The notes under the pieces are model-generated. The model was not told the origin of the DNA. It did no database searches and worked only from the letters and a program-made list of their open reading frames with translations. Both the position numbers and the translations under genes were made by a program. 56,166 bases of DNA from a virus (lineage: Duplodnaviria > Caudoviricetes). Shown here piece after piece: positions 1 to 56,166 of the stretch. The stretch covers positions 1-56,166 of IMG/VR virus record IMGVR_UViG_3300027969_000125. One strand, 5' to 3'. Positions within the stretch are counted from its first letter, which is position 1. Each line of letters begins with the position of its first letter.

Positions 1-131
1 ATGGTGTGTCTTTGATTAACACATCCCATCCCATCGTGAACGGCACGTTCAGCAACCAGTTGTCTACCGCCGCTAATCTGAGCCAGACTTCTCTGGAGCA
101 GATGCTGATTCAGATCCGCCAAGCTGTGGAT
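1..131. repeat. Terminal overlap, copy 1 (circular assembly)
   Basis: 6-131 is identical to 56041-56166; one T/C mismatch at position 5 versus 56040. Confidence 0.95.
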
Positions 132-494
132 AACAACGGCAAGAAGATTCGTCTGGTGCCCCGCCAATTGGTGGTGGCCCCCGGTAACGTCTTCCAAGCC
201 GAAGTTCTGTTGAAGAGCGTCCTGCGTTCTGGTACAGCAAACAACGACCTGAACCCTGTCAAGTCTATTGGCTTGCTGGACGAAGGCGCTGCTGTTATCA
301 GCCGCTTGACAAGCGCTACCGCGTTCTTTGTGCAGACTGATGCTCCTGAAGGCATGAAGCTCATGATGCGTCGTAAGCTCGAAAAAACCATGGAAGGTGA
401 TTTTGAGACCGACTCTATGCGCTACAAGGCAACAGAGCGTTACATCCCCGGATTCACTGATCCGCGTGCAATGTACGGTACACCCGGCGTGTAA
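1..494 (+). CDS. Major capsid protein, C-terminal part (continues from 55615-56166 across the circular junction)
   Basis: In frame with the ORF starting at 55615 via the terminal overlap; LVVAP...N..NPV...FETDSMRYKATERY resembles Mu gpT-like HK97-fold capsid proteins; followed by a terminator. Confidence 0.88.
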   Translation, partial: GVSLINTSHPIVNGTFSNQLSTAANLSQTSLEQMLIQIRQAVDNNGKKIRLVPRQLVVAPGNVFQAEVLLKSVLRSGTANNDLNPVKSIGLLDEGAAVISRLTSATAFFVQTDAPEGMKLMMRRKLEKTMEGDFETDSMRYKATERYIPGFTDPRAMYGTPGV

Positions 495-500
495 AGTACC

Positions 501-537
501 AAGGGCTGGTGTAAAAAGCCAGCCCTTTTTGTTTTTT
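501..537 (+). terminator. Rho-independent terminator after the capsid gene
   Basis: AAGGGCTGG-loop-CCAGCCCTT followed by a T-rich tract. Confidence 0.8.
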
Positions 538-566
538 AACTCGTCAAACTTTTCAAGGAGAAGACG

Positions 567-1529
567 ATGCCTCAATATTCTGATGATCTATTCTTAGGCC
601 CGGCCCAAACTTACATGGGCACGGGTCTGCGCCCCTACACCTCAACCTTTACTGGCTCAATTGCAACAACCACGCTGACCGTCACCGCAATGTTGACTGG
701 CTCACCAATCGTGCTTGGTATGTACATTGACGGCGCTAGTGTGACCGACGGTAGCTACATTACCGCATTTGGCACTGGTACTGGTGGCACAGGTACTTAC
801 ACAGTAAGCGCCTCGTCTACCGCATCCAGCACCACAATTACTGCGCACACGAATGTGCCGCTTGACAACCCTTCTCCCATGGACTTGGGTGTTGGCCCAT
901 TAGGTCGCATCTACGTTTGGGACATCGTTCCTCAAGCCGCTGTGACCAACAACATTGCCGCATCGCAAACTGCCGCCGCCGCTGGTGCTGTCACTTTGAC
1001 CGCTGGTACTTCGGTTAAGTCTGTTGTTCGCAATGATGGCGTTACCGTGTTGCAACTTGACTGCCCTCGCGCTGTCAAGGTGAACTGCTCAACAACTGCT
1101 CGTGCTTTCACTGTCAGTGGTTACGACTACTACGGACAGGCAATGAGTGAAGTTATCACCGTGGCAATTGCCGCTACTGCCGTGACTGGTTTGAAGGCGT
1201 TCTACCAAATCACTGGCGTGACGATTGCTGGCTCTGCAACTGCTGTTGTGGTTGGCACAAGCGATGTTCTGGGTCTGCCGGTTCGCGTGTTCAATTTTTC
1301 CTACATTGCAAGCGTCAAGAGCAATAACACACTTGCGCAAGACACTGGAACTTTTGTAGCCGCCGCAACTCAGACTGCAACCACCACCACTGGCGACGTT
1401 CGTGGTACATACACCCCAGCAACTGCATCGGACGGTATCGTTCGTACAACGATGGGAATTTTGTTGCCAGCCATTGCTGTCGGCCCTAACGCTACCCGCG
1501 TTGGCGCTCTCGGTGTAACTCAAGCCTAA
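567..1529 (+). CDS. Virion structural protein (head decoration/fibre-like, Thr/Ala/Gly-rich)
   Basis: 320-aa ORF with AAGGAG RBS directly after the capsid gene; beta-rich composition. Confidence 0.55.
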
Positions 1530-1540
1530 AGGAGAGCGAC

Positions 1541-2452
1541 ATGGGACAATTTAAACCGATGGTGAAGATGGAGACCACTGAGCCTTCAGTCGAACTGAAG
1601 CTCAAAAAAGGCGGCATGGTGAAGAAGGCTGATGGCGGGATGATGGCCCCTCCTGCCGCTATGCCTCCTGCAATGCCCCCTGCAATGCCTGCTCGTGGCG
1701 GCCCAATGGGTGCGAAAGCTCCCTTGGCCCCCTCGTTGGCCGCTCGTCGCCGCGCTATGAAGATGATGGGTTCTGGCCCAGCGGCTCCTATTGGCATGGC
1801 AGCAAGTCGCATGAAAGAAGGCGGCAAGGCTGACATGGGCCAAGACAAGGCCATGATCAAGAAGGCGTTCAAGCAGCACGATATGCAAGAGCATAAGGGC
1901 GGCAAGGGCACCAATCTGAAGCTGAAAAAAGGCGGCAAGATGGCTACTGGCGGCGTTGTAAACGGCCAAGGTGGTTTTGCAACTGGCGGTGTAGTTGAAG
2001 GCCAAGGCGGATATGCAACGGGTGGCGTTGCTAAGTCAAATGGCGGCGGCTACAAAAAAGGCGGTGAAGCAAAAAAGCATTTCGCCACGGGGGGCAGTGT
2101 TAATAGCACTGGTTCTGCCGTGGCAATGCCACAAGGCCGTAAACCCGCCTCCAAGCCTGTAGCCATCAATGAACTTGCTGGAACCTACAAGCGTGGTGGC
2201 CGGGTTGCCAGCAAGATGAAGCTCAAAGATGGTGGTGATGTAGACCTGTCAAAAGGTGCCTACGATGACACACTCAATGAGCCTCCGATGGGTATGGGGT
2301 TTGCGAAGAAGGCGCATAGTTTCATGGACAGCCTGTTTGCAGGCAAGAAGGAAGCTGGTGCTGGCCGTGGTTTTGTGAACCCAAAAAGCGTAACCAAGTC
2401 GAAAGAGTCGGTTACTGTTGCGCCAATGAAAAAAGGCGGACGCGCCTGTTGA
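1541..2452 (+). CDS. Basic Lys/Gly/Met-rich protein with about 11 hydrophobic-[AK]-x-GG motifs; putative internal head protein
   Basis: AAGGAG RBS; LKKGG, MKEGG, MATGG, FATGG, YATGG, YKKGG, YKRGG, LKDGG, MKKGG; located in the head module. Confidence 0.6.
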   Translation: MGQFKPMVKMETTEPSVELKLKKGGMVKKADGGMMAPPAAMPPAMPPAMPARGGPMGAKAPLAPSLAARRRAMKMMGSGPAAPIGMAASRMKEGGKADMGQDKAMIKKAFKQHDMQEHKGGKGTNLKLKKGGKMATGGVVNGQGGFATGGVVEGQGGYATGGVAKSNGGGYKKGGEAKKHFATGGSVNSTGSAVAMPQGRKPASKPVAINELAGTYKRGGRVASKMKLKDGGDVDLSKGAYDDTLNEPPMGMGFAKKAHSFMDSLFAGKKEAGAGRGFVNPKSVTKSKESVTVAPMKKGGRAC

Positions 2453-2458
2453 AAACAA

Positions 2459-2484
2459 GTGGGGGCTTCGGCCCCTGCTTTCTT
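2459..2484 (+). terminator. Hairpin / probable terminator
   Basis: GGGGC-TTCG-GCCCC followed by TGCTTTCTTT. Confidence 0.6.
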
Positions 2485-2495
2485 TGGAGATTTTT

Positions 2496-2912
2496 ATGGC
2501 TGATGCAGTTGGAAGCCAAACGCTCTTTGATGGTGAGCGTAAGGCAATTATGAAATTCACAAACACCAGCGATGGCACTGGTGAGACCAACGTCGTCAAA
2601 GTCAACCCTGCGACGCTGTCTTCATCCAATGCTGGTGGCGCTTGCGATCGCGTGACGATCACAAAAATCACCGCTTTAACTCACGGCATGGAAGTGCAGT
2701 TGAAGTGGAAGGCAAGCACGCCTGTGGTCATCGAAACGATCCCCCAGAACAATTCATACCAGCAAGACTTTGAAAATATTGGTGGCCTGACCAACAACGC
2801 CGGTACTGGTGTTGACGGCGCAATCACGTTCACCACGCTTGATGCAAGCGCTGGCGACACCTACACGGTGGTGCTGGAGATGGTCAAACACTATGTAAAT
2901 CCGTTAGGTTGA
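2496..2912 (+). CDS. Hypothetical virion-module protein
   Basis: GGAG RBS before the ATG at 2496; lies in the structural operon. Confidence 0.6.
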   Translation: MADAVGSQTLFDGERKAIMKFTNTSDGTGETNVVKVNPATLSSSNAGGACDRVTITKITALTHGMEVQLKWKASTPVVIETIPQNNSYQQDFENIGGLTNNAGTGVDGAITFTTLDASAGDTYTVVLEMVKHYVNPLG

Positions 2913-3193
2913 TCATGCCAAGCAAGTCACCTGCTCAACATCGTTTGATGGAGGCGGTAGCGCACAATCCTGCGTTCGCCAAGAAGGTCGGCATCCCCGC
3001 AAAAGTCGGCAAAGAATTTGCCAATGCTGACGAGGGTAAAAAATTTAAAGGGGGTGGTCTGTATGCCAACATCAATGCAAAACGTGAGCGGATTGCCGAA
3101 GGCTCTGGCGAAAAGATGCGCCGAGTTGGCAGCAAAGGTGCGCCAACTGCTCAAGACTTCAAGCAGTCTGCAAAGACCGCCAAAGTAAAATGA
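2909..3193 (+). CDS. Small basic protein; two halves joined by FKGGG
   Basis: 94-aa Lys-rich ORF, translationally coupled to neighbours. Confidence 0.6.
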   Translation: MIMPSKSPAQHRLMEAVAHNPAFAKKVGIPAKVGKEFANADEGKKFKGGGLYANINAKRERIAEGSGEKMRRVGSKGAPTAQDFKQSAKTAKVK

Positions 3194-3441
3194 GCAAGAA
3201 GAATGTAAGCCTTGCCGTTGGTCGCGGAGAAAAATTGTCCGTTGACCGTGGTGCAGGGCTTACGCAAAAAGGCCGAGAGAAATACAATAGAGAGACCGGA
3301 TCTCACCTTAAAGCGCCACAGCCAAAGGGTGGCTCAAGACGCGATTCATTCTGCGCCCGAATGGGGCCAGTAGCTGAGAAAAGCGAAAAGGGAAGCCGTT
3401 CAAGGGCTTCAATGCAGCGATGGAATTGTCCCGGTTGGTAA
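3190..3441 (+). CDS. Small basic conserved phage protein (DUF6321-like)
   Basis: GAGLTQKGREKYNRETGSHLKAP...SFCARM...RWNC pattern; ATGA overlap with upstream gene. Confidence 0.55.
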   Translation: MSKKNVSLAVGRGEKLSVDRGAGLTQKGREKYNRETGSHLKAPQPKGGSRRDSFCARMGPVAEKSEKGSRSRASMQRWNCPGW

Positions 3442-3451
3442 AGGAAAACAC

Positions 3452-4513
3452 ATGGCCTACTCTGGAACGGTTGGGACAACGGTAATCACAGTCCAAACCC
3501 TGATTGACCACGGCGCTCGTCGGTGCGGCAAGCTGGCCGAGGAGTTGACTTCCGAGCAGGTTCTGTCGGCCCGTGAGTCGCTGTTCTTCCTGCTGTCCAA
3601 CCTGATCAACATTGGCATCCAATATTGGGCCATCGACAAGAAGGTTTACGGCTTCTCTCCTGACCGAGCAACATACCTGCTGCCTGTTGGCGGCAATGAC
3701 GTTCTAAACGCCTTGTATCGCTGGATGGAGCGCCCAAGCGGCGCGTATACGTCTTCTGCTGGCGGCACCTTGGGTAACGTCTATGACGGTGATGTGGACA
3801 CGATATGCACCCAGACATCGGCAAATGGCAACATTGCGGTCAATTACGGCCCATCAAATCCCATTTTCATAGGATCAATTGGCTTTCTTCCTGCGGCATC
3901 GGGCACTTGGTCGATCATTTACGAATACTCTCAGGACAACACCACTTGGAAGACGCTGGTTGACCTTGGCACAATCACGGTGACCAACAATGAATGGGTT
4001 TGGACGGACATTGATAACGGCCAGACTGTGCCGTACTACCGCATTCGAGCCTACAACGGCACCACATTGAGCTTGCGTGAGTGGTACTTGGGCAATAACT
4101 CCACCGAGATCACCATGTCGCGCTTAAACCGCGACGACTACACCAACCTGCCCAACAAGAACTTCACAGCCAACCAGCCGTTCCAGTTTTGGTTCAACCG
4201 CACGATCCCTCAAAGCGAGATTGTGCTGTGGCCGACGCCTCAAAACGCTTTTTACCAGATGACCATTTGGTACTCGCGTCAGATCATGGACGTTGGTGAC
4301 CTGTATGGCGAGTTAGAGGTGCCACAGCGCTGGTACATGGCCGTGGTGAGTATGCTGGCCCACCAAATGGGGCTGGAATTGCCCGGTGTGGACTTGAACC
4401 GCGTTGTTTATCTTGAGGCGCAAGCTGCCAAGTACCTATCGCAAGCCGAAGAGGAAGAGCGCGACAAGTCTCCAATCTACTTTGCGCCAAATATCAGCGT
4501 TTACACGAGGTAA
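3452..4513 (+). CDS. Head-tail adaptor / connector-like protein with an inserted beta-sandwich domain
   Basis: Helical N-terminus (ARESLFFLLSNLIN) and C-terminus (LWPTP...VPQRWYMAVVSMLAH) typical of adaptors; central discoidin-like segment. Confidence 0.55.
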   Translation: MAYSGTVGTTVITVQTLIDHGARRCGKLAEELTSEQVLSARESLFFLLSNLINIGIQYWAIDKKVYGFSPDRATYLLPVGGNDVLNALYRWMERPSGAYTSSAGGTLGNVYDGDVDTICTQTSANGNIAVNYGPSNPIFIGSIGFLPAASGTWSIIYEYSQDNTTWKTLVDLGTITVTNNEWVWTDIDNGQTVPYYRIRAYNGTTLSLREWYLGNNSTEITMSRLNRDDYTNLPNKNFTANQPFQFWFNRTIPQSEIVLWPTPQNAFYQMTIWYSRQIMDVGDLYGELEVPQRWYMAVVSMLAHQMGLELPGVDLNRVVYLEAQAAKYLSQAEEEERDKSPIYFAPNISVYTR

Positions 4514-4515
4514 TC

Positions 4516-4884
4516 ATGCCAGTCTTTCTGGACACCCTCGGTTATTCAGACATTGCAATCGCAATTTGCGACCGTTGCAAGATGAAGCGCCCCCATGCGG
4601 TTATGAGGAACGACCCAAACTTCCCCGGCCTGCGGGTGTGCAATGAAGGATGCGCTGACCAGCTTGATCCCTATAGGCTTGCCGCCCGCAAGACCGAGCG
4701 CATCACAATCCGCTTTCCTCGGCCAGACCTGCCGATAGCGGCAAATGACAACTACCTGATGACGGGAAGTCAAAACCTTGATGGTTCAAGCCAGTTCCAA
4801 ATCTCCACCGAGGGCAACACCCAGACGCCTCAAAACAATGGGAATTTGGATACCATAGCCCCCAACCCACCAACGAGTACATAA
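4516..4884 (+). CDS. Conserved phage protein with CxxC motifs
   Basis: ICDRC...RVCNEGC; GAGG RBS. Confidence 0.55.
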   Translation: MPVFLDTLGYSDIAIAICDRCKMKRPHAVMRNDPNFPGLRVCNEGCADQLDPYRLAARKTERITIRFPRPDLPIAANDNYLMTGSQNLDGSSQFQISTEGNTQTPQNNGNLDTIAPNPPTST

Positions 4885-7244
4885 TGTCCGCACAAGTTGT
4901 TATTACCCAATTGCCTGCCGCTGGTGCTATTACTGGTACTGAGGCCGTCCCCATCGTCCAGAACGGGGTAACGGTACGAACCACCACGGCTGCGATCGCG
5001 GCCTCTCCAAGCCAAACTCAAACCTTCCTGACCATCAATCAAGAGCCAACCCTGCCAAACAGCAGGTACTTCTCCACCGGCACTGGTTTGGGCCTTACTG
5101 ATGGCGGCGCACAGTCCTTCTACCGATTAAGCCTCAATGGCGCTTCTGGCAGCTTGGAAACAGCCTCCACTGGCCTGATTGTGAAGACCTCTGGTTCAAC
5201 GGTCGTTGCACGCTCGATAGTTGTTTCTGGCAATGGATTGAGTGTTTCTAATGCAAATGGCGTTAGTGGAAACCCTACATTGGCTTTGTCTGGTCTGGCG
5301 CAATCCATTGCTGACCTGAGCGGCACGGGAATGCTTGCGCTTAACTCTACGGGCACTGCCGTTGCTGGGCGCAACATTATTGGCACATCGGATCAGATTT
5401 CTGTTGCAGACGGCAACGGAGCTTTAGCCAACCCAACGATTGCAATTGCTGACAACCCAATACTTCCCGGAACTGGTGCAGTTACCGTTCCTGTTGGAAC
5501 CAACGCACAGCAGCCTCTTGGATCAAACGGACAAATCCGATACAACGTGGATTTGTTGGCCTACGAGGGGTACAACAACGGATCTTGGACAGTTTTTAGT
5601 ACGATTGGTGGTGGCGTTGTCAATAGTTTCAGCGCGGGATCAACTGGTTTTACTCCCTCTATTCCAACAAGTGGGCCAATTGTATTGGGTGGAGTTCTAA
5701 ATGCCTCAAACGGAGGCACTGGCGCAGCAACATTGACGGGCTATGTGTACGGCAACGGCACTGGCGTGATGACTGCGGCCACCACAATCCCCAATGCTGG
5801 CCTGACCAACAGCGCAATCACCATCAACGGCTCATCGGTGAGTTTGGGTGGTTCAGTCACCGTGACGGCCACAGCCTCCAACGCTTTGACCATTGGCACT
5901 GGGCTGTCTGGCACAAGCTACAACGGGTCTGCTGCGGTGACCATTGCCATAGACAGCACCGTGGCAACGCTGACGGGTAGCCAGACGCTGACCAACAAGA
6001 CCATCAGCGGGGCAAATAACACGCTTTCCAACATAGCCAATGCCTCACTGACCAATAGCTCTTTGACCGTAGGAACAACCGCCATATCGCTTGGCGGCTC
6101 ATCTTTGACTCTTGGCGGACTGACTTCGGTGGCCGTTACCCAAGACCCCGTATCGGCGTTGCAGCTTGCCACCAAACAGTATGTGGACGCAGTAGCCCAG
6201 AGTCTAAATGTCCATGCATCTTGTAGTGCTGCCACTCCAGCAACCCTTGCCTCAATCACTGGCGGCACGGTAACTTACAACAATGGCGCTTCAGGGGTCG
6301 GGGCAACCCTTACCCTGTCGGTTGCTTTGACCGTCTTGGATGGTTACACGCTGGTCAATGGCGACCGTTTGCTCATCAAGAACGAAGTTACGTCTGCCAA
6401 CAACGGCATCTACACATGGGCCACTGGCGGCACGGTTCTTACCCGCGCTACTGACTTTGACACCAATGTTGAGATTGCCAGCGGCGACTTTACGTTTGTC
6501 ACCAGCGGTACGCTCTACGCCAACACAGGCTGGGTGCAGACCCTACCAGTGACCACGGTTGGCACAAGTCCAATCTCTTGGACGCAGTTCTCTGGCGCGG
6601 GAACCTACACGGCGGGCACAGGATTAACCCTTACTGGCACGCAGTTCAGCATAACCAATACAGCGGTTACCGCTGGCGCATATGGTTCGGCCACGGCGGT
6701 GGGAACCTTTACGGTCAATGCACAGGGCCAGCTTACCTTGGCAGGCAACACCACGATTACGCCAGCGGTAGGCTCTATCACTGGTCTAGGTACTGGGGTT
6801 GCAACTGCTTTAGCTATTGCGGTAGGCACCGCAGGATCTGTATTGGTCAATGGCGGCGTTCTGGGTACTCCAAGCAGTGGCACGGTCACCAACCTGACTG
6901 GCACGGCTTCAATCAACATCAATGGCACGGTCGGCGCTACTACGGCCAGCACAGGCGCATTTACCACGGTATCGGCCACTGGTGTTATTACCTCAACCTT
7001 GGCAACTGGTACGGCACCATTTACTGTGGCCTCCACTACGCAGGTAGCCAACCTGAATGCGGCGACTGCTGGTACTGCAACAAACGCCACCAACGTGGCT
7101 CTTACGGCGGGCACTGGGGCAACAAATTATCTTCATTTTTCTGCCAGTGCCACAGGCAATCAACCCACTACAACAAACACCTTATTGACCTACAATTACA
7201 CCAATAATGCCCTGACCGCAGGCGTTACTGGTGGCACTTTCTGA
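4884..7244 (+). CDS. Tail fibre / fibre-like structural protein
   Basis: 786 aa, Thr/Gly/Ser-rich; fibre-type motifs ITQLPAA, QTLTNKTI, ATKQYVD, GDRLLIKNE...NGIY. Confidence 0.75.
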   Translation: MSAQVVITQLPAAGAITGTEAVPIVQNGVTVRTTTAAIAASPSQTQTFLTINQEPTLPNSRYFSTGTGLGLTDGGAQSFYRLSLNGASGSLETASTGLIVKTSGSTVVARSIVVSGNGLSVSNANGVSGNPTLALSGLAQSIADLSGTGMLALNSTGTAVAGRNIIGTSDQISVADGNGALANPTIAIADNPILPGTGAVTVPVGTNAQQPLGSNGQIRYNVDLLAYEGYNNGSWTVFSTIGGGVVNSFSAGSTGFTPSIPTSGPIVLGGVLNASNGGTGAATLTGYVYGNGTGVMTAATTIPNAGLTNSAITINGSSVSLGGSVTVTATASNALTIGTGLSGTSYNGSAAVTIAIDSTVATLTGSQTLTNKTISGANNTLSNIANASLTNSSLTVGTTAISLGGSSLTLGGLTSVAVTQDPVSALQLATKQYVDAVAQSLNVHASCSAATPATLASITGGTVTYNNGASGVGATLTLSVALTVLDGYTLVNGDRLLIKNEVTSANNGIYTWATGGTVLTRATDFDTNVEIASGDFTFVTSGTLYANTGWVQTLPVTTVGTSPISWTQFSGAGTYTAGTGLTLTGTQFSITNTAVTAGAYGSATAVGTFTVNAQGQLTLAGNTTITPAVGSITGLGTGVATALAIAVGTAGSVLVNGGVLGTPSSGTVTNLTGTASININGTVGATTASTGAFTTVSATGVITSTLATGTAPFTVASTTQVANLNAATAGTATNATNVALTAGTGATNYLHFSASATGNQPTTTNTLLTYNYTNNALTAGVTGGTF

Positions 7245-7254
7245 GGAAGAAAAA

Positions 7255-8067
7255 ATGGCTGCAACTGGTTACACCCCCATATCGCTGTACTACAGCACCA
7301 CGGCTGCTACTGCTCCGCTTGCTGGCAATTTGGTCGCAGGCGAACTTGCCTTAAACACCCTAGACGAGAAGCTGTACTTCAAAAACAGTTCAGGCGTTGT
7401 AAAGCTGCTGGCATCCAATACTTCATCTTCCGCAACCGTCTCATCGGTGGCCCAGTCGTTCACTGGCGGCATTATTTCTGTTGGCGGCTCTCCAATCACC
7501 ACAAGCGGCACCTTGGCCCTGACCGTGGCCGGAACAAGCGGAGGTATTCCTTACTTTACCAGCGGAACGGCTTGGGCTACCTCTGCCGTATTGGCGGCTA
7601 GTGCGATCGTCTTGGGTGGTGGCGCTGGGGTTGCTCCTGCAACGACCACTACAGGCACTGGCGTTGTCACGGCCCTTGGCAACAACACAAACACAGCAAG
7701 CGGCTTTCCAACTGGCAGCGGGACTGCAACATTGACCAACAAACGCATTGATCCACGGACTTCTAGCTCCGCATCAACTGCCACACTGACGCCAGACATA
7801 TCATCCTTTGACCAGTACAACCTGACCGCTCAGGCGGTAGGATTGACGGTGGCAGCGCCCACAGGCACCCCAGTGGACGGCAACAGGCTGACGATCCGCA
7901 TCTTGGACAACGGCACTGCCCAGACCATCTCTTGGAACGCCACCTACACCGTCATTGGCGTAACGCTGCCCACCACCACTACCGCGAATAAAATGGTTTA
8001 CGTTGGCTGCATCTACAACAGCACAAACACTCGTTGGGATGTGGTCGCTGTAGCGACTCAAGCATAA
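7255..8067 (+). CDS. Tail fibre protein with Mtd-N-like attachment domain
   Basis: P..GNLVAGELALNTLDEKLYFK N-terminal motif; GAGGA RBS before the ATG at 7255. Confidence 0.65.
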   Translation: MAATGYTPISLYYSTTAATAPLAGNLVAGELALNTLDEKLYFKNSSGVVKLLASNTSSSATVSSVAQSFTGGIISVGGSPITTSGTLALTVAGTSGGIPYFTSGTAWATSAVLAASAIVLGGGAGVAPATTTTGTGVVTALGNNTNTASGFPTGSGTATLTNKRIDPRTSSSASTATLTPDISSFDQYNLTAQAVGLTVAAPTGTPVDGNRLTIRILDNGTAQTISWNATYTVIGVTLPTTTTANKMVYVGCIYNSTNTRWDVVAVATQA

Positions 8068-8077
8068 GGAGCATGAC

Positions 8078-8248
8078 ATGAAGATCGACTTTGAATTTGA
8101 AACCGCCCACGGCAAGTTTGCTGATGCCTTGCATCTACCGGATGACCACACGCTTACCGATGCTGAAATCCAAGCGATGAAGCAGCAACGTGTGGACAAC
8201 TGGATTGCCGTGGTAACTGCACCTCCCGCTGAAACTCCACAGGAGTAA
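8078..8248 (+). CDS. Small tail-associated protein (56 aa; not in the ORF track)
   Basis: AAGGAG RBS; MKIDFEFETAHGKFADALHLPDD...; fills the gap between fibre genes. Confidence 0.65.
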   Translation: MKIDFEFETAHGKFADALHLPDDHTLTDAEIQAMKQQRVDNWIAVVTAPPAETPQE

Positions 8249-8251
8249 AGC

Positions 8252-11200
8252 ATGGCTGCACGTTTTTGGGTTGGCGGTACAGGTACTTGGGACGCGACCA
8301 CTACGACAAACTGGTCTGCCACATCTGGTGGCGCTAGTGGTGCGTCTGTTCCCGGCGCTGCCGACGATGTAACTATTGACAGTAGTTTTACAGTAACCAC
8401 AAACTACAACGTATCTGTAATTTCGGTCACGATTAACGCTGCCACTGCAACATTGAGTCTTGGTGGAACGCTTACTTTGTCTGGTGCTATCACGTTAACC
8501 CAAGGAACCTTCACCACCAACAACTACAACGTCACTGCGACATCCCTGTCGTCCAGCAACAGCAACACCCGCACGATCAATCTGGGTAGCAGTACGGTGA
8601 CGTTGACTGCAAGCACAACAATAGTTTCTTTTACCACCAACACAAATTTAACTTTTAATGCAGGAACTTCCTCAATTATTGGTTCGGGCGGTGTTGTTTC
8701 GATTGATGGTGGGTCAAATTTGGGTATTGGTGTAACTTTTTACAACGTATCTTTTACAGGAACAGCCGCACAAACAAAACCCATTTCTGGTGCAAACACG
8801 TTTAACAATTTGACTGTGACTGCACCAGCATCGGCTGGCGTAACGCAAGTTACTTTTGACTCTCGCCAAACAATCAACGGCACACTGTCCACCACAGGCA
8901 CAGCAGGTAACCGCCGAGTATGGTTCCGTGGAGTCACATACGGCATTGCCCAAACCCTCACCATCAACAGCGCACCAAGCCTGACTGATGCAGACTTCCG
9001 CGACATCTACGTCATTGGCACTTCTGCGCCTATCTCTGGCACACGCATCGGCAACTTGGCTGGTTGCTCCGGAATTACTTTTGATGCAGCCAAGACGGTG
9101 TATTGGAACCTTGCTGGGGCGCAAAACTGGTCTGCAACAGGCTGGGCAACCACATCAACAGGTACGCCATCAACAGACAACTTTCCATTAGCGCAAGACA
9201 CTGCAACATTCACCAATGCTGGCTCGGTGACTGGCACGATCACAATGAATGCCTCCATCCCCTATACGGGCACGGTAGATATGTCTGGTCGCACTAGCGC
9301 AATGACGTTGGCTACAACCGCATTCACTATTTATGGTAATTGGACAAATGGTTCTGGTACAACTCTATCTGGCACAGCCGCACTTACTTACTCAGGTCGC
9401 AATACGCAAACAATTACCAGTGCTGCAAAAACATTTACACAGGCGCTAACTGTTGATTCTTATGGCGGCACAGTTCAACTTGCTGATGCACTAAACATTG
9501 GCACAACTACGTTGACCGTCACCAACGGCACGTTTGACACTAAAAATTTCAATGTTACCGCTCTTGGTATTCAAGCCTCTAGTTCTACAGTTGCGGCAAT
9601 TAGCCTTGGGTCAAGCACATTAACTTTTAGCGGTTCTACTCCAATCAATTTTGTAAACCCAATTTTAACTTTTAATTCTGGAACATCTCAAATAAATATA
9701 TCTGCGGTGGCTTCTATTATTGGGAACGGAGCTACTTTTTATAACGCAACATTTACAGGGACAACAGCCGGGACATGCGATATAACTGGGGCTAATGTTT
9801 TTAATAATTTAACCTTTACAGCCCCCGCCTCTGCTGGTTTTATTGGCTGTAGATTCGGGGCGAACCAAACCATCACCGGAACCCTCACCGTTGCTGGAGC
9901 CACAGCAGTACGCCGCATTTTTGTCCGCTCTAGCGTTATAGGAACTGCCCGCACTCTAACTGTTGGCACTCTCTCCGCTACCGACTGCGACTTCCGCGAC
10001 ATCACGCTTGCTGGTGCTGCGGCAGGATCATCGCCAACAAGGGCGGGGGACTGCGGTGGCAACACAAGCATCACGTTCCCTGTTGCTAAGACGGTGTACT
10101 GGAACCTTGCTGGCGCTCAGAACTGGAGCGCTACGGGTTGGTGTCCTGCTTCTGGTGGAACGCCTGACATCAATCAGTTTCCGTTAGCGCAAGACACTGC
10201 GGTGTTTGACAACACGGGTAGTGTGACAGGAACAATCACAATTGACGCCGCGTGGAACATCGGTACGTTTAACGCTTCTGCACGAACAAGTGCAATGACG
10301 TTGACAACTAGCACCAATACGCCATCTGTTTATGGTAATTGGTTGTTTGGTACAGGCGTTACATCCTCAAGTACAACGGGAACTATTACATTTGGTGGAC
10401 GTAGCACTCAAACCATTACGAGTAATGCAATAACTTTTGGATGCCCAATAACAATTGACTCCGTAACAGGCACTGTACAACTTGCTGATGCTCTAACGGT
10501 TGGCGCTACACGAACCCTGACCCTGACCAGCGGCACGTTTGATGCTGTGACGTACAACGTGACTACGGGTTTATTTTCTGCAAATGCAACTTCCGCAACC
10601 TTAAAGATGGGTAGTGGCACATGGACACTATCTGGAGTAGGAACTGTTTGGACAGCCAGCGCAACTTTGGCCTTTTATAAAGGCACAGCTAATATTGTTC
10701 TTTCTGACACTAGCACTTCAGCACGAACTTTTAATGCTAACGGGCTTTCCTATAACAAACTTACGATTGGCGGGGCAACTGGCATATCAACACTAGATAT
10801 TTCAGGTGGCGGTCAATTCACAGAACTTGCGTCTACTAAAACTGTTGCCCACACAATTTCATTCTTTGCTACATCAGTAACCTATGGCGCGTGGACAGTT
10901 ACCGGCACGGTAGGCAACGTAGTCACAGTTACGGGAGCGGCAACATTTACGATTGCTGGTGCGCGGGTATCCGGCGTAGACTACCTTGCTCTTGGCACCG
11001 CAGCTATGTCAGGTACGTCCCCCGGCGAGTTTTATGCTGGCGCTAACTCTACCGGTGGCACGGGATTTATCCTTACCGCTGCTCCTACCGCTACAACGCG
11101 CTACTGGCGTGGTGGCACAGGCACATGGGACGCAACGACCACAACCAACTGGGCAACAACCTCTGGTGGTGCTGGCCCTGCATCGGTTCCTACATCTGCG

Positions 11201-13219
11201 GATGCAGTGATATTTGACTCGCTATCCAACGCCACGGCGTACACGGTCACTTGCACAGCCACGCAGCTTCGTTGTGCTGCATTGACGATGGCTGGCCCTG
11301 CTGTGGGTAACGTGACTTTTGCTGGCACTGCGCCATTGGCTATCCACGGCGATGTGAGTTTGGCTGCTACGGGTATTACAAACTCCTACACCGGAACAAT
11401 TACGCTGACTGGTTCTAGTACAGGCAGGACGCTAACGACTAATGGTGTGACGCTGGCTTCCGCTACTACGGTTAACGGTGTTGGTTGTGGTTGGACGCTT
11501 GGCAGTGCATTGGACATAGGATCGTCAACATTAACTGTGACAAATGGTTCATTTAGTCTTGCTACTTATAATTTAACAACAGCAGGTATAAGTTCAAACA
11601 ATGTAAATTTAAGAACCATAAATTTTGGAACAGGAACAACAACTATTTCCGGTACTACCCCAATTAATTTTGGAACCGTTGAAACAAATCGCGCTAATTT
11701 AACTTGCACCGCAAGTACATCTCAAATAAATCTATCTTCCTCTAGCCCAATACTTTTTGGAAACAACCAAACTTTTTATAACGTAAGTTTTACTAGCACT
11801 ATTGCAGGTACGATATCAATATATGGGGGTGGTGGTAATGGCAACACCTTCAACAACCTGTCGTTGACTGGCATCACATCCGCTGGATTAAAAAATGCCG
11901 TCATGGGCGACAACCAAACCATCAACGGTACTCTAACGCTCTCCGCAGGAACCAACGCAACAATGCGTCAATTCTTGCGTTCAGACACCATAGGCACAAC
12001 ACGCACATTGACCTGTGCTGCTTTCTCAGGAACAGACGCTGACTTCCGTGACATCACTATTGCTGGTGCTGCTGCTCCTGTATCTGGTACTCGCTTGGGT
12101 GACGCTAAAGGCAACAGCGGGATTACGTTTGGTGCAGGGGTTACTCGGTACTGGAACCTTGCTGCTGGTGGCAACTGGAGCGCGATTGGTTGGGCGGCTA
12201 CTAGCGGTGGTGCGCCAGCGGTAAACAACTTCCCGCTTGCACAAGATACCTGCCTCTTTGAAGCAACTGGTTTGTCTAGCGGCAACACAGTAACGGTCAA
12301 CGCCAATTACAACATCGGCACGATTGATATGTCTGCCCGTACCAGCAACACGATGACGCTGGCTACAGGAACAACTACACCTACGATCTACGGCAACTGG
12401 ATCAACGGTACTGGCACTACGCTGACGGGTACGGGGTATTTGAACTTTTCAGGGCGCGGCAGTCAGACAATTACAAGCGCAGGCAGGACGTTTACTCAGC
12501 CGTTTTCCATAGATACGCCCGGAGGGTCTGTAACACTGCAAGACGCATTTGAGACTAGCAGAAACATTGGAGGGGCTGTTGATGTTGTAAGAGGCACGTT
12601 TAACGCAAACACTTACAACGTAACCCTTTCAGGGGCAAACTCTAGTTTTGCATCTTCTTACTCAAACGTCCGAACAGTTGCCCTTGGTTCTGGAACTTTG
12701 TTGATTGCAGGGACAAGTGGATTTGTTGCCACAAACTCAACAAACCTTACAGTCACAGGCACAGGCACAATCAGCCTGACTAGCGCATCTGCCAAGACCT
12801 TTGCTGGCGGCGGCATCTCCTACTCAGGCATCACCCTGAACCAAGGCGGTGCTGGTGCGTTGACGATCTCCGGCAACAACACCTTTAAGAACATCACCAA
12901 CACCTACAGTGCGACAGCCGCAACCAACATCACCATTGACACAACAACCCAGACGGTGACTCAATTCACCGGCACAGGCACAGTCGGCAAGGTGCTGACA
13001 ATCCAAGGCACATCGGCATCTAGCCCCGGCACGTTGATCCTGTCAAGCGGTACGGTCACAACGCCTGATTACTTAGCCATCACTGGTGTGCGTGCGTACA
13101 ACCTGTCAAGCACTTGGTACGCAGGGGCCAACTCAACCAACAACGGGTCGTTGGGATGGATATTCAGCGCTGGTGCAGTCACAGGCAGCGGCGGCAAATT
13201 CTTTCTTATGTTCGGATAA
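8252..13219 (+). CDS. Large repetitive adhesin-like / tail spike protein (beta-helix-like)
   Basis: 1655 aa; about five internal units of roughly 300-350 aa starting RFWVGGTGTWD or VYWNLAGAQNWS; AGGAG RBS. Confidence 0.75.
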   Translation: MAARFWVGGTGTWDATTTTNWSATSGGASGASVPGAADDVTIDSSFTVTTNYNVSVISVTINAATATLSLGGTLTLSGAITLTQGTFTTNNYNVTATSLSSSNSNTRTINLGSSTVTLTASTTIVSFTTNTNLTFNAGTSSIIGSGGVVSIDGGSNLGIGVTFYNVSFTGTAAQTKPISGANTFNNLTVTAPASAGVTQVTFDSRQTINGTLSTTGTAGNRRVWFRGVTYGIAQTLTINSAPSLTDADFRDIYVIGTSAPISGTRIGNLAGCSGITFDAAKTVYWNLAGAQNWSATGWATTSTGTPSTDNFPLAQDTATFTNAGSVTGTITMNASIPYTGTVDMSGRTSAMTLATTAFTIYGNWTNGSGTTLSGTAALTYSGRNTQTITSAAKTFTQALTVDSYGGTVQLADALNIGTTTLTVTNGTFDTKNFNVTALGIQASSSTVAAISLGSSTLTFSGSTPINFVNPILTFNSGTSQINISAVASIIGNGATFYNATFTGTTAGTCDITGANVFNNLTFTAPASAGFIGCRFGANQTITGTLTVAGATAVRRIFVRSSVIGTARTLTVGTLSATDCDFRDITLAGAAAGSSPTRAGDCGGNTSITFPVAKTVYWNLAGAQNWSATGWCPASGGTPDINQFPLAQDTAVFDNTGSVTGTITIDAAWNIGTFNASARTSAMTLTTSTNTPSVYGNWLFGTGVTSSSTTGTITFGGRSTQTITSNAITFGCPITIDSVTGTVQLADALTVGATRTLTLTSGTFDAVTYNVTTGLFSANATSATLKMGSGTWTLSGVGTVWTASATLAFYKGTANIVLSDTSTSARTFNANGLSYNKLTIGGATGISTLDISGGGQFTELASTKTVAHTISFFATSVTYGAWTVTGTVGNVVTVTGAATFTIAGARVSGVDYLALGTAAMSGTSPGEFYAGANSTGGTGFILTAAPTATTRYWRGGTGTWDATTTTNWATTSGGAGPASVPTSADAVIFDSLSNATAYTVTCTATQLRCAALTMAGPAVGNVTFAGTAPLAIHGDVSLAATGITNSYTGTITLTGSSTGRTLTTNGVTLASATTVNGVGCGWTLGSALDIGSSTLTVTNGSFSLATYNLTTAGISSNNVNLRTINFGTGTTTISGTTPINFGTVETNRANLTCTASTSQINLSSSSPILFGNNQTFYNVSFTSTIAGTISIYGGGGNGNTFNNLSLTGITSAGLKNAVMGDNQTINGTLTLSAGTNATMRQFLRSDTIGTTRTLTCAAFSGTDADFRDITIAGAAAPVSGTRLGDAKGNSGITFGAGVTRYWNLAAGGNWSAIGWAATSGGAPAVNNFPLAQDTCLFEATGLSSGNTVTVNANYNIGTIDMSARTSNTMTLATGTTTPTIYGNWINGTGTTLTGTGYLNFSGRGSQTITSAGRTFTQPFSIDTPGGSVTLQDAFETSRNIGGAVDVVRGTFNANTYNVTLSGANSSFASSYSNVRTVALGSGTLLIAGTSGFVATNSTNLTVTGTGTISLTSASAKTFAGGGISYSGITLNQGGAGALTISGNNTFKNITNTYSATAATNITIDTTTQTVTQFTGTGTVGKVLTIQGTSASSPGTLILSSGTVTTPDYLAITGVRAYNLSSTWYAGANSTNNGSLGWIFSAGAVTGSGGKFFLMFG

Positions 13220-13222
13220 ATC

Positions 13223-13369
13223 ATGAAACTATCACTCCCAGTCGAAGTCGTAAACCAAATCCTTGGCTACCTTGGAACTCGTCCTTACCAAGAGGTGTAC
13301 CAGTTAGTGCAGGCAATCCAAGAGGCCGCAAAGCCAAAAGACATTGAGATTGCCGAACAGGAAAACTGA
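13223..13369 (+). CDS. Small protein, probable fibre assembly chaperone (48 aa; not in the ORF track)
   Basis: MKLSLPVEVVNQILGYLGTRPYQEVYQLVQAIQ; position after fibre genes. Confidence 0.55.
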   Translation: MKLSLPVEVVNQILGYLGTRPYQEVYQLVQAIQEAAKPKDIEIAEQEN

Positions 13370-13371
13370 TT

Positions 13372-13587
13372 ATGGAAGCAGTTCACGAACTTGCCACGGA
13401 GACCGACAAGCGCCTAAGCGTGCATGAGGCAATCTGCGCCCAGCGGTATGAGGGCATACAGGCACGCTTTGACGATGGCTCCAAGCGCATGAACAGGATT
13501 GAGTACCTCTTGTATGTGGTCATAGCGGCGGTGCTTTTAGGGCCGGGTGTTGCTGCTGAGTTTGTCAAGAAGGTGCTTGGACTATGA
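13372..13587 (+). CDS. Small membrane protein (XhlA/holin-like)
   Basis: Coiled coil HEAICAQRY followed by a C-terminal transmembrane segment; start of lysis cassette. Confidence 0.55.
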   Translation: MEAVHELATETDKRLSVHEAICAQRYEGIQARFDDGSKRMNRIEYLLYVVIAAVLLGPGVAAEFVKKVLGL

Positions 13588-13937
13588 GCGAGGAAAAAAT
13601 TCATAGCATGGAAGCAAAAAGTCAACTCATTGAGAAGATTACGTTCGCTCTTCTTCCTCTGTTATTTTCTTGCGTCGTCTACCTGATGAGCGCCTTGTCC
13701 AACTTGGCGCATGAGGTCACCATCCTCAATAGCAAAATTTCGCTTGTTGTCACATCAGATAACAAGCAGGCTTCAAACACTGGAGCCGAACTGGCCCGTG
13801 AAAAATTGCGCCAAGACCTTGAAAAAGAGATTCAACGCAACCGAGACCAGATTGCAGAGAACCGAATGCACATTGCAATCTTGGAAGAGAAGGTTCCAGT
13901 GAGCAAATCACTCAAAACTGTAACTGGAAAGGACTGA
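13584..13937 (+). CDS. Membrane-anchored coiled-coil protein (lysis cassette)
   Basis: N-terminal transmembrane segment FALLPLLFSCVVYLM followed by coiled coil. Confidence 0.5.
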   Translation: MSEEKIHSMEAKSQLIEKITFALLPLLFSCVVYLMSALSNLAHEVTILNSKISLVVTSDNKQASNTGAELAREKLRQDLEKEIQRNRDQIAENRMHIAILEEKVPVSKSLKTVTGKD

Positions 13938-13938
13938 C

Positions 13939-14457
13939 ATGATTCCAATCGTAGCCTCCCTACTCTCGACCCTCGCTTCAAACGGCTTGGGTCTTTTGTC
14001 TTCTGCGATTCAAGCAAAGGGCAAAGAAGTTGTCGAGAACGCCCTTGGCGTGAAGATTTCCGACAATCCATCTGATGCTGAGGTCGCCAAGTTGCGCCAG
14101 TTGCAATATGACCACGAAGAGCGCTTGCTTGAACTCGGCATTGAGAAAGCCCGTTTGGAGCAGGAAGAACTCAAAGCCTTGTTGGCGGCTCAAGCCAGCC
14201 AAGACAACAACGTCACTGACCGTTGGAAGGCTGATATGGCTTCCGACTCGTGGTTATCTAAGAATATACGCCCCGGCACTCTGCTGTACATCCTCACCGC
14301 TTATTTGATTTTTGCTGGTCTAAGCGCCGCAGGGATTCAAGTTCAAGAAGCCTACGTCAATTTGCTGGGCCAATGGGGTATGTTGGTGATGACTGCTTAC
14401 TTTGGCGGTCGTACCGTTGAGAAGGTCATGGAGATGCGTAAAGGGGGCAAAGAATGA
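13939..14457 (+). CDS. Holin (3TM / GTA-type)
   Basis: DMASDSWLSKNIRP...two transmembrane helices...AYFGGRTVEK; adjacent to the endolysin. Confidence 0.75.
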   Translation: MIPIVASLLSTLASNGLGLLSSAIQAKGKEVVENALGVKISDNPSDAEVAKLRQLQYDHEERLLELGIEKARLEQEELKALLAAQASQDNNVTDRWKADMASDSWLSKNIRPGTLLYILTAYLIFAGLSAAGIQVQEAYVNLLGQWGMLVMTAYFGGRTVEKVMEMRKGGKE

Positions 14458-14795
14458 GCCTGAGTCAAGAACAAGCCGCATTCCTACTGGATGCCTGCGC
14501 CCTCATCAAATACGCCACAGAACAAGGTTTTATGGTCACTGGAGGCGAGTTAGCACGCACACCAGAGCAACAGGCCATTTACGTCAATACAGGCCGCTCT
14601 AAGACCCTTAATTCAATTCACCTGAAGAGGTGCGCGATTGACTTGAATTTCTTCAAGGATGGGCAGATAATATGGGACAAGGGCGTCCTCGCGCCTTTGG
14701 GAACCTATTGGGAGTCGCTACACCCAAAAAACCGTTGGGGCGGGAATTTCAAGTCCTTGGTGGATTGCCCACATTTCGAGCGCAATGTCGGATAA
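14454..14795 (+). CDS. Endolysin, M15-family (L-Ala-D-Glu-type) peptidase
   Basis: R.PEQQ...SxH...AIDL...WGG.F...DxPHFE zinc-peptidase motifs. Confidence 0.85.
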   Translation: MSLSQEQAAFLLDACALIKYATEQGFMVTGGELARTPEQQAIYVNTGRSKTLNSIHLKRCAIDLNFFKDGQIIWDKGVLAPLGTYWESLHPKNRWGGNFKSLVDCPHFERNVG

Positions 14796-14804
14796 GGAAA
14801 ACAG

Positions 14805-15440
14805 ATGACAACCGCTTCGGTAATGACGTATGACTCCCTTGTAGAAGACATTCAGTCCTACTTGGAGCGGACGGACGCCGCCACGCTGGCAAAAATTCCT
14901 CAGTTCATCATGCTGGCGGAGCAAATTATTGCCTCCGAGATCAAATTCCTTGGCAACTTGGTGGTGGTGGGCAGCAACATGGTTCTGGGCGAGGCCACCA
15001 TTGCAAAGCCAGCGCGTTGGCGCAAGACGGTCTCCATGAACGTGACGGTGGCCGGTAAACGCCAACCCGTCCTGCTGCGCACCTACGAATACTTGCGTGA
15101 GTATTGGCCCAGCGCCAGTTCAACGGACGTTCCACTGTACTTCTGCGACTACGACTACGAGCATTGGCTGATAGCGCCCACCCCGGCGGCTGCGTACAGC
15201 TACGAGGTCTTGTACTACGAGCGCAACCAGCCCCTTGATTCGACCAACCAATCCAACTGGTTCACCCAATACGCCCCACAGGCGTTACTTTATGGCTCGT
15301 TGCTGCAAGCAATGCCTTTCCTGAAAAACGACGAGCGCATTCCCATGTGGCAAGGCCAGTACGACAAAATCATTGCTGTATTGCAAAACGAGAATGTGAT
15401 TCGCGTAGCTGACCGCCAAGCAATTGTGAGGGACACATGA
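14805..15440 (+). CDS. Tail adaptor / tubular protein
   Basis: YDSLVEDIQSYL...IAPTP...Y...NWF...ALLYGSLLQAMPFLKNDER pattern of podovirus-like adaptors. Confidence 0.65.
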   Translation: MTTASVMTYDSLVEDIQSYLERTDAATLAKIPQFIMLAEQIIASEIKFLGNLVVVGSNMVLGEATIAKPARWRKTVSMNVTVAGKRQPVLLRTYEYLREYWPSASSTDVPLYFCDYDYEHWLIAPTPAAAYSYEVLYYERNQPLDSTNQSNWFTQYAPQALLYGSLLQAMPFLKNDERIPMWQGQYDKIIAVLQNENVIRVADRQAIVRDT

Positions 15441-16681
15441 GTTTTACATCACCTTTTACTGGACAAGTAATCCAGCCAACGGACGTTTCGTTCCGTTCAA
15501 TTACCCTGACTGCAAATACGCAGTTGCAGTGGCCCATCAATGGCAGCGTTACGGACAGTGTGGCCGCTCGGATCATGCAGGTTAGTTCATCATCCGCTGC
15601 ATACGGCCTGTATATGCCGCCAGCAAACCAAGCCTCTGTTGGTCAGGATGCCTTAATCCGCAATACTGGCAGCTTTGCAGTTACGGTTTATGACTACTCT
15701 GGTGCCCATGTAATCGTTACTGTGCAGCCCAGTCAGGCGCAGTACATCTACATCACTGCAAATCCAACTGAGTCTGGCACTTGGGGAATCATTGCGTTTG
15801 GTTTGGGTTCATCCAATACTGATGCCGCAACGCTTGCTGGATATGGGCTGCTTGCAATCACCAACACGCTCAACACTGCGCACCCTGTACAAACATTTGG
15901 AACAAACTACACGGCGCTTACTACTGACAGGGCAACATCCTACGTTTGGACTGGCGGCGCTGGAACCCTAACGCTCTCCTCTGTCGGCACGCTTGGCAAT
16001 AATTGGTTCATGCTGCTTAGAAACGGCGGCACTGGTACGCTGACCGTTTCCCCATCGGGTGGTAACCTGATTAATGGCGCTGCTTCCATCATTTTGCAGC
16101 CTGATGACTCGTGCATTATTTGCTGTTCTGGCTCGGCTTTTTACACCGTTGGTCTTGGTCAAAACACGCAATTCAACTTCAGCCAGTTGACCAAGGCAGT
16201 TACCTCTGGAACGTACACATTGACCGCCGCAGAGGCGTCAAACACCATCCAGAAGTACACAGGCATTTTGACTGGCAACGTCACCATTGTGGTGCCGCAA
16301 ACAATTCAGGTCTACTACGTCACAAATCAGACAAATGGTGGCGGGCCGGGATACACGATCACATTTACCACCAATGTGTCTGGGGCATCTTCGGCAGTAA
16401 TAACCCCTAGTCAACAAGTAATTCTTGTTTGCGACTCTACCAACTTGCTCAATGCGGCAACCATTACCGCAGGCGCTAATTCTTTGTCGCTTATTGATGG
16501 AACGGCTGGCGGCCCATCGTTGAACTTTGGCTCGGAGACCTCAACAGGTATTTACCGTCCCGGATCTGGTGAGTTTGGTATCTCTATCCTTGGAACGCAA
16601 AGATTTGACCTCACGGCAACAGGACTGTCAATTACTGGTACTGGCAACTTTACCAGCGGAGTTTTTGGCGGCACATACTAA
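15437..16681 (+). CDS. Tail structural / fibre protein
   Basis: 414 aa, beta-rich; GTAGGPSLNF...TGIYRPG motif; ends GGTY. Confidence 0.6.
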   Translation: MSFTSPFTGQVIQPTDVSFRSITLTANTQLQWPINGSVTDSVAARIMQVSSSSAAYGLYMPPANQASVGQDALIRNTGSFAVTVYDYSGAHVIVTVQPSQAQYIYITANPTESGTWGIIAFGLGSSNTDAATLAGYGLLAITNTLNTAHPVQTFGTNYTALTTDRATSYVWTGGAGTLTLSSVGTLGNNWFMLLRNGGTGTLTVSPSGGNLINGAASIILQPDDSCIICCSGSAFYTVGLGQNTQFNFSQLTKAVTSGTYTLTAAEASNTIQKYTGILTGNVTIVVPQTIQVYYVTNQTNGGGPGYTITFTTNVSGASSAVITPSQQVILVCDSTNLLNAATITAGANSLSLIDGTAGGPSLNFGSETSTGIYRPGSGEFGISILGTQRFDLTATGLSITGTGNFTSGVFGGTY

Positions 16682-19164
16682 TGGGACAAAAAGTCTTTTC
16701 TCTTGGCACGCAACCCGGCATCCAGCGGGATGGAACAGTCTTTGACAAAAACTTTTACACCTCTGGTCAATGGGTTAGGTTCCAGCGTGGCCGTCCTCGC
16801 AAAATTGGCGGGTATAGGGTCATGTCTGCTCAGTTGACCGGCCCTTCGCGTGGTGTTTGGCTAAACGCACAAAGCGGTACTAATTACATCTACAGCGGGT
16901 ACAACAATGGGTTGCAGTCCTTTGGTGTTGACAACAACGGGGTTGGCGCTGGATTTACCAACTACACGCTGTCAAACTTCACTGCCTCAAACAGTAACTT
17001 GTGGCAGTTTGATGGTTTTTATGATGTGGCTGGTTCTGGAATTCAGTCATTACTTGCTTCCCCATGCCAAAATCTTTATGACATCACTAACACAGTCAAT
17101 ACCCCAGTCTTGATAGGCGACATTGTTGGCTCGACAATGAGCCAGATTGGCGTGTTTACTGCCAGCATGGTGTTAAATAGCACCACCACAATGTCGTTAG
17201 CTGTCACCAACACCTTGATTGGCGCTGGACAATCTATTTCTGGCACAGGCATCCCCGCAAGCACTACCGTCACCGCTTCAACGCTTTCTGCGCCAAACTT
17301 GGGCGCTGTTGCCGTTACTGGGATAGGGGGTCAATGTAGCTGCACCTCAACCGCAGGGTTGTTTGTTGGTCAGACGGTAAGAACTTCTGGTACGTTGACA
17401 GGCACTGCAACTGGCATTGCGACCGCCACAACCTATTTCATCATAGCCACGACAACCTTTGCAACCGATTTTACTTTGTCGGCCACTTCGGGAGGCCCAG
17501 CAATTGTCACCACCGCAGGCACAACCACTGGGCTTGTTTTTACCCTTGGTCAATTCCAAGCGGTGACAATCTCAAATGCGGCAACCGCAAGCTCTGGCGC
17601 AACCACGATCACGTTCAACAACAACATCTCGGTCTCTGGCGGGGTTGTGTCCTTACACCCGTATGTGTTTGTGTACGGCAACAACGGCCTGATCCAAAAC
17701 TGCGCGGCAGGCAACACCAACGACTGGGTGTCTGCGGACGCAAATGCGACCAATGTAGCGACCGGAAAGATTGTCCAAGGCTTACCCGTCAGGGGCGGCT
17801 CCAACTCGCCTTCTGGCCTGTTTTGGAGCGTTGACAGCCTAATTCGCGTGTCCTACATCGGCGGGACAGGAACTCCTGCCCAATATTGGCGTTACGACAT
17901 CATCAGCAGCCAGTCATCCATCATGTCCAGCCAGTGCGCCATTGAGTACGATGGCGTGTACTACTGGTGTGGAGTTGACCGATTCCTGATGTACAACGGT
18001 GTTGTGAAGGAAATCCCAAACAACATGAACCAGAACTGGTTCTTTGACAACCTGAACTACAACCAGCGTCAAAAGGTATGGGTTACCAAGGTGCCAAGGT
18101 TTGGCGAGATTTGGTGGTTCTATCCTCGTGGTAACGCAACAGAATGCACTGATGCCATTGTCTACAACGTGCGTGAGAATGTTTGGTATGACGTAGGCCA
18201 ATCAACTGGCGCATACCGTAGTGCAGGGTACTTCTCGCAAGTGTTTGCCTACCCAATCGAGGCTGGCTGGACGACCACAAAGAGCGTCAAAGTATTCTCT
18301 GCTGCCTATGTGCTGACAAGTGGAAGCTACTTTGCATACACAGACACTTATCAATCATCCGCCGTTTTGTCGCAAGTTGTTTCTGGGACGGGAATAGCAA
18401 CTGGGTCTACCGTTAATGGCATTACATCTAGCGCCATCAAAACAATTGGTGCCATCACAGGCGGCACTTTGTACACCAATGGAACATACACCAATGTCAG
18501 CCTTACTGGCGGTTTGGGATTTAATGCAAAGGCGACTATCGTCATTACTGGTGCTTCGGTAACGTCCGTGACCATCACTGCTAGGGGAGCCAACTATGCA
18601 GTTAGCGATGTTTTGAGCGCAACGGCGGCATCGCTAGGCGGTACTGGTTCTGGTTTTTCAATTCCTGTGACTGCAATTTACGCGCAGGCAATTGAGCTTT
18701 CCTTGGCCGCAACAGCAAGCGGAACAAATACCTTGACGTTTTCAACTCCGCCAAACTTGATTGACTTCTACCAGCACGAGATTGGCACCGATGAGGTAAA
18801 CGGCCAAGAAGTGACTGCCATCCCAAGCTATTTTGAGACCAATGATCTAGGCTGGGTAAGTGGTGGCCCATCACAGCCATCGCCGGAAGGTGCAAACAGA
18901 TGGCTTCGGGTTGACCGCATTGAGCCTGACTTTGTGCAATCCGGTGAGATGGAAATTTATGTTACAGGACGGCCATTTGCTCAGGCCGAGGACGTGACTA
19001 CTGGCCCATACGTCTTTGATGAGAACACCGGCAAATTAGATATGCGTGAGCAGCGCAGGGAAATCAGGCTGCGTTTTGTCTCCAATGTTGTTGGCGGGAA
19101 TTACCAGCTTGGTAAGCTATTAGTAACCGCTGAGATCGGCGATACGAGGCCATATGGCTCTTAA
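16681..19164 (+). CDS. Tail stabilisation / nozzle protein (P22 gp10-like) with inserted domains
   Basis: PGIQRDGT...WVRFQRGRPRKIGG N-terminus; YWCGVDRFLMYNG and FGEIWWFYP beta-propeller-type motifs. Confidence 0.7.
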   Translation: MGQKVFSLGTQPGIQRDGTVFDKNFYTSGQWVRFQRGRPRKIGGYRVMSAQLTGPSRGVWLNAQSGTNYIYSGYNNGLQSFGVDNNGVGAGFTNYTLSNFTASNSNLWQFDGFYDVAGSGIQSLLASPCQNLYDITNTVNTPVLIGDIVGSTMSQIGVFTASMVLNSTTTMSLAVTNTLIGAGQSISGTGIPASTTVTASTLSAPNLGAVAVTGIGGQCSCTSTAGLFVGQTVRTSGTLTGTATGIATATTYFIIATTTFATDFTLSATSGGPAIVTTAGTTTGLVFTLGQFQAVTISNAATASSGATTITFNNNISVSGGVVSLHPYVFVYGNNGLIQNCAAGNTNDWVSADANATNVATGKIVQGLPVRGGSNSPSGLFWSVDSLIRVSYIGGTGTPAQYWRYDIISSQSSIMSSQCAIEYDGVYYWCGVDRFLMYNGVVKEIPNNMNQNWFFDNLNYNQRQKVWVTKVPRFGEIWWFYPRGNATECTDAIVYNVRENVWYDVGQSTGAYRSAGYFSQVFAYPIEAGWTTTKSVKVFSAAYVLTSGSYFAYTDTYQSSAVLSQVVSGTGIATGSTVNGITSSAIKTIGAITGGTLYTNGTYTNVSLTGGLGFNAKATIVITGASVTSVTITARGANYAVSDVLSATAASLGGTGSGFSIPVTAIYAQAIELSLAATASGTNTLTFSTPPNLIDFYQHEIGTDEVNGQEVTAIPSYFETNDLGWVSGGPSQPSPEGANRWLRVDRIEPDFVQSGEMEIYVTGRPFAQAEDVTTGPYVFDENTGKLDMREQRREIRLRFVSNVVGGNYQLGKLLVTAEIGDTRPYGS

Positions 19165-19411
19165 TCCGGCACAGGTATACGACCCCCGCTACCACACGTT
19201 TGACTCGTGGGCATCGCTCATGGTGGAGCTTTATTCTCCTCAGCAGCTTGAGATACCATCACCAACCACTGACTGGAAGACTTGGGGCAACGGGTTGTCT
19301 GCCATTGACGTTTTTACAAACGAGGCCATTCCAAGGACTGACCAGTTTAATGATTGGCATGATTGGGCGGAAGCGCTGGTAAATGCCGTTAACCCAAGTG
19401 TAGGTAGGTAG
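19154..19411 (+). CDS. Hypothetical Trp-rich virion-module protein
   Basis: 85-aa ORF with GAGG RBS. Confidence 0.55.
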   Translation: MALNPAQVYDPRYHTFDSWASLMVELYSPQQLEIPSPTTDWKTWGNGLSAIDVFTNEAIPRTDQFNDWHDWAEALVNAVNPSVGR

Positions 19412-19415
19412 CTAT

Positions 19416-19901
19416 ATGGCCGCACAAGGAATCCATCCCGTTGACTCAAAGAAGCATATGCTCAACCCTACTGACATTTTTGCAGTAGCGGCGCATGATG
19501 ATAAATATGGTCAAAAAACTCTTGAAGAGGCGGCAAAAAAAGGGCACGTTTCTCCTGAGCGTATGCTTTATGCGGCAATGATTAAGATGTACAGCAACAA
19601 AGGATTGATACGCATCAGAGAGGGAAACACCCTTTTTACAATTGCCGCATTTGAAGGCCGTGTTGGTGTTGTGCAGAGCTACAACGGAGACATTGCAAAA
19701 AATTACATTGAGAATATGCATCAATTTATGGCCGCCGCCAGAAAAATTGGTTTTGATTTTCTTGTGGCTTTTCCGCATACTACAGAAATAGTCACAATGC
19801 TAAAACTTGCGGCTAAAAAAATGAAAGACCCCGAAGTTAAAACGCACTTTGACAAAGACGACAGCGTTTTTACCGTATCAACTGGTAAGCAAAGGGGTTA
19901 A
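19416..19901 (+). CDS. Hypothetical protein
   Basis: 161-aa ORF, more AT-rich than neighbours, between tail and ejection genes. Confidence 0.55.
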   Translation: MAAQGIHPVDSKKHMLNPTDIFAVAAHDDKYGQKTLEEAAKKGHVSPERMLYAAMIKMYSNKGLIRIREGNTLFTIAAFEGRVGVVQSYNGDIAKNYIENMHQFMAAARKIGFDFLVAFPHTTEIVTMLKLAAKKMKDPEVKTHFDKDDSVFTVSTGKQRG

Positions 19902-19903
19902 GA

Positions 19904-22900
19904 ATGAGTCTTTCTAAGGCGGTTCAATGGCTTGGAGACAAGATTGGTGACGGACTAAGAGCCGTTGGAGATGTCGCGGGCGATGCTCTCCGCGCAGTTG
20001 GCAAAGGAATTCAGAAGCTAGGTGACTTTGCTGGAGACACAATCAAAGCAATTATCAAGGATCCGCTTCCGACGCTATTGTCTTATGCGGGTATGGCAAT
20101 CGGTATACCGCCTTACGTTACGTCTGCGGTTATTACTGCGGCCAAAGGCGGTAATCTTGAAGACATAGCAAAGTCTGCCGCCATATCGTATGCTACTACC
20201 AGCTTCATGTCTGACACGCAAATAGGCGCGGACATCAAGAACTACACAACCAATCAGTGGGCCGGGGACTTCACCGACTCCATGATGGAGACGTTCAATT
20301 TGCCAGCGGATACGGCTGTGCAGATTTCAAAGGTAGCAAGCGCTAGTCTGAACTCGTCTTTAATTGGAGGTATCAACGCAGCACTTAGCGGCAAGTCAAT
20401 TGCAACAGGCATCTCTTCTGGCTTTACCTCTGGATTAATCTACTCATCAACCGATAGCTACTTTGACTCAATCAATAAAAATCCCAACTGGGGTTTAAGC
20501 CCTACCACTATTAATTTGATGAAGGGTGCCACAAGCACCGCATTGAACACCATAGTGTCTGGCAAAGGTGACCCAGCGCAAGCCGTTGGCAACTACATTG
20601 CTTACGCCAGCATCAACATGGCTGAATCGTCTTTGATCAACAAGGCAAAGGAGACGTATAAGTCATTAACCACAAACACCGATGCAACAGAAAAAGCACA
20701 AGCAAAATATGCTGCTGAAAAGTCCGAATACGACAAACAATTAAAAGCTGCTGAAGATTTACGCAAGTCGGTCAACGATGATACCGCTGCGTACCAAAAA
20801 ACAATTGATGATCAGTACAACCCATTTAAGAAGCAATACGATGATCTAATTTCAGCAAACGATGTTCAGGCATCTACTTTTAACACCAACAAAAAAGCAT
20901 TTGAAGACAACAAGTGGGCGGTTGAAAACTATAGTGCCAAGTTAGAACAACTCGGTTACCAAAACATTGATCTTGGCGAAGGAATGGCAGTGCCCGCAAG
21001 GGTTACTGGAACTTATGTATCAATAACTCGCGGCGGGGAGGAAAGGACTAATTTTCAATATGCATATGATGCCCCCTCGCAGCAATCGTTTATTGATGCG
21101 GCAAATGCAGCAGCAGATAAAGCAAATGCTGCCGCAGCCAAGTCAAAAGAAATTCAAGATGCTGCCACCAAGCTATACAACGACAACAAGCCAATGCTTG
21201 ACTCGTTGCCAACCAAAGCCGCTGATATAGACAAAAAAGTAGCAGACTTTAACGCCATCAAGTCTGATATTGAAACGCCAAAAGATGGCAATCTTGCTCA
21301 AAGACTTCAAGACGCCTCCAAAGATTATCAATCCAATTATGACCTTTGGGCGGCTTCAAAATCCGAAGCAGACAAATCAGCAGAGAACTACACCAAGGCA
21401 TTGGCCGAAGTTGCAACACGCGATGCAACCATTGATGCAATAAATTCTGGTGTTATTACTGCCACCACGCAAGACAAGGATGGCAACTGGTCTTTGTCCA
21501 ATGGCATGACCTTGACCAAGGACGGCAAGTTTGTGCAAGAAGGCGTGCAGCAGTTTACTAATGCCGCTGGCATCAATCAAAAGCCAATGGATCTTACCGG
21601 CGCTGATGGATCAAAAATTGACTTTAGCGAAGACGCTGGCCGCTTGTTGTCTACATCGGATGTAAAGAACTTGGCCCAGCGCGATTACGGTCTTTCCATT
21701 ACGGATGAAGAAGCCAAAAAGTTTGCTGGCAAGGATTACACAGAAACGGCTATTCCTGAGCTTGAGTCTTTTGCGGCAACAAAAGCGAAGGAAGCAGGCT
21801 TTCCTGACTACAAAGCGTACCAAGAATTTGGCGGCAATGTAGATGCGTACAAAGCATCTATTTGGAAGCCTGCGGACACCACAATGGCCGGTGGTGAGCA
21901 AACCGCTGCGGTAAATACCGGAGTTGTTTCGGATGCGGGCGTTTCAAAACCCGTGCAATCTACTGGCACCAAAACATTTGAAAATGGAACAACTTATGAT
22001 TATTCCACTGGCCTTTTTAAGATGCCAGATGGCTCTTACCGTGATAGCGACTACAACTTGTACAACGAACAGGGTAAGTTTATAGGGTTAGAAAAAGAAG
22101 GTAGACCTTTTCGCGTAAGCGTCACTGGCGGAGATGTAGATCCAGAAAAAAATGAAATAATTCCTCCAAGTAGGCCAGCAAATTTTGTAAATGAAGTTGA
22201 TTTAAACAGCGCGGGAGACGAAAATACTGGCGTTGCTTCACCCGTTGAATTACAAGGCGATGAAAGTACCGGGGGTTCTGGGCCAGCCAGCAGCAATGAT
22301 GCTTTTAATAAAGCTCTTGCTAATGCAAATACAAAAGGTGACACCACTACAACTGTTGATAATCAGCCAATTAGCTTTGACAACACTGGAACCGTGCTTG
22401 CTATCAATGGAAACGGGACTGCGCTGGTTCAAAACGACACCACTAGATCGCAGAACACCGTTCAAACAATTGGTGATGCCACGGTTGGTGCAAAAGTAGA
22501 CTTGGTTGTAAGTGGCTCAACTGGCGAAACCACCGCTATTGCAAAAACTGAAACTTTTGAAGCAAACAATACAACGGGCGCATCTACAAATTCAGCCTCC
22601 AATGCAACCTCCACAGGAACTGTTCTTGCAACCAACAATGATGGAATTTCTTTAGTTCAAAATGACGCTACTGGAACACAATCCATTGTAAAAACAATTG
22701 GTGATGTTGATGTTGGGTCAAAGGTAGACATCAAAGTTAGCGCATCAACTGGAGAGGCTACTGCTGTTGCCAAGACTGAACAGCCAGTTGTTGAGACTCC
22801 AATAGTTACACCAACTTCAGTGACGCCCCCGATTGTTGAGACTCCAGATGTTCAGCAACCAATAACAGAGACCCCTGTAACTCCTTCGGAAGTTGTGCCG

Positions 22901-24802
22901 CCCGAAGTGTTGCCTCCTGCTCCTAAAACAGAAGAGCCTGTTCCAAATCCTTCTGAAGTTGCTCCTCCCGTTACTCCGCCTGTAGTAACCCCGCCTGTTG
23001 TAGAGCCTACTGAGGTTGAGCCTCCAGTGGTGACTCCGCCAGTTGTGACGCCTCCTGAAGTTATCTCGCCTGTCGTCACTCCGCCAGTAACACCTCCGGT
23101 AGTAACGCCGACAGTTGTTGAGCCTACTGTCATACCTCCTCCTGTCGTGCCCCCTGTAGTCACGCCTCCAGTTGTAGAGCCGCCTGTTGTCCAGCCTCCA
23201 GTCGTTTCTCCGGTAACTCAGCCTGTAGCCACTCCTCCAGTGGTCACCCCGCCAGTAACCCCTCCAGTGGTTGCACCTCCTGTCACTCCGGCAACAAGTG
23301 GGATAACTATTGATGCCGTTACAAAAGCAATCAATGATTCAATTGCAGGCATCCAGTTTCCGGCAGGCATTACGCCCGCTGATGTGGCGCAGCAAATTAA
23401 AACGGCAATGGAAGCCAATCCTAATTTGAAGATGGCTGACGTTACCAAGTCAATAACCGACTATATGTCGGCCAATCCTGCGCTTACTGCTGCTGATGTG
23501 AGCACCGCCATTACTGGTGCCACAAAAGACTTGGCAACACAAGGTCAGCTTGATTTGGCAGTAAAAAATCTGTCTGCCGACCAAAAAACACAGTTCAATA
23601 ATTTAACTCAAGCTCAAAAAGATGAAGTAGATGCTCGTGTAAAACAAGGCCAAGACATTCAAAATGCTATTGCTTCAGCACAACAAACAACAAGCAATCA
23701 AGTTCAAAATATTCAAGGCGAATTGAATGGAAGGATTGATGCTCTTGTTAAGCAAGGCGTTGATTCAAATGCTGCAATACAGCAAGCAATTGCAGAGTCG
23801 CAAACGCAAATAAATAAAAATGATGCAAACATAAACTCTAGAATTGACGTACTTGTCAATCAGGGTGTTGACTACCAAATAGCAACGCAAATAGCTCTTG
23901 AGGAAACACGAGGAACAATAGGTGATGTTGGCAAACAGCTTGCTGACAAAATAAAAGCTGATGAAGCCGACAAGCAAGCTGCGGCAGAAGCCAAAAGGGT
24001 GGCAGATGCTGCTGCGGAAGAAGAGAAGAGGGTTGCTACTGCTGCCGCGCTGGCAAAAAGCATTGCTGATAAACAAGCTGCTGCAAGGGCATCAAATGCG
24101 GCCCAACAAAAAGCTGCCGTTCAAGGTGGTTTGTCTTTGCTCCAGCAAAATCCAACGCCAGCATCAACTTTGACAAGTGCGGCAGGCGTAGCAGCCCCAC
24201 TTGCGGCCAGCTATTTGATGGCAAAAGAAGACCCTAACAAGTTTGAAAGCCCGTTGGAAAAATTCCTAAAGACGCAAAACCAAGCCTTTGGCAAAGAAAA
24301 TCAGTACGGCATACAACCACAAGGAAACGTGATGAACGACCCCTCATACTCTTACGGGACGCAGCGCCCCATTGAGGACATCCTCGGCATGGGATCGACC
24401 CAAGCGGGCCAAGCGCCCGATTCCTCCATCCCAAGCTACCCTACAGCCCTTCCTTACGCCCAAGGCGGTATGGCGGGTACTCGGCATGGCAAGTACGCCC
24501 AAGGCGGTCTAAGCACCCCTCTGATGGCCTCTGGGGGCAAGATGCGGGTGGACTTCCGCCACGGGGATGCCGTAACGGGGGCTGGAGACGGCCAATCGGA
24601 CGATATTCCCGCCATGCTGGCTGACGGGGAGTTTGTTTTCCCCGCCGATGTGGTTGCCGCCATAGGAAATGGCTCAAACAAGGCAGGAAGCGATAAACTA
24701 TACGACATGATGCACGGCATCCGCGCCCATTACCGTTCTGCCAAACCCAAGGATTTGCCACCGCAGATCAAATCCCCGCTTGATTTTCTCAAGCGCAGCT
24801 AG
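19904..24802 (+). CDS. Large internal virion / ejection protein with a Pro-Val-rich linker and a C-terminal AxGG...SDDIPAMLADGEFV module
   Basis: 1632 aa; hydrophobic Gly/Ala N-terminus, coiled coils, VTPP repeats, tape-measure-like C-terminal motif. Confidence 0.65.
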   Translation: MSLSKAVQWLGDKIGDGLRAVGDVAGDALRAVGKGIQKLGDFAGDTIKAIIKDPLPTLLSYAGMAIGIPPYVTSAVITAAKGGNLEDIAKSAAISYATTSFMSDTQIGADIKNYTTNQWAGDFTDSMMETFNLPADTAVQISKVASASLNSSLIGGINAALSGKSIATGISSGFTSGLIYSSTDSYFDSINKNPNWGLSPTTINLMKGATSTALNTIVSGKGDPAQAVGNYIAYASINMAESSLINKAKETYKSLTTNTDATEKAQAKYAAEKSEYDKQLKAAEDLRKSVNDDTAAYQKTIDDQYNPFKKQYDDLISANDVQASTFNTNKKAFEDNKWAVENYSAKLEQLGYQNIDLGEGMAVPARVTGTYVSITRGGEERTNFQYAYDAPSQQSFIDAANAAADKANAAAAKSKEIQDAATKLYNDNKPMLDSLPTKAADIDKKVADFNAIKSDIETPKDGNLAQRLQDASKDYQSNYDLWAASKSEADKSAENYTKALAEVATRDATIDAINSGVITATTQDKDGNWSLSNGMTLTKDGKFVQEGVQQFTNAAGINQKPMDLTGADGSKIDFSEDAGRLLSTSDVKNLAQRDYGLSITDEEAKKFAGKDYTETAIPELESFAATKAKEAGFPDYKAYQEFGGNVDAYKASIWKPADTTMAGGEQTAAVNTGVVSDAGVSKPVQSTGTKTFENGTTYDYSTGLFKMPDGSYRDSDYNLYNEQGKFIGLEKEGRPFRVSVTGGDVDPEKNEIIPPSRPANFVNEVDLNSAGDENTGVASPVELQGDESTGGSGPASSNDAFNKALANANTKGDTTTTVDNQPISFDNTGTVLAINGNGTALVQNDTTRSQNTVQTIGDATVGAKVDLVVSGSTGETTAIAKTETFEANNTTGASTNSASNATSTGTVLATNNDGISLVQNDATGTQSIVKTIGDVDVGSKVDIKVSASTGEATAVAKTEQPVVETPIVTPTSVTPPIVETPDVQQPITETPVTPSEVVPPEVLPPAPKTEEPVPNPSEVAPPVTPPVVTPPVVEPTEVEPPVVTPPVVTPPEVISPVVTPPVTPPVVTPTVVEPTVIPPPVVPPVVTPPVVEPPVVQPPVVSPVTQPVATPPVVTPPVTPPVVAPPVTPATSGITIDAVTKAINDSIAGIQFPAGITPADVAQQIKTAMEANPNLKMADVTKSITDYMSANPALTAADVSTAITGATKDLATQGQLDLAVKNLSADQKTQFNNLTQAQKDEVDARVKQGQDIQNAIASAQQTTSNQVQNIQGELNGRIDALVKQGVDSNAAIQQAIAESQTQINKNDANINSRIDVLVNQGVDYQIATQIALEETRGTIGDVGKQLADKIKADEADKQAAAEAKRVADAAAEEEKRVATAAALAKSIADKQAAARASNAAQQKAAVQGGLSLLQQNPTPASTLTSAAGVAAPLAASYLMAKEDPNKFESPLEKFLKTQNQAFGKENQYGIQPQGNVMNDPSYSYGTQRPIEDILGMGSTQAGQAPDSSIPSYPTALPYAQGGMAGTRHGKYAQGGLSTPLMASGGKMRVDFRHGDAVTGAGDGQSDDIPAMLADGEFVFPADVVAAIGNGSNKAGSDKLYDMMHGIRAHYRSAKPKDLPPQIKSPLDFLKRS
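22780..23290 (+). repeat. Degenerate coding repeats (VTPPV / VEPP)
   Basis: Many imperfect copies encoding VVTPP, VTPPV and VEPT. Confidence 0.85.
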
Positions 24803-24811
24803 GAGATAAAT

Positions 24812-25858
24812 ATGTCAGTCTTTGATGTTTACGCAAATCCAGATGTAACGCAAAAAGATACTACGGCGACAACCTCGCCAGACTATTACACAAACCTGAT
24901 GTCGGGGCTGTCTAGTGCTGGCGTGCAGGCAATGCAAAATCCTAACCAGATTGCGCCCCTGACGGCCATGCAGAACACGGGATATGCTCAAGTGCCTACG
25001 GCGGCAGGAGCTTATCAGCCCGGACTTACTACGGCGGAGCAGACAGCCAAGACCGCAGCCGCTGGTGCTGCCCCGCAGATCAATAGCTTCATGAACCCAT
25101 ACACCACCAACGTGGTGGATGAGATGGCACGCTTGCAAAATCAAAATGTCCAGCGCAACGTGATGCCGCAGCTCAAGGCTGGCTTTGTTGGCTCTGGTGC
25201 CCTTGGTAGCCAGCGCTACGCTAACGCAATGGGCCAGACCGCTTCCGACCTTCAGTCAAACTTGACCGGCCAGCAGTATGGCGCTTTGTCTGCTGGGTAC
25301 AAGTCTGCTGTTGATCAGGCATTGCAAAATGTACAGAATCAAACCCAAGCGGGCCAACTGCAAGGCAACCTTGCTGAAAAAGAGCAGTCGCTTGGACTTA
25401 CTGGCGCTGGAGCATTGACAAAGGCTGGAGGAGAGCTTCAAGCATACCAACAATCACTGATCGACGCCCCATTGAAGACGGCCACCAACGCCTCTGCCTT
25501 GCTGCGCGGATACCAAGCGCCAAGCACCGTAACGTCCACCAAGACAGGCCCATTGAGCAGCGCCTACTACCAAGGATCGCCTCTTAGCCAGACACTGGGC
25601 ATTGGCGCATCAATCGGTGCTGGACTTGGAACGACCAAAACAACTAACCCGATAACTGGCGTGGTTACTGAAACGCCAAACTGGCTTTCCAAACTTTGGA
25701 ATAGCGTAAAAGATCCAACGGCTCCTGCGGCCCCCGCAATTGATATTCCAACTACCGGAGGCGGCATAACGACGCCCGGAACTCCACCGCCGCCAGATGT
25801 TGGTGGTGGATATTACATAACCAATGAAGATGGTACTGAAACTTTCATACCGGGATAA
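24812..25858 (+). CDS. DNA transfer / pilot (ejection) protein
   Basis: Gln/Ala-rich; FMNPYTTNVVD...GALGSQR motif common in podovirus ejection proteins; AGGAG RBS. Confidence 0.6.
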   Translation: MSVFDVYANPDVTQKDTTATTSPDYYTNLMSGLSSAGVQAMQNPNQIAPLTAMQNTGYAQVPTAAGAYQPGLTTAEQTAKTAAAGAAPQINSFMNPYTTNVVDEMARLQNQNVQRNVMPQLKAGFVGSGALGSQRYANAMGQTASDLQSNLTGQQYGALSAGYKSAVDQALQNVQNQTQAGQLQGNLAEKEQSLGLTGAGALTKAGGELQAYQQSLIDAPLKTATNASALLRGYQAPSTVTSTKTGPLSSAYYQGSPLSQTLGIGASIGAGLGTTKTTNPITGVVTETPNWLSKLWNSVKDPTAPAAPAIDIPTTGGGITTPGTPPPPDVGGGYYITNEDGTETFIPG

Positions 25859-25861
25859 ATT

Positions 25862-27403
25862 ATGGCTGCAAAAGGTGCTTTATCCAGTCTGCCAAAGCTG
25901 ACCCCAGCCTACGGGCTTGAAGAGGGTGAAACAGACGATGCTGTTGAGCGTGCTACCAATAGGGTAATGCAAGCATATGCGGCTCGTCAGAATCTTGGCT
26001 ACGACCCTACGCTGATGGCGTTTGGTCAGGCAATGCTTGCCTCCAGAGGAAACTTTGCCGAAGGGCTTGGCGCTGGCCTCAAAGGCGCACAAGAGGCGCA
26101 GCAGCTAAATAGACAGCAAGACATTGAAGAGGCGCAAGCGCAGCTAACAATTGCACAGGCGCAACGTGAGCAGCAGAACGCCCAACGCGCTGCTTCGGCT
26201 TTTCGAACTACCATTGGAGGCGGTGCGCCAAAACCCGCTACTACCGGATCTACTTCTGGTGGTGCTGGACAGCCTGCCGCATCTGGGCAAGTTCTCGATG
26301 GTTTTGCTACCGTAAATTTAGACTCTGCGCTCAAATATGCGGTGGATTTTCCTCTTGCAAAGGACAACGCAAGGTTGTTGATGGAAGCGGCAAAGGCTGG
26401 GCTTGATCGTTACCTAATCTCGCAAAACGGCACAGTCTTTGACAAGATGTCTGGCAAATACTTGCCGCAAGATATTCCGGGGCAAGCTCAAACGGTTTAT
26501 AACACTCCTCTTGGCAAATTCTCAATGACTGCTAATGAGTATTCAAGACTACAGGCCGCTCAAGACAGAGGTCTTGGCATTGAGTGGATGGAAGCATACA
26601 AGTATGGCAGCACCAAACTTGTTGACGATGTAGTGTCTGGCACATCAACCAAGCCTTTGGAATTAGTAAAAACGACAGAGGGCAAGAAGCCGCAACGCTT
26701 GTCTGAAGCAGAGCAAGAGACGCAAACCGAATTGAGAAAGTCTGCAACAGGGCAAGAGGCCGCTCGTCGAAAAGATATTGTTGACAAAGCAGACGAGGCG
26801 GACAACGCAATAGAACTTGCTCAACAGTTCCGAGCATTTTCCAGCGATCCAGATGCAAAGCTGTATCAAGGTATCTTGAGCAATGATAAAACCATGTCCG
26901 CCATCATTAGGTTGGTGCAATCTGGTGTTGGCGTACCCGGCTATAGCATTGGTATCCCTGAAATAGAAACGGTTGTCAAAAATCTTAATTTGACGGGAGA
27001 GGCTCAGGCAAAGGCACAAGTGTTTGCAATGCTAATTGCTCAGATGCAGTTAGCCAAAAACAAGTTTATGAAAGGCGCTGTATCGGATAGGGAACAGTTG
27101 TTGTTAGCTCGTACTGGAGTTAGCTCAGAAGACACAAATGATTCCGTCCGGTCAAAAGCAGATATGCTAGAACGCAGGGGAATATTTGATAAAGATGCAG
27201 CAAAGTTATACAAAAAACTTGGCGGGGACGTAAGCGACTTTAAGCAAACTGACGAATACCAAAAACTAAAAAACGAATATTTAGAAGACTTAAAAGCTCT
27301 TGCATTAGGGTTGAAAAGAATTCCATACAACCCACCCTCTATTGGAAAACCAGCGGAAAAGGGTAAACGAGACAACGCATCTGCCGCAGAGAAACTTGAT
27401 TAA
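25862..27403 (+). CDS. Putative ejection protein
   Basis: 513 aa, helical; GAVSDRE motif; lies between pilot protein and transglycosylase. Confidence 0.5.
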   Translation: MAAKGALSSLPKLTPAYGLEEGETDDAVERATNRVMQAYAARQNLGYDPTLMAFGQAMLASRGNFAEGLGAGLKGAQEAQQLNRQQDIEEAQAQLTIAQAQREQQNAQRAASAFRTTIGGGAPKPATTGSTSGGAGQPAASGQVLDGFATVNLDSALKYAVDFPLAKDNARLLMEAAKAGLDRYLISQNGTVFDKMSGKYLPQDIPGQAQTVYNTPLGKFSMTANEYSRLQAAQDRGLGIEWMEAYKYGSTKLVDDVVSGTSTKPLELVKTTEGKKPQRLSEAEQETQTELRKSATGQEAARRKDIVDKADEADNAIELAQQFRAFSSDPDAKLYQGILSNDKTMSAIIRLVQSGVGVPGYSIGIPEIETVVKNLNLTGEAQAKAQVFAMLIAQMQLAKNKFMKGAVSDREQLLLARTGVSSEDTNDSVRSKADMLERRGIFDKDAAKLYKKLGGDVSDFKQTDEYQKLKNEYLEDLKALALGLKRIPYNPPSIGKPAEKGKRDNASAAEKLD

Positions 27404-27413
27404 GGACTAAGCG

Positions 27414-28967
27414 ATGTCAGCAAAACCACCAGAGCTATCGTTCCTTGACGGACTCAGCCAAGAGCAGATTGTCTATGCCGTCAAGATCGCGCAGGCAGCG
27501 CAAGCCGCTGGCGTTCCCCCAAAACTTGCTGTGGCTATTGCCTACCAAGAAAGCAGGCTCAATCCAAACGCCCCCAATGGCGCTGACGGCGAGATTGGAA
27601 TCATGCAGATCAAACCAGCCACCGCAAAGGGCGAAGGGTTTGAACTCAAGCAGATCAAAGATCCTGATGAGAACATCAAGGCTGGTATCTCCTACCTCAA
27701 AAAGTCTTGGGAGAAGTCTGGACAAAACCCCAAGCTAACCGCTTACGGCTACAACGCTGGCATTGATGCGGGATTGTTCTACGGTGGCGATCCCGATCCA
27801 AGGGCGAAGCAATACGTTGCCGATGTCGGCGGGTATGGTGCCTACACCGGCTTGATGGAAGAGAAAGCTCCAGAGGATCAACTGTCTTCCGCGCCAAAGT
27901 TAGAGAATCGACCACCCTCTTCACCAGCACCTCCAGACACTTCGGGTGCCAGCAAAGGTGAGCGTTTTTTTGCTGGCGCTGCTGGTACTGCCATTGGCAC
28001 CGCTGCGGCCACAGGAAAGAAACTTTCTGCGGCAAAAGACGCTAGTTCAATACGTCTGGCCCAACTAACCGCCGCAGCGGCAGAAAAAGGCAAATTAGAG
28101 GCTCAAGCAGCCGAAATGGCAGCGCAGGCTGGCAAGACCGTGCCGCCATCCGTTAACCCGCCTAGCTCCTTAACCAAATTAGAGCCGATCAAACCCATTC
28201 CTGTAGGGACGCAAGACGCTGGCCGTATGGCTGCTGGGCAGACTGGAAATATGCCGTACAACTATGCTAAGTCGGCAGGGTTGACGGATATTGAAGCTGG
28301 CCGTGCGCTGGATATGACCAAAAATACTGGCGGCGTCCACGACCTGTCCACCCAACGCCGCGAGGGATTAAATCGCGTCAACCAAATTGCGCCAAATCAG
28401 TTTGTTGAGAACCCACAGTACGGTGGCTTGATGACGCCAGACAAAGGTGGCGGCAAAGGCCCAGTTGCATCCTTTAAGGTTCAAGGAGCGCTTCCGACTG
28501 CTGATTTGCCACCAAACTATATGCCCGGCCCAGCAGCGCCTCCGCCTCAAGGCACTTTGGTAGAGATTCCAAAGCCAAAGCCGCCAGCGCCGCCTTCATT
28601 GCCTCAAATTGCTTCTCAAAAAGCCGCCGCTGGGTTAGATGCTATTACTGGCGTGTACAGGTCAATGATCAAACCTGTTGCGGCAACTGTCGGCAAGTAT
28701 GCTCTGCCACCCCTTGCAGGGTTGTCTGCTGGCTTAGATGTGGCCGAGATGGCTCACGAGTACGACAAGCCTCCCGACCAACGCGACTACATCAAAATGG
28801 CAACCAAGGGTGCCGGTGTTGTTGGCGGGGCTTTATCCATGTTCCCGCCAACAGCAGCCTTTGGAGTGCCGTTGATGCTTGGCTCAAGTGCCGTTGACTT
28901 ATACCGAAATCCAGAGGCCCGTGCTTACGTCGAAAAGAAACTGCAAGAAATGGGGTATCCTCAGTAG
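27414..28967 (+). CDS. Virion-associated lytic transglycosylase (SLT domain) ejection protein
   Basis: AIAYQESRLNPNA...GIMQIKPATA...NIKAGISYL...AYGYNAG SLT motifs. Confidence 0.85.
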   Translation: MSAKPPELSFLDGLSQEQIVYAVKIAQAAQAAGVPPKLAVAIAYQESRLNPNAPNGADGEIGIMQIKPATAKGEGFELKQIKDPDENIKAGISYLKKSWEKSGQNPKLTAYGYNAGIDAGLFYGGDPDPRAKQYVADVGGYGAYTGLMEEKAPEDQLSSAPKLENRPPSSPAPPDTSGASKGERFFAGAAGTAIGTAAATGKKLSAAKDASSIRLAQLTAAAAEKGKLEAQAAEMAAQAGKTVPPSVNPPSSLTKLEPIKPIPVGTQDAGRMAAGQTGNMPYNYAKSAGLTDIEAGRALDMTKNTGGVHDLSTQRREGLNRVNQIAPNQFVENPQYGGLMTPDKGGGKGPVASFKVQGALPTADLPPNYMPGPAAPPPQGTLVEIPKPKPPAPPSLPQIASQKAAAGLDAITGVYRSMIKPVAATVGKYALPPLAGLSAGLDVAEMAHEYDKPPDQRDYIKMATKGAGVVGGALSMFPPTAAFGVPLMLGSSAVDLYRNPEARAYVEKKLQEMGYPQ

Positions 28968-28980
28968 GCAGTTGCTACTC

Positions 28981-29006
28981 AGCCCCCACTTCCGGGGGTT
29001 TTTTTT
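28981..29006 (+). terminator. Terminator between convergent operons
   Basis: GCCCCC-ACTTCC-GGGGGT followed by a T tract. Confidence 0.75.
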
Positions 29007-29229
29007 ATGGCCGCTGTCTCTCTAAAGCCTTGGCGACTTCAGGGTTCAGTTCGGCCACGATAGCAACGCAGCGCTCATGCTCCGCTTTAGCTAAGTGAGG
29101 ATGGGCATAAGCCAGCAGCTTGTTGGAAAACTGCACAATGTCTACCTCGTCAGCAATCAAGGCGTCGGGTTCATGGACATCGCAGTAGAAAAAGATCTGC
29201 TTGATGGTTTCTTCGGTTAAGTATTTCAT
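29005..29229 (-). CDS. Hypothetical protein
   Basis: MKYLTEETIK..., coupled to the exonuclease stop codon. Confidence 0.5.
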   Translation of the reverse strand: MKYLTEETIKQIFFYCDVHEPDALIADEVDIVQFSNKLLAYAHPHLAKAEHERCVAIVAELNPEVAKALERQRP

Positions 29230-29996
29230 GAGTGTTTGTTCTTTAGTTGCCAGAAGGATAGAAGGTGGGAGAACATCGGCCAACCTCGGTCGAGGTCTTC
29301 TAATGACCATTCCTTGACCACCACAAGGCCGGGGACGCTACGACTCAAAAACACATTTGCACAGCGTGCCTTGGGGCATCCAAGCCCTACACGGCACGCT
29401 GCCAACTGCATCAAATGCTCATCGTAGCCCTCGACCTTTGCGGGGTCAGAGAATTCTTTCGTCTTAACGTCAATGACGAAGCCATCACCTCGTTCATCGG
29501 CAGGGACATATAGGTCGCACTTACCGCCAAAACCGAGTTCGTGTGCGAATGAACGCTCCGAGATCCAGCCCCAGTCGCCAAAGTGGTCGTTGATCGCTTG
29601 TACGCAGGCCGTAACACTCTCGTTGTGCCTTCCTGTTGAATAACCTTCATAGTACCCTTGTATTGATGCATGGATGTCTGTTCCAGCGTCCGCAGCCGCA
29701 CGCCCCTGCTCTTTCGAGTCGTGGATGATTCTGGCTATGTATTGCTCTTCTGTCTCGTTATCTACTTTGGGCAATGTCAGCGCGGCCATCAGCACTTGCT
29801 GCTGCATCCAAGCCAACAAAGCGGGCTTTGCTGCCACGCCAATGATGGTGGTGACCGAGGGCACCAGATTCATTGTGCGGGCATCACGAAGGGTTGTGGC
29901 GCGTAGTCCGCCCTTCTTGGCCTCCACCGTATACTGCGGAACGCCATCACGAGTGTACCAATGTCCAGATTCGCTGGCCCTGATTACTGTACTCAT
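29226..29996 (-). CDS. PD-(D/E)XK exonuclease (Cas4/RecB-like phage recombination nuclease)
   Basis: PSVTTII...GTDIH...E...GGKCDL...IDVKT...QLAA motifs. Confidence 0.8.
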   Translation of the reverse strand: MSTVIRASESGHWYTRDGVPQYTVEAKKGGLRATTLRDARTMNLVPSVTTIIGVAAKPALLAWMQQQVLMAALTLPKVDNETEEQYIARIIHDSKEQGRAAADAGTDIHASIQGYYEGYSTGRHNESVTACVQAINDHFGDWGWISERSFAHELGFGGKCDLYVPADERGDGFVIDVKTKEFSDPAKVEGYDEHLMQLAACRVGLGCPKARCANVFLSRSVPGLVVVKEWSLEDLDRGWPMFSHLLSFWQLKNKHS

Positions 29997-30083
29997 ATCT
30001 ATCCTTAAAAGGTGGGGTACTCGCTACGTCTGGCTGACCGCCGAATTGCAGTGACACTTCACCAGCATCCGCTTTCCCCCGAT

Positions 30084-30428
30084 TTAAATTGCTTTCCACA
30101 CTCGTTGTGCGCGACCAGACTGACCAACAATTTCTTTTTCAGTAGGCTCCGCATAACCTGCTTTTTGCAGATCAGGAAGCCTTCGCCAGATTTGGTCTGG
30201 GCGCAAACCAAGACGGGTTGCAAGCTGCTCAAAAGTGCCGTCGCCCTTTTTAAGTTCTTGGTAGATCTTGGCGCAAAGGTTGCCAGCAAATTCATCAACT
30301 CGAAGCGCAGCTTTTTTTGATGTGATTGGGTCTTCTCGTCGAGCCAATTTGCGTGGCTCGGTGTACTCAATAGACTCAAAAAGATCAAACGTGCTGTCAT
30401 CTTGTTTCATAACTGATCTCCTACTCAA
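30084..30428 (-). CDS. Winged-helix DNA-binding protein
   Basis: ARREDPITSKKAA...TFEQLATRLG...RRLPDLQKAG...SGRAQRVW. Confidence 0.6.
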   Translation of the reverse strand: MSRRSVMKQDDSTFDLFESIEYTEPRKLARREDPITSKKAALRVDEFAGNLCAKIYQELKKGDGTFEQLATRLGLRPDQIWRRLPDLQKAGYAEPTEKEIVGQSGRAQRVWKAI

Positions 30429-31084
30429 AAGGGAATATCGTCTGCCATATCATCAAATCCAGACCCAGTGTTTAGGTTGGGGGCTTTTCGTACCGGCATT
30501 GTTCCAATTGCTTTTTTCCACTCATCGGTGCTTTGAATTTTTTCTTTTGTCTTTTGACTAAAAGTTTCAAAAAGCTCCATGTCTGGATCATCCAAGTCAA
30601 ATGCTTTGAGCGGGTTGTGCCCATTGGGCAGACCTGCACGCTTGATGTTGGACGGCACTGGATTAATGCTGGAGATGTTGGTGTAATCCTTGCCGTCTTG
30701 TCCCTTCTCACGCACCACCGACAGCATGGCCCATACGCCCAACACACTCTTTAGCTGAAAGCCACGCAACTCTTCCTCAGTGAAAGCGCGAGACCGCCAG
30801 TTCTCCAATTCAATACGCAGCGTTGCATTCTCATGAAAGCTGGCCGTAAAGTTTTTAGAAATTGATAAGGGTTCGCCCTTCTCGGTAAGCAAGGGTTTGC
30901 CATCGGCGTCCTCACTGTGAATCTCAAATTGAAACATTAATTTTGGCTGGATTCTAATTTTTCCCTGCCATGTAGACTGCTGCTTGCCCATGTCCACTAT
31001 CCGATAGCACCGAGCAAGGTGCATCCCCGGAGGCACTTGCGCAAAGCTGCTGCCACCGTCTGTTTGACTTACTGTTAGACCCAT
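30425..31084 (-). CDS. Single-stranded DNA-binding / recombination protein
   Basis: PPGMHLARCYRIVDMG N-terminus; acidic DDIPF C-terminal tail. Confidence 0.75.
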   Translation of the reverse strand: MGLTVSQTDGGSSFAQVPPGMHLARCYRIVDMGKQQSTWQGKIRIQPKLMFQFEIHSEDADGKPLLTEKGEPLSISKNFTASFHENATLRIELENWRSRAFTEEELRGFQLKSVLGVWAMLSVVREKGQDGKDYTNISSINPVPSNIKRAGLPNGHNPLKAFDLDDPDMELFETFSQKTKEKIQSTDEWKKAIGTMPVRKAPNLNTGSGFDDMADDIPF

Positions 31085-31257
31085 TTTTCACTCCTAGTTT
31101 CAAGTTTCACTATGGGACTGGGGATGCCGCATTCTGCACGGATCACCCACCAGTCCCCCTCTGTAGCGACACCCGCCTGCGCCCGATCAAGGGCTTGGGC
31201 AAGCATCAGCATCTTTTCGGCCATAGCCTGTTGCAATTCGCTTTCCATGTCGTTCAC
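31075..31257 (-). CDS. Hypothetical protein
   Basis: First ORF of the leftward operon. Confidence 0.45.
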   Translation of the reverse strand: MNDMESELQQAMAEKMLMLAQALDRAQAGVATEGDWWVIRAECGIPSPIVKLETRSEKWV

Positions 31258-31360
31258 TTTTAGGTTAAACTGGAGCGACTATATCACGTTTAACAAGAAA
31301 TTACAAAAAATTTTTAACAATCGTGTTTTTTAGTGTAACATCGTGTTAACTCAACAACAG
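31258..31360. promoter_or_regulatory. AT-rich divergent promoter region
   Basis: Non-coding AT-rich gap between the leftward recombination operon and the rightward Cro-like gene; repeated (G)TTAA(C) and ATCGTGTT elements. Confidence 0.6.
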
Positions 31361-31367
31361 GAGCTTT

Positions 31368-31607
31368 ATGACCCTAACCGAATATTTCACTGGTAAACCG
31401 CGAGGCACGCAGAGAGATTTTGCCCTCAAGCTAGGCATCTCCAAAACGTGGCTCTCATTGATCAGCACGGGGCGCAAACTGCCTAGCCCCGAACTGGCAA
31501 GAGCAATCGAAATCCACACAGGCAGGAAAGTGAAGAGGGTTGAATTACGGCCCGATATTTTTGGAAAGACAGCGAAAAATGCATTACTACCAACACCACA
31601 TCGGTGA
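31368..31607 (+). CDS. Cro/YdaS-like HTH regulator
   Basis: TQRDFALKLGISKTWLSLISTG...ARAIE...ELRPDIF; AGGAG RBS. Confidence 0.8.
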   Translation: MTLTEYFTGKPRGTQRDFALKLGISKTWLSLISTGRKLPSPELARAIEIHTGRKVKRVELRPDIFGKTAKNALLPTPHR

Positions 31608-32295
31608 CTACAGAGCGGCAACAGCCCACCTGACCAACGACGAGGATCTGGCCTACAGACGCCTCTTGGATATGTACTACGACACGGAGCAGAAGATTCC
31701 TACGGACACTGATTGGGTGGCCCGTAGGATTCGGATGGATGTAACGGTCGTTGAATCCGTGTTGGTCGATATGTTCCAAGAGGACGAGGACGGATGGTTT
31801 CACAGCCGCTGTGAGCGCGAAATAGAGGCATTCAAGGGCAAGTTAGAGACCGCATCCAAGGCCGGAAAAGCCTCTGCTGCCAAGCGTGCAGCCGAGAAAA
31901 TCAACGTCCGTCCAACAACCGTTCAACCAACCATAAACCATAAACCATTAACCATAAACCATAAAAGAATACAAGCGCCTGACGGCGTTTCTGAAAAAGT
32001 CTGGGCTGATTTTGTTCAGCTTCGTAAAGCCAAGAAGGCAGTCATCACGGAGACGGGTATCAAGGGACTCCAGCGAGAGGCCAACAAAGCTGGCTACAGC
32101 CTTCAGGAAGCCTTGGAGACCTGTTGCAGCAGGGGTTGGGTAGGGTTTAAGGCTTCGTGGGTGCTGGACACCCTTAAAACGCCTGCAAAGAGCTTTGCTG
32201 AGACCGATCGAGAGTACAAGCAGCAGCAGTACGATGAAATGGTTGGTCGCAACACCATCAACGCAGCACTGGAGATTCAAAATGGTAGCAATTGA
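31579..32295 (+). CDS. Replication initiator (DUF1376/YdaU-like)
   Basis: MHYYQHHIGDY...HL...AYRRLLDMYY; internal iteron-like repeats. Confidence 0.8.
   Translation: MHYYQHHIGDYRAATAHLTNDEDLAYRRLLDMYYDTEQKIPTDTDWVARRIRMDVTVVESVLVDMFQEDEDGWFHSRCEREIEAFKGKLETASKAGKASAAKRAAEKINVRPTTVQPTINHKPLTINHKRIQAPDGVSEKVWADFVQLRKAKKAVITETGIKGLQREANKAGYSLQEALETCCSRGWVGFKASWVLDTLKTPAKSFAETDREYKQQQYDEMVGRNTINAALEIQNGSN
31929..31963. repeat. Five tandem AACCATA heptamers; probable replication origin
   Basis: AACCATA AACCATA AACCATT AACCATA AACCATA inside the initiator gene, the usual position of lambdoid origins. Confidence 0.7.
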
Positions 32296-32725
32296 TCGAC
32301 TGTTTGAGCGGCTGGCCCTTACCTACGGGGGGGCTTGGCAGAATTCTTTTGGGGCGGCACCGATTACCGATGTCAAGTCCATGTGGCAGCACGAGCTTGG
32401 CAGCTTCTTGCAAAACAAGGAGACCATGAAGCGCATCGTCTGGGCGCTGGACAACCTGCCTGAGCGGGTGCCCAACGTGATCCAGTTCAAGAACCTGTGC
32501 CGCATGGCTCCAGCGCCAGAAGTATTGATGCTGCCTGAACCGGCGGCGGATCCTGAGCGGGTGGCCGCAGAGTTAGCCAAGATCGCTCCCATGATGGCCG
32601 AGAAGCGGTCTGAGAACGATCCCAAGGCGTGGGCCAAGCGGTTGCGCTTTCGGCATCTTGCTGGAGAGCGGATGCGGTCGATCCAGATCCAGATGTACAA
32701 ACAGGCTCTGAAGGAGGAGGCGTGA
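32282..32725 (+). CDS. Replication protein P-like / helicase loader
   Basis: IDRLFERLALTYG...W...L...PN..QFKNLC; follows the initiator. Confidence 0.55.
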   Translation: MVAIDRLFERLALTYGGAWQNSFGAAPITDVKSMWQHELGSFLQNKETMKRIVWALDNLPERVPNVIQFKNLCRMAPAPEVLMLPEPAADPERVAAELAKIAPMMAEKRSENDPKAWAKRLRFRHLAGERMRSIQIQMYKQALKEEA

Positions 32726-32954
32726 ATGCGGCGCAAGAGGGGAAAGGTGAGGACGAGCATCGGCATCGCTGTCTCGTTCGGTGGGTTATCAAAACCCGAA
32801 TACAAGATCGTGACGCTGCGGTGCGATTCCTCGACGGCTACCGTGACATTACTGGGAAGACTATCAAGGGATGGAACCAAATTCACCCTAAATCCAATCT
32901 GGACAGAGATGTCCGAGATCAATGGAGCAAAGGCAACCGAGGTAACGAAGGAGA

Positions 32955-33194
32955 ATGGATATGAACCAGTTCGCTAAGAACATTTTTTCGCAGGGGCAAA
33001 CCCTGTTCACACAGCTTGAGTTTGACAAGGCATTGGCAGAGGTAAAAGAGGAGATCCTTGGCTACGCCATGCACGCAACGCACATGGCAATCCTGATTGA
33101 GCGGGAAGCCTGCGCCAAGTTGGCCGACGAGTGCGTGGACATCGAGAAGCTAGGGGACGCGATACGCAATCGCATACCTGAGCAGCGCCAATGA
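32955..33194 (+). CDS. Hypothetical protein (EREACAK-type)
   Basis: AAGGAG RBS; IEREACAKLAD...AIRNR. Confidence 0.55.
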   Translation: MDMNQFAKNIFSQGQTLFTQLEFDKALAEVKEEILGYAMHATHMAILIEREACAKLADECVDIEKLGDAIRNRIPEQRQ

Positions 33195-33544
33195 ACCCGC
33201 TCGAAATAACGCTGCCGTGGCCTCCATCGGTCAACAGCTACTGGCGAACCGTCAACGGGCGGATGCTGATCAGCAAGGACGGCAGAGACTACCGGCAAGA
33301 GGTGGCCGATCAGATGCTGATACAGCGTGCCCAGAAGCACTTTGACGGGCCTCTGTGCCTTACGGTGGAGGCTCACCGGCCAGACAACCGCAGGCGTGAT
33401 TTAGACAACCTCCTGAAAGCCACGCTTGATTCGCTGGCCCATGCCGGGGTGTACGAGGACGACTCGCAGATAAAAGACTTACGCATTTACTGGGCACCAA
33501 AAATTGGCGGGATGCTCAAGATCAAGATTGAGGAGATGGAATGA
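33191..33544 (+). CDS. rusA: RusA-like Holliday junction resolvase
   Basis: LPWPPSVNSYWR...PDNRRRDLDNLLKATLDSL...DDSQI. Confidence 0.9.
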   Translation: MNPLEITLPWPPSVNSYWRTVNGRMLISKDGRDYRQEVADQMLIQRAQKHFDGPLCLTVEAHRPDNRRRDLDNLLKATLDSLAHAGVYEDDSQIKDLRIYWAPKIGGMLKIKIEEME

Positions 33545-33753
33545 ACGAGGACATACCACTGCGGTGCCTTTGGTTCACCAATCCAAAGGGCACCATTGGC
33601 ATAGCAAAAGTTAAGACTCACGCTGGAGAGATCGAGTACAGGATCAGTTCAGTCGATGGATTTTTAGAAAACATGGATGTGCAGCAAGTTGTCGCATGGG
33701 GGGCAAGATTCCCTGACGCTGCTGGCGAGGCACTTTTTGGGAAGCACGAATGA
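33541..33753 (+). CDS. Hypothetical protein
   Basis: ATGA-coupled to rusA. Confidence 0.55.
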   Translation: MNEDIPLRCLWFTNPKGTIGIAKVKTHAGEIEYRISSVDGFLENMDVQQVVAWGARFPDAAGEALFGKHE

Positions 33754-33950
33754 AACAAGAACCAGAGTGGGTAGATGTGGTGGCGATGTTTGCCATGCTG
33801 GCGTTACTGAACAGGCCCAAGAACGCGCAGCCGCAAGACATCGCTTATGTGGCCTACGAGTATGCCCAAAAAATAATTGAAGAAAAGGATAGGCGGGATA
33901 AAAAAGTGTGATATGCTTTAACTTCAACTTAAACAGCGAAAGGAAATACA

Positions 33951-34280
33951 GTGCAAGACCGAGACCCTCACGAGGCGGTGGATTACATCCTAAGACACGC
34001 CAAGCAGTTTGCCAAAGCCAAGGCGGAGCGCACCTACATCGAGCATTACCGCAAGAGCCTCAAGGCTATCTTGATGAAGAAGTCCAACGAGTCAGCGATT
34101 GGTGCCCAAGAACGCGAAGCCTACGCACACCCAGAGATGCTGGAGTTGATCAAGGGCTTACAGGCAGCGGTAGAGATCGAAGAGAAGCTCAAGTGGGACA
34201 TCACCGCAGCCGAGCTTCGCGTAGAGATCTGGCGTACAGAACAAGCAAACAACCGACAAGAATTTAAGGTGACAGTATGA
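33951..34280 (+). CDS. Coiled-coil protein, possible recombination mediator
   Basis: AKAKAER...EREAYAHP...EIWRTEQAN; AAGGA RBS. Confidence 0.5.
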   Translation: MQDRDPHEAVDYILRHAKQFAKAKAERTYIEHYRKSLKAILMKKSNESAIGAQEREAYAHPEMLELIKGLQAAVEIEEKLKWDITAAELRVEIWRTEQANNRQEFKVTV

Positions 34281-34522
34281 AAATAAACGTATGGAAACAA
34301 GCCCAAGAGTTGGAAACACTCGTCTTGCATTTGGAGTCAAGGATAGACAACCTAGAGTCAGTGCTTGCTAGTGTGCTGACAAAACCCAGAGTTGATTCAA
34401 ACTGGGTTTCAAAGATGAAGGAGAAAGAACTCCTTGATAAAAAAGCACGGCAGCGGGTTTATGCACGCAATGCTTATTTAAAGAAAAAGGAAAAACTTGC
34501 TGCACAGAAGGAGGTCAAGTAA
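34277..34522 (+). CDS. Hypothetical protein
   Basis: Translationally coupled ORF. Confidence 0.5.
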   Translation: MKINVWKQAQELETLVLHLESRIDNLESVLASVLTKPRVDSNWVSKMKEKELLDKKARQRVYARNAYLKKKEKLAAQKEVK

Positions 34523-34680
34523 TGCCCGCACTAATTGGATTACTTTGCGTGGCTGCTTGGTTTACGCACGTTTTTACTTGCTTTGCACAGGGCTTGTGGG
34601 GCTTTTTGTTGGCTGGTGCCATCCTATTCCCCATAGGAATCTTGCATGGTTTTTATCTTTGGCTTCATTAGGAGATTGAT

Positions 34681-34968
34681 ATGGTAGATCAACCGAAAAT
34701 AATAGAGGGCGCATACGCCAAGCAGTACACCGACTGGCAAGTCAAGACAGGCGGCTTTGCAAGGGACATGACCATGCGTGACCACTTTGCGGAAAAAGCG
34801 ATGATTGGCTTGATGAGAATGGAGAGGGCAGAACAATTCGTTGATGAAAACGGGGATGAAATGTGCAATGAAGAAGGTGATGTGGGAACTTTATTTGTTC
34901 ACACAAAGTTTTTGGCTGAAGAGGCGTACATGATTGCCGACATGATGCTCAAGGAGCGTGCCAAATGA
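34681..34968 (+). CDS. Hypothetical protein (MTMRDHFA...AYMIADMML type)
   Basis: AGGAG RBS; common small phage protein pattern. Confidence 0.6.
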   Translation: MVDQPKIIEGAYAKQYTDWQVKTGGFARDMTMRDHFAEKAMIGLMRMERAEQFVDENGDEMCNEEGDVGTLFVHTKFLAEEAYMIADMMLKERAK

Positions 34969-35147
34969 TTTTGCAAATGAAAGGTGGTTGGACAAACAAA
35001 GATGCACTCAACATGGAAGACAACGTAGAGCAGGAGCGGTTCCTAATCACAGACACTTATGTGCGTGTGAAGTACAGGAGCGCAGACGATATAAGCGGGT
35101 GGTGGAAGCACCCATTGGACGATCAAGTTAAGGAGCGTGCCAAATGA
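34965..35147 (+). CDS. Hypothetical protein
   Basis: Flanked by identical 18-bp junction repeats. Confidence 0.5.
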   Translation: MILQMKGGWTNKDALNMEDNVEQERFLITDTYVRVKYRSADDISGWWKHPLDDQVKERAK

Positions 35148-35332
35148 AAAACAACGCAGTGGAATTGACTGAGGCACAGCTTGACGCACTTATCGAGTTG
35201 CTTGCTCAAATAGAGGCGACAGGCAAACACAACACCAAACCAACCCTTGGATTTTCTGGGGCGGAAGAAGCGTTTTTTACAATTCAAGAGTTTGTAAAAC
35301 AGGTAGAGAAACTACAGGAGAAAACCAAATGA
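35144..35332 (+). CDS. Hypothetical protein
   Basis: AAGGAG RBS; ATGA coupling. Confidence 0.5.
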   Translation: MKNNAVELTEAQLDALIELLAQIEATGKHNTKPTLGFSGAEEAFFTIQEFVKQVEKLQEKTK

Positions 35333-35547
35333 CTTGTTGTGACTACGGAAAATGCACCAATGGCCCTGACTGCCCTGTACGCAAGCAGCGACTTAAAGAA
35401 ATCAATGATGCCTATGCAAATGGGCACAGGGACGCGCAATTAGATGACCCAATAGACGACCTTGCCGACACCTTCAAGGCACTGCTTACCATGGTGACTG
35501 TGGTGCTTGGTGTGTGGATTGTTTGTTTAGTTATCTGGGGGAAGTGA
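35329..35547 (+). CDS. Small membrane protein with Cys-rich N-terminus
   Basis: CC...C...CP and a C-terminal transmembrane helix. Confidence 0.55.
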   Translation: MTCCDYGKCTNGPDCPVRKQRLKEINDAYANGHRDAQLDDPIDDLADTFKALLTMVTVVLGVWIVCLVIWGK

Positions 35548-35674
35548 TGAGTGACACACAGTTTTTGACAATACTAGGGACTATTTGGATTGCCCCATAT
35601 GTACAAAAATGGTTAGCGCAATTTATCGGCCTTGCTTTTCTGTTTGTTTCTATTTGCAAATCAGCGGGGTGGTT

Positions 35675-35956
35675 ATGAACATCATTGAACTAGCAAACGA
35701 ATCGGGCCTTGTTTATTACGGCATGGGCAAAGACCGCGCTAGGTTTATACATCACTTGGAAAACTTTGCCCACTTGGTAGCAGCAGCAACCCGTGCTGAT
35801 GAGCGTGAGGAGTGTGCTAGGGAGGTTGAAGAATTTGCACGAAAGTGGTGGTCTATTCATTGCCATAGCAACAAACACGCGGAGACAACCCGTAAAGCAC
35901 ATGACGATTTTTGCGCATTGCAAGCAGCAATCAGAAGAAGAGGAAAAACAGAATGA
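35675..35956 (+). CDS. Hypothetical protein, paralogue 1 (MNIIELA...DEREEC)
   Basis: First 23 nt identical to the next gene. Confidence 0.55.
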   Translation: MNIIELANESGLVYYGMGKDRARFIHHLENFAHLVAAATRADEREECAREVEEFARKWWSIHCHSNKHAETTRKAHDDFCALQAAIRRRGKTE

Positions 35957-36291
35957 ACATCATTGAACTAGCAAAGCAAGCGGGGTTTCAAGACGCTGAT
36001 TGGAATTACACCAAGGGTCTTGAGAAGTTTGCCGCCTTGGTAGCAGCAGCAGCCCGTGCTGATGAGCGCAACAGTTTTTACGGGCAAGACAAGCCAGCCG
36101 AGTGCGTTGAAGGTTGCCCACCAAATCAGATTTGTGATTATTGCCAAATAGCCGCACCCGTGAAAGCAATGATTCTTGCAACCCGTGCGGATGAGCGTGA
36201 AGAATGCGCCAAGCTGTGCGAGACAACAGCCCCAAGTCAGATAAATGGCTATGAATGCGCCGCCGCCATCCGCGCAAGGGGAACAACATGA
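35953..36291 (+). CDS. Hypothetical protein, paralogue 2 (MNIIELA...DEREEC)
   Basis: AGGA RBS; tandem paralogue. Confidence 0.55.
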   Translation: MNIIELAKQAGFQDADWNYTKGLEKFAALVAAAARADERNSFYGQDKPAECVEGCPPNQICDYCQIAAPVKAMILATRADEREECAKLCETTAPSQINGYECAAAIRARGTT

Positions 36292-36373
36292 AAAGATTTC
36301 TTAATTTGGTTTACACACTGCTTGGTGCTTACTGCATCGGCCTTGTAATTGGGTATTTGCTTAGGGGAACACC

Positions 36374-36871
36374 ATGACAGGCTATCAAAGCAAACGCGCT
36401 GCGGCGCAGGACAAGCTAGAGCAATGGGGCTGCGAAGCATTCAATGCGTGGTGGGACAGTGACTACGATGACAGCACCAACCCGTATGAACGGGATAGTT
36501 TTGCTTATTGGGCATGGGCAGGATGGCAAGCAGCATTGGCGCAGCCAGCGCAGGAGCCAGTGTGCCCTGAATGCAAAGCAGAAGTGCTTTATGAGTGCGT
36601 GGCTTGTAGTAGCAACAACTACCCACAAAAGTCAGCGCAGGAGCCGTGGAGAGAGTCTGCCTCAGACTATGAGCGTGGAGTCATTGATGGCAGGCAAATG
36701 CAGGCGCAGTCCAGCGTGGACAAGGCAGTCAATGCCATGACACAGCGCCCGTGGGTAGGGCTGACGGATGAGGAGATGCAAGCCGTAGTTGATGCACAGT
36801 TGTTAGTATCAAACATCAATGTTTATTTCAAAGCCATCGAAGCCAAACTCAAGGAGAAGAACAATGGATGA
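36374..36871 (+). CDS. Mosaic hypothetical protein (AQEP linkers, WVGLTDEE tail)
   Basis: 165-aa ORF; two AQEP junctions flank a CxxC segment. Confidence 0.55.
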   Translation: MTGYQSKRAAAQDKLEQWGCEAFNAWWDSDYDDSTNPYERDSFAYWAWAGWQAALAQPAQEPVCPECKAEVLYECVACSSNNYPQKSAQEPWRESASDYERGVIDGRQMQAQSSVDKAVNAMTQRPWVGLTDEEMQAVVDAQLLVSNINVYFKAIEAKLKEKNNG

Positions 36872-37050
36872 AGATGATGACATCCAAGTCTACAAAGATG
36901 ATGGCAATGCGCTGCTGATTGCATATCAGTCTGGTTACTTTGACGCCAAGAAAAAATACAAACTTGAGCGCAATTTCTGCGAACGATGCGGCAAACGATT
37001 AGGCGCTGCTGACCACATTCACACTTGCACACCACCACAGGAGACGGCGC

Positions 37051-37278
37051 TTGAGAAAATCTAGGCACCAGCTAATACGCAACACCCTGCTGACTCATGA
37101 AGACGGGCTTACCAAGACCGAGCTTTGCCGCATAGCTGGCCTTGACCAGAGATCCATAGCTAAGTCTCTTAACTCCATGCCCGATGTGTACATCGACCGC
37201 TGGGTGGTGCCAAAGAAGCGCTTACCCACTCCGGTGTATGTAGCCGTCAAGGTGCCTGAAGACTGCCCAAGGCCATGA
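37051..37278 (+). CDS. Small HTH-like protein
   Basis: DGLTKTELCRIAG...MPDVYIDRW; AGGAG RBS. Confidence 0.5.
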   Translation: MRKSRHQLIRNTLLTHEDGLTKTELCRIAGLDQRSIAKSLNSMPDVYIDRWVVPKKRLPTPVYVAVKVPEDCPRP

Positions 37279-37571
37279 CCACGACCGCTGAACGCAAACA
37301 CATGAGCCAAGTGGCCGAGCTGGGCTGCGTAGTTTGCCTGCGGGTGTATGGGCCTCACGAACCCGGCCCAGTCGAGCTACACCACCCTAGAAGCGGCGTA
37401 GGCATGGGTAAACGCTCCGCTGATGTGCTGCCGCTGTGCGTGTTCCACCATCGAGGCGATGAGGGCGTCCACGGGCTGGGCACCAAGGGATTCCCGCAGC
37501 ACTATGGGTTTACGGAGGATGACTTGCTTAACGATGTCCAAACCTTATTAGGGAAAACACCTAGAAAATAA
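37275..37571 (+). CDS. Ref/DUF968-like zinc-binding HNH-fold nuclease
   Basis: LGCVVC...ELHH...PLCVFHH...GVH. Confidence 0.7.
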   Translation: MTTTAERKHMSQVAELGCVVCLRVYGPHEPGPVELHHPRSGVGMGKRSADVLPLCVFHHRGDEGVHGLGTKGFPQHYGFTEDDLLNDVQTLLGKTPRK

Positions 37572-37640
37572 ATTGAGAAAAGGCTTGTATCGTTTAATTT
37601 GGCGTTATACTAACATCACTGCAATCCGCAGGTAACAGTG
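37546..37640 (+). promoter_or_regulatory. Regulatory cassette copy 1 (TATTAGGGAAAACACCTAG box, promoter, leader)
   Basis: 19-bp box identical to 39520-39538; -10-like TATACT at 37606-37611. Confidence 0.65.
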
Positions 37641-37652
37641 AAAGACAGCGAC

Positions 37653-37943
37653 ATGAACAACGATCTCAAGCTCAACGACGTAGACACCCTTGGCGCACTG
37701 CTGGCCCAGATCAAAGACCTGACCGACCGTGCTGACGCCATCAAGGACGGCATCAAGGACAGCGCCAGCGCAGGCGGTGCCAAGGTTGTAGAGGGTGCCA
37801 TCTTCAAGGCTACTTACAGCGAGACCAACCGCTCATCGGTTGACTACAAAGCCCTTCTGGCCGAGCTAGGTGCCACTGCCCAGCAGATTGCCAGCCACAC
37901 CAAGACCACCGCCGTGTTCACGGTCAAGGTCACCAGCCGTTAA
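37653..37943 (+). CDS. Hypothetical protein
   Basis: VDTLGALLAQIKDL...; first gene after cassette 1. Confidence 0.6.
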   Translation: MNNDLKLNDVDTLGALLAQIKDLTDRADAIKDGIKDSASAGGAKVVEGAIFKATYSETNRSSVDYKALLAELGATAQQIASHTKTTAVFTVKVTSR

Positions 37944-37978
37944 TCAACAACCGGGGCTACGGCCCCAAGGAGAACATC

Positions 37979-38260
37979 ATGAAAATCAAGACCACCATCT
38001 ACATCCACTTCCAGAAATTCGAGTGGGAGAACGAGGGCACTTACCAAATTTTTTCGTTCAAAGCAAGTGACGATGACACCCGAACCTTTGTCTGTGAGCA
38101 AGAAATTGAGGTTGAAGTGCCAGACAATTACGATCCAACGGCCCAAATGATTGCCGCATTAGAGGCTAAGAAAGAAAGGGCAATGTCCGACTTTAACAAG
38201 ACCGTGATGGAGATCAACGCCCGCATCAGCAAGCTGCAAGCATTGGAGTACACAGCATGA
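37979..38260 (+). CDS. Hypothetical protein
   Basis: AAGGAG RBS after the CGGGGCTACGGCCCC hairpin. Confidence 0.6.
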   Translation: MKIKTTIYIHFQKFEWENEGTYQIFSFKASDDDTRTFVCEQEIEVEVPDNYDPTAQMIAALEAKKERAMSDFNKTVMEINARISKLQALEYTA

Positions 38261-38574
38261 ACAAAGGTGCCATCATTGCCGACATGGTGGTGGCCGTCAT
38301 GGCTGCTGCCTGCCTGATCTTTGGCTGGGACGGAGACGGGCTGCTGCACAAGGCAGCGCTTACTTGGGGCGGGATGTGCTTTGGCTACATCATCACTACT
38401 TACTTGAACATGGAGGAAATATGAGCGACTATGTGAAGGGCTTTGACGATGGGCGGGACTTCACCCTTGCCGAGATTGAGGATTGGATTAAGAAGAGTCA
38501 GGAGCCGAACTACACGATGGAGGCCCTCAACAGGCTGATGTCCTACCTAAAGGCTGGCAAAAAGGAGTTTGCAA

Positions 38575-39525
38575 ATGAACGTCATTGAATTTGGCGATTG
38601 CCGCGATACCATGCGCCGTTGGAAAGAGCAAGGTATCAAGGCGCAGACTTGCGTGACAAGCCCGCCATACTTTGGCTTGCGGGACTACGGCCACGATGGG
38701 CAGATAGGGCTTGAGGAAACGCCAGAAGACTACATCAAGGCAATGGTAGAGGTGTTCCGCTGCGTCTGGGATGTTCTGGAGGATGACGGGACGTTATGGC
38801 TGAACATTGGAGACAGCTACGCCAATAGCGGGAAAGGGCGAAATTCCGATGGAACACATCAAGAGGGAGGTAAACAGGGAACAAACGCTGGAACAGTGCT
38901 TGGAAAACTGGTAAAGACTCAGGCACCAAATTGCAAGCCAAAAGACCTAATAGGCATCCCGTGGGCATTGGCCTTTGCACTTCGCGCCGACGGCTGGTAT
39001 TTACGTCAGGACATTATCTGGCACAAGCCAAACCCTATGCCTGAGTCGGTGCAAGACCGATGCACTAAGGCACATGAGTACATTTTTCTGATGAGCAAGT
39101 CGCAGAAGTATTACTACGATGCTGATGCAATCAAAGAGCCTGCAATAAATGAGGGGCGCATTGTTAAAGCGTCTGGCTCTGACGCTAAGAATGGAGCAAA
39201 AGGTGATTTTGGTGCTACTGCTGCAGGCTTTACAAAGCATGACACTTTAATCACCGACCGTAACAAACGCAGCGTTTGGACGGTGACCACCAAGCCTTAC
39301 GCTGGCGCACACTTTGCCGTATTTCCGTCAGACTTGATTGAGCCTTGCATCCTTGCTGGCGCACCAGTGGGCGGCGTAGTGCTTGATCCGTTTATGGGTA
39401 GCGGCACCACAGCTCAAGTGGCTCAGCATCTTGGACGGCAGTACATTGGCTGTGAGCTAAATGCAAGCTACAAGCCGCTGCAAGACAAACGCCTAGCTCA
39501 ACAATCGCTGGTGTTTGAGTATTAG
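38575..39525 (+). CDS. DNA methyltransferase, N4-C/N6-A, beta class
   Basis: Catalytic TSPPY precedes SAM-binding VLDPFMGSGTT; IIWHKPNPMPES and HFAVFP motifs. Confidence 0.92.
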   Translation: MNVIEFGDCRDTMRRWKEQGIKAQTCVTSPPYFGLRDYGHDGQIGLEETPEDYIKAMVEVFRCVWDVLEDDGTLWLNIGDSYANSGKGRNSDGTHQEGGKQGTNAGTVLGKLVKTQAPNCKPKDLIGIPWALAFALRADGWYLRQDIIWHKPNPMPESVQDRCTKAHEYIFLMSKSQKYYYDADAIKEPAINEGRIVKASGSDAKNGAKGDFGATAAGFTKHDTLITDRNKRSVWTVTTKPYAGAHFAVFPSDLIEPCILAGAPVGGVVLDPFMGSGTTAQVAQHLGRQYIGCELNASYKPLQDKRLAQQSLVFEY

Positions 39526-39612
39526 GGAAAACACCTAGTAAATATTTGTGTTGAGCCGCTTTTGTTTAATATACAATTACATCAACGGCAGCATCCCGCA
39601 GTCGTAACAGTG
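39520..39612 (+). promoter_or_regulatory. Regulatory cassette copy 2
   Basis: Same 19-bp box; -10-like TACAAT at 39572-39577; leader similar to copy 1. Confidence 0.65.
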
Positions 39613-39635
39613 TTCTAAACCCGCAGGAGATCATC

Positions 39636-39884
39636 ATGGACAAAGCGAATTGGTCGCGTACCGTATCCCCCGATTCAATGTTTTCTGGTCTTCATGCTGG
39701 GAAAGTCGCTGAGTTGGTTGACGGTATTTGCAAAAACCCTCAAAACTTTTCAAAAAGCGTTATCCCAGCAGCTTACCGCGCACTGGTGCGGCAGGGCATT
39801 TGCACAGAGGCAGAGGCGGCAGTTGGCGTTTTCGAAGTTACAAAGCTCCGTACAAAACTTATGCAAAGCAAGGCAACCGTTTAA
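39636..39884 (+). CDS. Hypothetical protein
   Basis: AGGAG RBS; first gene after cassette 2. Confidence 0.6.
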   Translation: MDKANWSRTVSPDSMFSGLHAGKVAELVDGICKNPQNFSKSVIPAAYRALVRQGICTEAEAAVGVFEVTKLRTKLMQSKATV

Positions 39885-39927
39885 ATCATCGGGGCTACGG
39901 CCCTATCAAAATTGAAGGACAGAGACC

Positions 39928-40245
39928 ATGACACAAGCAGAATTCGACCAGCAAGTACAAGCCAGCGCTAACCGCCTGATCAACCTTGGTGCCCAGAAGT
40001 GGGAAGAGGAAGAGATCAAGCGCATCAGCGACTACCCAGAGACGTTGACCTACACGCCTGACAGCCATAAAATCGTGCTGGAGTACCAGTCAGGCTTTTG
40101 GGTAGCGTGCTTTGATGACTGGAGCGGTGCCGATGATGACAAGTGCCCGATAGCATTTGCCAGCACGCAGGATGAGGCAGTAGAGTTTCTGCTGTTTGCA
40201 GCCAACATCAACGGTGACCTGCCGTTTGAAAGGATAGTGAAGTAA
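39928..40245 (+). CDS. Hypothetical acidic protein
   Basis: AAGGA RBS after the second CGGGGCTACGGCCCC hairpin. Confidence 0.55.
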   Translation: MTQAEFDQQVQASANRLINLGAQKWEEEEIKRISDYPETLTYTPDSHKIVLEYQSGFWVACFDDWSGADDDKCPIAFASTQDEAVEFLLFAANINGDLPFERIVK

Positions 40246-40465
40246 TGTTCATCGCCTGAAGAACGTGTGTTCAACGGGCGTTGGAAACAACACGCATGGG
40301 GATTGATACCCTCGGACAAGGTACAGGCTGGTAGTCAACCGAGAGCGCACGGAGCCTATCGACAGATGCAGTCCCCAGCCGTGTTGGCGTACAGTAATCG
40401 GACAGGGGCGTGCTTTCTGTCAAGATCAAATCTCTGCTGAAGCTCCCTGCGCCAACAACCTTTAT

Positions 40466-40540
40466 CGCGGGGTGGGAAAGAAGTAATCCGTTCGGCTCAT
40501 AACCGAAAGAACGCTGGTGCGAGTCCTGCCCCCGCAACCA
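40466..40540 (+). tRNA. tRNA-Met(CAT), initiator-like, divergent
   Basis: CGCGGGG/CCCCGCA acceptor stem with C1:A72 mismatch; encoded ACCA end; TTCGG-CTCATAA-CCGAA anticodon arm; atypical T loop. Confidence 0.8.
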
Positions 40541-40575
40541 AGTTACACTAAGCGGCATAGGAATAAGGATTCACC

Positions 40576-41145
40576 ATGCCAGAAACTACCGCCAAGAAAC
40601 GGCCCAAGAAGCCACCAACAGCGCAAGGGACAACACTCACCCTGCCTGACACACCCAAGAAGACAGGACGCCCCAGCAAGTACACGCCAGAACTGGCAGC
40701 AGAGATATGCAATAGGCTTGGCACAGGAGAGCCGCTCAGGCAGATATGCAGGGATGACAGGATGCCGCACTGGACGCAGATGTATGAGTGGATAGCGCGT
40801 GACCCAGAGCTTTCCCTACGGGTCGCGCACGCGCGTGAGGCCGGTTGCGATGCCATTGCAGAGGAGTTGATCGAAATCAGCGACACGTTGCACTTTGGTG
40901 AGACGCAGGTTATGGGTGACAAGAACAGCACTACAACGGTCGCTGATATGCTTGGGCACCGCAAGCTACGCATTGAGACACGCCTGAAGTTGTTGGCCTG
41001 CTGGAACCCTGCCAAGTACGGCACCAAGGTTCAGTTGGGTGGCGATCCCAAGAATCCGCTCAAGGTAGAGGCGTCGGTGCAGGCGGACAGCTTGCTTGAG
41101 GCGCTGATCAAGAATGCCGAGTTGAAGCGTCAGGCAAATGAGTAA
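40576..41145 (+). CDS. terS: Terminase small subunit
   Basis: GRPSKYTPELAAEIC...GEPLRQIC...AREAG...KLRIETRLKLLA.WNPAKYG; upstream of terL. Confidence 0.85.
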   Translation: MPETTAKKRPKKPPTAQGTTLTLPDTPKKTGRPSKYTPELAAEICNRLGTGEPLRQICRDDRMPHWTQMYEWIARDPELSLRVAHAREAGCDAIAEELIEISDTLHFGETQVMGDKNSTTTVADMLGHRKLRIETRLKLLACWNPAKYGTKVQLGGDPKNPLKVEASVQADSLLEALIKNAELKRQANE

Positions 41146-41326
41146 GCCGCCCTTTCCTAAGAAGCAATGGGGTGAGTTCTGGACACCGCCAGTAGAAGAC
41201 GATGCGCCATTTCCCGCAGACGTTGAAATGGACTGCGACACAGGGCGCTGGCGGTACGTCATCAACCGAGAGCAATACCGCGAGGAGTTTCGCGTGTGGG
41301 AAGCTGCTGTGCTGGGGCAAGCATGA
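41138..41326 (+). CDS. Hypothetical protein
   Basis: Overlaps the terS stop and the terL start. Confidence 0.45.
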   Translation: MSKPPFPKKQWGEFWTPPVEDDAPFPADVEMDCDTGRWRYVINREQYREEFRVWEAAVLGQA

Positions 41327-43638
41327 GTGACATCATCAAGTTGCTGCAAGACCCAGAGGTCAAGCGCAGCTTTGAGCTTGCCAGCCCAGAGGTGAAGCTG
41401 GCGACGGCTTGGCGGCTTACTTGGCTAGACAAGGCGCACAACCACCAGATCCTGCCCCATGGGGATTGGTGGAGCATCTGGCTGCTGCTGGCTGGCCGTG
41501 GCGCAGGCAAGACCCGTACAGCCGCCGAGCAGATCTCTTGGTGGGCGTGGACGCATCCCGGCACCCGCTGGCTTGTGGCCGCACCTACCTCGTCCGATGT
41601 CCGTTCGACCTGCTTTGAGGGTGACTCTGGCCTGATGGCCGTCATACCCGGCGCATTGATCAAGGACTACAACAAGGCGCTGCACGAGATCTACCTGACC
41701 AACGGCAGCCTGATCAAAGGCATACCGGCATCCGAGCCAGCCCGCTTCAGGGGGCCGCAGTTCCACGGCGCTTGGCTCGATGAGTTGGCCGCTTGGGATT
41801 ACATTCAGGACGCATGGGATCAGATCCAGTTCGGCGTGCGGCTGGGCACCAAGACCCACATCATCGTCACCACGACCCCGCAGCCCAAGGACTTGATCAT
41901 CGACCTAGTTGGCCGTGACGGGGACGATGTGGTGGTCACCACCGCCTCGACGTACACCAACCTAGCCAACCTGTCAGATAACTTCAGGAAGCAGATCCTG
42001 TCCTTTGAGGGCACCAAGCTAGGCAGGCAGGAGATCTACGCCGAGATCATCGACGCCGAGGAGGGTGGAGTCGTCCAGCGCTCGATGTTCAAGCTGTGGC
42101 CTGCTGGCCGCGCCTTCCCCAAGTTCGAGTACATCCTCCAGTCCTACGATGTGGCGACCTCGGAGAAGACGCAGAACGATCCGACGGCCTGCATCACGTT
42201 CGGCGTGTTCAAGCCTCTGGACGGCCCAATGAGCGCGATGGTGATCGACTGCTGGCAGGACAGGCTCCAGTATCCCGACCTGCGCCCCAAGGTGACCGAG
42301 GAGTATGAGATAGTCTACGGCGAAGGGAAGGACAAGAAGCGGGTGGACTTGCTGCTCATTGAGGACAAGAGCGCTGGTATCAGCCTGATCCAAGACTTGC
42401 AGCGTGCCCACTTGCCGGTGAGGGCGTACAACCCCGGACGGGCGGACAAGGTGCAGCGCCTGAACATCGTCTCCAACATCATCGCCCGTGGGCGGGTGTG
42501 GATACCTGAGTCGGACAACAGGAAGGGCTACGTCAAGGATTGGGCCGAGGTGTTCGTAAGCCAGATCTGCTCGTTCCCCAACAGCACGCACGATGATTTG
42601 GTGGACGCTTGTGTTGATAGCTTGACTCAAGTGCAAATGGCTTTTGGCACAAAGGCGATCAAGGATGTTTTGGTTGGCGACATGGTGATGACCCCGGCAG
42701 GGCTTCGCAAGGTTACGGCTGTACATGACAACGGCATCAAGGAAGTTTGGAATGTCAACGGTTTACTAGCTACGGCGGAACATCAAGTAATGACGCAAGA
42801 CGGGTGGTTGCGTGTTGACTGCTTGAGTCAATCAGTCCATAATATATATCTTTACAAGGATACATCATGGTTTTCAAATCAAGCGGAAAAGTGGTTGAGT
42901 CGGTGGTCTTCAACGGTCGCAAGTACAACCGTTACCCTGAGAGCAATAACCCAGCGCACCGCCGCTACTTTGCAAGGGCTGGCAACCGGCTTCACCGAGA
43001 CGTATGGAAGCACCACAACGGGCCAATCCCTGCGGGTATGCAAATCCATCACATTGACGGCAACACGGCCAACAACGACATCGGCAACTTGGCCTGCGTC
43101 ACAAACAAGCAGCACTGGGATGAGCATAGGGCCGAGGCATCTGAGCGCAGCAAACGGCCAGAACAGCTTGCGCATCTCAACAGGATTCGGGGCAGCGCTG
43201 CCGACTGGCACCGATCAGAAGAAGGGCGGGATTGGCACAGAGAACACGCAAAGACCTCTCTGGCAAAGACTTGGGGAAAGCCTAAGTCGTACTACCCAGC
43301 CCCTTACAAATGCGTTTGGTGCGGTTTTGACGGCATTGCCAAAGTTCCTGAGCGAAAGAAGTTCTGCTCCCCCACTTGCCAAAACGCCGAATCAAAGCAC
43401 CGCCTTGGTAAGACAAGTTACGAACACCCATACCATGCGTCATGTGTTCGACTTGACAGTGGAGGGTGAACACTGCTACTACGCCAACGGAATCTTGGTT
43501 CACAACTGCACCCAAGCCCTGCGCTACCTGCGGGATGCTGGCTGGCTAGACATTGACCCACCGCCAGAGGATAGCTGGGACGAGGACGACTACGTTGACT
43601 CTGGCAAGCAGCGTAAGGGTAATCCCTATGCAGCATAG
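41323..43638 (+). CDS. terL: Terminase large subunit, intein-containing
   Basis: Walker A AGRGAGKT, Walker B AWLDE, TTTP coupling motif; nuclease motifs SYDVA, IEDKSAG and HDDLVDA interrupted by an intein. Confidence 0.93.
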   Translation: MSDIIKLLQDPEVKRSFELASPEVKLATAWRLTWLDKAHNHQILPHGDWWSIWLLLAGRGAGKTRTAAEQISWWAWTHPGTRWLVAAPTSSDVRSTCFEGDSGLMAVIPGALIKDYNKALHEIYLTNGSLIKGIPASEPARFRGPQFHGAWLDELAAWDYIQDAWDQIQFGVRLGTKTHIIVTTTPQPKDLIIDLVGRDGDDVVVTTASTYTNLANLSDNFRKQILSFEGTKLGRQEIYAEIIDAEEGGVVQRSMFKLWPAGRAFPKFEYILQSYDVATSEKTQNDPTACITFGVFKPLDGPMSAMVIDCWQDRLQYPDLRPKVTEEYEIVYGEGKDKKRVDLLLIEDKSAGISLIQDLQRAHLPVRAYNPGRADKVQRLNIVSNIIARGRVWIPESDNRKGYVKDWAEVFVSQICSFPNSTHDDLVDACVDSLTQVQMAFGTKAIKDVLVGDMVMTPAGLRKVTAVHDNGIKEVWNVNGLLATAEHQVMTQDGWLRVDCLSQSVHNIYLYKDTSWFSNQAEKWLSRWSSTVASTTVTLRAITQRTAATLQGLATGFTETYGSTTTGQSLRVCKSITLTATRPTTTSATWPASQTSSTGMSIGPRHLSAANGQNSLRISTGFGAALPTGTDQKKGGIGTENTQRPLWQRLGESLSRTTQPLTNAFGAVLTALPKFLSERSSAPPLAKTPNQSTALVRQVTNTHTMRHVFDLTVEGEHCYYANGILVHNCTQALRYLRDAGWLDIDPPPEDSWDEDDYVDSGKQRKGNPYAA
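42815..42860 (+). promoter_or_regulatory. Internal sigma70-like promoter and RBS for the nested HNH gene
   Basis: TTGACT (42815-42820), 17-bp spacer, CATAAT (42838-42843); AAGGA (42856-42860) 6 nt before the ATG at 42867. Confidence 0.7.
42867..43469 (+). CDS. HNH homing endonuclease overprinted out of frame within the intein
   Basis: LHRDVW...GPIPAGMQIHHIDGNTANNDIGNLACV...H is an HNH_3-type motif; C-terminal CxxC...FCSPTC zinc module; own RBS. Confidence 0.88.
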   Translation: MVFKSSGKVVESVVFNGRKYNRYPESNNPAHRRYFARAGNRLHRDVWKHHNGPIPAGMQIHHIDGNTANNDIGNLACVTNKQHWDEHRAEASERSKRPEQLAHLNRIRGSAADWHRSEEGRDWHREHAKTSLAKTWGKPKSYYPAPYKCVWCGFDGIAKVPERKKFCSPTCQNAESKHRLGKTSYEHPYHASCVRLDSGG

Positions 43639-43646
43639 ATCAACAC

Positions 43647-43675
43647 TTGTCAACACCAACCGCCTGTGGTACGAT
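43647..43675 (+). promoter_or_regulatory. Sigma70-like promoter with extended -10
   Basis: TTGTCA, 17-bp spacer, TACGAT with TGn immediately upstream. Confidence 0.65.
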
Positions 43676-43680
43676 CCGTT

Positions 43681-43774
43681 CCGTTGCCGTAGGAAGCGAC
43701 CGACTGAAACCGTTTACTCATGCCTCTTCCCCCATTTGGGGTTCCTACAGGGGGCAGTAGTAAACGGTTTTTTT
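43681..43774 (+). ncRNA. Candidate structured small RNA / attenuator (reminiscent of c4-like phage RNAs)
   Basis: Two hairpins with complementary unpaired segments GTAGGAA/TTCCTAC; 12-bp stem AAACCGTTTACT/AGTAAACGGTTT ending in a T run. Confidence 0.5.
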
Positions 43775-44129
43775 ATGTCTGTCTTTCCCTGCATCCGTCA
43801 GGGCGCGTTAGCTGATGGCCTGTATGGGCTGAACCCAAGAAACACATTTTGGTCTTTACGGCCAAACGTCAGGGCGCGTCAGCATTGCTTGTATCGGCAG
43901 AACCCAAGAAAGACCGTACCACGATTCACCCCGTGCGTGCGCCCAGCCTGTCTGCTAGGGACTGGGTAAGGTACGGGCAACATGGTGAGACAAGACCTTT
44001 ACCGAATGAATAGCAGCCTTCACGGAACGCTAGGCAGGTGCAGTATGCGCCCGCTGGGCGGGGATGACAGCCTCGGCTTATCACCCTTGGGGAACCTGTG
44101 GTTAAATACAAGGGTATAAGGAAGCCGCC

Positions 44130-47100
44130 ATGAACCAACGACTGACCGACATCCGCCGAGCGCAGCTTGACCAGCTTTTGTCTGGCGGTACGAACATGGC
44201 TGGTGGTGGATTGCTGAAGGCTGTGGTCAAGGCTGCCAAGCCTGCGGTCAAGGCGGTGCAGGAAGTGTTGCCGCTGGCCGAGCGTGAGGCCAACCTTGCC
44301 AAGTTCCTTGCCCCGTCAGCAGAGAAGCGCAGGATGTATCACGGCTCTAAAGAGCCAAACATCAAAGAGTTTAAAACGCGAAAAGACTTAACCGACGAGT
44401 CCCATATGACTGGGCATTATGCCGATGAGCGCGATGCTGTGTTCCTTGCCCCTGAACCAGAGTTCACCAAAAACTTTTCTCAAATGGGGTATACCGACAC
44501 ACATCAAGCGCCAACCACTTACCCTGTTTATGTGCAAGTGAAAAACCCATTTGACTTTGATAATCCAGAACATTTGCAACGGGTCAAGGACACATACCTT
44601 GATATGTATCACAACCCAGACTCAGAGTTGTATGATCCATATTTGAGTCCGTCTGAAAGGTCTACTTCACAACATTTATTCAAAAAACGTGTTGATGAAT
44701 TGCCATCAGATGTGAATAACTGGCCCAGAATTGAGAATGAAGTTTTCCAAAATGTTTTGAAAGACTTAGGGTTTGATTCTTTTTACACCCGTGAACGTGG
44801 CACTAAAAACCTTGGCGTGTACGACCCAAACCGCATCAAATCCGCCATCGGCAACCGTGGCACCTACGACACCAGCGTGCCTGACATCAACGAAGCCCAA
44901 GGCGGCTTAGTACACCTTGCTGGTGGCGGCAGGGCGAACAGCGACTACACGCTCATGGGCGCTCCCCGTCAGGACAACGAGAACAAGCCATATCCCAAGA
45001 CCGAGCGCATGAACCTTGGCGTCAAGGCGGTCAAGTCGGGGCTGGACAAGCTCAACCGCCTGATTGACACTGGCCCATCGGTTGGCAGCGTGGTAGGCAA
45101 CGTGGTCGGTGCCGTGCCATTTGTTGGCCCAGATCTACGCAAGGGGATGGAAGACTCCACCCTCACGATCCCTTACGAGTTCCAGCGCTCGGCCACGAAC
45201 CCACGGGTGGCTACTGGCGTCAACACGGCCAAGGTGCCCACGACCGACATCTTGGACGCCCTGAAGATGTCTGACCTGACTGGCGGCACTGGCGCAAGCA
45301 ACCTGCTGGGCAGCGTTGGCAAGGGCTATGTACCTAACTCAATGGATGTGCTGGACACGCTTGGCCTCGGCCTTACTGGCTATGGTGCGGCTAAGGCTGG
45401 CGTCAGGGGCGTTAAGGGCGTCAAGGATGCCTTGCTGGCAGGTAAGGAAGCAAAGGCGGCAAAGGAAATTGAAACAGCAGGAACCAAATATGCAACACAA
45501 CAAGAAGGCCCATTCTTCCGAGTCCAGCCAACAACACTTGGCAAAGACGCAGCAACAACTCGCGGAACTAAAGAAGCGGATGGGTTACGAGCCACCCCCG
45601 CTGTCGCAGGAGGAGCAGAACCAACTGGACGCAAAGTTCCGCAACTCTTATCGCCAGAGGAAGTGGGTCGAATAATTGCTGACCCAGTTGCAAATCAACC
45701 ACTGAATATTGCAAAGAAATACACGCAAGATACCCAAGGGGTTGACTTCGGTGTGCCAAAAACTCCAAGTAGTTCGTTGGCAAAGCAGTCAGGCATTGCT
45801 CGTACTTTTGATCTGGCTGTCCAAGGATCGCCTGAGTACAAGTCTGCAATCTTTGGAGCTTACAGTCGTGAGATGCCTGACCTGATGGAGCAGATCGGCG
45901 CAAAGAATTACGACGACCTGATGGAGAAGGCTTACCGTCAGATGGCAAAGGAGACTGATGATCAGTTTAAGAGACTGCCGTACAACTTCTCGTACCACCG
46001 CGCTGGTGAGGGCAATTACAACGGGGCCAAGGACATGGCCGCTGATGTGCATGGGAACAGGCACCTGTACGTTTATCAGGGTGGCGACAAGCACGACTTC
46101 TTGCACAACGTAGATCCGCAAACTGGCTTGAACGAGAACGAGAAGTTTCGCGCTGTCCATGACCTGTTGGGCCACGCCATTTACGGCAACGAGTTTGGCC
46201 CTAAGGGTGAAGAGATGGCATGGGCCGTTCACCAGCAAATGTACTCGCCCCTTGCGCGTATGGCGATGACTGCTGAGACCCGTGGACAGAACTCGGTAGT
46301 CAACTACAGCCCGCTCAATGCTAAGCTCAAGAAAACTATTGCCGAGTATGAGGGCATGAGTAACGAAGCCCGCAGGCGTGGCGACAAAGCGCTTGTAAAA
46401 GAAATTGAAGACCTCAAGCGTCAAGCCTACTCCGGGTTGGAGTTTGCTCCTAACAGGGCCGTGCTGCTGCCGCCTGAGTTTATGAATCCCCAGTTCGCTG
46501 GCGGAATGCCTTCGTACCTGAAAGCTGCAAACCTGCCAACTAAGGGAACCGAGACCGGATCGGTACTGACCCACTACAGCAACGAACCCAACCTGCAATT
46601 GATAGACCCCACAAGGTACGGCACAGGCATCAAGGGTGCGGAAGCCGGACGCCTGCGTGACCTTGAGGGTGGCGTGCGCGACCGCTCGTACTTCTACCTC
46701 GGTGAGCCGGGTACTGTTGCGCCCGAAGCTGGCCTTGGTGGCAACCGTTACCGTGGAGAGTCGTCAAGCCTGTACGACATTACCCAAGACCCGCTGGACT
46801 TTAGGTTGCTGGCCCGCGAGGCCAACCGCACGCCATTTACCGCACGGGTTAACGCAGGCGTCACTTACCCCATGCAAGAGGCCAACGACTACGAGCGTTT
46901 GGTCAAAGAGTACGGCTACGAGGGCATGATTAACCCAAACGCCACCAAGCCGATGGGTATCATGTTTGAGCCAACAAAGGTAGAGCCACGCATGGCCGGT
47001 GGTGGTTTGCTGTCCAAGCTAGGCAAGGCAGCAAAGGCTGCACGCGCTGCGGAGGAGTTGGTGCCTGCTGCTGGCCGCATGAGGTTTGCTGACCAGCCAA

Positions 47101-50100
47101 TGGGTGGCTTGAACGTCATCAAAGAGACTGGCGGCAACTGGTTGGGTGGACGGGTTGAGAAGGACGTAGCGCCATTGAGGTCAAGAGGCCCAACGCACAG
47201 GGATGAGGCATTGATGGCAGGCGGAAGGTACGCGCAAGAGGCCGACACGCCTGAAGGCATTAGAGCCATGGCCGCAAATGCCGCTCTTAACAAGTGGGTT
47301 GACGGCAACCTGTCTAACTACATCAAGAAGCAGATGGGCACGCCTGATGATCCAGTCCGTGCGCTGGCCGAGCAGGGAATTACGCACAAGGCTGATCTCC
47401 TGCGTGAAGATCAAGTTTTTGCCGACAAGCCAATAATGGATCAACGCAGGGAGGCTGGCTTCCCAGAAGAGGGCATGGCTCAATCCCCATTAGCAAAGGC
47501 TTGGGAGTACGTTTCTGATTCTTCTATTCCCTCGCACCGTGCTGGGGACATTCAGGGAATGCCGGAGAAGTTTACCAAGCGCGATGAGGCGGAGCGCAAG
47601 ATGATTGCTTTGCGAGACGCGCTGTACCATAAGTTTATTGATCATTTGAAATCAAAAGGAATTTCTGATGAGGAGGCAAATATCGTTGCCCGTGGAACTC
47701 CATTTGATTTAAAAGCCAGAGCCGTTGGAGATCAAGACTTTTTACAAGCCGAAGTAGCGTATGCGGCAACTCATGATCCGATGATGAGTTCTTACATCGC
47801 TCTTGGGCAAGAGAACCCGTGGATCTCTAAGGTTGCGCCAGAGACTCAGGTGTACTCGTCATTCACTGGCGACCTTGGCTTTGACCACATCGTTGATGTC
47901 CTCAAGCAAGACGTAGCTGAAGGCCGCATCCGCCCTGAGCAACTGAACAAGGTCAGCATGGAGCAGGCAGTGCGCCGCACCTACGAGTACGACCAAGAGA
48001 TGGCAAAGAAGATGCAGGAAGCCGCCATCAAGCAGACCGAGGGTATGCCTGTCCACAAGGAGTATCCAGAGGGCTACAAGTGGGTAGAGTTGACTGCGCC
48101 CAAAGACCTGCCAGAAGGATGGAGCGCTGAAGGCAACAACTTAATCAACCCCAATGGCGGAAGACCGGGTCAAGTTGGAGATTCTTCTGACCCGCGTTAC
48201 AAGGCGCTTGAGGACGCCCTCAAGTACGAAGGCGACACAATGGGCCACTGCGTTGGTGGCTACTGCCCTGATGTGGTGCAAGGCCGCAGCCGCATCTACA
48301 GCTTGCGTGATTCCAAGGGTGAGCCTCATGTGACTGTTGAGACAAGACCCGGAGCCTATACGCCTTTTGATATCCCGGAAGACATTAAGCCAATTTATAA
48401 ACAACACATGGTTGAGGGCATTTCAACTCATGGAGGAAGACCCGGAGCGGCAGAGTGGATGCAGCATTTTTATCCAGATAGATTTGTTGCGCCACCCGAA
48501 GATATTATTCAAATCAAAGGCAAACAGAATCGCGCACCCAAAGAAGAGTACCTGCCATTTGTGCAGGACTTTGTAAAGAGTGGCGATTGGTCTCGCATTG
48601 GTGACTTAAAGAACACTGGTCTACGAGACATTAAAAAGACTCCAAAAATTGAAGAGTACTTAAAGAAAAAGGGCGCTGATGTGCCACGGTACTTAACCGA
48701 GAATGAGTATCAAGGCCACGAGAGTGACTTCTTGATGGATCAGTTGTATCCCAAAGATGAGACGCCGTTACCGCCAGCAGAAAGCATGGCCGGTGGTGGC
48801 AGCGTTGGCCTCAAGAACGCCCTGAACAACCTACTACGCACCGACAAGCCTGAAGTGCATATGGCTGGTGGTGGCGCTATGGCTAAGGTGGCAAAAGCTG
48901 CGAAGGCGGCGTACAGTCCCAAGGTGCTTAACTCAACGATTGAAAAGTTTGTAGCAAAGATTGCCGCAGACAATCCCAAGTTGAGCGAAGAAGATGTGCT
49001 GAAGAAAGCCACAAAGCAAGCCACTAGCAAACTGGAATGGGAGCGTGTGCAAAAGCCAGAGCTGGAGAAGACATACGGCCCATTGGTAAAAACGCCTTAC
49101 TCAAAGACCAATGTCAACAAGATGCAAAACACCGCCGAGGTGGTGGCAGAACGCAAGCGCAAGGCCAACGAGTTCCTTGACCAGCCTACTGAGCCTTGGA
49201 CTCCCCCTGCGCCTGAATTGCAAGCATTTGACCGCTCGTCCATCAAGGACGCGCTTGAAGGCTTCCCCGGCGTAGAGCAGACTGCTTTTCCAAGGGATAT
49301 ACCCACACGCGCCAGCACATCTCATGTTGATGAGTTGTACGCTGACCCGGAGAATCGCGCCCTCATTGAAAAGCAAATTAAGCGTGGCCTGCCGCTTGGC
49401 GGTGAGACTTTCTACGCCTCGCTATACCCTGTGAAACAAGCGGTGCTAGAGGCGGGTATGCCTGCCGAAAAGTTTGACAGATGGATTCACTCGCTTGCGC
49501 CAGCGTCTGCCCGCAATTCCATAATGAACGAGATGGCCGTAGGGCAATTCATGCGCGACATGAACGCTAGAGGCATACCATTGACCGAAGAGAACGTGGC
49601 CCGCGAGAAGGCCGTGTACAAAGAAAAGTTTGGCATTAGCTTGCCTTTGATGCCGCTTCATCGTGAGGGCGTGGCAAAAGTAATTGAGGGCGGGCAGGAC
49701 TTGCGCGAGATGAGCAAGGCCAACATCCCAACCAATTACAAGATCCCAACATATGGTTCACAAAAGGCTGGCGACTTTGCCAACTCGGTGGTGCTTGACG
49801 TTCATGAGGCTGGAGGCCAAACGCAAGGCAGCAGGTTTCACCCGTACTTTAATGAGCAGGGCGGATTTGGCAACACCGAGTACAACGCTGGCGAACAGGG
49901 CTTGCTTGGCATTGCAGGGGATCTGGGAATCCCCGGCGGCATGGCGCAAGCTGGCCGATGGTTTGGCGGCGGAGAGTTAACGGGCCTGCGCTCACCACGG
50001 GGTGACGCCCTTGATTTGCTGGAGAAGCAAGTTGCTTACACCCTGAACAAAAAAGGCATTCAACCCAACCCGGCAAATGTCCGCGCCGAAGTGCTGCGCC

Positions 50101-50273
50101 AAATTGAAACTGGTGAGGGTGATTTGCTCCCGTGGTATCGCAAAGAAGGAATGCCCGATGTAAGGCAGACAGGTCTTCAGCGCAAAGAGGGCGGCGAAGT
50201 GACAATGGAAGGTGGCCTTACCCACTGCAAGACTAAAAAGGTAAAACGACATGGCAACACAGTTCCCCATTGA
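44130..50273 (+). CDS. Large polyvalent protein: two ART-like domains, HDxxGH domain, PcfJ-like domain, HhH-glycosylase-like domain
   Basis: 2047 aa. MYHGS...VFLA...YPVYV..KNPFD...DPNRIKSAIGNRGTYD (ART-PolyVal-like); FRAVHDLLGH...AETRGQNS; THYS...RSYFY...PEAGLG; EGDTMGHCVGGY...IYSLRD (PcfJ-like); KIPTY...VVLDVHE...AQAGRW. Confidence 0.7.
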   Translation: MNQRLTDIRRAQLDQLLSGGTNMAGGGLLKAVVKAAKPAVKAVQEVLPLAEREANLAKFLAPSAEKRRMYHGSKEPNIKEFKTRKDLTDESHMTGHYADERDAVFLAPEPEFTKNFSQMGYTDTHQAPTTYPVYVQVKNPFDFDNPEHLQRVKDTYLDMYHNPDSELYDPYLSPSERSTSQHLFKKRVDELPSDVNNWPRIENEVFQNVLKDLGFDSFYTRERGTKNLGVYDPNRIKSAIGNRGTYDTSVPDINEAQGGLVHLAGGGRANSDYTLMGAPRQDNENKPYPKTERMNLGVKAVKSGLDKLNRLIDTGPSVGSVVGNVVGAVPFVGPDLRKGMEDSTLTIPYEFQRSATNPRVATGVNTAKVPTTDILDALKMSDLTGGTGASNLLGSVGKGYVPNSMDVLDTLGLGLTGYGAAKAGVRGVKGVKDALLAGKEAKAAKEIETAGTKYATQQEGPFFRVQPTTLGKDAATTRGTKEADGLRATPAVAGGAEPTGRKVPQLLSPEEVGRIIADPVANQPLNIAKKYTQDTQGVDFGVPKTPSSSLAKQSGIARTFDLAVQGSPEYKSAIFGAYSREMPDLMEQIGAKNYDDLMEKAYRQMAKETDDQFKRLPYNFSYHRAGEGNYNGAKDMAADVHGNRHLYVYQGGDKHDFLHNVDPQTGLNENEKFRAVHDLLGHAIYGNEFGPKGEEMAWAVHQQMYSPLARMAMTAETRGQNSVVNYSPLNAKLKKTIAEYEGMSNEARRRGDKALVKEIEDLKRQAYSGLEFAPNRAVLLPPEFMNPQFAGGMPSYLKAANLPTKGTETGSVLTHYSNEPNLQLIDPTRYGTGIKGAEAGRLRDLEGGVRDRSYFYLGEPGTVAPEAGLGGNRYRGESSSLYDITQDPLDFRLLAREANRTPFTARVNAGVTYPMQEANDYERLVKEYGYEGMINPNATKPMGIMFEPTKVEPRMAGGGLLSKLGKAAKAARAAEELVPAAGRMRFADQPMGGLNVIKETGGNWLGGRVEKDVAPLRSRGPTHRDEALMAGGRYAQEADTPEGIRAMAANAALNKWVDGNLSNYIKKQMGTPDDPVRALAEQGITHKADLLREDQVFADKPIMDQRREAGFPEEGMAQSPLAKAWEYVSDSSIPSHRAGDIQGMPEKFTKRDEAERKMIALRDALYHKFIDHLKSKGISDEEANIVARGTPFDLKARAVGDQDFLQAEVAYAATHDPMMSSYIALGQENPWISKVAPETQVYSSFTGDLGFDHIVDVLKQDVAEGRIRPEQLNKVSMEQAVRRTYEYDQEMAKKMQEAAIKQTEGMPVHKEYPEGYKWVELTAPKDLPEGWSAEGNNLINPNGGRPGQVGDSSDPRYKALEDALKYEGDTMGHCVGGYCPDVVQGRSRIYSLRDSKGEPHVTVETRPGAYTPFDIPEDIKPIYKQHMVEGISTHGGRPGAAEWMQHFYPDRFVAPPEDIIQIKGKQNRAPKEEYLPFVQDFVKSGDWSRIGDLKNTGLRDIKKTPKIEEYLKKKGADVPRYLTENEYQGHESDFLMDQLYPKDETPLPPAESMAGGGSVGLKNALNNLLRTDKPEVHMAGGGAMAKVAKAAKAAYSPKVLNSTIEKFVAKIAADNPKLSEEDVLKKATKQATSKLEWERVQKPELEKTYGPLVKTPYSKTNVNKMQNTAEVVAERKRKANEFLDQPTEPWTPPAPELQAFDRSSIKDALEGFPGVEQTAFPRDIPTRASTSHVDELYADPENRALIEKQIKRGLPLGGETFYASLYPVKQAVLEAGMPAEKFDRWIHSLAPASARNSIMNEMAVGQFMRDMNARGIPLTEENVAREKAVYKEKFGISLPLMPLHREGVAKVIEGGQDLREMSKANIPTNYKIPTYGSQKAGDFANSVVLDVHEAGGQTQGSRFHPYFNEQGGFGNTEYNAGEQGLLGIAGDLGIPGGMAQAGRWFGGGELTGLRSPRGDALDLLEKQVAYTLNKKGIQPNPANVRAEVLRQIETGEGDLLPWYRKEGMPDVRQTGLQRKEGGEVTMEGGLTHCKTKKVKRHGNTVPH

Positions 50274-52785
50274 CCCTGAGTACAACCGCTTTGTAGGCGG
50301 TGAGCCTCCAGACGAAGAGACTGGCGTAGAGGTGGAGATGCCGCAACTTGACGACTCTGAGCTAGAGGAGCTTCCTGACGGCTCTGTCGTCGTCCACATG
50401 ACCACCAAGGGGCCACGCGAGGACGAAGACTTTTACGAGAACTTGGCCGACAGCGACGACTTCAACACGATGGACATCGACACGCTGGCCCTGCGCTACA
50501 TAGAGCTGGTGGAGAAGGACAAGGAAGCCCGCAAGCAGCGCGACAAGCAGTACGAAGAGGGCATCAAACGCACTGGCATGGGCAATGACGCCCCCGGCGG
50601 AGCCAATTTCAACGGCGCTTCAAAGGTCGTTCATCCGGTGATGGCTGAGGCTTGCATCGACTTTGCCTCCCGCGCCATCAAAGAGATGTTCCCACCTGAT
50701 GGCCCGACCCGCACCAAGATATTGGGTGACGTCACGGACGAAAAAACCGCCGTGGCCGAGCGCAAATCAGAGTACATGAACTGGCAGTTGACTGAGCAGA
50801 TCGAGGAATTCCGCGACGAGCAGGAGCAGATGCTCACCCAGCTACCGCTTGGCGGCTCTCAGTACATCAAGCTGTGGTACGACGAGAAAAAGAAGCGCCC
50901 CTGCGCCCAGTTCCTGCCAATCGACAACGTGCTTTTGCCCTACGCAGCGGGCAACTTCTACACCGCACAGCGCGTGACCGAGGTCGATGACATCTCCGAC
51001 TGGGAATACAAGCGCCGCATCGCCTCTGGGATGTACCGCGACACGCCGTTTTCCCGCTCAACGATGGATCCTGAGATGACCGCCTCACAAAAGGCAACCA
51101 ACAAGATCGAAGGCAAGTCCATTGACAACAACGAAGACGGCCTACGCCGCGTGTATCACATCTACACATGGCTGGAACTGGACGACGACAAGTTCTCTGG
51201 CGGCGAATCGGCTCCCTACATCCTGATGATCGACGATTTGTCGTCCGAAGTCATTGGCTTGTACCGCAACTGGGAAGAAGGCGACGACACGATGACCAAA
51301 TTGGACTGGGTTATCGAGTTCAAATTTATTCCGTGGCGTGGTGCCTATGCCGTGGGCCTGCCCCAACTCATTGGAGGGCTATCTGCGGCCCTTACAGGCG
51401 CTCTACGGGCCTTGCTGGACTCTGCCCACATCAACAATGCGGCCACGTTGCTCAAATTGAAGGGCGGCAAGGTCTCTGGACAGTCGCAAGAGGTTGAAGT
51501 CACGCAAGTGGTGGAGATTGAAGGCGCTCCGGGCGTGGACGATGTGCGCAAACTGGCGATGCCAATGCCATTTAACCCGCCCAGCCCCGTCCTGTTCCAG
51601 CTTTTGGGCTGGCTGACGGGCGCAGCCAAGGGCGTGGTGACCACGGCAGAGGAAAAGATTGCTGATGTGAACGCCAACGCACCTGTGGGCACCACTCAGG
51701 CGCTCATTGAGCAGGGTGCAGCGGTGTTTTCGGCCATCCACGCACGTTTGCACGAGTCTCAGGGCCGTGTGTTAAAGGTTTTGAGCCGCATCAACCGTTG
51801 GTACTTGGACGATATGCGCCGTGGCGAGGTGGTAGAGGATCTGGAGGTCACCCGCGAGGACTTTTCTCGTGTGACGGACGTTATCCCCGTCTCTGACCCG
51901 CACATCTTCTCTGAAACGCAGCGCATGGCCCAAACTCAGGCTGTGATGACGATGATGGAGAAGAATCCTGAGCTATTTAACAAGAAAGTGGTCATTGAGC
52001 GCTTCCTAAAGCAGATCAAGGTGCCCGGCATCAACGAATTGATGGTCGATACGCCTGCGCCGGTCAAGATTGACGCCGCCAACGAGAACGTGGCGATGGC
52101 TATGGGCCAAGCGGCCTACGCCTACATCGAGCAGGATCACCTTGCCCACATCCAAGTCATCTTGGACTTCGCTACCAACCCTGCGCTGGGTGCAAACCCC
52201 GCCATTGCGCCTACCTACCTGCCACGGGCAATGGATCACATCAAGCAGCACTTGACCTTGTGGTACTTGAACCGCATGAACGGCTATGTGGATATGTCGA
52301 TGGAAGGCGCTACGGAAGACTACGAGATGGCAAAGCAGCCAGCCAAGATCGACAAGCTGTTCTCGGCGGTATCGCAGCACGTTCGCATGGACAGCGACGA
52401 GGCATTGCAAAAGGTCATGCCGATGATCCAGCAGATGATGCAGCAGTTGCAGCAGTCCCAGCCCCAGCCCCCGATGGCACCAGACACCAAGGTGTTGCTG
52501 GACACCAGCATGGCCGAGACGCAGCGCCGCACCCAGCGCGACCAAGCGGAGATGGGACTCAAGGAGAAGGAGTTGCAGGCCAAGGTCGAGATGGACATGA
52601 GGAAGCTGGAGCAGCAGCGCCAGTTGGACATGGAAGACTTGCAGCTACGCCTTGCCATCGCCGAGGGCGACCAAGAGACCAAACAACGCATCGAGACAGC
52701 ACGCTTAACGCGAGATGCGGCAAAGCTCAATTTTGAGCAGAACCAAGCTGTACAAACCCAAGGAGTACCTTATGGCAACCAGTGA
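50251..52785 (+). CDS. Portal protein (P22-like)
   Basis: 844 aa; GASKVVHPVMAEAC, YMNWQL, LRALLDSAHINN, APVGTTQALIEQG; Gln-rich coiled-coil C-terminus. Confidence 0.88.
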   Translation: MATQFPIDPEYNRFVGGEPPDEETGVEVEMPQLDDSELEELPDGSVVVHMTTKGPREDEDFYENLADSDDFNTMDIDTLALRYIELVEKDKEARKQRDKQYEEGIKRTGMGNDAPGGANFNGASKVVHPVMAEACIDFASRAIKEMFPPDGPTRTKILGDVTDEKTAVAERKSEYMNWQLTEQIEEFRDEQEQMLTQLPLGGSQYIKLWYDEKKKRPCAQFLPIDNVLLPYAAGNFYTAQRVTEVDDISDWEYKRRIASGMYRDTPFSRSTMDPEMTASQKATNKIEGKSIDNNEDGLRRVYHIYTWLELDDDKFSGGESAPYILMIDDLSSEVIGLYRNWEEGDDTMTKLDWVIEFKFIPWRGAYAVGLPQLIGGLSAALTGALRALLDSAHINNAATLLKLKGGKVSGQSQEVEVTQVVEIEGAPGVDDVRKLAMPMPFNPPSPVLFQLLGWLTGAAKGVVTTAEEKIADVNANAPVGTTQALIEQGAAVFSAIHARLHESQGRVLKVLSRINRWYLDDMRRGEVVEDLEVTREDFSRVTDVIPVSDPHIFSETQRMAQTQAVMTMMEKNPELFNKKVVIERFLKQIKVPGINELMVDTPAPVKIDAANENVAMAMGQAAYAYIEQDHLAHIQVILDFATNPALGANPAIAPTYLPRAMDHIKQHLTLWYLNRMNGYVDMSMEGATEDYEMAKQPAKIDKLFSAVSQHVRMDSDEALQKVMPMIQQMMQQLQQSQPQPPMAPDTKVLLDTSMAETQRRTQRDQAEMGLKEKELQAKVEMDMRKLEQQRQLDMEDLQLRLAIAEGDQETKQRIETARLTRDAAKLNFEQNQAVQTQGVPYGNQ

Positions 52786-52918
52786 TCAAGAGCAAAAGAG
52801 TGTGCAGGTTCCCCAGCACAAGCGCATGGCTATGGGCGAGAAGCTCGACGGCCAGAGCATGAAGGGTTCTGCACCAACCAAACAGTCAGGAGGCTTATCA
52901 CAGGCTAAGAAAAAATGA
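52772..52918 (+). CDS. Small basic protein
   Basis: AAGGAG RBS before the ATG at 52772. Confidence 0.5.
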   Translation: MATSDQEQKSVQVPQHKRMAMGEKLDGQSMKGSAPTKQSGGLSQAKKK

Positions 52919-53100
52919 AAACCCTTGGCGATCTGATCGGCGGGATTAAGTCTAAGCAGGTAGCAATAGCTGCGTCCCTTGCTGCTGGAAATGCGGCGAA
53001 CTGGGAGACTTATCAACGCATGGTTGGGCATTATTTTGGATTGCAAGAATCCCTTGACATCCTTAACGACTTAATGAAAGAAACAGATGAAAATGAATGA
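52915..53100 (+). CDS. Small conserved head-module protein
   Basis: LAAGNAANWETYQRMVG...GL; typical gene between portal and GroES-like gene. Confidence 0.6.
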   Translation: MKTLGDLIGGIKSKQVAIAASLAAGNAANWETYQRMVGHYFGLQESLDILNDLMKETDENE

Positions 53101-53524
53101 CCCGGTAGCTTTTAACGAAGCTGACGTAGCTTGGGCTTTTCCGAGCGTAGACCCCGGCGCAAAACCCCTTGGCGGACGCATCTTGGTGCAACTCCGTCGT
53201 GCAAAGCAGAAGACAACTAGCGCGGGAATCATATTGGTTGAAGAAACCAAAGAAACCGAAAAGTGGCAGAACATGGTGGCAAAGGTCATAGAGATCGGCC
53301 CACTGGCGTTCAAACACCGCGACACCATGCAACCGTGGCCCGAAGGGTCGTGGATTGAGGTTGGCGAATACATCCGCGTACCCAAATGGGGCGGAGATCG
53401 TTGGGAGGTGCCTATTCCGGGCGCTGATGACCACGAAGACCCAGCTTTATTCATGGTGCTAAACGATCACGAGGTGATCGCAAAGCTAACTGGTGACCCA
53501 CTTGCTATGAAAGCGTTTATCTAA
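53087..53524 (+). CDS. GroES-like co-chaperonin
   Basis: KPLGGRILVQ...TSAGIIL...AKVIEIGP...VGEYI...LNDHEVIA. Confidence 0.8.
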   Translation: MKMNDPVAFNEADVAWAFPSVDPGAKPLGGRILVQLRRAKQKTTSAGIILVEETKETEKWQNMVAKVIEIGPLAFKHRDTMQPWPEGSWIEVGEYIRVPKWGGDRWEVPIPGADDHEDPALFMVLNDHEVIAKLTGDPLAMKAFI

Positions 53525-54459
53525 TGAACAAAGAAACCAAAGAAGACATTGACGACATCGCAGTCGTTGAAGAACAAGACGGCTCTGCCACGGTAGAGCT
53601 ACCCGATCACATTGAGTCGCCCCACAACGAGGGCGGTGAAATCTCCGCCTCCGATGACGGCGACAACGATCAACCGGGTGACACCAATGCAATCCGAGAG
53701 GCCCGTCGCAACCGACGCCGAGCCAAGAAGGAGTACATCAAACAAACCCACGTTGAGAAGGACGCCAAGCTGACGCTACTGGAACGCCAGAACCAGCAGC
53801 TTGTGGAGCGCCTATCCGTGCTGGAGCGCAAACAATCAGGTGCCGACTTGGCCCGATTTGACAAGGCAATTGAGGATGAGCAGCTACGCCTGCAATACGC
53901 CACGGCCAAGCTCAAAGAGGCTACGGACAACGCTGACGGCACCTCTTTTGCTAGGGCGCAGGAGCTTTGGTACGACTCCAAGCGCAAGCTGGAATCCATG
54001 CAAAACTTCAAGTCGCGGGCTGCCGAGAGCGGATCTGAGGCTGGGGCGGTTAACCCCAAGTTACAACGTCTGGCAAATAGCTGGATGGAAAACAACGGCT
54101 GGTACGACCCAGACGGCAAGGATGAGGACTCCCAGATCGCCAAAGTGATCGACAACCGATTGGTTCAGGAGGGGTATGACCCCGCCACGAACGAGTATTG
54201 GGAGGAGCTTGACAGCCGCTTGCAAAGGCGGCTCCCTCATAAGTATAATGATCGTCATGATGAACAATCCAGAAGGAGACCTAAAAGTTTAGTGACCGGC
54301 TCTTCTCGTGAGTCGTCACCTCGTGGTAGCGGCAATTCTTTTGTTCTTGAACCCGAACAGGTTCGCGCAATGAAAGACGCTGGTATGTGGGATGACGCAC
54401 AAAAACGCGCGAAGATGATCAAACGGTATGCAGAAGCAGCACGAAACAATAGGAGCTAA
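53524..54459 (+). CDS. Capsid scaffolding protein (putative)
   Basis: Acidic N-terminus, long coiled coil, W...NGWY motif; upstream of the capsid gene. Confidence 0.65.
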   Translation: MNKETKEDIDDIAVVEEQDGSATVELPDHIESPHNEGGEISASDDGDNDQPGDTNAIREARRNRRRAKKEYIKQTHVEKDAKLTLLERQNQQLVERLSVLERKQSGADLARFDKAIEDEQLRLQYATAKLKEATDNADGTSFARAQELWYDSKRKLESMQNFKSRAAESGSEAGAVNPKLQRLANSWMENNGWYDPDGKDEDSQIAKVIDNRLVQEGYDPATNEYWEELDSRLQRRLPHKYNDRHDEQSRRRPKSLVTGSSRESSPRGSGNSFVLEPEQVRAMKDAGMWDDAQKRAKMIKRYAEAARNNRS

Positions 54460-54464
54460 ACATT

Positions 54465-55007
54465 ATGGATTCTCGTCTTAAAAAAACTCTCAACGCTGGT
54501 GGCCGTGAGCAAAGATCTTCACAAGATGCAAGCCGCGCCGCTCCCGAAGAGAAGTTCATTTCTACGCAGGAACGTCGCAAGATGTGGAGCGATGAATGGA
54601 CACAAAGTGCGCTGCCGAAGGTTCCGGATATTCCGGGATGGCATCTTTGCTGGTTATCAACTACCAATGGCTACGACAGCATCGACAAGCGGATGCGATT
54701 AGGGTATGTTCCCGTGAGAGCGGATGAGTTACCCGGATTCGACAATTACCGCGTAAAGGCTGGAGAAGACATAGGTTTTATCGCGTGCAATGAAATGCGT
54801 CTGTATAAACTTCCAATGGACGTTTATCAAGAGGTCATGATTCAAATGCACCATGAGGCACCCATGGAGGAGGCGGACAAAGTCCAAGTCCAAATTGAGC
54901 AGCTTCAAGGAAACCGCGATAGCTCAGGCAAGAGTCTGGGAAGTGTTGAAGGTGAAGGCTTTGGCAATTTGAACCGAACCGTCCAAACACCCGTATTTTA
55001 CGGATGA
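54465..55007 (+). CDS. Conserved head-module protein
   Basis: AGGAG RBS; PGWHLCW...RMRLGYVPV. Confidence 0.55.
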   Translation: MDSRLKKTLNAGGREQRSSQDASRAAPEEKFISTQERRKMWSDEWTQSALPKVPDIPGWHLCWLSTTNGYDSIDKRMRLGYVPVRADELPGFDNYRVKAGEDIGFIACNEMRLYKLPMDVYQEVMIQMHHEAPMEEADKVQVQIEQLQGNRDSSGKSLGSVEGEGFGNLNRTVQTPVFYG

Positions 55008-55030
55008 GGACTTAACAAAAGGAGTTTCAT

Positions 55031-55603
55031 ATGTCAGCGACAAATGCTCCGTTCGGCTTGCGTCCTTCGTTCCACCCATCGGGTCTGGATCGCGCTGTGG
55101 CTCTCGCTAACGGTATTGCTTCTGGTTATTCAACCGGAATTCTGAAGGGTCAACCTGTTGCCCTTAATACGTCTGGAAACATCATTGCTGCTACTGCTGG
55201 CAGCGCCTACCAAGGCGCTTTTGCTGGTCATGAGTACACCGATGTTACTGGCCGTCGTTTGGTCAGCAATCAGTGGGTGGCTAACACCTCCTACCAAACT
55301 GGCTCTCAAGTGACTTACTACTACTCTGACCCAAATATCGTTTACGACATTCAAGCAGACGGTAGTTTGGCTCAAACCTCAATTGGCGATCAAGCAAACT
55401 TTAGCAACATCTCCGCTGGTTCTACGACCACGGGCTTGTCGCAATGCACGATCTCCACTACTTTGGCGGGTTCGAGCGCGGTCGGTGATATGCGTATCAT
55501 CGGTCTTTCAAACGGCGTTGACAACGCTTGGGGCGATGCTTACACAGTTGTGCAAGTACAAGTCTCTCGCAGCCAATACGTCGCAACCATTAACGCCATT
55601 TAA
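55031..55603 (+). CDS. Capsid decoration / cement protein (putative)
   Basis: NAPFGLRP N-terminus; DPNIVYDIQADG; immediately upstream of the capsid gene. Confidence 0.6.
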   Translation: MSATNAPFGLRPSFHPSGLDRAVALANGIASGYSTGILKGQPVALNTSGNIIAATAGSAYQGAFAGHEYTDVTGRRLVSNQWVANTSYQTGSQVTYYYSDPNIVYDIQADGSLAQTSIGDQANFSNISAGSTTTGLSQCTISTTLAGSSAVGDMRIIGLSNGVDNAWGDAYTVVQVQVSRSQYVATINAI

Positions 55604-55614
55604 GGAGTCCAATC

Positions 55615-56166
55615 ATGGCAGCACCAATGCGCAGTACGGACTTTAGAAGCATCGTTGAACCAATTATGAACGAGTGCTTCGATGGAGTCTATGATCAACG
55701 TACCGACGAATGGTCACGGGTTTTCCGTGAGCAAGACGGTATTCCCCGCAACTACCACGAAGAGCCTGTCCTTTATGGATTTGGCGCAGCGCCTCAACTG
55801 CCTGACGGAACTCCTGTTTCGTACCAGCAGGGCGGCGTACTCTTCTTGCAACGCTATGTGTACAACGTGTATGGCTTGGCCTTCGCGTTGACCAAAGTGT
55901 TGGTTGAAGATGGCGACCACATCCGCATCGGTCAGGTTTATGCTCGTCACTTGGCTCAGTCTCTCATCGAGACCAAAGAGACTCTGTGCGCGAACATCAT
56001 CAATCGTGCTTTCAACAGCGCCTACCCCGGCGGCGATGGCGTGTCTTTGATTAACACATCCCATCCCATCGTGAACGGCACGTTCAGCAACCAGTTGTCT
56101 ACCGCCGCTAATCTGAGCCAGACTTCTCTGGAGCAGATGCTGATTCAGATCCGCCAAGCTGTGGAT
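55615..56166 (+). CDS. Major capsid protein, N-terminal part (runs off the end, continues at the window start)
   Basis: AAGGAG RBS; MAAPMRSTDFRSIVEP...EEPVLYGFGAAP...YGLAFALTKVLVED...LAQSLIETKE; open to the end of the window. Confidence 0.88.
   Translation, partial: MAAPMRSTDFRSIVEPIMNECFDGVYDQRTDEWSRVFREQDGIPRNYHEEPVLYGFGAAPQLPDGTPVSYQQGGVLFLQRYVYNVYGLAFALTKVLVEDGDHIRIGQVYARHLAQSLIETKETLCANIINRAFNSAYPGGDGVSLINTSHPIVNGTFSNQLSTAANLSQTSLEQMLIQIRQAVD
56036..56166. repeat. Terminal overlap, copy 2
   Basis: Matches positions 1-131 with one mismatch. Confidence 0.95.

What the first reader, a model, noticed from the sequence alone, without database searches (positions are those of the whole stretch)
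42610..43506. Intein whose homing endonuclease is a separate gene overprinted in another reading frame
Seen: the TerL intein has all splicing blocks, but the segment that normally holds an in-frame endonuclease is a featureless Thr/Ser-rich stretch of about 200 aa. The same DNA read in a shifted frame (42867-43469) is an intact HNH endonuclease with a C-terminal Cys4 module. Both frames are stop-free for 200 codons, and the HNH C-terminus even overlaps intein block F. Established: canonical homing inteins carry the endonuclease in frame between the splicing halves and insert at conserved active-site motifs; here that is the HDDLVDA nuclease motif. Inference: a free-standing HNH gene invaded a mini-intein, and the intein frame was kept open because TerL is essential. 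The result is a two-frame selfish element whose nuclease expression is uncoupled from late terL expression. I cannot confirm whether this architecture is already published.
Basis: partly seen in the sequence, partly recalled or inferred. Interest (0 to 1): 0.93.

Follow-up and report, generated by a model that had tools for sequence, protein, structure and literature searches.

The report
Terminase intein hiding out-of-frame HNH gene
The phage's DNA-packaging gene carries a self-splicing protein insert (an intein), and the same DNA, read one base out of step, also encodes a complete HNH nuclease that probably spreads the insert; this is real and common, but the layout is already in print.

Summary
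terL (41296-43638) is one open frame with a 299-codon intein (42610-43506) after the HDDLVDA motif. A 200-codon HNH_3 gene (42867-43469) lies in frame 3 of the intein's middle.

It is not an artefact. An independent sample gives the same sequence without indels. Of 138 homologous loci, 110 have the same layout and the same frame offset. Among close relatives, substitutions follow the HNH frame. The terL-frame linker drifts like non-coding sequence but never acquires a stop. The splicing residues are invariant.

In the window's own lineage, 70 of the 80 closest terL alleles are intein-free, including the four nearest. This pattern fits homing. The same HNH family also sits between split-intein halves (14 loci) and directly beside intein-free terL genes. 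Separate expression is suggested only by conserved promoter-like and Shine-Dalgarno-like motifs.

The layout is not new. A 2015 paper reports an out-of-frame HNH in brucellaphage terL inteins. [quoted passage not shown] This scan has already noted the layout on other DNA (57 notes, at least 52 genomes).

What appears unreported in my searches is this I-HmuI-like family, its nuclease-motif insertion site and its wide spread. I class it as a new member of a known kind, of moderate interest.

The parts
41296..43638 (+). terL (large terminase) precursor ORF: 780 codons from GTG 41296 (an ATG follows at 41323), stop at 43636-43638. The start codon was not determined.
   Evidence: ORF; Terminase_6N, Terminase_6C; PHROG terminase large subunit families.
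41296..42609 (+). N-extein. It ends with the conserved ...NSTHDDLVDA motif at the end of the RNaseH-like nuclease domain.
   Evidence: (Terminase_6C profile positions 52-152 of 155 end at residue 443), (empty alleles read ...HDDLVDA|CTQALRYL).
42610..43506 (+). Intein, 299 codons: Cys1 ... TAEH (block B) ... VHN, followed by Cys+1.
   Evidence: C1, T55, H58, N299 invariant in 57 inteins; Hint fold; best matches are mini-inteins.
42610..42864 (+). N-terminal splicing half (Hint-N, intein residues 1-85, blocks A and B).
   Evidence: (pLDDT 96-98 for residues 1-70, 89 for 71-80).
42815..42843 (+). Sigma-70-like promoter motif TTGACT-N17-CATAAT written in Hint-N codons (candidate, not shown to work).
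   Evidence: 10 of 12 matches; kept in 22 of 22 close relatives, scores 8-10; family-wide enrichment; rare codons GTT and AAT fixed in the boxes.
42856..42860 (+). Shine-Dalgarno-like AAGGA, 6 nt before the HNH ATG.
   Evidence: an SD-like motif is present in 45 of 61 representatives.
42867..43469 (+). HNH homing-endonuclease gene, 200 codons, in frame 3 relative to terL.
   Evidence: HNH_3, 62.3 bits; H61, H62, N70, N74, H83 invariant in 95 sequences; AF2 pLDDT 92.1; only solved relative is I-HmuI, 1u3e; phrog_15471.
42990..43115 (+). HNH_3 catalytic domain (HNH residues 42-83).
   Evidence: invariant residues.
43311..43379 (+). Cys4 zinc-ribbon-like module of the HNH protein (C149, C152, C167, C171).
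   Evidence: the four Cys are nearly invariant; two short strand pairs at 145-158.
42865..43395 (+). terL-frame linker (intein residues 86-262): the 'shadow' translation of the HNH gene. Predicted disordered, kept free of stops.
   Evidence: pLDDT about 42-54, no secondary structure after residue 99; identity 0.46, close to the 0.43 of the unused frame; stop avoidance; 31% Thr+Ser.
43396..43506 (+). C-terminal splicing half (Hint-C, blocks F and G). It overlaps the last codons of the HNH gene.
   Evidence: (pLDDT 97-98 for residues 271-299), (HNH stop 31-85 nt before the intein end in 60 of 61 representatives).
43507..43638 (+). C-extein (CTQALRYL..., 43 codons) and stop.

Best explanation
This is a two-part selfish element inside the essential terL gene of a freshwater phage.

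Part one is a class-1-type intein inserted after the HDDLVDA motif of the terminase nuclease domain. It is translated as part of TerL and is expected to splice itself out, restoring TerL (inferred).

Part two is a complete, separately translated I-HmuI-like HNH_3 endonuclease gene with a Cys4 module. It sits where canonical inteins carry an in-frame endonuclease, but in frame 3.

The HNH reading frame is the one under protein-level selection. Read in the terL frame, the same bases give a roughly 180-residue disordered tether between the two splicing halves. Its only visible constraint is to have no stop codon, because a stop would break TerL.

The nuclease most likely nicks or cuts intein-free terL alleles of co-infecting relatives near the insertion site. 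Repair would then copy intein plus nuclease gene into them (homing). This step is inferred from the distribution, not shown.

The nuclease probably starts from its own ATG with a Shine-Dalgarno-like motif, and possibly from its own promoter inside the intein codons.

Origin: a free-standing terL-associated HNH gene entered an intein. Lineages whose terL frame stayed open remained contiguous, like this one. Others became split inteins.
For: Anatomy.

Same layout and same frame offset elsewhere:
- 4 of 4 GenBank phages whose terL overlies the HNH match.
- 110 of 138 loci with a near-full-length HNH match.
- Of 61 representative host ORFs, 57 match Intein_splicing, 34 Terminase_6N and 19 Terminase_3.

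Splicing residues: Cys1, the block B Thr and His, and the terminal Asn are invariant in 61 host ORFs and 57 inteins.

Structure: the model shows a confident Hint fold plus a disordered middle, and matches mini-inteins (6riz, E 6e-6).

Selection, in 22 distinct close relatives:
- Pairwise differences by HNH codon position are 0.248, 0.192 and 0.476.
- In the flanks, the third terL codon position varies most (0.47-0.55).
- Amino-acid identity is 0.69 in the HNH frame, 0.46 in the linker and 0.43 in the unused frame.

Stop avoidance: 0 stops in 94 of 94 embedded genes against 2.06 expected. The M[TNKIM] dipeptides that force a stop occur in 0 of 94 embedded genes but in 11 of 27 unconstrained ones.

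Nuclease integrity: the HNH frame is intact in 108 of 110 embedded loci, and the catalytic H, N and H residues are invariant in 95 sequences.

Mobility:
- 70 of the 80 closest terL relatives are intein-free, including the four nearest (97-99% amino-acid identity).
- The tree needs at least 5 changes of state for 11 filled alleles among 81.
- The intein is 5-15 points more similar than the N-extein to nine relatives: L006, L007, L009-L014 and L086.

Own expression signals: start codon ATG in 52 of 61 representatives, an SD-like motif in 45 of 61, and a promoter-like motif scoring at least 10 in 20 of 74 upstream windows against 20 of 1784 control windows.

Origin: homologues lie free next to intein-free terL, and others lie between split-intein halves.
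Against: No splicing, translation, transcript-start or cleavage data exist for this element or any relative I found.

The Pfam intein score of this copy is below the curated cut-off.

For the window alone, the open terL frame is not significant (P0 = 0.30). The family evidence comes from loci that are related to each other, and from the best 80 of 523 viral hits, so the counts are not independent samples.

The promoter-like boxes overlap conserved intein residues (Val-Asp, His-Asn). Part of their conservation may therefore be protein-level, and 39 of 74 representatives score below 9.

The co-conversion signal rests on two synonymous sites only.

Patchy presence cannot tell gain from precise loss.

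The closest sampled intein is only 88.5% identical in DNA, so no recent donor was found.

I-HmuI is, from recall, a nicking enzyme. How a nick would drive homing here is open.
Confidence: 0.8

Rival explanations
1. In this particular phage the nuclease gene is a silent or dying passenger. The intein works as a mini-intein with a long tether and is now inherited only vertically.
For: Decay of this kind occurs in relatives. In L105 and L065 the HNH frame is broken while the terL frame stays open. A contig in run X1 from a diverged relative joins 42855 to 43397 with 4 other letters. That is a net loss of 537 nt (179 codons), in frame, and removes the HNH gene. There are no expression data for the window.
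Against: The window's HNH ORF is complete, with all invariant catalytic and Cys residues, its start codon, the SD-like motif and the promoter-like motif. Its closest relatives show purifying selection in that frame. The four nearest terL alleles are empty, which suggests a fairly recent gain.
Confidence: 0.1
2. The HNH protein is a helper of the terminase in DNA packaging (like the HNH proteins next to terminase genes described by Kala et al. 2014, as cited in PMC4422536), not a homing enzyme.
For: Relatives of this HNH are almost always beside or inside terminase genes. Of 28 non-embedded loci, 25 have a TerL-like match on the same strand. BP10 has the gene just upstream of terS. The 2015 brucellaphage paper raised this idea for its own HNH.
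Against: The gene is dispensable: 70 of the 80 closest terL relatives have neither intein nor HNH. It always travels with an intein or right at terL. Its only solved relative is the homing endonuclease I-HmuI. The Pfam family is HNH_3, not the PF01844 HNH.
Confidence: 0.05
3. The nuclease is made by a programmed -1 ribosomal frameshift from the terL frame, as a fusion to the N-extein and Hint-N, not from its own start.
For: The HNH frame is the -1 frame of terL. In TJE1 the HNH frame is open for 90 codons upstream of its ATG.
Against: In the window a stop in the HNH frame lies 8 codons before the ATG. I see no X XXY YYZ slippery heptamer in those 24 nt (read by eye). A start codon at the homologous place is found in 61 of 61 representatives, and an SD-like motif in 45 of 61. 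In split forms the HNH is a separate ORF in varying frames relative to Hint-N.
Confidence: 0.03
4. Assembly or sequencing artefact: two compensating indels hide a normal in-frame HNH intein.
For: None found.
Against: Contigs of an independent run (X3) cover 42300-43700. No indel was listed for any of the four runs laid, and the only other letters were in short contigs at 43423-43700. The same offset holds in 110 loci from unrelated assemblies. Codon periodicity switches frame exactly at the HNH borders.
Confidence: 0.01

Closest known systems
Brucellaphage (Tb, Pr and relatives) terL intein with a nested out-of-frame HNH gene (GenBank NC_019446 annotation; Virol J 2015;12:66, PMC4422536)
   Same: terL is one open frame with an intein. 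A complete HNH gene lies inside it on the same strand in another frame. [quoted passage not shown] I confirmed the coordinates and Pfam hits.
   Different: The HNH family differs (PF01844 with the catalytic motif at the C-terminus; only a 32-residue local match to the window's HNH, E 7e-4). The insertion site differs (intein at TerL residues about 181-506, before the second half of Terminase_6N). The frame offset differs ((3170-2347) mod 3 = 1). No selection or distribution analysis appears in the passages I read.
Non-canonical actinobacteriophage inteins with an endonuclease VII-like gene in reading frame 3 (Gosselin, Arsenault and Gogarten, bioRxiv 10.1101/2025.01.02.630785)
   Same: The nuclease ORF lies between the splicing blocks, on the same strand, in frame 3. 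The in-frame translation has no recognisable structure. terL is one of the hosts. The authors propose the same origin model (a free-standing nuclease gene invading an intein) and see signs of continuing transfer.
   Different: Their nuclease is endonuclease VII-like (IPR004211, matched to 1E7D over residues 1-67). This one is HNH_3 and I-HmuI-like, and no endonuclease VII chain was hit. Their set is PhagesDB actinophages. tblastn with the actinophage TJE1 copy found 22 GenBank phage records, none named for a PhagesDB host genus among those listed.
Fractured genes: split inteins with a free-standing homing-endonuclease gene between the halves (Dassa et al. 2009, PMC2677866)
   Same: The nuclease gene sits at the intein's endonuclease site as its own ORF, and its 3' end overlaps the C-terminal intein part (they report overlaps of 6-69 bp). 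A terminase was among their hosts. Fourteen relatives of the window's HNH have exactly this split layout.
   Different: In the window the host gene is not broken: the terL frame runs through the nuclease gene. Their nucleases were GIY-YIG and Vsr-like. They only predicted that HNH genes could do the same.
ShiLan insertion: out-of-frame HNH gene inside a mycobacteriophage DNA methylase (Arsenault et al. 2025, PMC11855218)
   Same: A hidden HNH gene in another frame of an insertion that keeps the host frame open (abstract and passages read).
   Different: That insertion has no intein splicing domain. No ribosome-binding site was detected there, and the authors suggest leaderless initiation. Here splicing blocks and an SD-like motif are present.
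I-HmuI, intron-encoded HNH homing endonuclease of Bacillus phage SPO1 (PDB 1U3E)
   Same: It is the only solved structure matched by the family profile (E 7e-4, profile positions 24-98) and the top Foldseek hit (probability 0.94).
   Different: The match is weak and covers the catalytic part only. I-HmuI is encoded in a group I intron (recalled). The helical WHxSxEG region and the Cys4 module have no solved counterpart among the hits.
[quoted passage not shown]
   Same: Intein plus HNH_3. Four proteins with Intein_splicing and HNH_3 in one frame were found, at least two of them ribonucleotide reductases.
   Different: They match only 25-31% of the window's HNH (the motif region). No in-frame full-length relative was found, which is weak evidence according to the tool's own caveat.

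Membership tests
Intein (Hint superfamily, class 1 splicing chemistry) | Cys/Ser at position 1, block B TxxH, C-terminal (H)N, and Cys/Ser/Thr at +1 | tested here: met
   The window has C1, TAEH, VHN and C+1. C1, T55, H58 and N299 are invariant in 57 inteins. The +1 Cys is nearly invariant in 61 host ORFs.
Intein (Hint superfamily, class 1 splicing chemistry) | Hint fold formed by the N- and C-terminal parts | tested here: met
   The AF2 model has pLDDT 96-98 at residues 1-70 and 271-299. Its best Foldseek matches are the gp41-1, DnaB and RecA mini-inteins, with 31 hits at E <= 0.001. The Pfam Intein_splicing score of this copy is below the curated cut-off: 33.4 against 35.8.
Intein (Hint superfamily, class 1 splicing chemistry) | Protein splicing takes place | not testable with these tools
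   Inferred only, from invariant residues and from the fact that terL is essential for packaging.
HNH_3 / I-HmuI-like homing endonuclease | HNH_3 domain above the curated score, with conserved beta-beta-alpha-metal His/Asn residues | tested here: met
   62.3 bits against a cut-off of 24.8. H61, H62, N70, N74 and H83 are invariant in 95 sequences. The profile matches 1u3e.
HNH_3 / I-HmuI-like homing endonuclease | Site-specific cutting of the element-free allele, and homing | not testable with these tools
   Indirect evidence only: 70 of 80 nearest alleles are empty, the tree needs at least 5 changes, and the intein is more conserved than the extein.
Non-canonical intein with the endonuclease in a separate reading frame (2015 brucellaphage report; 2025 preprint) | A complete nuclease ORF between the splicing blocks, on the same strand, in another frame, with the host frame open through it | tested here: met
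Non-canonical intein with the endonuclease in a separate reading frame (2015 brucellaphage report; 2025 preprint) | The nuclease belongs to one of the published families (endonuclease VII-like; PF01844 HNH) | tested here: not met
   The only Pfam hit is HNH_3. No endonuclease VII chain appears in the profile or fold searches. There is only a 32-residue local match to the Tb HNH.
Fractured gene with split intein (Dassa et al. 2009) | The host gene is divided into two ORFs that end and begin with intein halves | tested here: not met
   The window's terL has no internal stop. The feature is met in 14 relatives.
Canonical homing intein | The endonuclease domain is in frame with the splicing domain | tested here: not met
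   The in-frame middle has no Pfam nuclease hit and is predicted disordered.

The most novel reading that the evidence does not exclude
The out-of-frame state may be a stable, selected design for this nuclease family rather than a short-lived accident on the way to an in-frame intein. It is the majority state (110 of 138 loci) across at least two terminase families and many host groups, and no in-frame full-length relative was found.

The terL frame is always the one that costs the nuclease least to keep open: about 5.5 stops to avoid, against about 17 in the other frame.

Promoter, ribosome site, intein codons and nuclease codons appear to be written on top of each other. This could let the nuclease be made before, and in different amounts from, late-expressed TerL.

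On this reading, contiguous and split inteins interconvert within one family simply by loss or gain of stops in the tether. That would make the family a natural test bed for how inteins acquire nucleases and how split inteins arise.
Probability: 0.3. Interest if true: 0.6.

Novelty: new member of a known kind. Interest (0 to 1): 0.4.

Why it matters
Gene callers annotate only terL at such loci. TJE1, Highwayman, phiCDHM19 and LS06-2018-MD07 have no HNH feature there. A widespread nuclease gene therefore goes unseen, and the intein looks like a 'mini-intein with a long insert'.

The family offers three states of one element: free beside terL, overprinted in a contiguous intein, and between split-intein halves. 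This bears on the 'splicing first, nuclease later' model of intein origin and on the origin of split inteins.

It is also a clean natural example of how an essential host frame constrains an overlapping selfish gene. Stop-forcing dipeptides are absent and codon choice is biased.

For this window itself, the result is a correct annotation rather than a discovery of a new kind.

Tried and rejected
In-frame relatives. A search of longer proteins gave only 4 proteins, each matching 25-31% of the query. The tool warns that a blank is weak evidence.

Direct comparison with the preprint's endonuclease VII-like sequences. This was not possible because the supplements are closed. I used Pfam, a PDB profile search and Foldseek instead, plus tblastn with the actinophage TJE1 copy.

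Literature.
- Five full-text searches were run.
- For an out-of-frame nuclease in an intein or host gene they returned four papers: the 2025 preprint, the ShiLan paper, a genome announcement (listing only) and the 2015 brucellaphage paper.
- 'TJE1' plus 'intein' gave 0 papers.
- Passages of PMC7468147 and PMC5050341 held nothing on out-of-frame nucleases.
- I found no paper on this HNH_3 family in terL inteins. Subscription journals are not in the library.

Co-conversion tracts. Of 23 sites where the window differs from all four nearest empty alleles, only two (-15 and -12) match the filled alleles. This is suggestive, no more.

RNA evidence. One metatranscriptome run (X10) has two contigs identical to 42350-42500 and 43270-43532. 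DNA can be present in such libraries and contigs show no starts, so this is not evidence of expression. Small-share runs were not used for habitat.

Foldseek of the HNH model gave no hit at E <= 0.001; the top hit was 1u3e at E 0.025.

Programmed frameshift. Rejected as the main route (see rivals).

phi CD119. Its record annotates terL as a short ORF plus a 'hypothetical protein'. I did not work out whether this is a split form or an annotation choice.

Not run: complex prediction, the protein atlas, the representative-library search and the metagenome scan. They were not needed.


Full report
WHAT IS THERE

The window is a complete 56,166-base virus record with one copy of the element. On the + strand, an ORF at 41296-43638 (780 codons) has no internal stop. 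In Pfam it matches Terminase_6N (E 6.3e-23) and Terminase_6C (3.6e-08). It also matches the intein splicing domain, but below the curated cut-off: 29.8 bits for the whole protein and 33.4 bits for the intein alone, against 35.8.

The intein is 299 codons (42610-43506). It starts with Cys directly after ...NSTHDDLVDA, contains TAEH (block B) and ends in VHN followed by Cys.

A second ORF, 42867-43469 (200 codons), lies on the same strand two bases out of step, which is frame 3. It matches HNH_3 at 62.3 bits against a cut-off of 24.8. It has an ATG preceded at 6 nt by AAGGA. Its stop lies 37 nt before the intein's end, inside the C-terminal splicing block.

The terL-frame reading of the overlap is 31% Thr+Ser.

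IS IT AN ARTEFACT OR CHANCE?

Contigs of an independent freshwater run (X3) cover 42300-43700. No indel was listed for any of the four runs laid. The only other letters were in short contigs at 43423-43700.

tblastn of the HNH protein against 50,697 GenBank phage records hit 180 records. In four cultured or assembled phages the match lies inside an annotated terL: Tetrasphaera phage TJE1, Acinetobacter phage Highwayman, Clostridium phage phiCDHM19 and Rhodobacteraceae phage LS06-2018-MD07. In all four, terL is one open frame and the HNH homologue sits at offset 2.

A profile of six HNH proteins (A1) found 523 relatives in IMG/VR, of which the best 80 were kept, and 73 loci in GTDB genomes.

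Of 155 loci with a match, 138 have a match of at least 141 residues. Of these 138:
- 110 have a stop-free ORF of several hundred to about 1,190 codons (shorter only where the contig ends) running through the HNH gene, always in the frame one base after the HNH frame;
- 28 do not.

The 110 collapse to 75 clusters at 80% identity. Of 61 representatives, 57 match Intein_splicing, 34 Terminase_6N, 19 Terminase_3, 24 Terminase_6C and 10 Terminase_3C. The element therefore sits at the equivalent nuclease-domain motif of at least two terminase families. The longest ORFs are TerL proteins with a second intein further upstream.

WHICH FRAME IS UNDER SELECTION?

In 22 distinct close relatives (HNH identity 60-91%), mean pairwise differences at HNH codon positions 1, 2 and 3 are 0.248, 0.192 and 0.476.

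In 20 of these (two contigs were too short upstream), the third terL codon position varies most in every flank:
- N-extein: 0.203, 0.144, 0.471;
- Hint-N: 0.269, 0.175, 0.536;
- after the HNH stop: 0.199, 0.154, 0.547.

The periodicity therefore switches frame at the borders of the HNH gene. Mean amino-acid identity over the overlap is 0.69 in the HNH frame and 0.46 in the terL frame. The unused third frame gives 0.43. The conserved-looking spots in the linker (SIT.T.T, GI..KK..GI) are shadows of the HH.D and WH.SEEG motifs.

Stop avoidance:
- 94 distinct embedded genes have 0 stops in the terL frame, against 2.06 expected after permuting synonymous codons. The median chance of zero is 0.045, and 50 of 94 fall below 0.05.
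- 27 homologues without a spanning frame have 5.48 stops, against 5.82 expected.
- Dipeptides that force a stop in that frame (Met followed by T, N, K, I or M) occur in 0 of 94 embedded genes and in 11 of 27 others.
- The third frame carries about 17 stops in both groups, so the terL frame is the cheapest one to keep open.
- For the window alone the chance of zero is 0.30. The case rests on the family, whose members are not independent.

IS THE INTEIN LIKELY TO SPLICE, AND THE NUCLEASE TO WORK?

Cys1, the block B Thr and His, and the terminal Asn are invariant in 61 host ORFs and 57 inteins. The +1 Cys is nearly invariant.

AlphaFold2 with 57 sequences gives pLDDT 96-98 for residues 1-70 and 271-299, and about 42-54 with no secondary structure for residues 100-260. 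Foldseek matches this model to mini-inteins such as gp41-1 (6riz, E 6e-6), DnaB and RecA.

The HNH model has mean pLDDT 92.1. H61, H62, N70, N74 and H83 are invariant, and the four Cys of the C-terminal module are nearly invariant, in 95 sequences. The only solved relative is the homing endonuclease I-HmuI (profile E 7e-4; Foldseek probability 0.94, E 0.025). The best PHROG family is phrog_15471, HNH endonuclease.

The HNH frame is intact in 108 of 110 embedded loci. In L105 and L065 it is broken while terL stays open. Splicing and cutting themselves are inferred.

SIGNS OF MOBILITY IN THE WINDOW'S OWN LINEAGE

Of the 80 closest terL N-extein relatives in IMG/VR (80-99% amino-acid identity), 70 have no intein: the ORF ends 43-45 codons after the N-extein match and reads CTQALRYL. 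Ten have the intein with the HNH gene at offset 2.

The four nearest relatives (97-99%) are all empty. A GenBank relative, MW202545.1, is also empty (494 codons).

On a tree of 81 N-extein sequences, the 11 filled alleles need at least 5 changes of state, 4 of them forced by well-supported branches. The window sits in a 100%-supported group with four empty alleles. The tree cannot tell gain from precise loss.

Against the filled relatives, the window's N-extein is 76.5-78.9% identical in DNA but its intein is 80.3-87.5% identical. Against nine relatives found through the HNH gene (L006, L007, L009-L014, L086), the intein exceeds the N-extein by 5-15 points. For example, L011 gives 0.628 against 0.778, and L007 gives 0.774 against 0.885. 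For more distant relatives the excess disappears.

The two Asp codons just before the insertion site are GAT GAT in 9 of 11 filled alleles, including the window. They are GAC GAC in 52 of 70 empty alleles and GAT GAT in only 5 of 70. These are the only two of 23 window-specific sites that match the filled alleles. This is a weak hint of co-conversion.

EXPRESSION

A start codon stands at the homologous place in 61 of 61 representatives (ATG 52, TTG 5, GTG 4), with an SD-like motif in 45 of 61.

The scan confirms it at 10 of 12 matches. All 22 close relatives keep it, with scores of 8-10.

Its boxes use GTT and AAT, which make up only 13% of Val codons and 12% of Asn codons in the exteins. Across 74 representatives, a score of at least 10 is found upstream of the HNH start in 20, against 20 of 1,784 control windows of the same ORFs. 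However, 39 of 74 score below 9.

This fits a separate promoter but does not show one. The boxes also encode conserved Val-Asp and His-Asn residues.

RELATIVES IN OTHER LAYOUTS

The 28 loci without a spanning frame are not all simply free-standing.
- Split form (14 loci). A TerL ORF ends in Hint-N at the HNH start, and a short ORF with Hint-C and the C-extein begins in the HNH 3' end. Hint-N stands in varying frames relative to the HNH. This is a split intein in a fractured terL, found for example in prophage-like regions of Peptococcus simiae and Megasphaera cerevisiae. One of the 14, L139, looks decayed.
- L113 is cut by the contig end.
- No Hint part (13 loci). The HNH gene stands directly after an intein-free terL (L034, L057, L118, L124, L127; also Sphaerotilus phage SN1) or before terS (BP10).
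- L099 and L112 keep Hint-N and Hint-C in the contiguous frame relation but have 6 and 7 stops between them.

These layouts are the intermediates expected under the invasion model of Dassa et al. 2009 and of the 2025 preprint.

A contig in run X1 from a diverged relative joins 42855 to 43397 with four other letters. That is a net in-frame loss of 537 nt, which removes the nuclease gene. It may be a natural mini-intein derivative.

WHAT IS KNOWN

The architecture is in print.

(i) Virol J 2015;12:66 (PMC4422536, passages read) states that a putative intein-encoded HNH gene lies out of frame within terL in all brucellaphages. GenBank NC_019446 annotates terL 2347-4893 as 'intein present' and an HNH CDS at 3170-3856. 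I found:
- offset 1 rather than 2;
- Pfam HNH PF01844 rather than HNH_3;
- an intein in the ATPase part of TerL;
- only a 32-residue local match to the window's protein.

(ii) The preprint 10.1101/2025.01.02.630785 (abstract, sections 8 and 15, passages of section 28) reports actinophage inteins, some in terL, with an endonuclease VII-like gene in frame 3. It proposes the same origin.

(iii) Dassa et al. 2009 (passages) describe the split form with other nucleases.

(iv) The ShiLan paper (abstract and passages) describes a hidden HNH gene without an intein.

Five full-text searches found no report of this HNH_3 family in terL inteins. The preprint's supplements were closed.

This scan has noted the same layout before on other DNA: 57 notes in at least 52 genomes. 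Earlier follow-ups reached the same verdict. One of them gave me the brucellaphage lead, which I then checked myself.

VERDICT

It is a new member of a known kind: a different nuclease family, insertion site and host range from the published cases. It also has useful family-level evidence on selection, mobility and the link to split inteins. Interest 0.4.

Noticed in passing
window 42855-43397 (run X1): A 148-nt contig from a diverged relative in a freshwater run joins 42855 to 43397 with four other letters. That is a net in-frame loss of 537 nt (179 codons), which would remove the HNH gene and leave a mini-intein.
   Followed up: partly
L111 1533-3772; L136 1507-3775; L104, L112, L098, L121: In prophage-like regions of Firmicutes genomes the same HNH family lies between a TerL ORF ending in Hint-N and a short ORF starting with Hint-C. 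This is a split intein in a fractured terL. SD-like motifs stand before candidate starts of the C-terminal ORF.
   Followed up: partly
L034 2950-3474; L057; L118; L124; L127; L243 1765-2382 (Sphaerotilus phage SN1): Free-standing copies of the HNH gene sit immediately downstream of intein-free terL genes. L034 is 48% identical to the window's HNH and has only 1 stop in the terL-equivalent frame.
   Followed up: partly
L088, L123, L028, L016, L023, L060: TerL ORFs of 1,040-1,191 codons carry two inteins. One is upstream of, or within, the ATPase part (with LAGLIDADG_3 in L123 and L028). The other is the nuclease-motif intein with the overprinted HNH.
   Followed up: partly
L105 and L065: The HNH frame is interrupted while the terL frame stays open for 824 and 1,113 codons. 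These are examples of nuclease decay inside a still-contiguous intein.
   Followed up: no
L018, L021, L022, L024-L027: In these relatives the intein follows ...HDDF and the C-extein starts CDA... This suggests an insertion point three codons upstream of the window's site (HDDLVDA|C).
   Followed up: no
window 42592-42600 (two Asp codons before the insertion site): These codons are GAT GAT in 9 of 11 intein-bearing alleles, but GAC GAC in 52 of 70 empty alleles and in the window's four nearest empty relatives.
   Followed up: partly
window 42350-42500 and 43270-43532 (run X10): Two contigs of a lake metatranscriptome library are identical to the window here. This is not evidence of transcription on its own.
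   Followed up: no
L242 (Clostridium phage phi CD119) 764-2581: The record annotates a short terL (323 codons) and a separate 'hypothetical protein' where the close relative phiCDHM19 has one 799-codon terL with intein and hidden HNH. I did not resolve whether this is a split form or an annotation choice.
   Followed up: no
window 42550-43000: G+C drops to about 0.49 over the start of the intein, against 0.58-0.64 in the N-extein. This is consistent with foreign origin of the insert or with the AT-rich promoter-like stretch.
   Followed up: no

Follow-up and report, generated by a model that had tools for sequence, protein, structure and literature searches.

The head of phage T4 contains an ADP-ribosyltransferase, Alt, which is injected along with the DNA, and proteins reach the inside of the T4 prohead by means of a short peptide. 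This capsid targeting sequence lies at the N terminus and binds to the scaffolding core, and the prohead protease cleaves it off after Glu. A separate scaffold together with a capsid protein that has no delta domain is typical of phages lacking a prohead protease. In the eukaryotic viruses adenovirus and ASFV, precursors undergo Gly-Gly processing by clan CE proteases, and the consensus of the adenovirus protease is (M/L/I)XGG-X. Conserved Gly-rich motifs and His boxes flank the variable segments of T-even tail fiber adhesins and mediate module swapping. Polyvalent proteins of phages and conjugative elements have been proposed to be packaged, and the relevant passages of that account also describe T4 Alt (Iyer et al. 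2017, PMC5512222). Encapsulin targeting peptides, as set out in part of PMC8346489 (Andreas and Giessen 2021), are short, conserved, Gly-containing peptides at the terminus of the cargo of an HK97-fold shell, with SDGSLGIGSLKRS as the Family 1 consensus. In some Family 2 cargos, according to the same part of that review, a motif proposed to act in targeting lies in a disordered interdomain stretch and is repeated at the C terminus. [quoted passage not shown]

The window analyzed here is a stretch of 56,166 nucleotides that represents a complete phage genome of 56 kb; all features given below with coordinates are on the + strand. The open reading frame at 44130 to 50273 (P0001), annotated initially as a 2,047-aa polyvalent protein, is real. 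The gene order is terS (40576), terL (41296), the 2,047-aa gene, and the portal gene (50251 to 52785; phrog_1216 and relatives), and the stop of the 2,047-aa gene overlaps the portal start by 23 nt. The slot between the large terminase and the portal varies across relatives. Like the polyvalent proteins in the passages of PMC5512222 that describe them, this protein joins two or more disparate effector-type domains in one polypeptide (here ART-PolyVal and PcfJ-like, with LPD23, DUF7178, and GDSL lipase carried by its relatives), has its gene among those for the virion in a phage that packages DNA by a terminase-portal system, and is extensively mosaic. We lean toward the reading that it is a polyvalent cargo protein built by end-to-end gene fusion, that a Gly-Gly (GG) signature in it acts as a capsid-interior tag, and that the slot is a plug-and-play site.

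Two AlphaFold2 models, covering residues 1 to 1000 (model A) and 950 to 2047 (model B), contain confident modules at residues 50 to 255, 450 to 954, 995 to 1543, and 1597 to 2016, each flanked by low-pLDDT stretches. Module 1 (residues 50 to 255; 44277 to 44894) scored 40.3 bits against Pfam PF18760 (ART-PolyVal), for which the cut-off is 31.2, and its modeled fold is PARP/tankyrase-like (Z 7.3 to 7.7). Across PARP, tankyrase, MbcT, and AcrIF11-like folds, the matches were weak (Z 6.7 to 7.7; Foldseek E 0.007 to 0.5). By the above-cut-off profile match and the predicted ART fold, module 1 is a predicted ADP-ribosyltransferase of the polyvalent-protein type. Such enzymes have H-Y-D active-site residues, and the sequence YHGS is located at residues 69 to 72 of this module. 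Module 3 (residues 450 to 954; 45477 to 46991; phrog_3170) is large and conserved, with pLDDT mostly above 95, and a PDB fold search with it gave no clear match. Module 4 (residues 995 to 1543; 47112 to 48758) is PcfJ-like: it scored 26.5 bits against Pfam PF14284 (cut-off, 25), a match that covers only profile positions 76 to 122 of 147, and PcfJ-like proteins in BFVD matched it at E 4e-26. Its core, at about residues 1308 to 1499, is weakly GNAT acetyltransferase-like (VIA Z 5.5 to 7.6 to HAT1, ESCO1, and GNATs). Module 5 (residues 1597 to 2016; 48918 to 50177), delimited by the AlphaFold2 model and by homologues, is helical and is also found as a stand-alone protein that ends in KKGGxV plus about 10 aa.

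Three observations make packaging of this protein in the head plausible by analogy: its position between terminase and portal, an ART-like fold in cyanophage A4, and a relative of module 3 in Rhodococcus phage E3 that is annotated as a "structural protein." Residues 949 to 1605 of a large chain (chain B) of 9k3a matched the ART module with a Foldseek probability of 0.99 and an E of 0.019 (VIA Z 7.7, rmsd 4.2, 152 aligned). This chain belongs to the capsid-internal ejection proteins, as part of PMC12002296 describes them, and its match to module 1 is weak and of the fold only. The 2,047-aa protein resembles T4 Alt in its ADP-ribosyltransferase module and, if it is packaged, would resemble it in delivery with the DNA.

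The motifs listed for this protein in the initial annotation all lie at the positions given there: MAGGG at 44196, 46992, 48786, and 48861, EAQGG at 44892, LAGGG at 44916, FAGG at 46494, and RKEGG at 50181. MAGGG occurs 4 times, compared with a shuffle mean of 0.005, and none of 20,000 shuffles reached 4. For [ML]AGGG, the count was 5 against 0.019 by shuffling (0/20,000), and for the looser [MFYLIK][AK].GG it was 5 against 0.88 expected (43 of 20,000 shuffles). These motifs had been placed at or near domain borders. That holds for all five xAGGG copies, which are at module edges in stretches with pLDDT below 50, although such low values, found at 16.5% of residues in the two models, may be due in part to thin alignment columns and not to real disorder. 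EAQGG and RKEGG are likewise within low-confidence stretches. It does not hold for FAGG (46494 to 46505; residues 789 to 792), which is inside the 450-954 fold at pLDDT 98, with G791 and P794 almost invariant among homologues, and is therefore not a linker.

Linker 1 (residues 18 to 47; 44181 to 44270; pLDDT below 50) contains MAGGG at 44196 to 44210 and then the Lys/Ala stretch LLKAVVKAAKPAVKA, and homology stretches begin at its residues 21 to 33. Linker 2 (residues 255 to 341; 44892 to 45152; pLDDT below 50) holds EAQGG and LAGGG, and 32 homology ends fall in query bin 260 to 279. A Gly/Lys-rich linker without xAGGG (residues 374 to 449; 45249 to 45476; pLDDT below 50) is also a homology breakpoint zone. 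Linker 3 (residues 955 to 994; 46992 to 47111) consists of MAGGG and then LLSKLGKAAKAARAAEE; its pLDDT is below 50 in model B and 63 to 70 in model A, and homology stretches stop at residues 951 to 957. Linker cassette 4 (residues 1544 to 1596; 48759 to 48917; pLDDT below 50 at 1544 to 1559 and 1570 to 1590), which is shared by homologues, runs in the order MAGGG (48786), the short helix LKNALNNLL, KPEVH, MAGGG (48861), and AMAKVAKAAKAA. The C-terminal tail (residues 2017 to 2047; 50178 to 50270), RKEGGEVTMEGG..., contains the GG signature once more, as its terminal copy, and the portal gene starts within the final codons of this tail. A basic amphipathic helix had been noted after three of the motifs. 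The Lys/Ala stretches are present at all three, and the models have helices after the first two (residues 29 to 43, pLDDT below 50; residues 959 to 977, pLDDT 63 to 70) but none after the third.

Comparison with homologues supported the suggestion that the linkers are domain-shuffling joints. Of 519 homology breakpoints, 216 fell within 20 aa of an xAGGG, compared with 7.8% expected from positions, in counts that were drawn from related sequences and whose events are not independent. Homology stretches in a search of representatives started or ended at residues 21 to 33, 259 to 270, 438 to 453, and 951 to 957, and two breakpoint zones (380 to 450 and 1130 to 1230) have no xAGGG in the 2,047-aa protein. 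The modules meet 10 to 27 different neighbors per joint: there were 13 flank clusters after the ART module in 34 homologues, 27 after module 3 in 78 homologues (downstream neighbors), 12 before module 5 in 60 homologues, and 15 after module 5 in 69 homologues. A recombination joint of L065 and L058 maps within AAACG(T/C)GGTGGC, the codons for K-R-G-G. These changes of domain at the motifs support the conclusion, drawn from sequence comparison, that modules of the 2,047-aa protein are swapped, fused, or split at the glycine motif. T-even adhesins resemble this arrangement in using short conserved motifs as recombination joints; unlike the motifs there, which are part of a folded adhesin, those here are in predicted disordered joints between whole enzymes.

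Some relatives encode the modules as separate adjacent genes, with a GG tail at the end. In five of them (L078, L082, L084, L088, and L089), gene 1 terminates with ...FKQGGLAAIKRSR-stop or with a sequence close to it. A Shine-Dalgarno-like element, AAGAGGAG or AAGGGGAA, is embedded in the last codons of gene 1, and the following ATG overlaps the stop; the slot genes of L055 and L058 show the same kind of split. The Met at the joints fits internal translation starts and a protease site equally. It is very unlikely that the modules are also made as shorter products from nested genes, with the in-frame ATG of each MAGGG as an internal start. An ATG is exactly at the module start in four joints, in the split relatives a genuine gene start with its ribosome-binding site occupies this position, and AAAGGTAGAG upstream of M955 resembles the AAAAGGTAAAAC of the portal gene. 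However, crude Shine-Dalgarno scores were 3 or 4 at the four motif ATGs, within the range of 2 to 5 for 59 in-frame internal ATGs, whereas true gene starts mostly scored 4 or 5 (32/38), and the fifth joint scored 5 yet has CTT instead of ATG.

The MAGGG-type motif is a local version of a lineage-wide signature, [M/F/Y/K]-[A/K]-x-G-G-x-V. The GG-repeat protein (P0380; 303 aa; 1541 to 2452), which is predicted to be disordered, contains 54 Gly, 42 Lys, and 12 copies of [MFYLK][AK]xGG. Its presence in 37 of the 37 related loci that reach far enough suggests a core gene of the clade. The motifs YAQGG, YAQGG, and MASGG (24455 to 24538) are near the C terminus of a 1,632-aa putative ejection protein (19904 to 24802); the motif is placed alike in MW202545 and DSL-LC04. 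In these 3 genomes the C terminus so marked belongs to the product of the gene that opens the putative ejection cluster. Among 76 related last-slot proteins, 56 have GG within the last 32 aa, and the other 20 have no tail GG and instead other conserved tails, e.g., AALAALGYSASSMA or SGLSMASNE. Within the first 70 aa of the DSL-LC04 slot protein there are 3 copies of the motif, and single-module relatives have the motif at the extreme C or N terminus. In Caulobacter phage RW, the slot gene and the GG-repeat gene are both missing, and 11 of its head-module genes gave no hits. The actinophage relatives of module 3 likewise have no motif copies. Judged from these sequences, the signature is tied to the phage lineage and not to the modules. 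As with capsid cargo-targeting peptides of the encapsulin or T4 type, one short, conserved sequence recurs in otherwise unrelated proteins, where it sits at an end of the chain or in a linker predicted to be disordered.

Passive linkers, i.e., Gly-rich spacers and recombination scars kept by descent with no recognition role, would fit stretches that are low confidence, Gly-rich, and variable, and one crossover does map inside motif codons. We consider this quite improbable. In 1,615 de-duplicated GG contexts, specific flanking residues are kept (M/K/Y at -3, A/K at -2, and V at +2) despite codon variation, and the signature occurs in unrelated phage proteins and at single-module termini, where a spacer would be needless. 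Because the motif codons differ among relatives, selection acts at the protein level. The same contexts and codons bear on two further ideas, a chaperone handle that mimics the GroES mobile loop and recruits GroEL and a Chi hotspot spelled by the codons (GCTGGTGG), which together are the least probable explanations. The phage has a GroES-like protein with TSAGIILVEE, encoded three genes downstream of the 2,047-aa gene, but V at +2 alone is conserved, with no hydrophobic triplet. For Chi, 3 of the 5 motifs in the open reading frame spell GCTGGTGG, and the genome has 7 copies, all of them on the + strand, where 3.3 would be expected with both strands counted. Relatives at a greater distance have dropped this spelling (L002 to L007 keep it in 1 of 11 motif copies), and GCTGGTGG may not be the Chi of the host.

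The initial annotation also held that the protein is a polyprotein cut into separate enzymes. In this scenario the full-length protein would be packaged and a protease, possibly divergent or from the host, would cut (M/L)AGG|G. The sites do resemble those of adenovirus in fitting (M/L/I)XGG-X, and they recur in linkers that are exposed in the AlphaFold2 models. The same modules exist as separate genes and as fusions, so that separate products are functional. That polyvalent proteins are processed by peptidase domains of their own has also been suggested, in a passage of PMC5512222 that names a built-in zincin-like peptidase (MPTase). Unlike those proteins, the 2,047-aa protein and 5 diverse homologues had no peptidase domain, and no protease-like fold was found among the AlphaFold2 models. 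Searches of the complete genome of 56 kb at E values up to 1 found none of seven protease Pfam families (S78, S49, ClpP, S77, MPTase-PolyVal, C48, and C5), and the lack of a C5 or C48 match sets this phage apart from adenovirus and ASFV. In its head module, the scaffold-like protein is separate, and the capsid protein, at 304 aa, leaves no room for a delta domain; phages that lack a prohead protease typically have this layout. Finally, where the motif occupies the very end of a single-module protein or is repeated 12 times within a protein of 303 aa, cutting would yield short peptides only. We regard cleavage at the motif as unlikely. If the motif were a cleavage site, an unrecognized protease would be implied, and whether it is a site or a tag, a cut polyprotein is not yet supported.

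Under the fusion and tag reading that we favor, once-separate cargo genes, still separate in some relatives, would have fused end to end. Each unit would begin with a Met-Ala start and a Lys/Ala-rich helix and end in a short tail with [K/F/Y/M]-[A/K]-x-G-G-x-V, and the tail of one unit and the start of the next would together give "xGGxVH-MAGGG-LLKAxxKAAK." The MA/MP and basic helix at the N terminus of stand-alone genes resemble MAGGG plus helix only moderately. We infer that the protein is packaged and delivered and that the signature serves as the address, or the anchor, by which proteins reach the inside of the capsid. The terminase-portal slot would then be a plug-and-play site, in which any tagged module could be loaded and delivered with the DNA, and the conserved motif codons may also provide microhomology for module exchange. 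Tails such as ...GGLAAIKRSR and ...GGLSSIK resemble the encapsulin targeting peptides given in part of PMC8346489, a likeness that is short and possibly due to chance; unlike an encapsulin, the shell here is the DNA-filled capsid of a tailed phage with portal and scaffold. The signature also differs from the T4 tag in that it is Gly-Gly based, repeated, and often C-terminal, and no protease was found. Neither the joint and tail signature nor its recurrence in other likely virion proteins is described in the passages of PMC5512222 searched, which contain no "linker," "glycine," or "PcfJ."

More tentatively, these phages may be a widespread podophage clade of about 56 kb with a peptide address system for the capsid interior, in which the GG signature is the cargo-loading tag. 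Its carriers would be the GG-repeat protein, in many copies, the putative ejection protein, and the modules of the hypervariable slot, and an enzyme that acquired the tag, as its own gene or by in-line fusion, would be packaged and injected. An address tag would account for the extreme turnover of modules and for fusion and fission exactly at the tag.

Polyvalent phage proteins are already known, and the questions they raise are what singles out such giant, fast-changing proteins for packaging and by what means they exchange modules. The clade gives a sequence-defined handle, a short motif at the joints that is also present in further proteins likely to be inside the virion and that lies where fusion, fission, and recombination have occurred naturally. 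If this motif is a loading tag, effector delivery by phages becomes directly testable, and the tag would allow injected proteins to be recognized by a simple rule in metagenomic phages and foreign proteins to be loaded into phage capsids.

The 2047-aa polyvalent protein (44130 to 50273, plus strand) carries four copies of MAGGG and one of LAGGG, here written together as xAGGG. On re-check, every motif coordinate in the initial annotation was correct. The recurrence is real and well above chance: MAGGG occurs four times against 0.005 copies expected from composition, and none of 20,000 shuffles reached four. The same annotation had placed the motifs at or near domain borders. Two AlphaFold2 models, built on alignments of 103 and 76 sequences, contain confident modules at residues 50 to 255, 450 to 954, 995 to 1543, and 1597 to 2016. 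All five xAGGG copies, as well as EAQGG and RKEGG, fall at the module edges in stretches of pLDDT below 50, which together account for 16.5% of the protein. Structure prediction thus bears out the border assignment for these motifs and not for FAGG at 46494, which lies inside module 3 (pLDDT 98), where G791 and P794 are nearly invariant.

Pfam recognized ART-PolyVal at residues 68 to 245 and a partial PcfJ match at 1363 to 1407. Modules 3, 4, and 5, queried as long multidomain models, had no convincing PDB match (Foldseek, none at E up to 0.001; VIA Z under 8), and ESM Atlas matches of module 3 and of the 303-aa GG-repeat protein were viral hypothetical clusters only. The PcfJ-like core (about 48051 to 48626, residues about 1308 to 1499), which contains GHCVGGYC, is weakly like GNAT-type acetyltransferases, including HAT1, ESCO1, and many other GNATs (VIA Z 5.5 to 7.6; Foldseek probability against ESCO1, 0.57). 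This likeness provides a lead to the activity of PcfJ-like proteins. Linker 2, which follows the ART module, holds a Gly/Val-rich hydrophobic stretch, VGSVVGNVVGAVPFVG (45090 to 45200, residues about 320 to 355), that could be membrane active.

The window is a complete virus record of 56,166 bp (CheckV, 100%). Its capsid gene is split across the record ends (55615 to 56166 and 6 to 494), and about 42 capsid codons (VSLINTS...QAVD) are duplicated at both ends, indicating a circular assembly whose ends overlap, though the record is classed as linear. Upstream of the polyvalent protein gene lie the genes for the small terminase (40576 to 41145) and an unusually long large terminase (41296 to 43638); the last 23 nt of the polyvalent protein gene overlap the start of the portal gene (50251 to 52785). 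The large terminase has 780 aa versus about 470 to 480 aa in most relatives, and its residues 439 to 737 give subthreshold Intein_splicing and Hint matches; it probably carries an intein. The terminase of one relative, L057, has 768 aa. The portal gene is followed by a GroES-like gene and genes for a charged 311-aa scaffold-like protein, 180-aa and 190-aa proteins, and the capsid protein. The GroES-like gene (53087 to 53524; Cpn10 match, E 9e-7) encodes a mobile-loop-like TSAGIILVEE and is kept in relatives, including Caulobacter phage RW, DSL-LC04, and CRP-902. We considered the GG motif as a mimic of the GroES mobile loop and rejected this reading because the likeness is too loose.

Searches for relatives returned 901 matches near the length of the 2047-aa protein (120 of these listed), 5,924 representatives matching residues 1 to 957 (150 listed), and 517 shorter matches to residues 955 to 2047 (120 listed). 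Their joints take the form xGGxV[HKR]-[ML]AGGG-LLKAxxKAxK, as well as PFAxGGxV, PYKKGGKV, RYAHGGEVHMAAGG, and similar variants. Across 1,615 deduplicated contexts, M, K, or Y at -3, A or K at -2, and V at +2 are enriched around GG. The motif codons differ among relatives, demonstrating that conservation acts on the protein. A full-text literature search for "MAGGG" gave no phage subject among the matches listed.

Two nucleotide-level readings of the motif were also examined. The MAGGG/LAGGG codons spell GCTGGTGG, the E. coli Chi sequence, three times in the 2047-aa gene, and four of the five motif copies do so in the near-identical locus L001. As a general feature, a Chi site was rejected, since relatives use other codons and only 1 of 11 copies in loci L002 to L007 has this spelling. 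The window as a whole contains seven copies of GCTGGTGG, all on the plus strand (44199, 44919, 48864, and four others), against an expectation of 3.3 over the two strands; seven was reached in 1 of 100 shuffles. Internal ribosome-binding sites at the motif ATGs were likewise rejected; no clear Shine-Dalgarno sequence is present, and crude scores were no better than those at other internal ATGs.

The proposal that the linkers act as domain-shuffling joints was borne out. When the 2047-aa protein was compared by BLASTP with 374 homologues, 216 of 519 homology breakpoints, which come from related sequences and are not independent events, fell within 20 residues of an xAGGG, a zone covering 7.8% of positions. 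Further breakpoint zones, at 380 to 450 and 1130 to 1230, have no xAGGG in this protein. Each joint has varied neighbors: 13 different flank clusters follow the ART module and 27 follow module 3, and module 5 is preceded by 12 and followed by 15. Among 80 portal-centered loci (portal identity, 72 to 98%), the gene or genes in the slot between terminase and portal differ widely, even where portals are at least 96% identical. In a first-pass scan of loci with complete 5' ends, ORFs upstream of the portal ranged from 386 to 2451 aa, the shortest, motif-free ones of which may be the terminase gene itself. In Caulobacter phage RW, the slot position is occupied by a tRNA gene only.

Split and fused forms resolve the joint further. 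Two genes occupy the slot in five loci (L078, L082, L084, L088, and L089). Gene 1 ends in ...PFKQGGLAAIKRSR-stop or a closely similar sequence; the final codons of gene 1 form a Shine-Dalgarno-like AAGAGGAG or AAGGGGAA, and its stop overlaps the ATG of gene 2, which starts with MPSVPAGAKEAAKTRLKRLL. L083 has the same layout, and L055 and L058 are split likewise, after ...MKRGGRVKLGALSLAH. L065 combines the gene-1 tail ASQGMKRGG with AITKSPTKGKKR, the gene-2 tail found in L058. The two meet inside AAACG(T/C)GGTGGC, and from there through the portal 92% identity resumes. This crossover within the K-R-G-G codons supports the shuffling joint at nucleotide resolution. L014 is broken by a frameshift within the PcfJ module, away from the motif. 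Stand-alone module 5 proteins terminate in KKGGxV followed by about ten residues. GG lies within the last 32 residues in 56 of 76 last-slot proteins, corresponding to 46 of 63 distinct tails; the remaining 20 proteins have other conserved tails. From the split layouts, the L065 fusion, and the GG tails, we infer that GGxVH|MAGGG+helix marks a fusion point, where one cargo unit's C-terminal tail runs into the beginning of the following unit.

The initial annotation had further proposed that a packaged polyprotein is cut at the GG linkers into separate enzymes. This is unsupported: the complete genome has no match at E up to 1 to any of seven protease families (Pfam S78, S49, ClpP, S77, MPTase-PolyVal, C48, and C5), and neither the 2047-aa protein nor five diverse homologues contain a peptidase domain, the folds found in the protein models being ART-like and, weakly, GNAT-like. 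The window encodes a 304-aa capsid protein and, separately, a scaffold-like protein, a combination consistent with a head that matures without a protease. The motif site resembles the adenovirus protease consensus, and a divergent or host protease might act.

The motif goes with the phage lineage rather than with the modules. It is absent from the module 3 relatives of Rhodococcus phage E3 (gp205, annotated "structural protein") and of Mycobacterium phage Alice. In this genome, the GG signature, counted as [MFYLK][AK]xGG, occurs 12 times in the Gly/Lys-rich GG-repeat protein (1541 to 2452), which is disordered in its ESM Atlas model (pLDDT 0.44) and present in all 37 related loci that reach far enough; in tblastn against cultured and deposited phages, MW202545 was its sole match. 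The signature also occurs three times near the C terminus of the putative 1632-aa ejection protein. Directly after these copies lies SDDIPAMLADGEFVFPADVV (24539 to 24802), for which no family placement was found. The nearest records found, MW202545 and DSL-LC04, are metagenome assemblies. MW202545 has ten copies in its repeat protein, four in its slot protein, and four in the protein at the matching ejection-cluster position, and DSL-LC04 has three at the N terminus of a single-module slot protein and three in its first ejection-cluster gene. Neither the slot gene nor the repeat gene is present in phage RW, and 11 of its head-module genes gave no hit.

Three features argue against plain linkers: the motif sits at the termini of single-module proteins, occurs in multiple copies, and is shared with other likely internal virion proteins. 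Complex prediction of linker 935 to 995, which is not the best example of a C-terminal tail, with the capsid protein, the scaffold-like protein, and portal residues 560 to 844 returned no answer (score 0.00), which bears on binding in neither direction. Both the domain content and the proposed delivery with DNA fall within the polyvalent-protein framework of Iyer et al., and the searched passages of that work do not mention the GG joint. The closest parallels to the putative tag are encapsulin targeting peptides (PMC8346489); in one case, a conserved motif lies between two cargo domains and recurs at the C terminus. An ART-like region occurs in chain B of the pre-ejectosome inside the cyanophage A4 capsid, a structural precedent for packaging an ART domain. 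A further parallel is the T4 capsid targeting sequence. In MW202545, a 171-aa protein directly 5' of the tail adaptor gene (18553 to 19068) ends in FKKGGKV, suggesting that small head-tail proteins may also be tagged. Packaging of the slot protein in the capsid is plausible, and we favor a reading in which the GG signature would serve as a tag that addresses proteins to the capsid interior or anchors them there.
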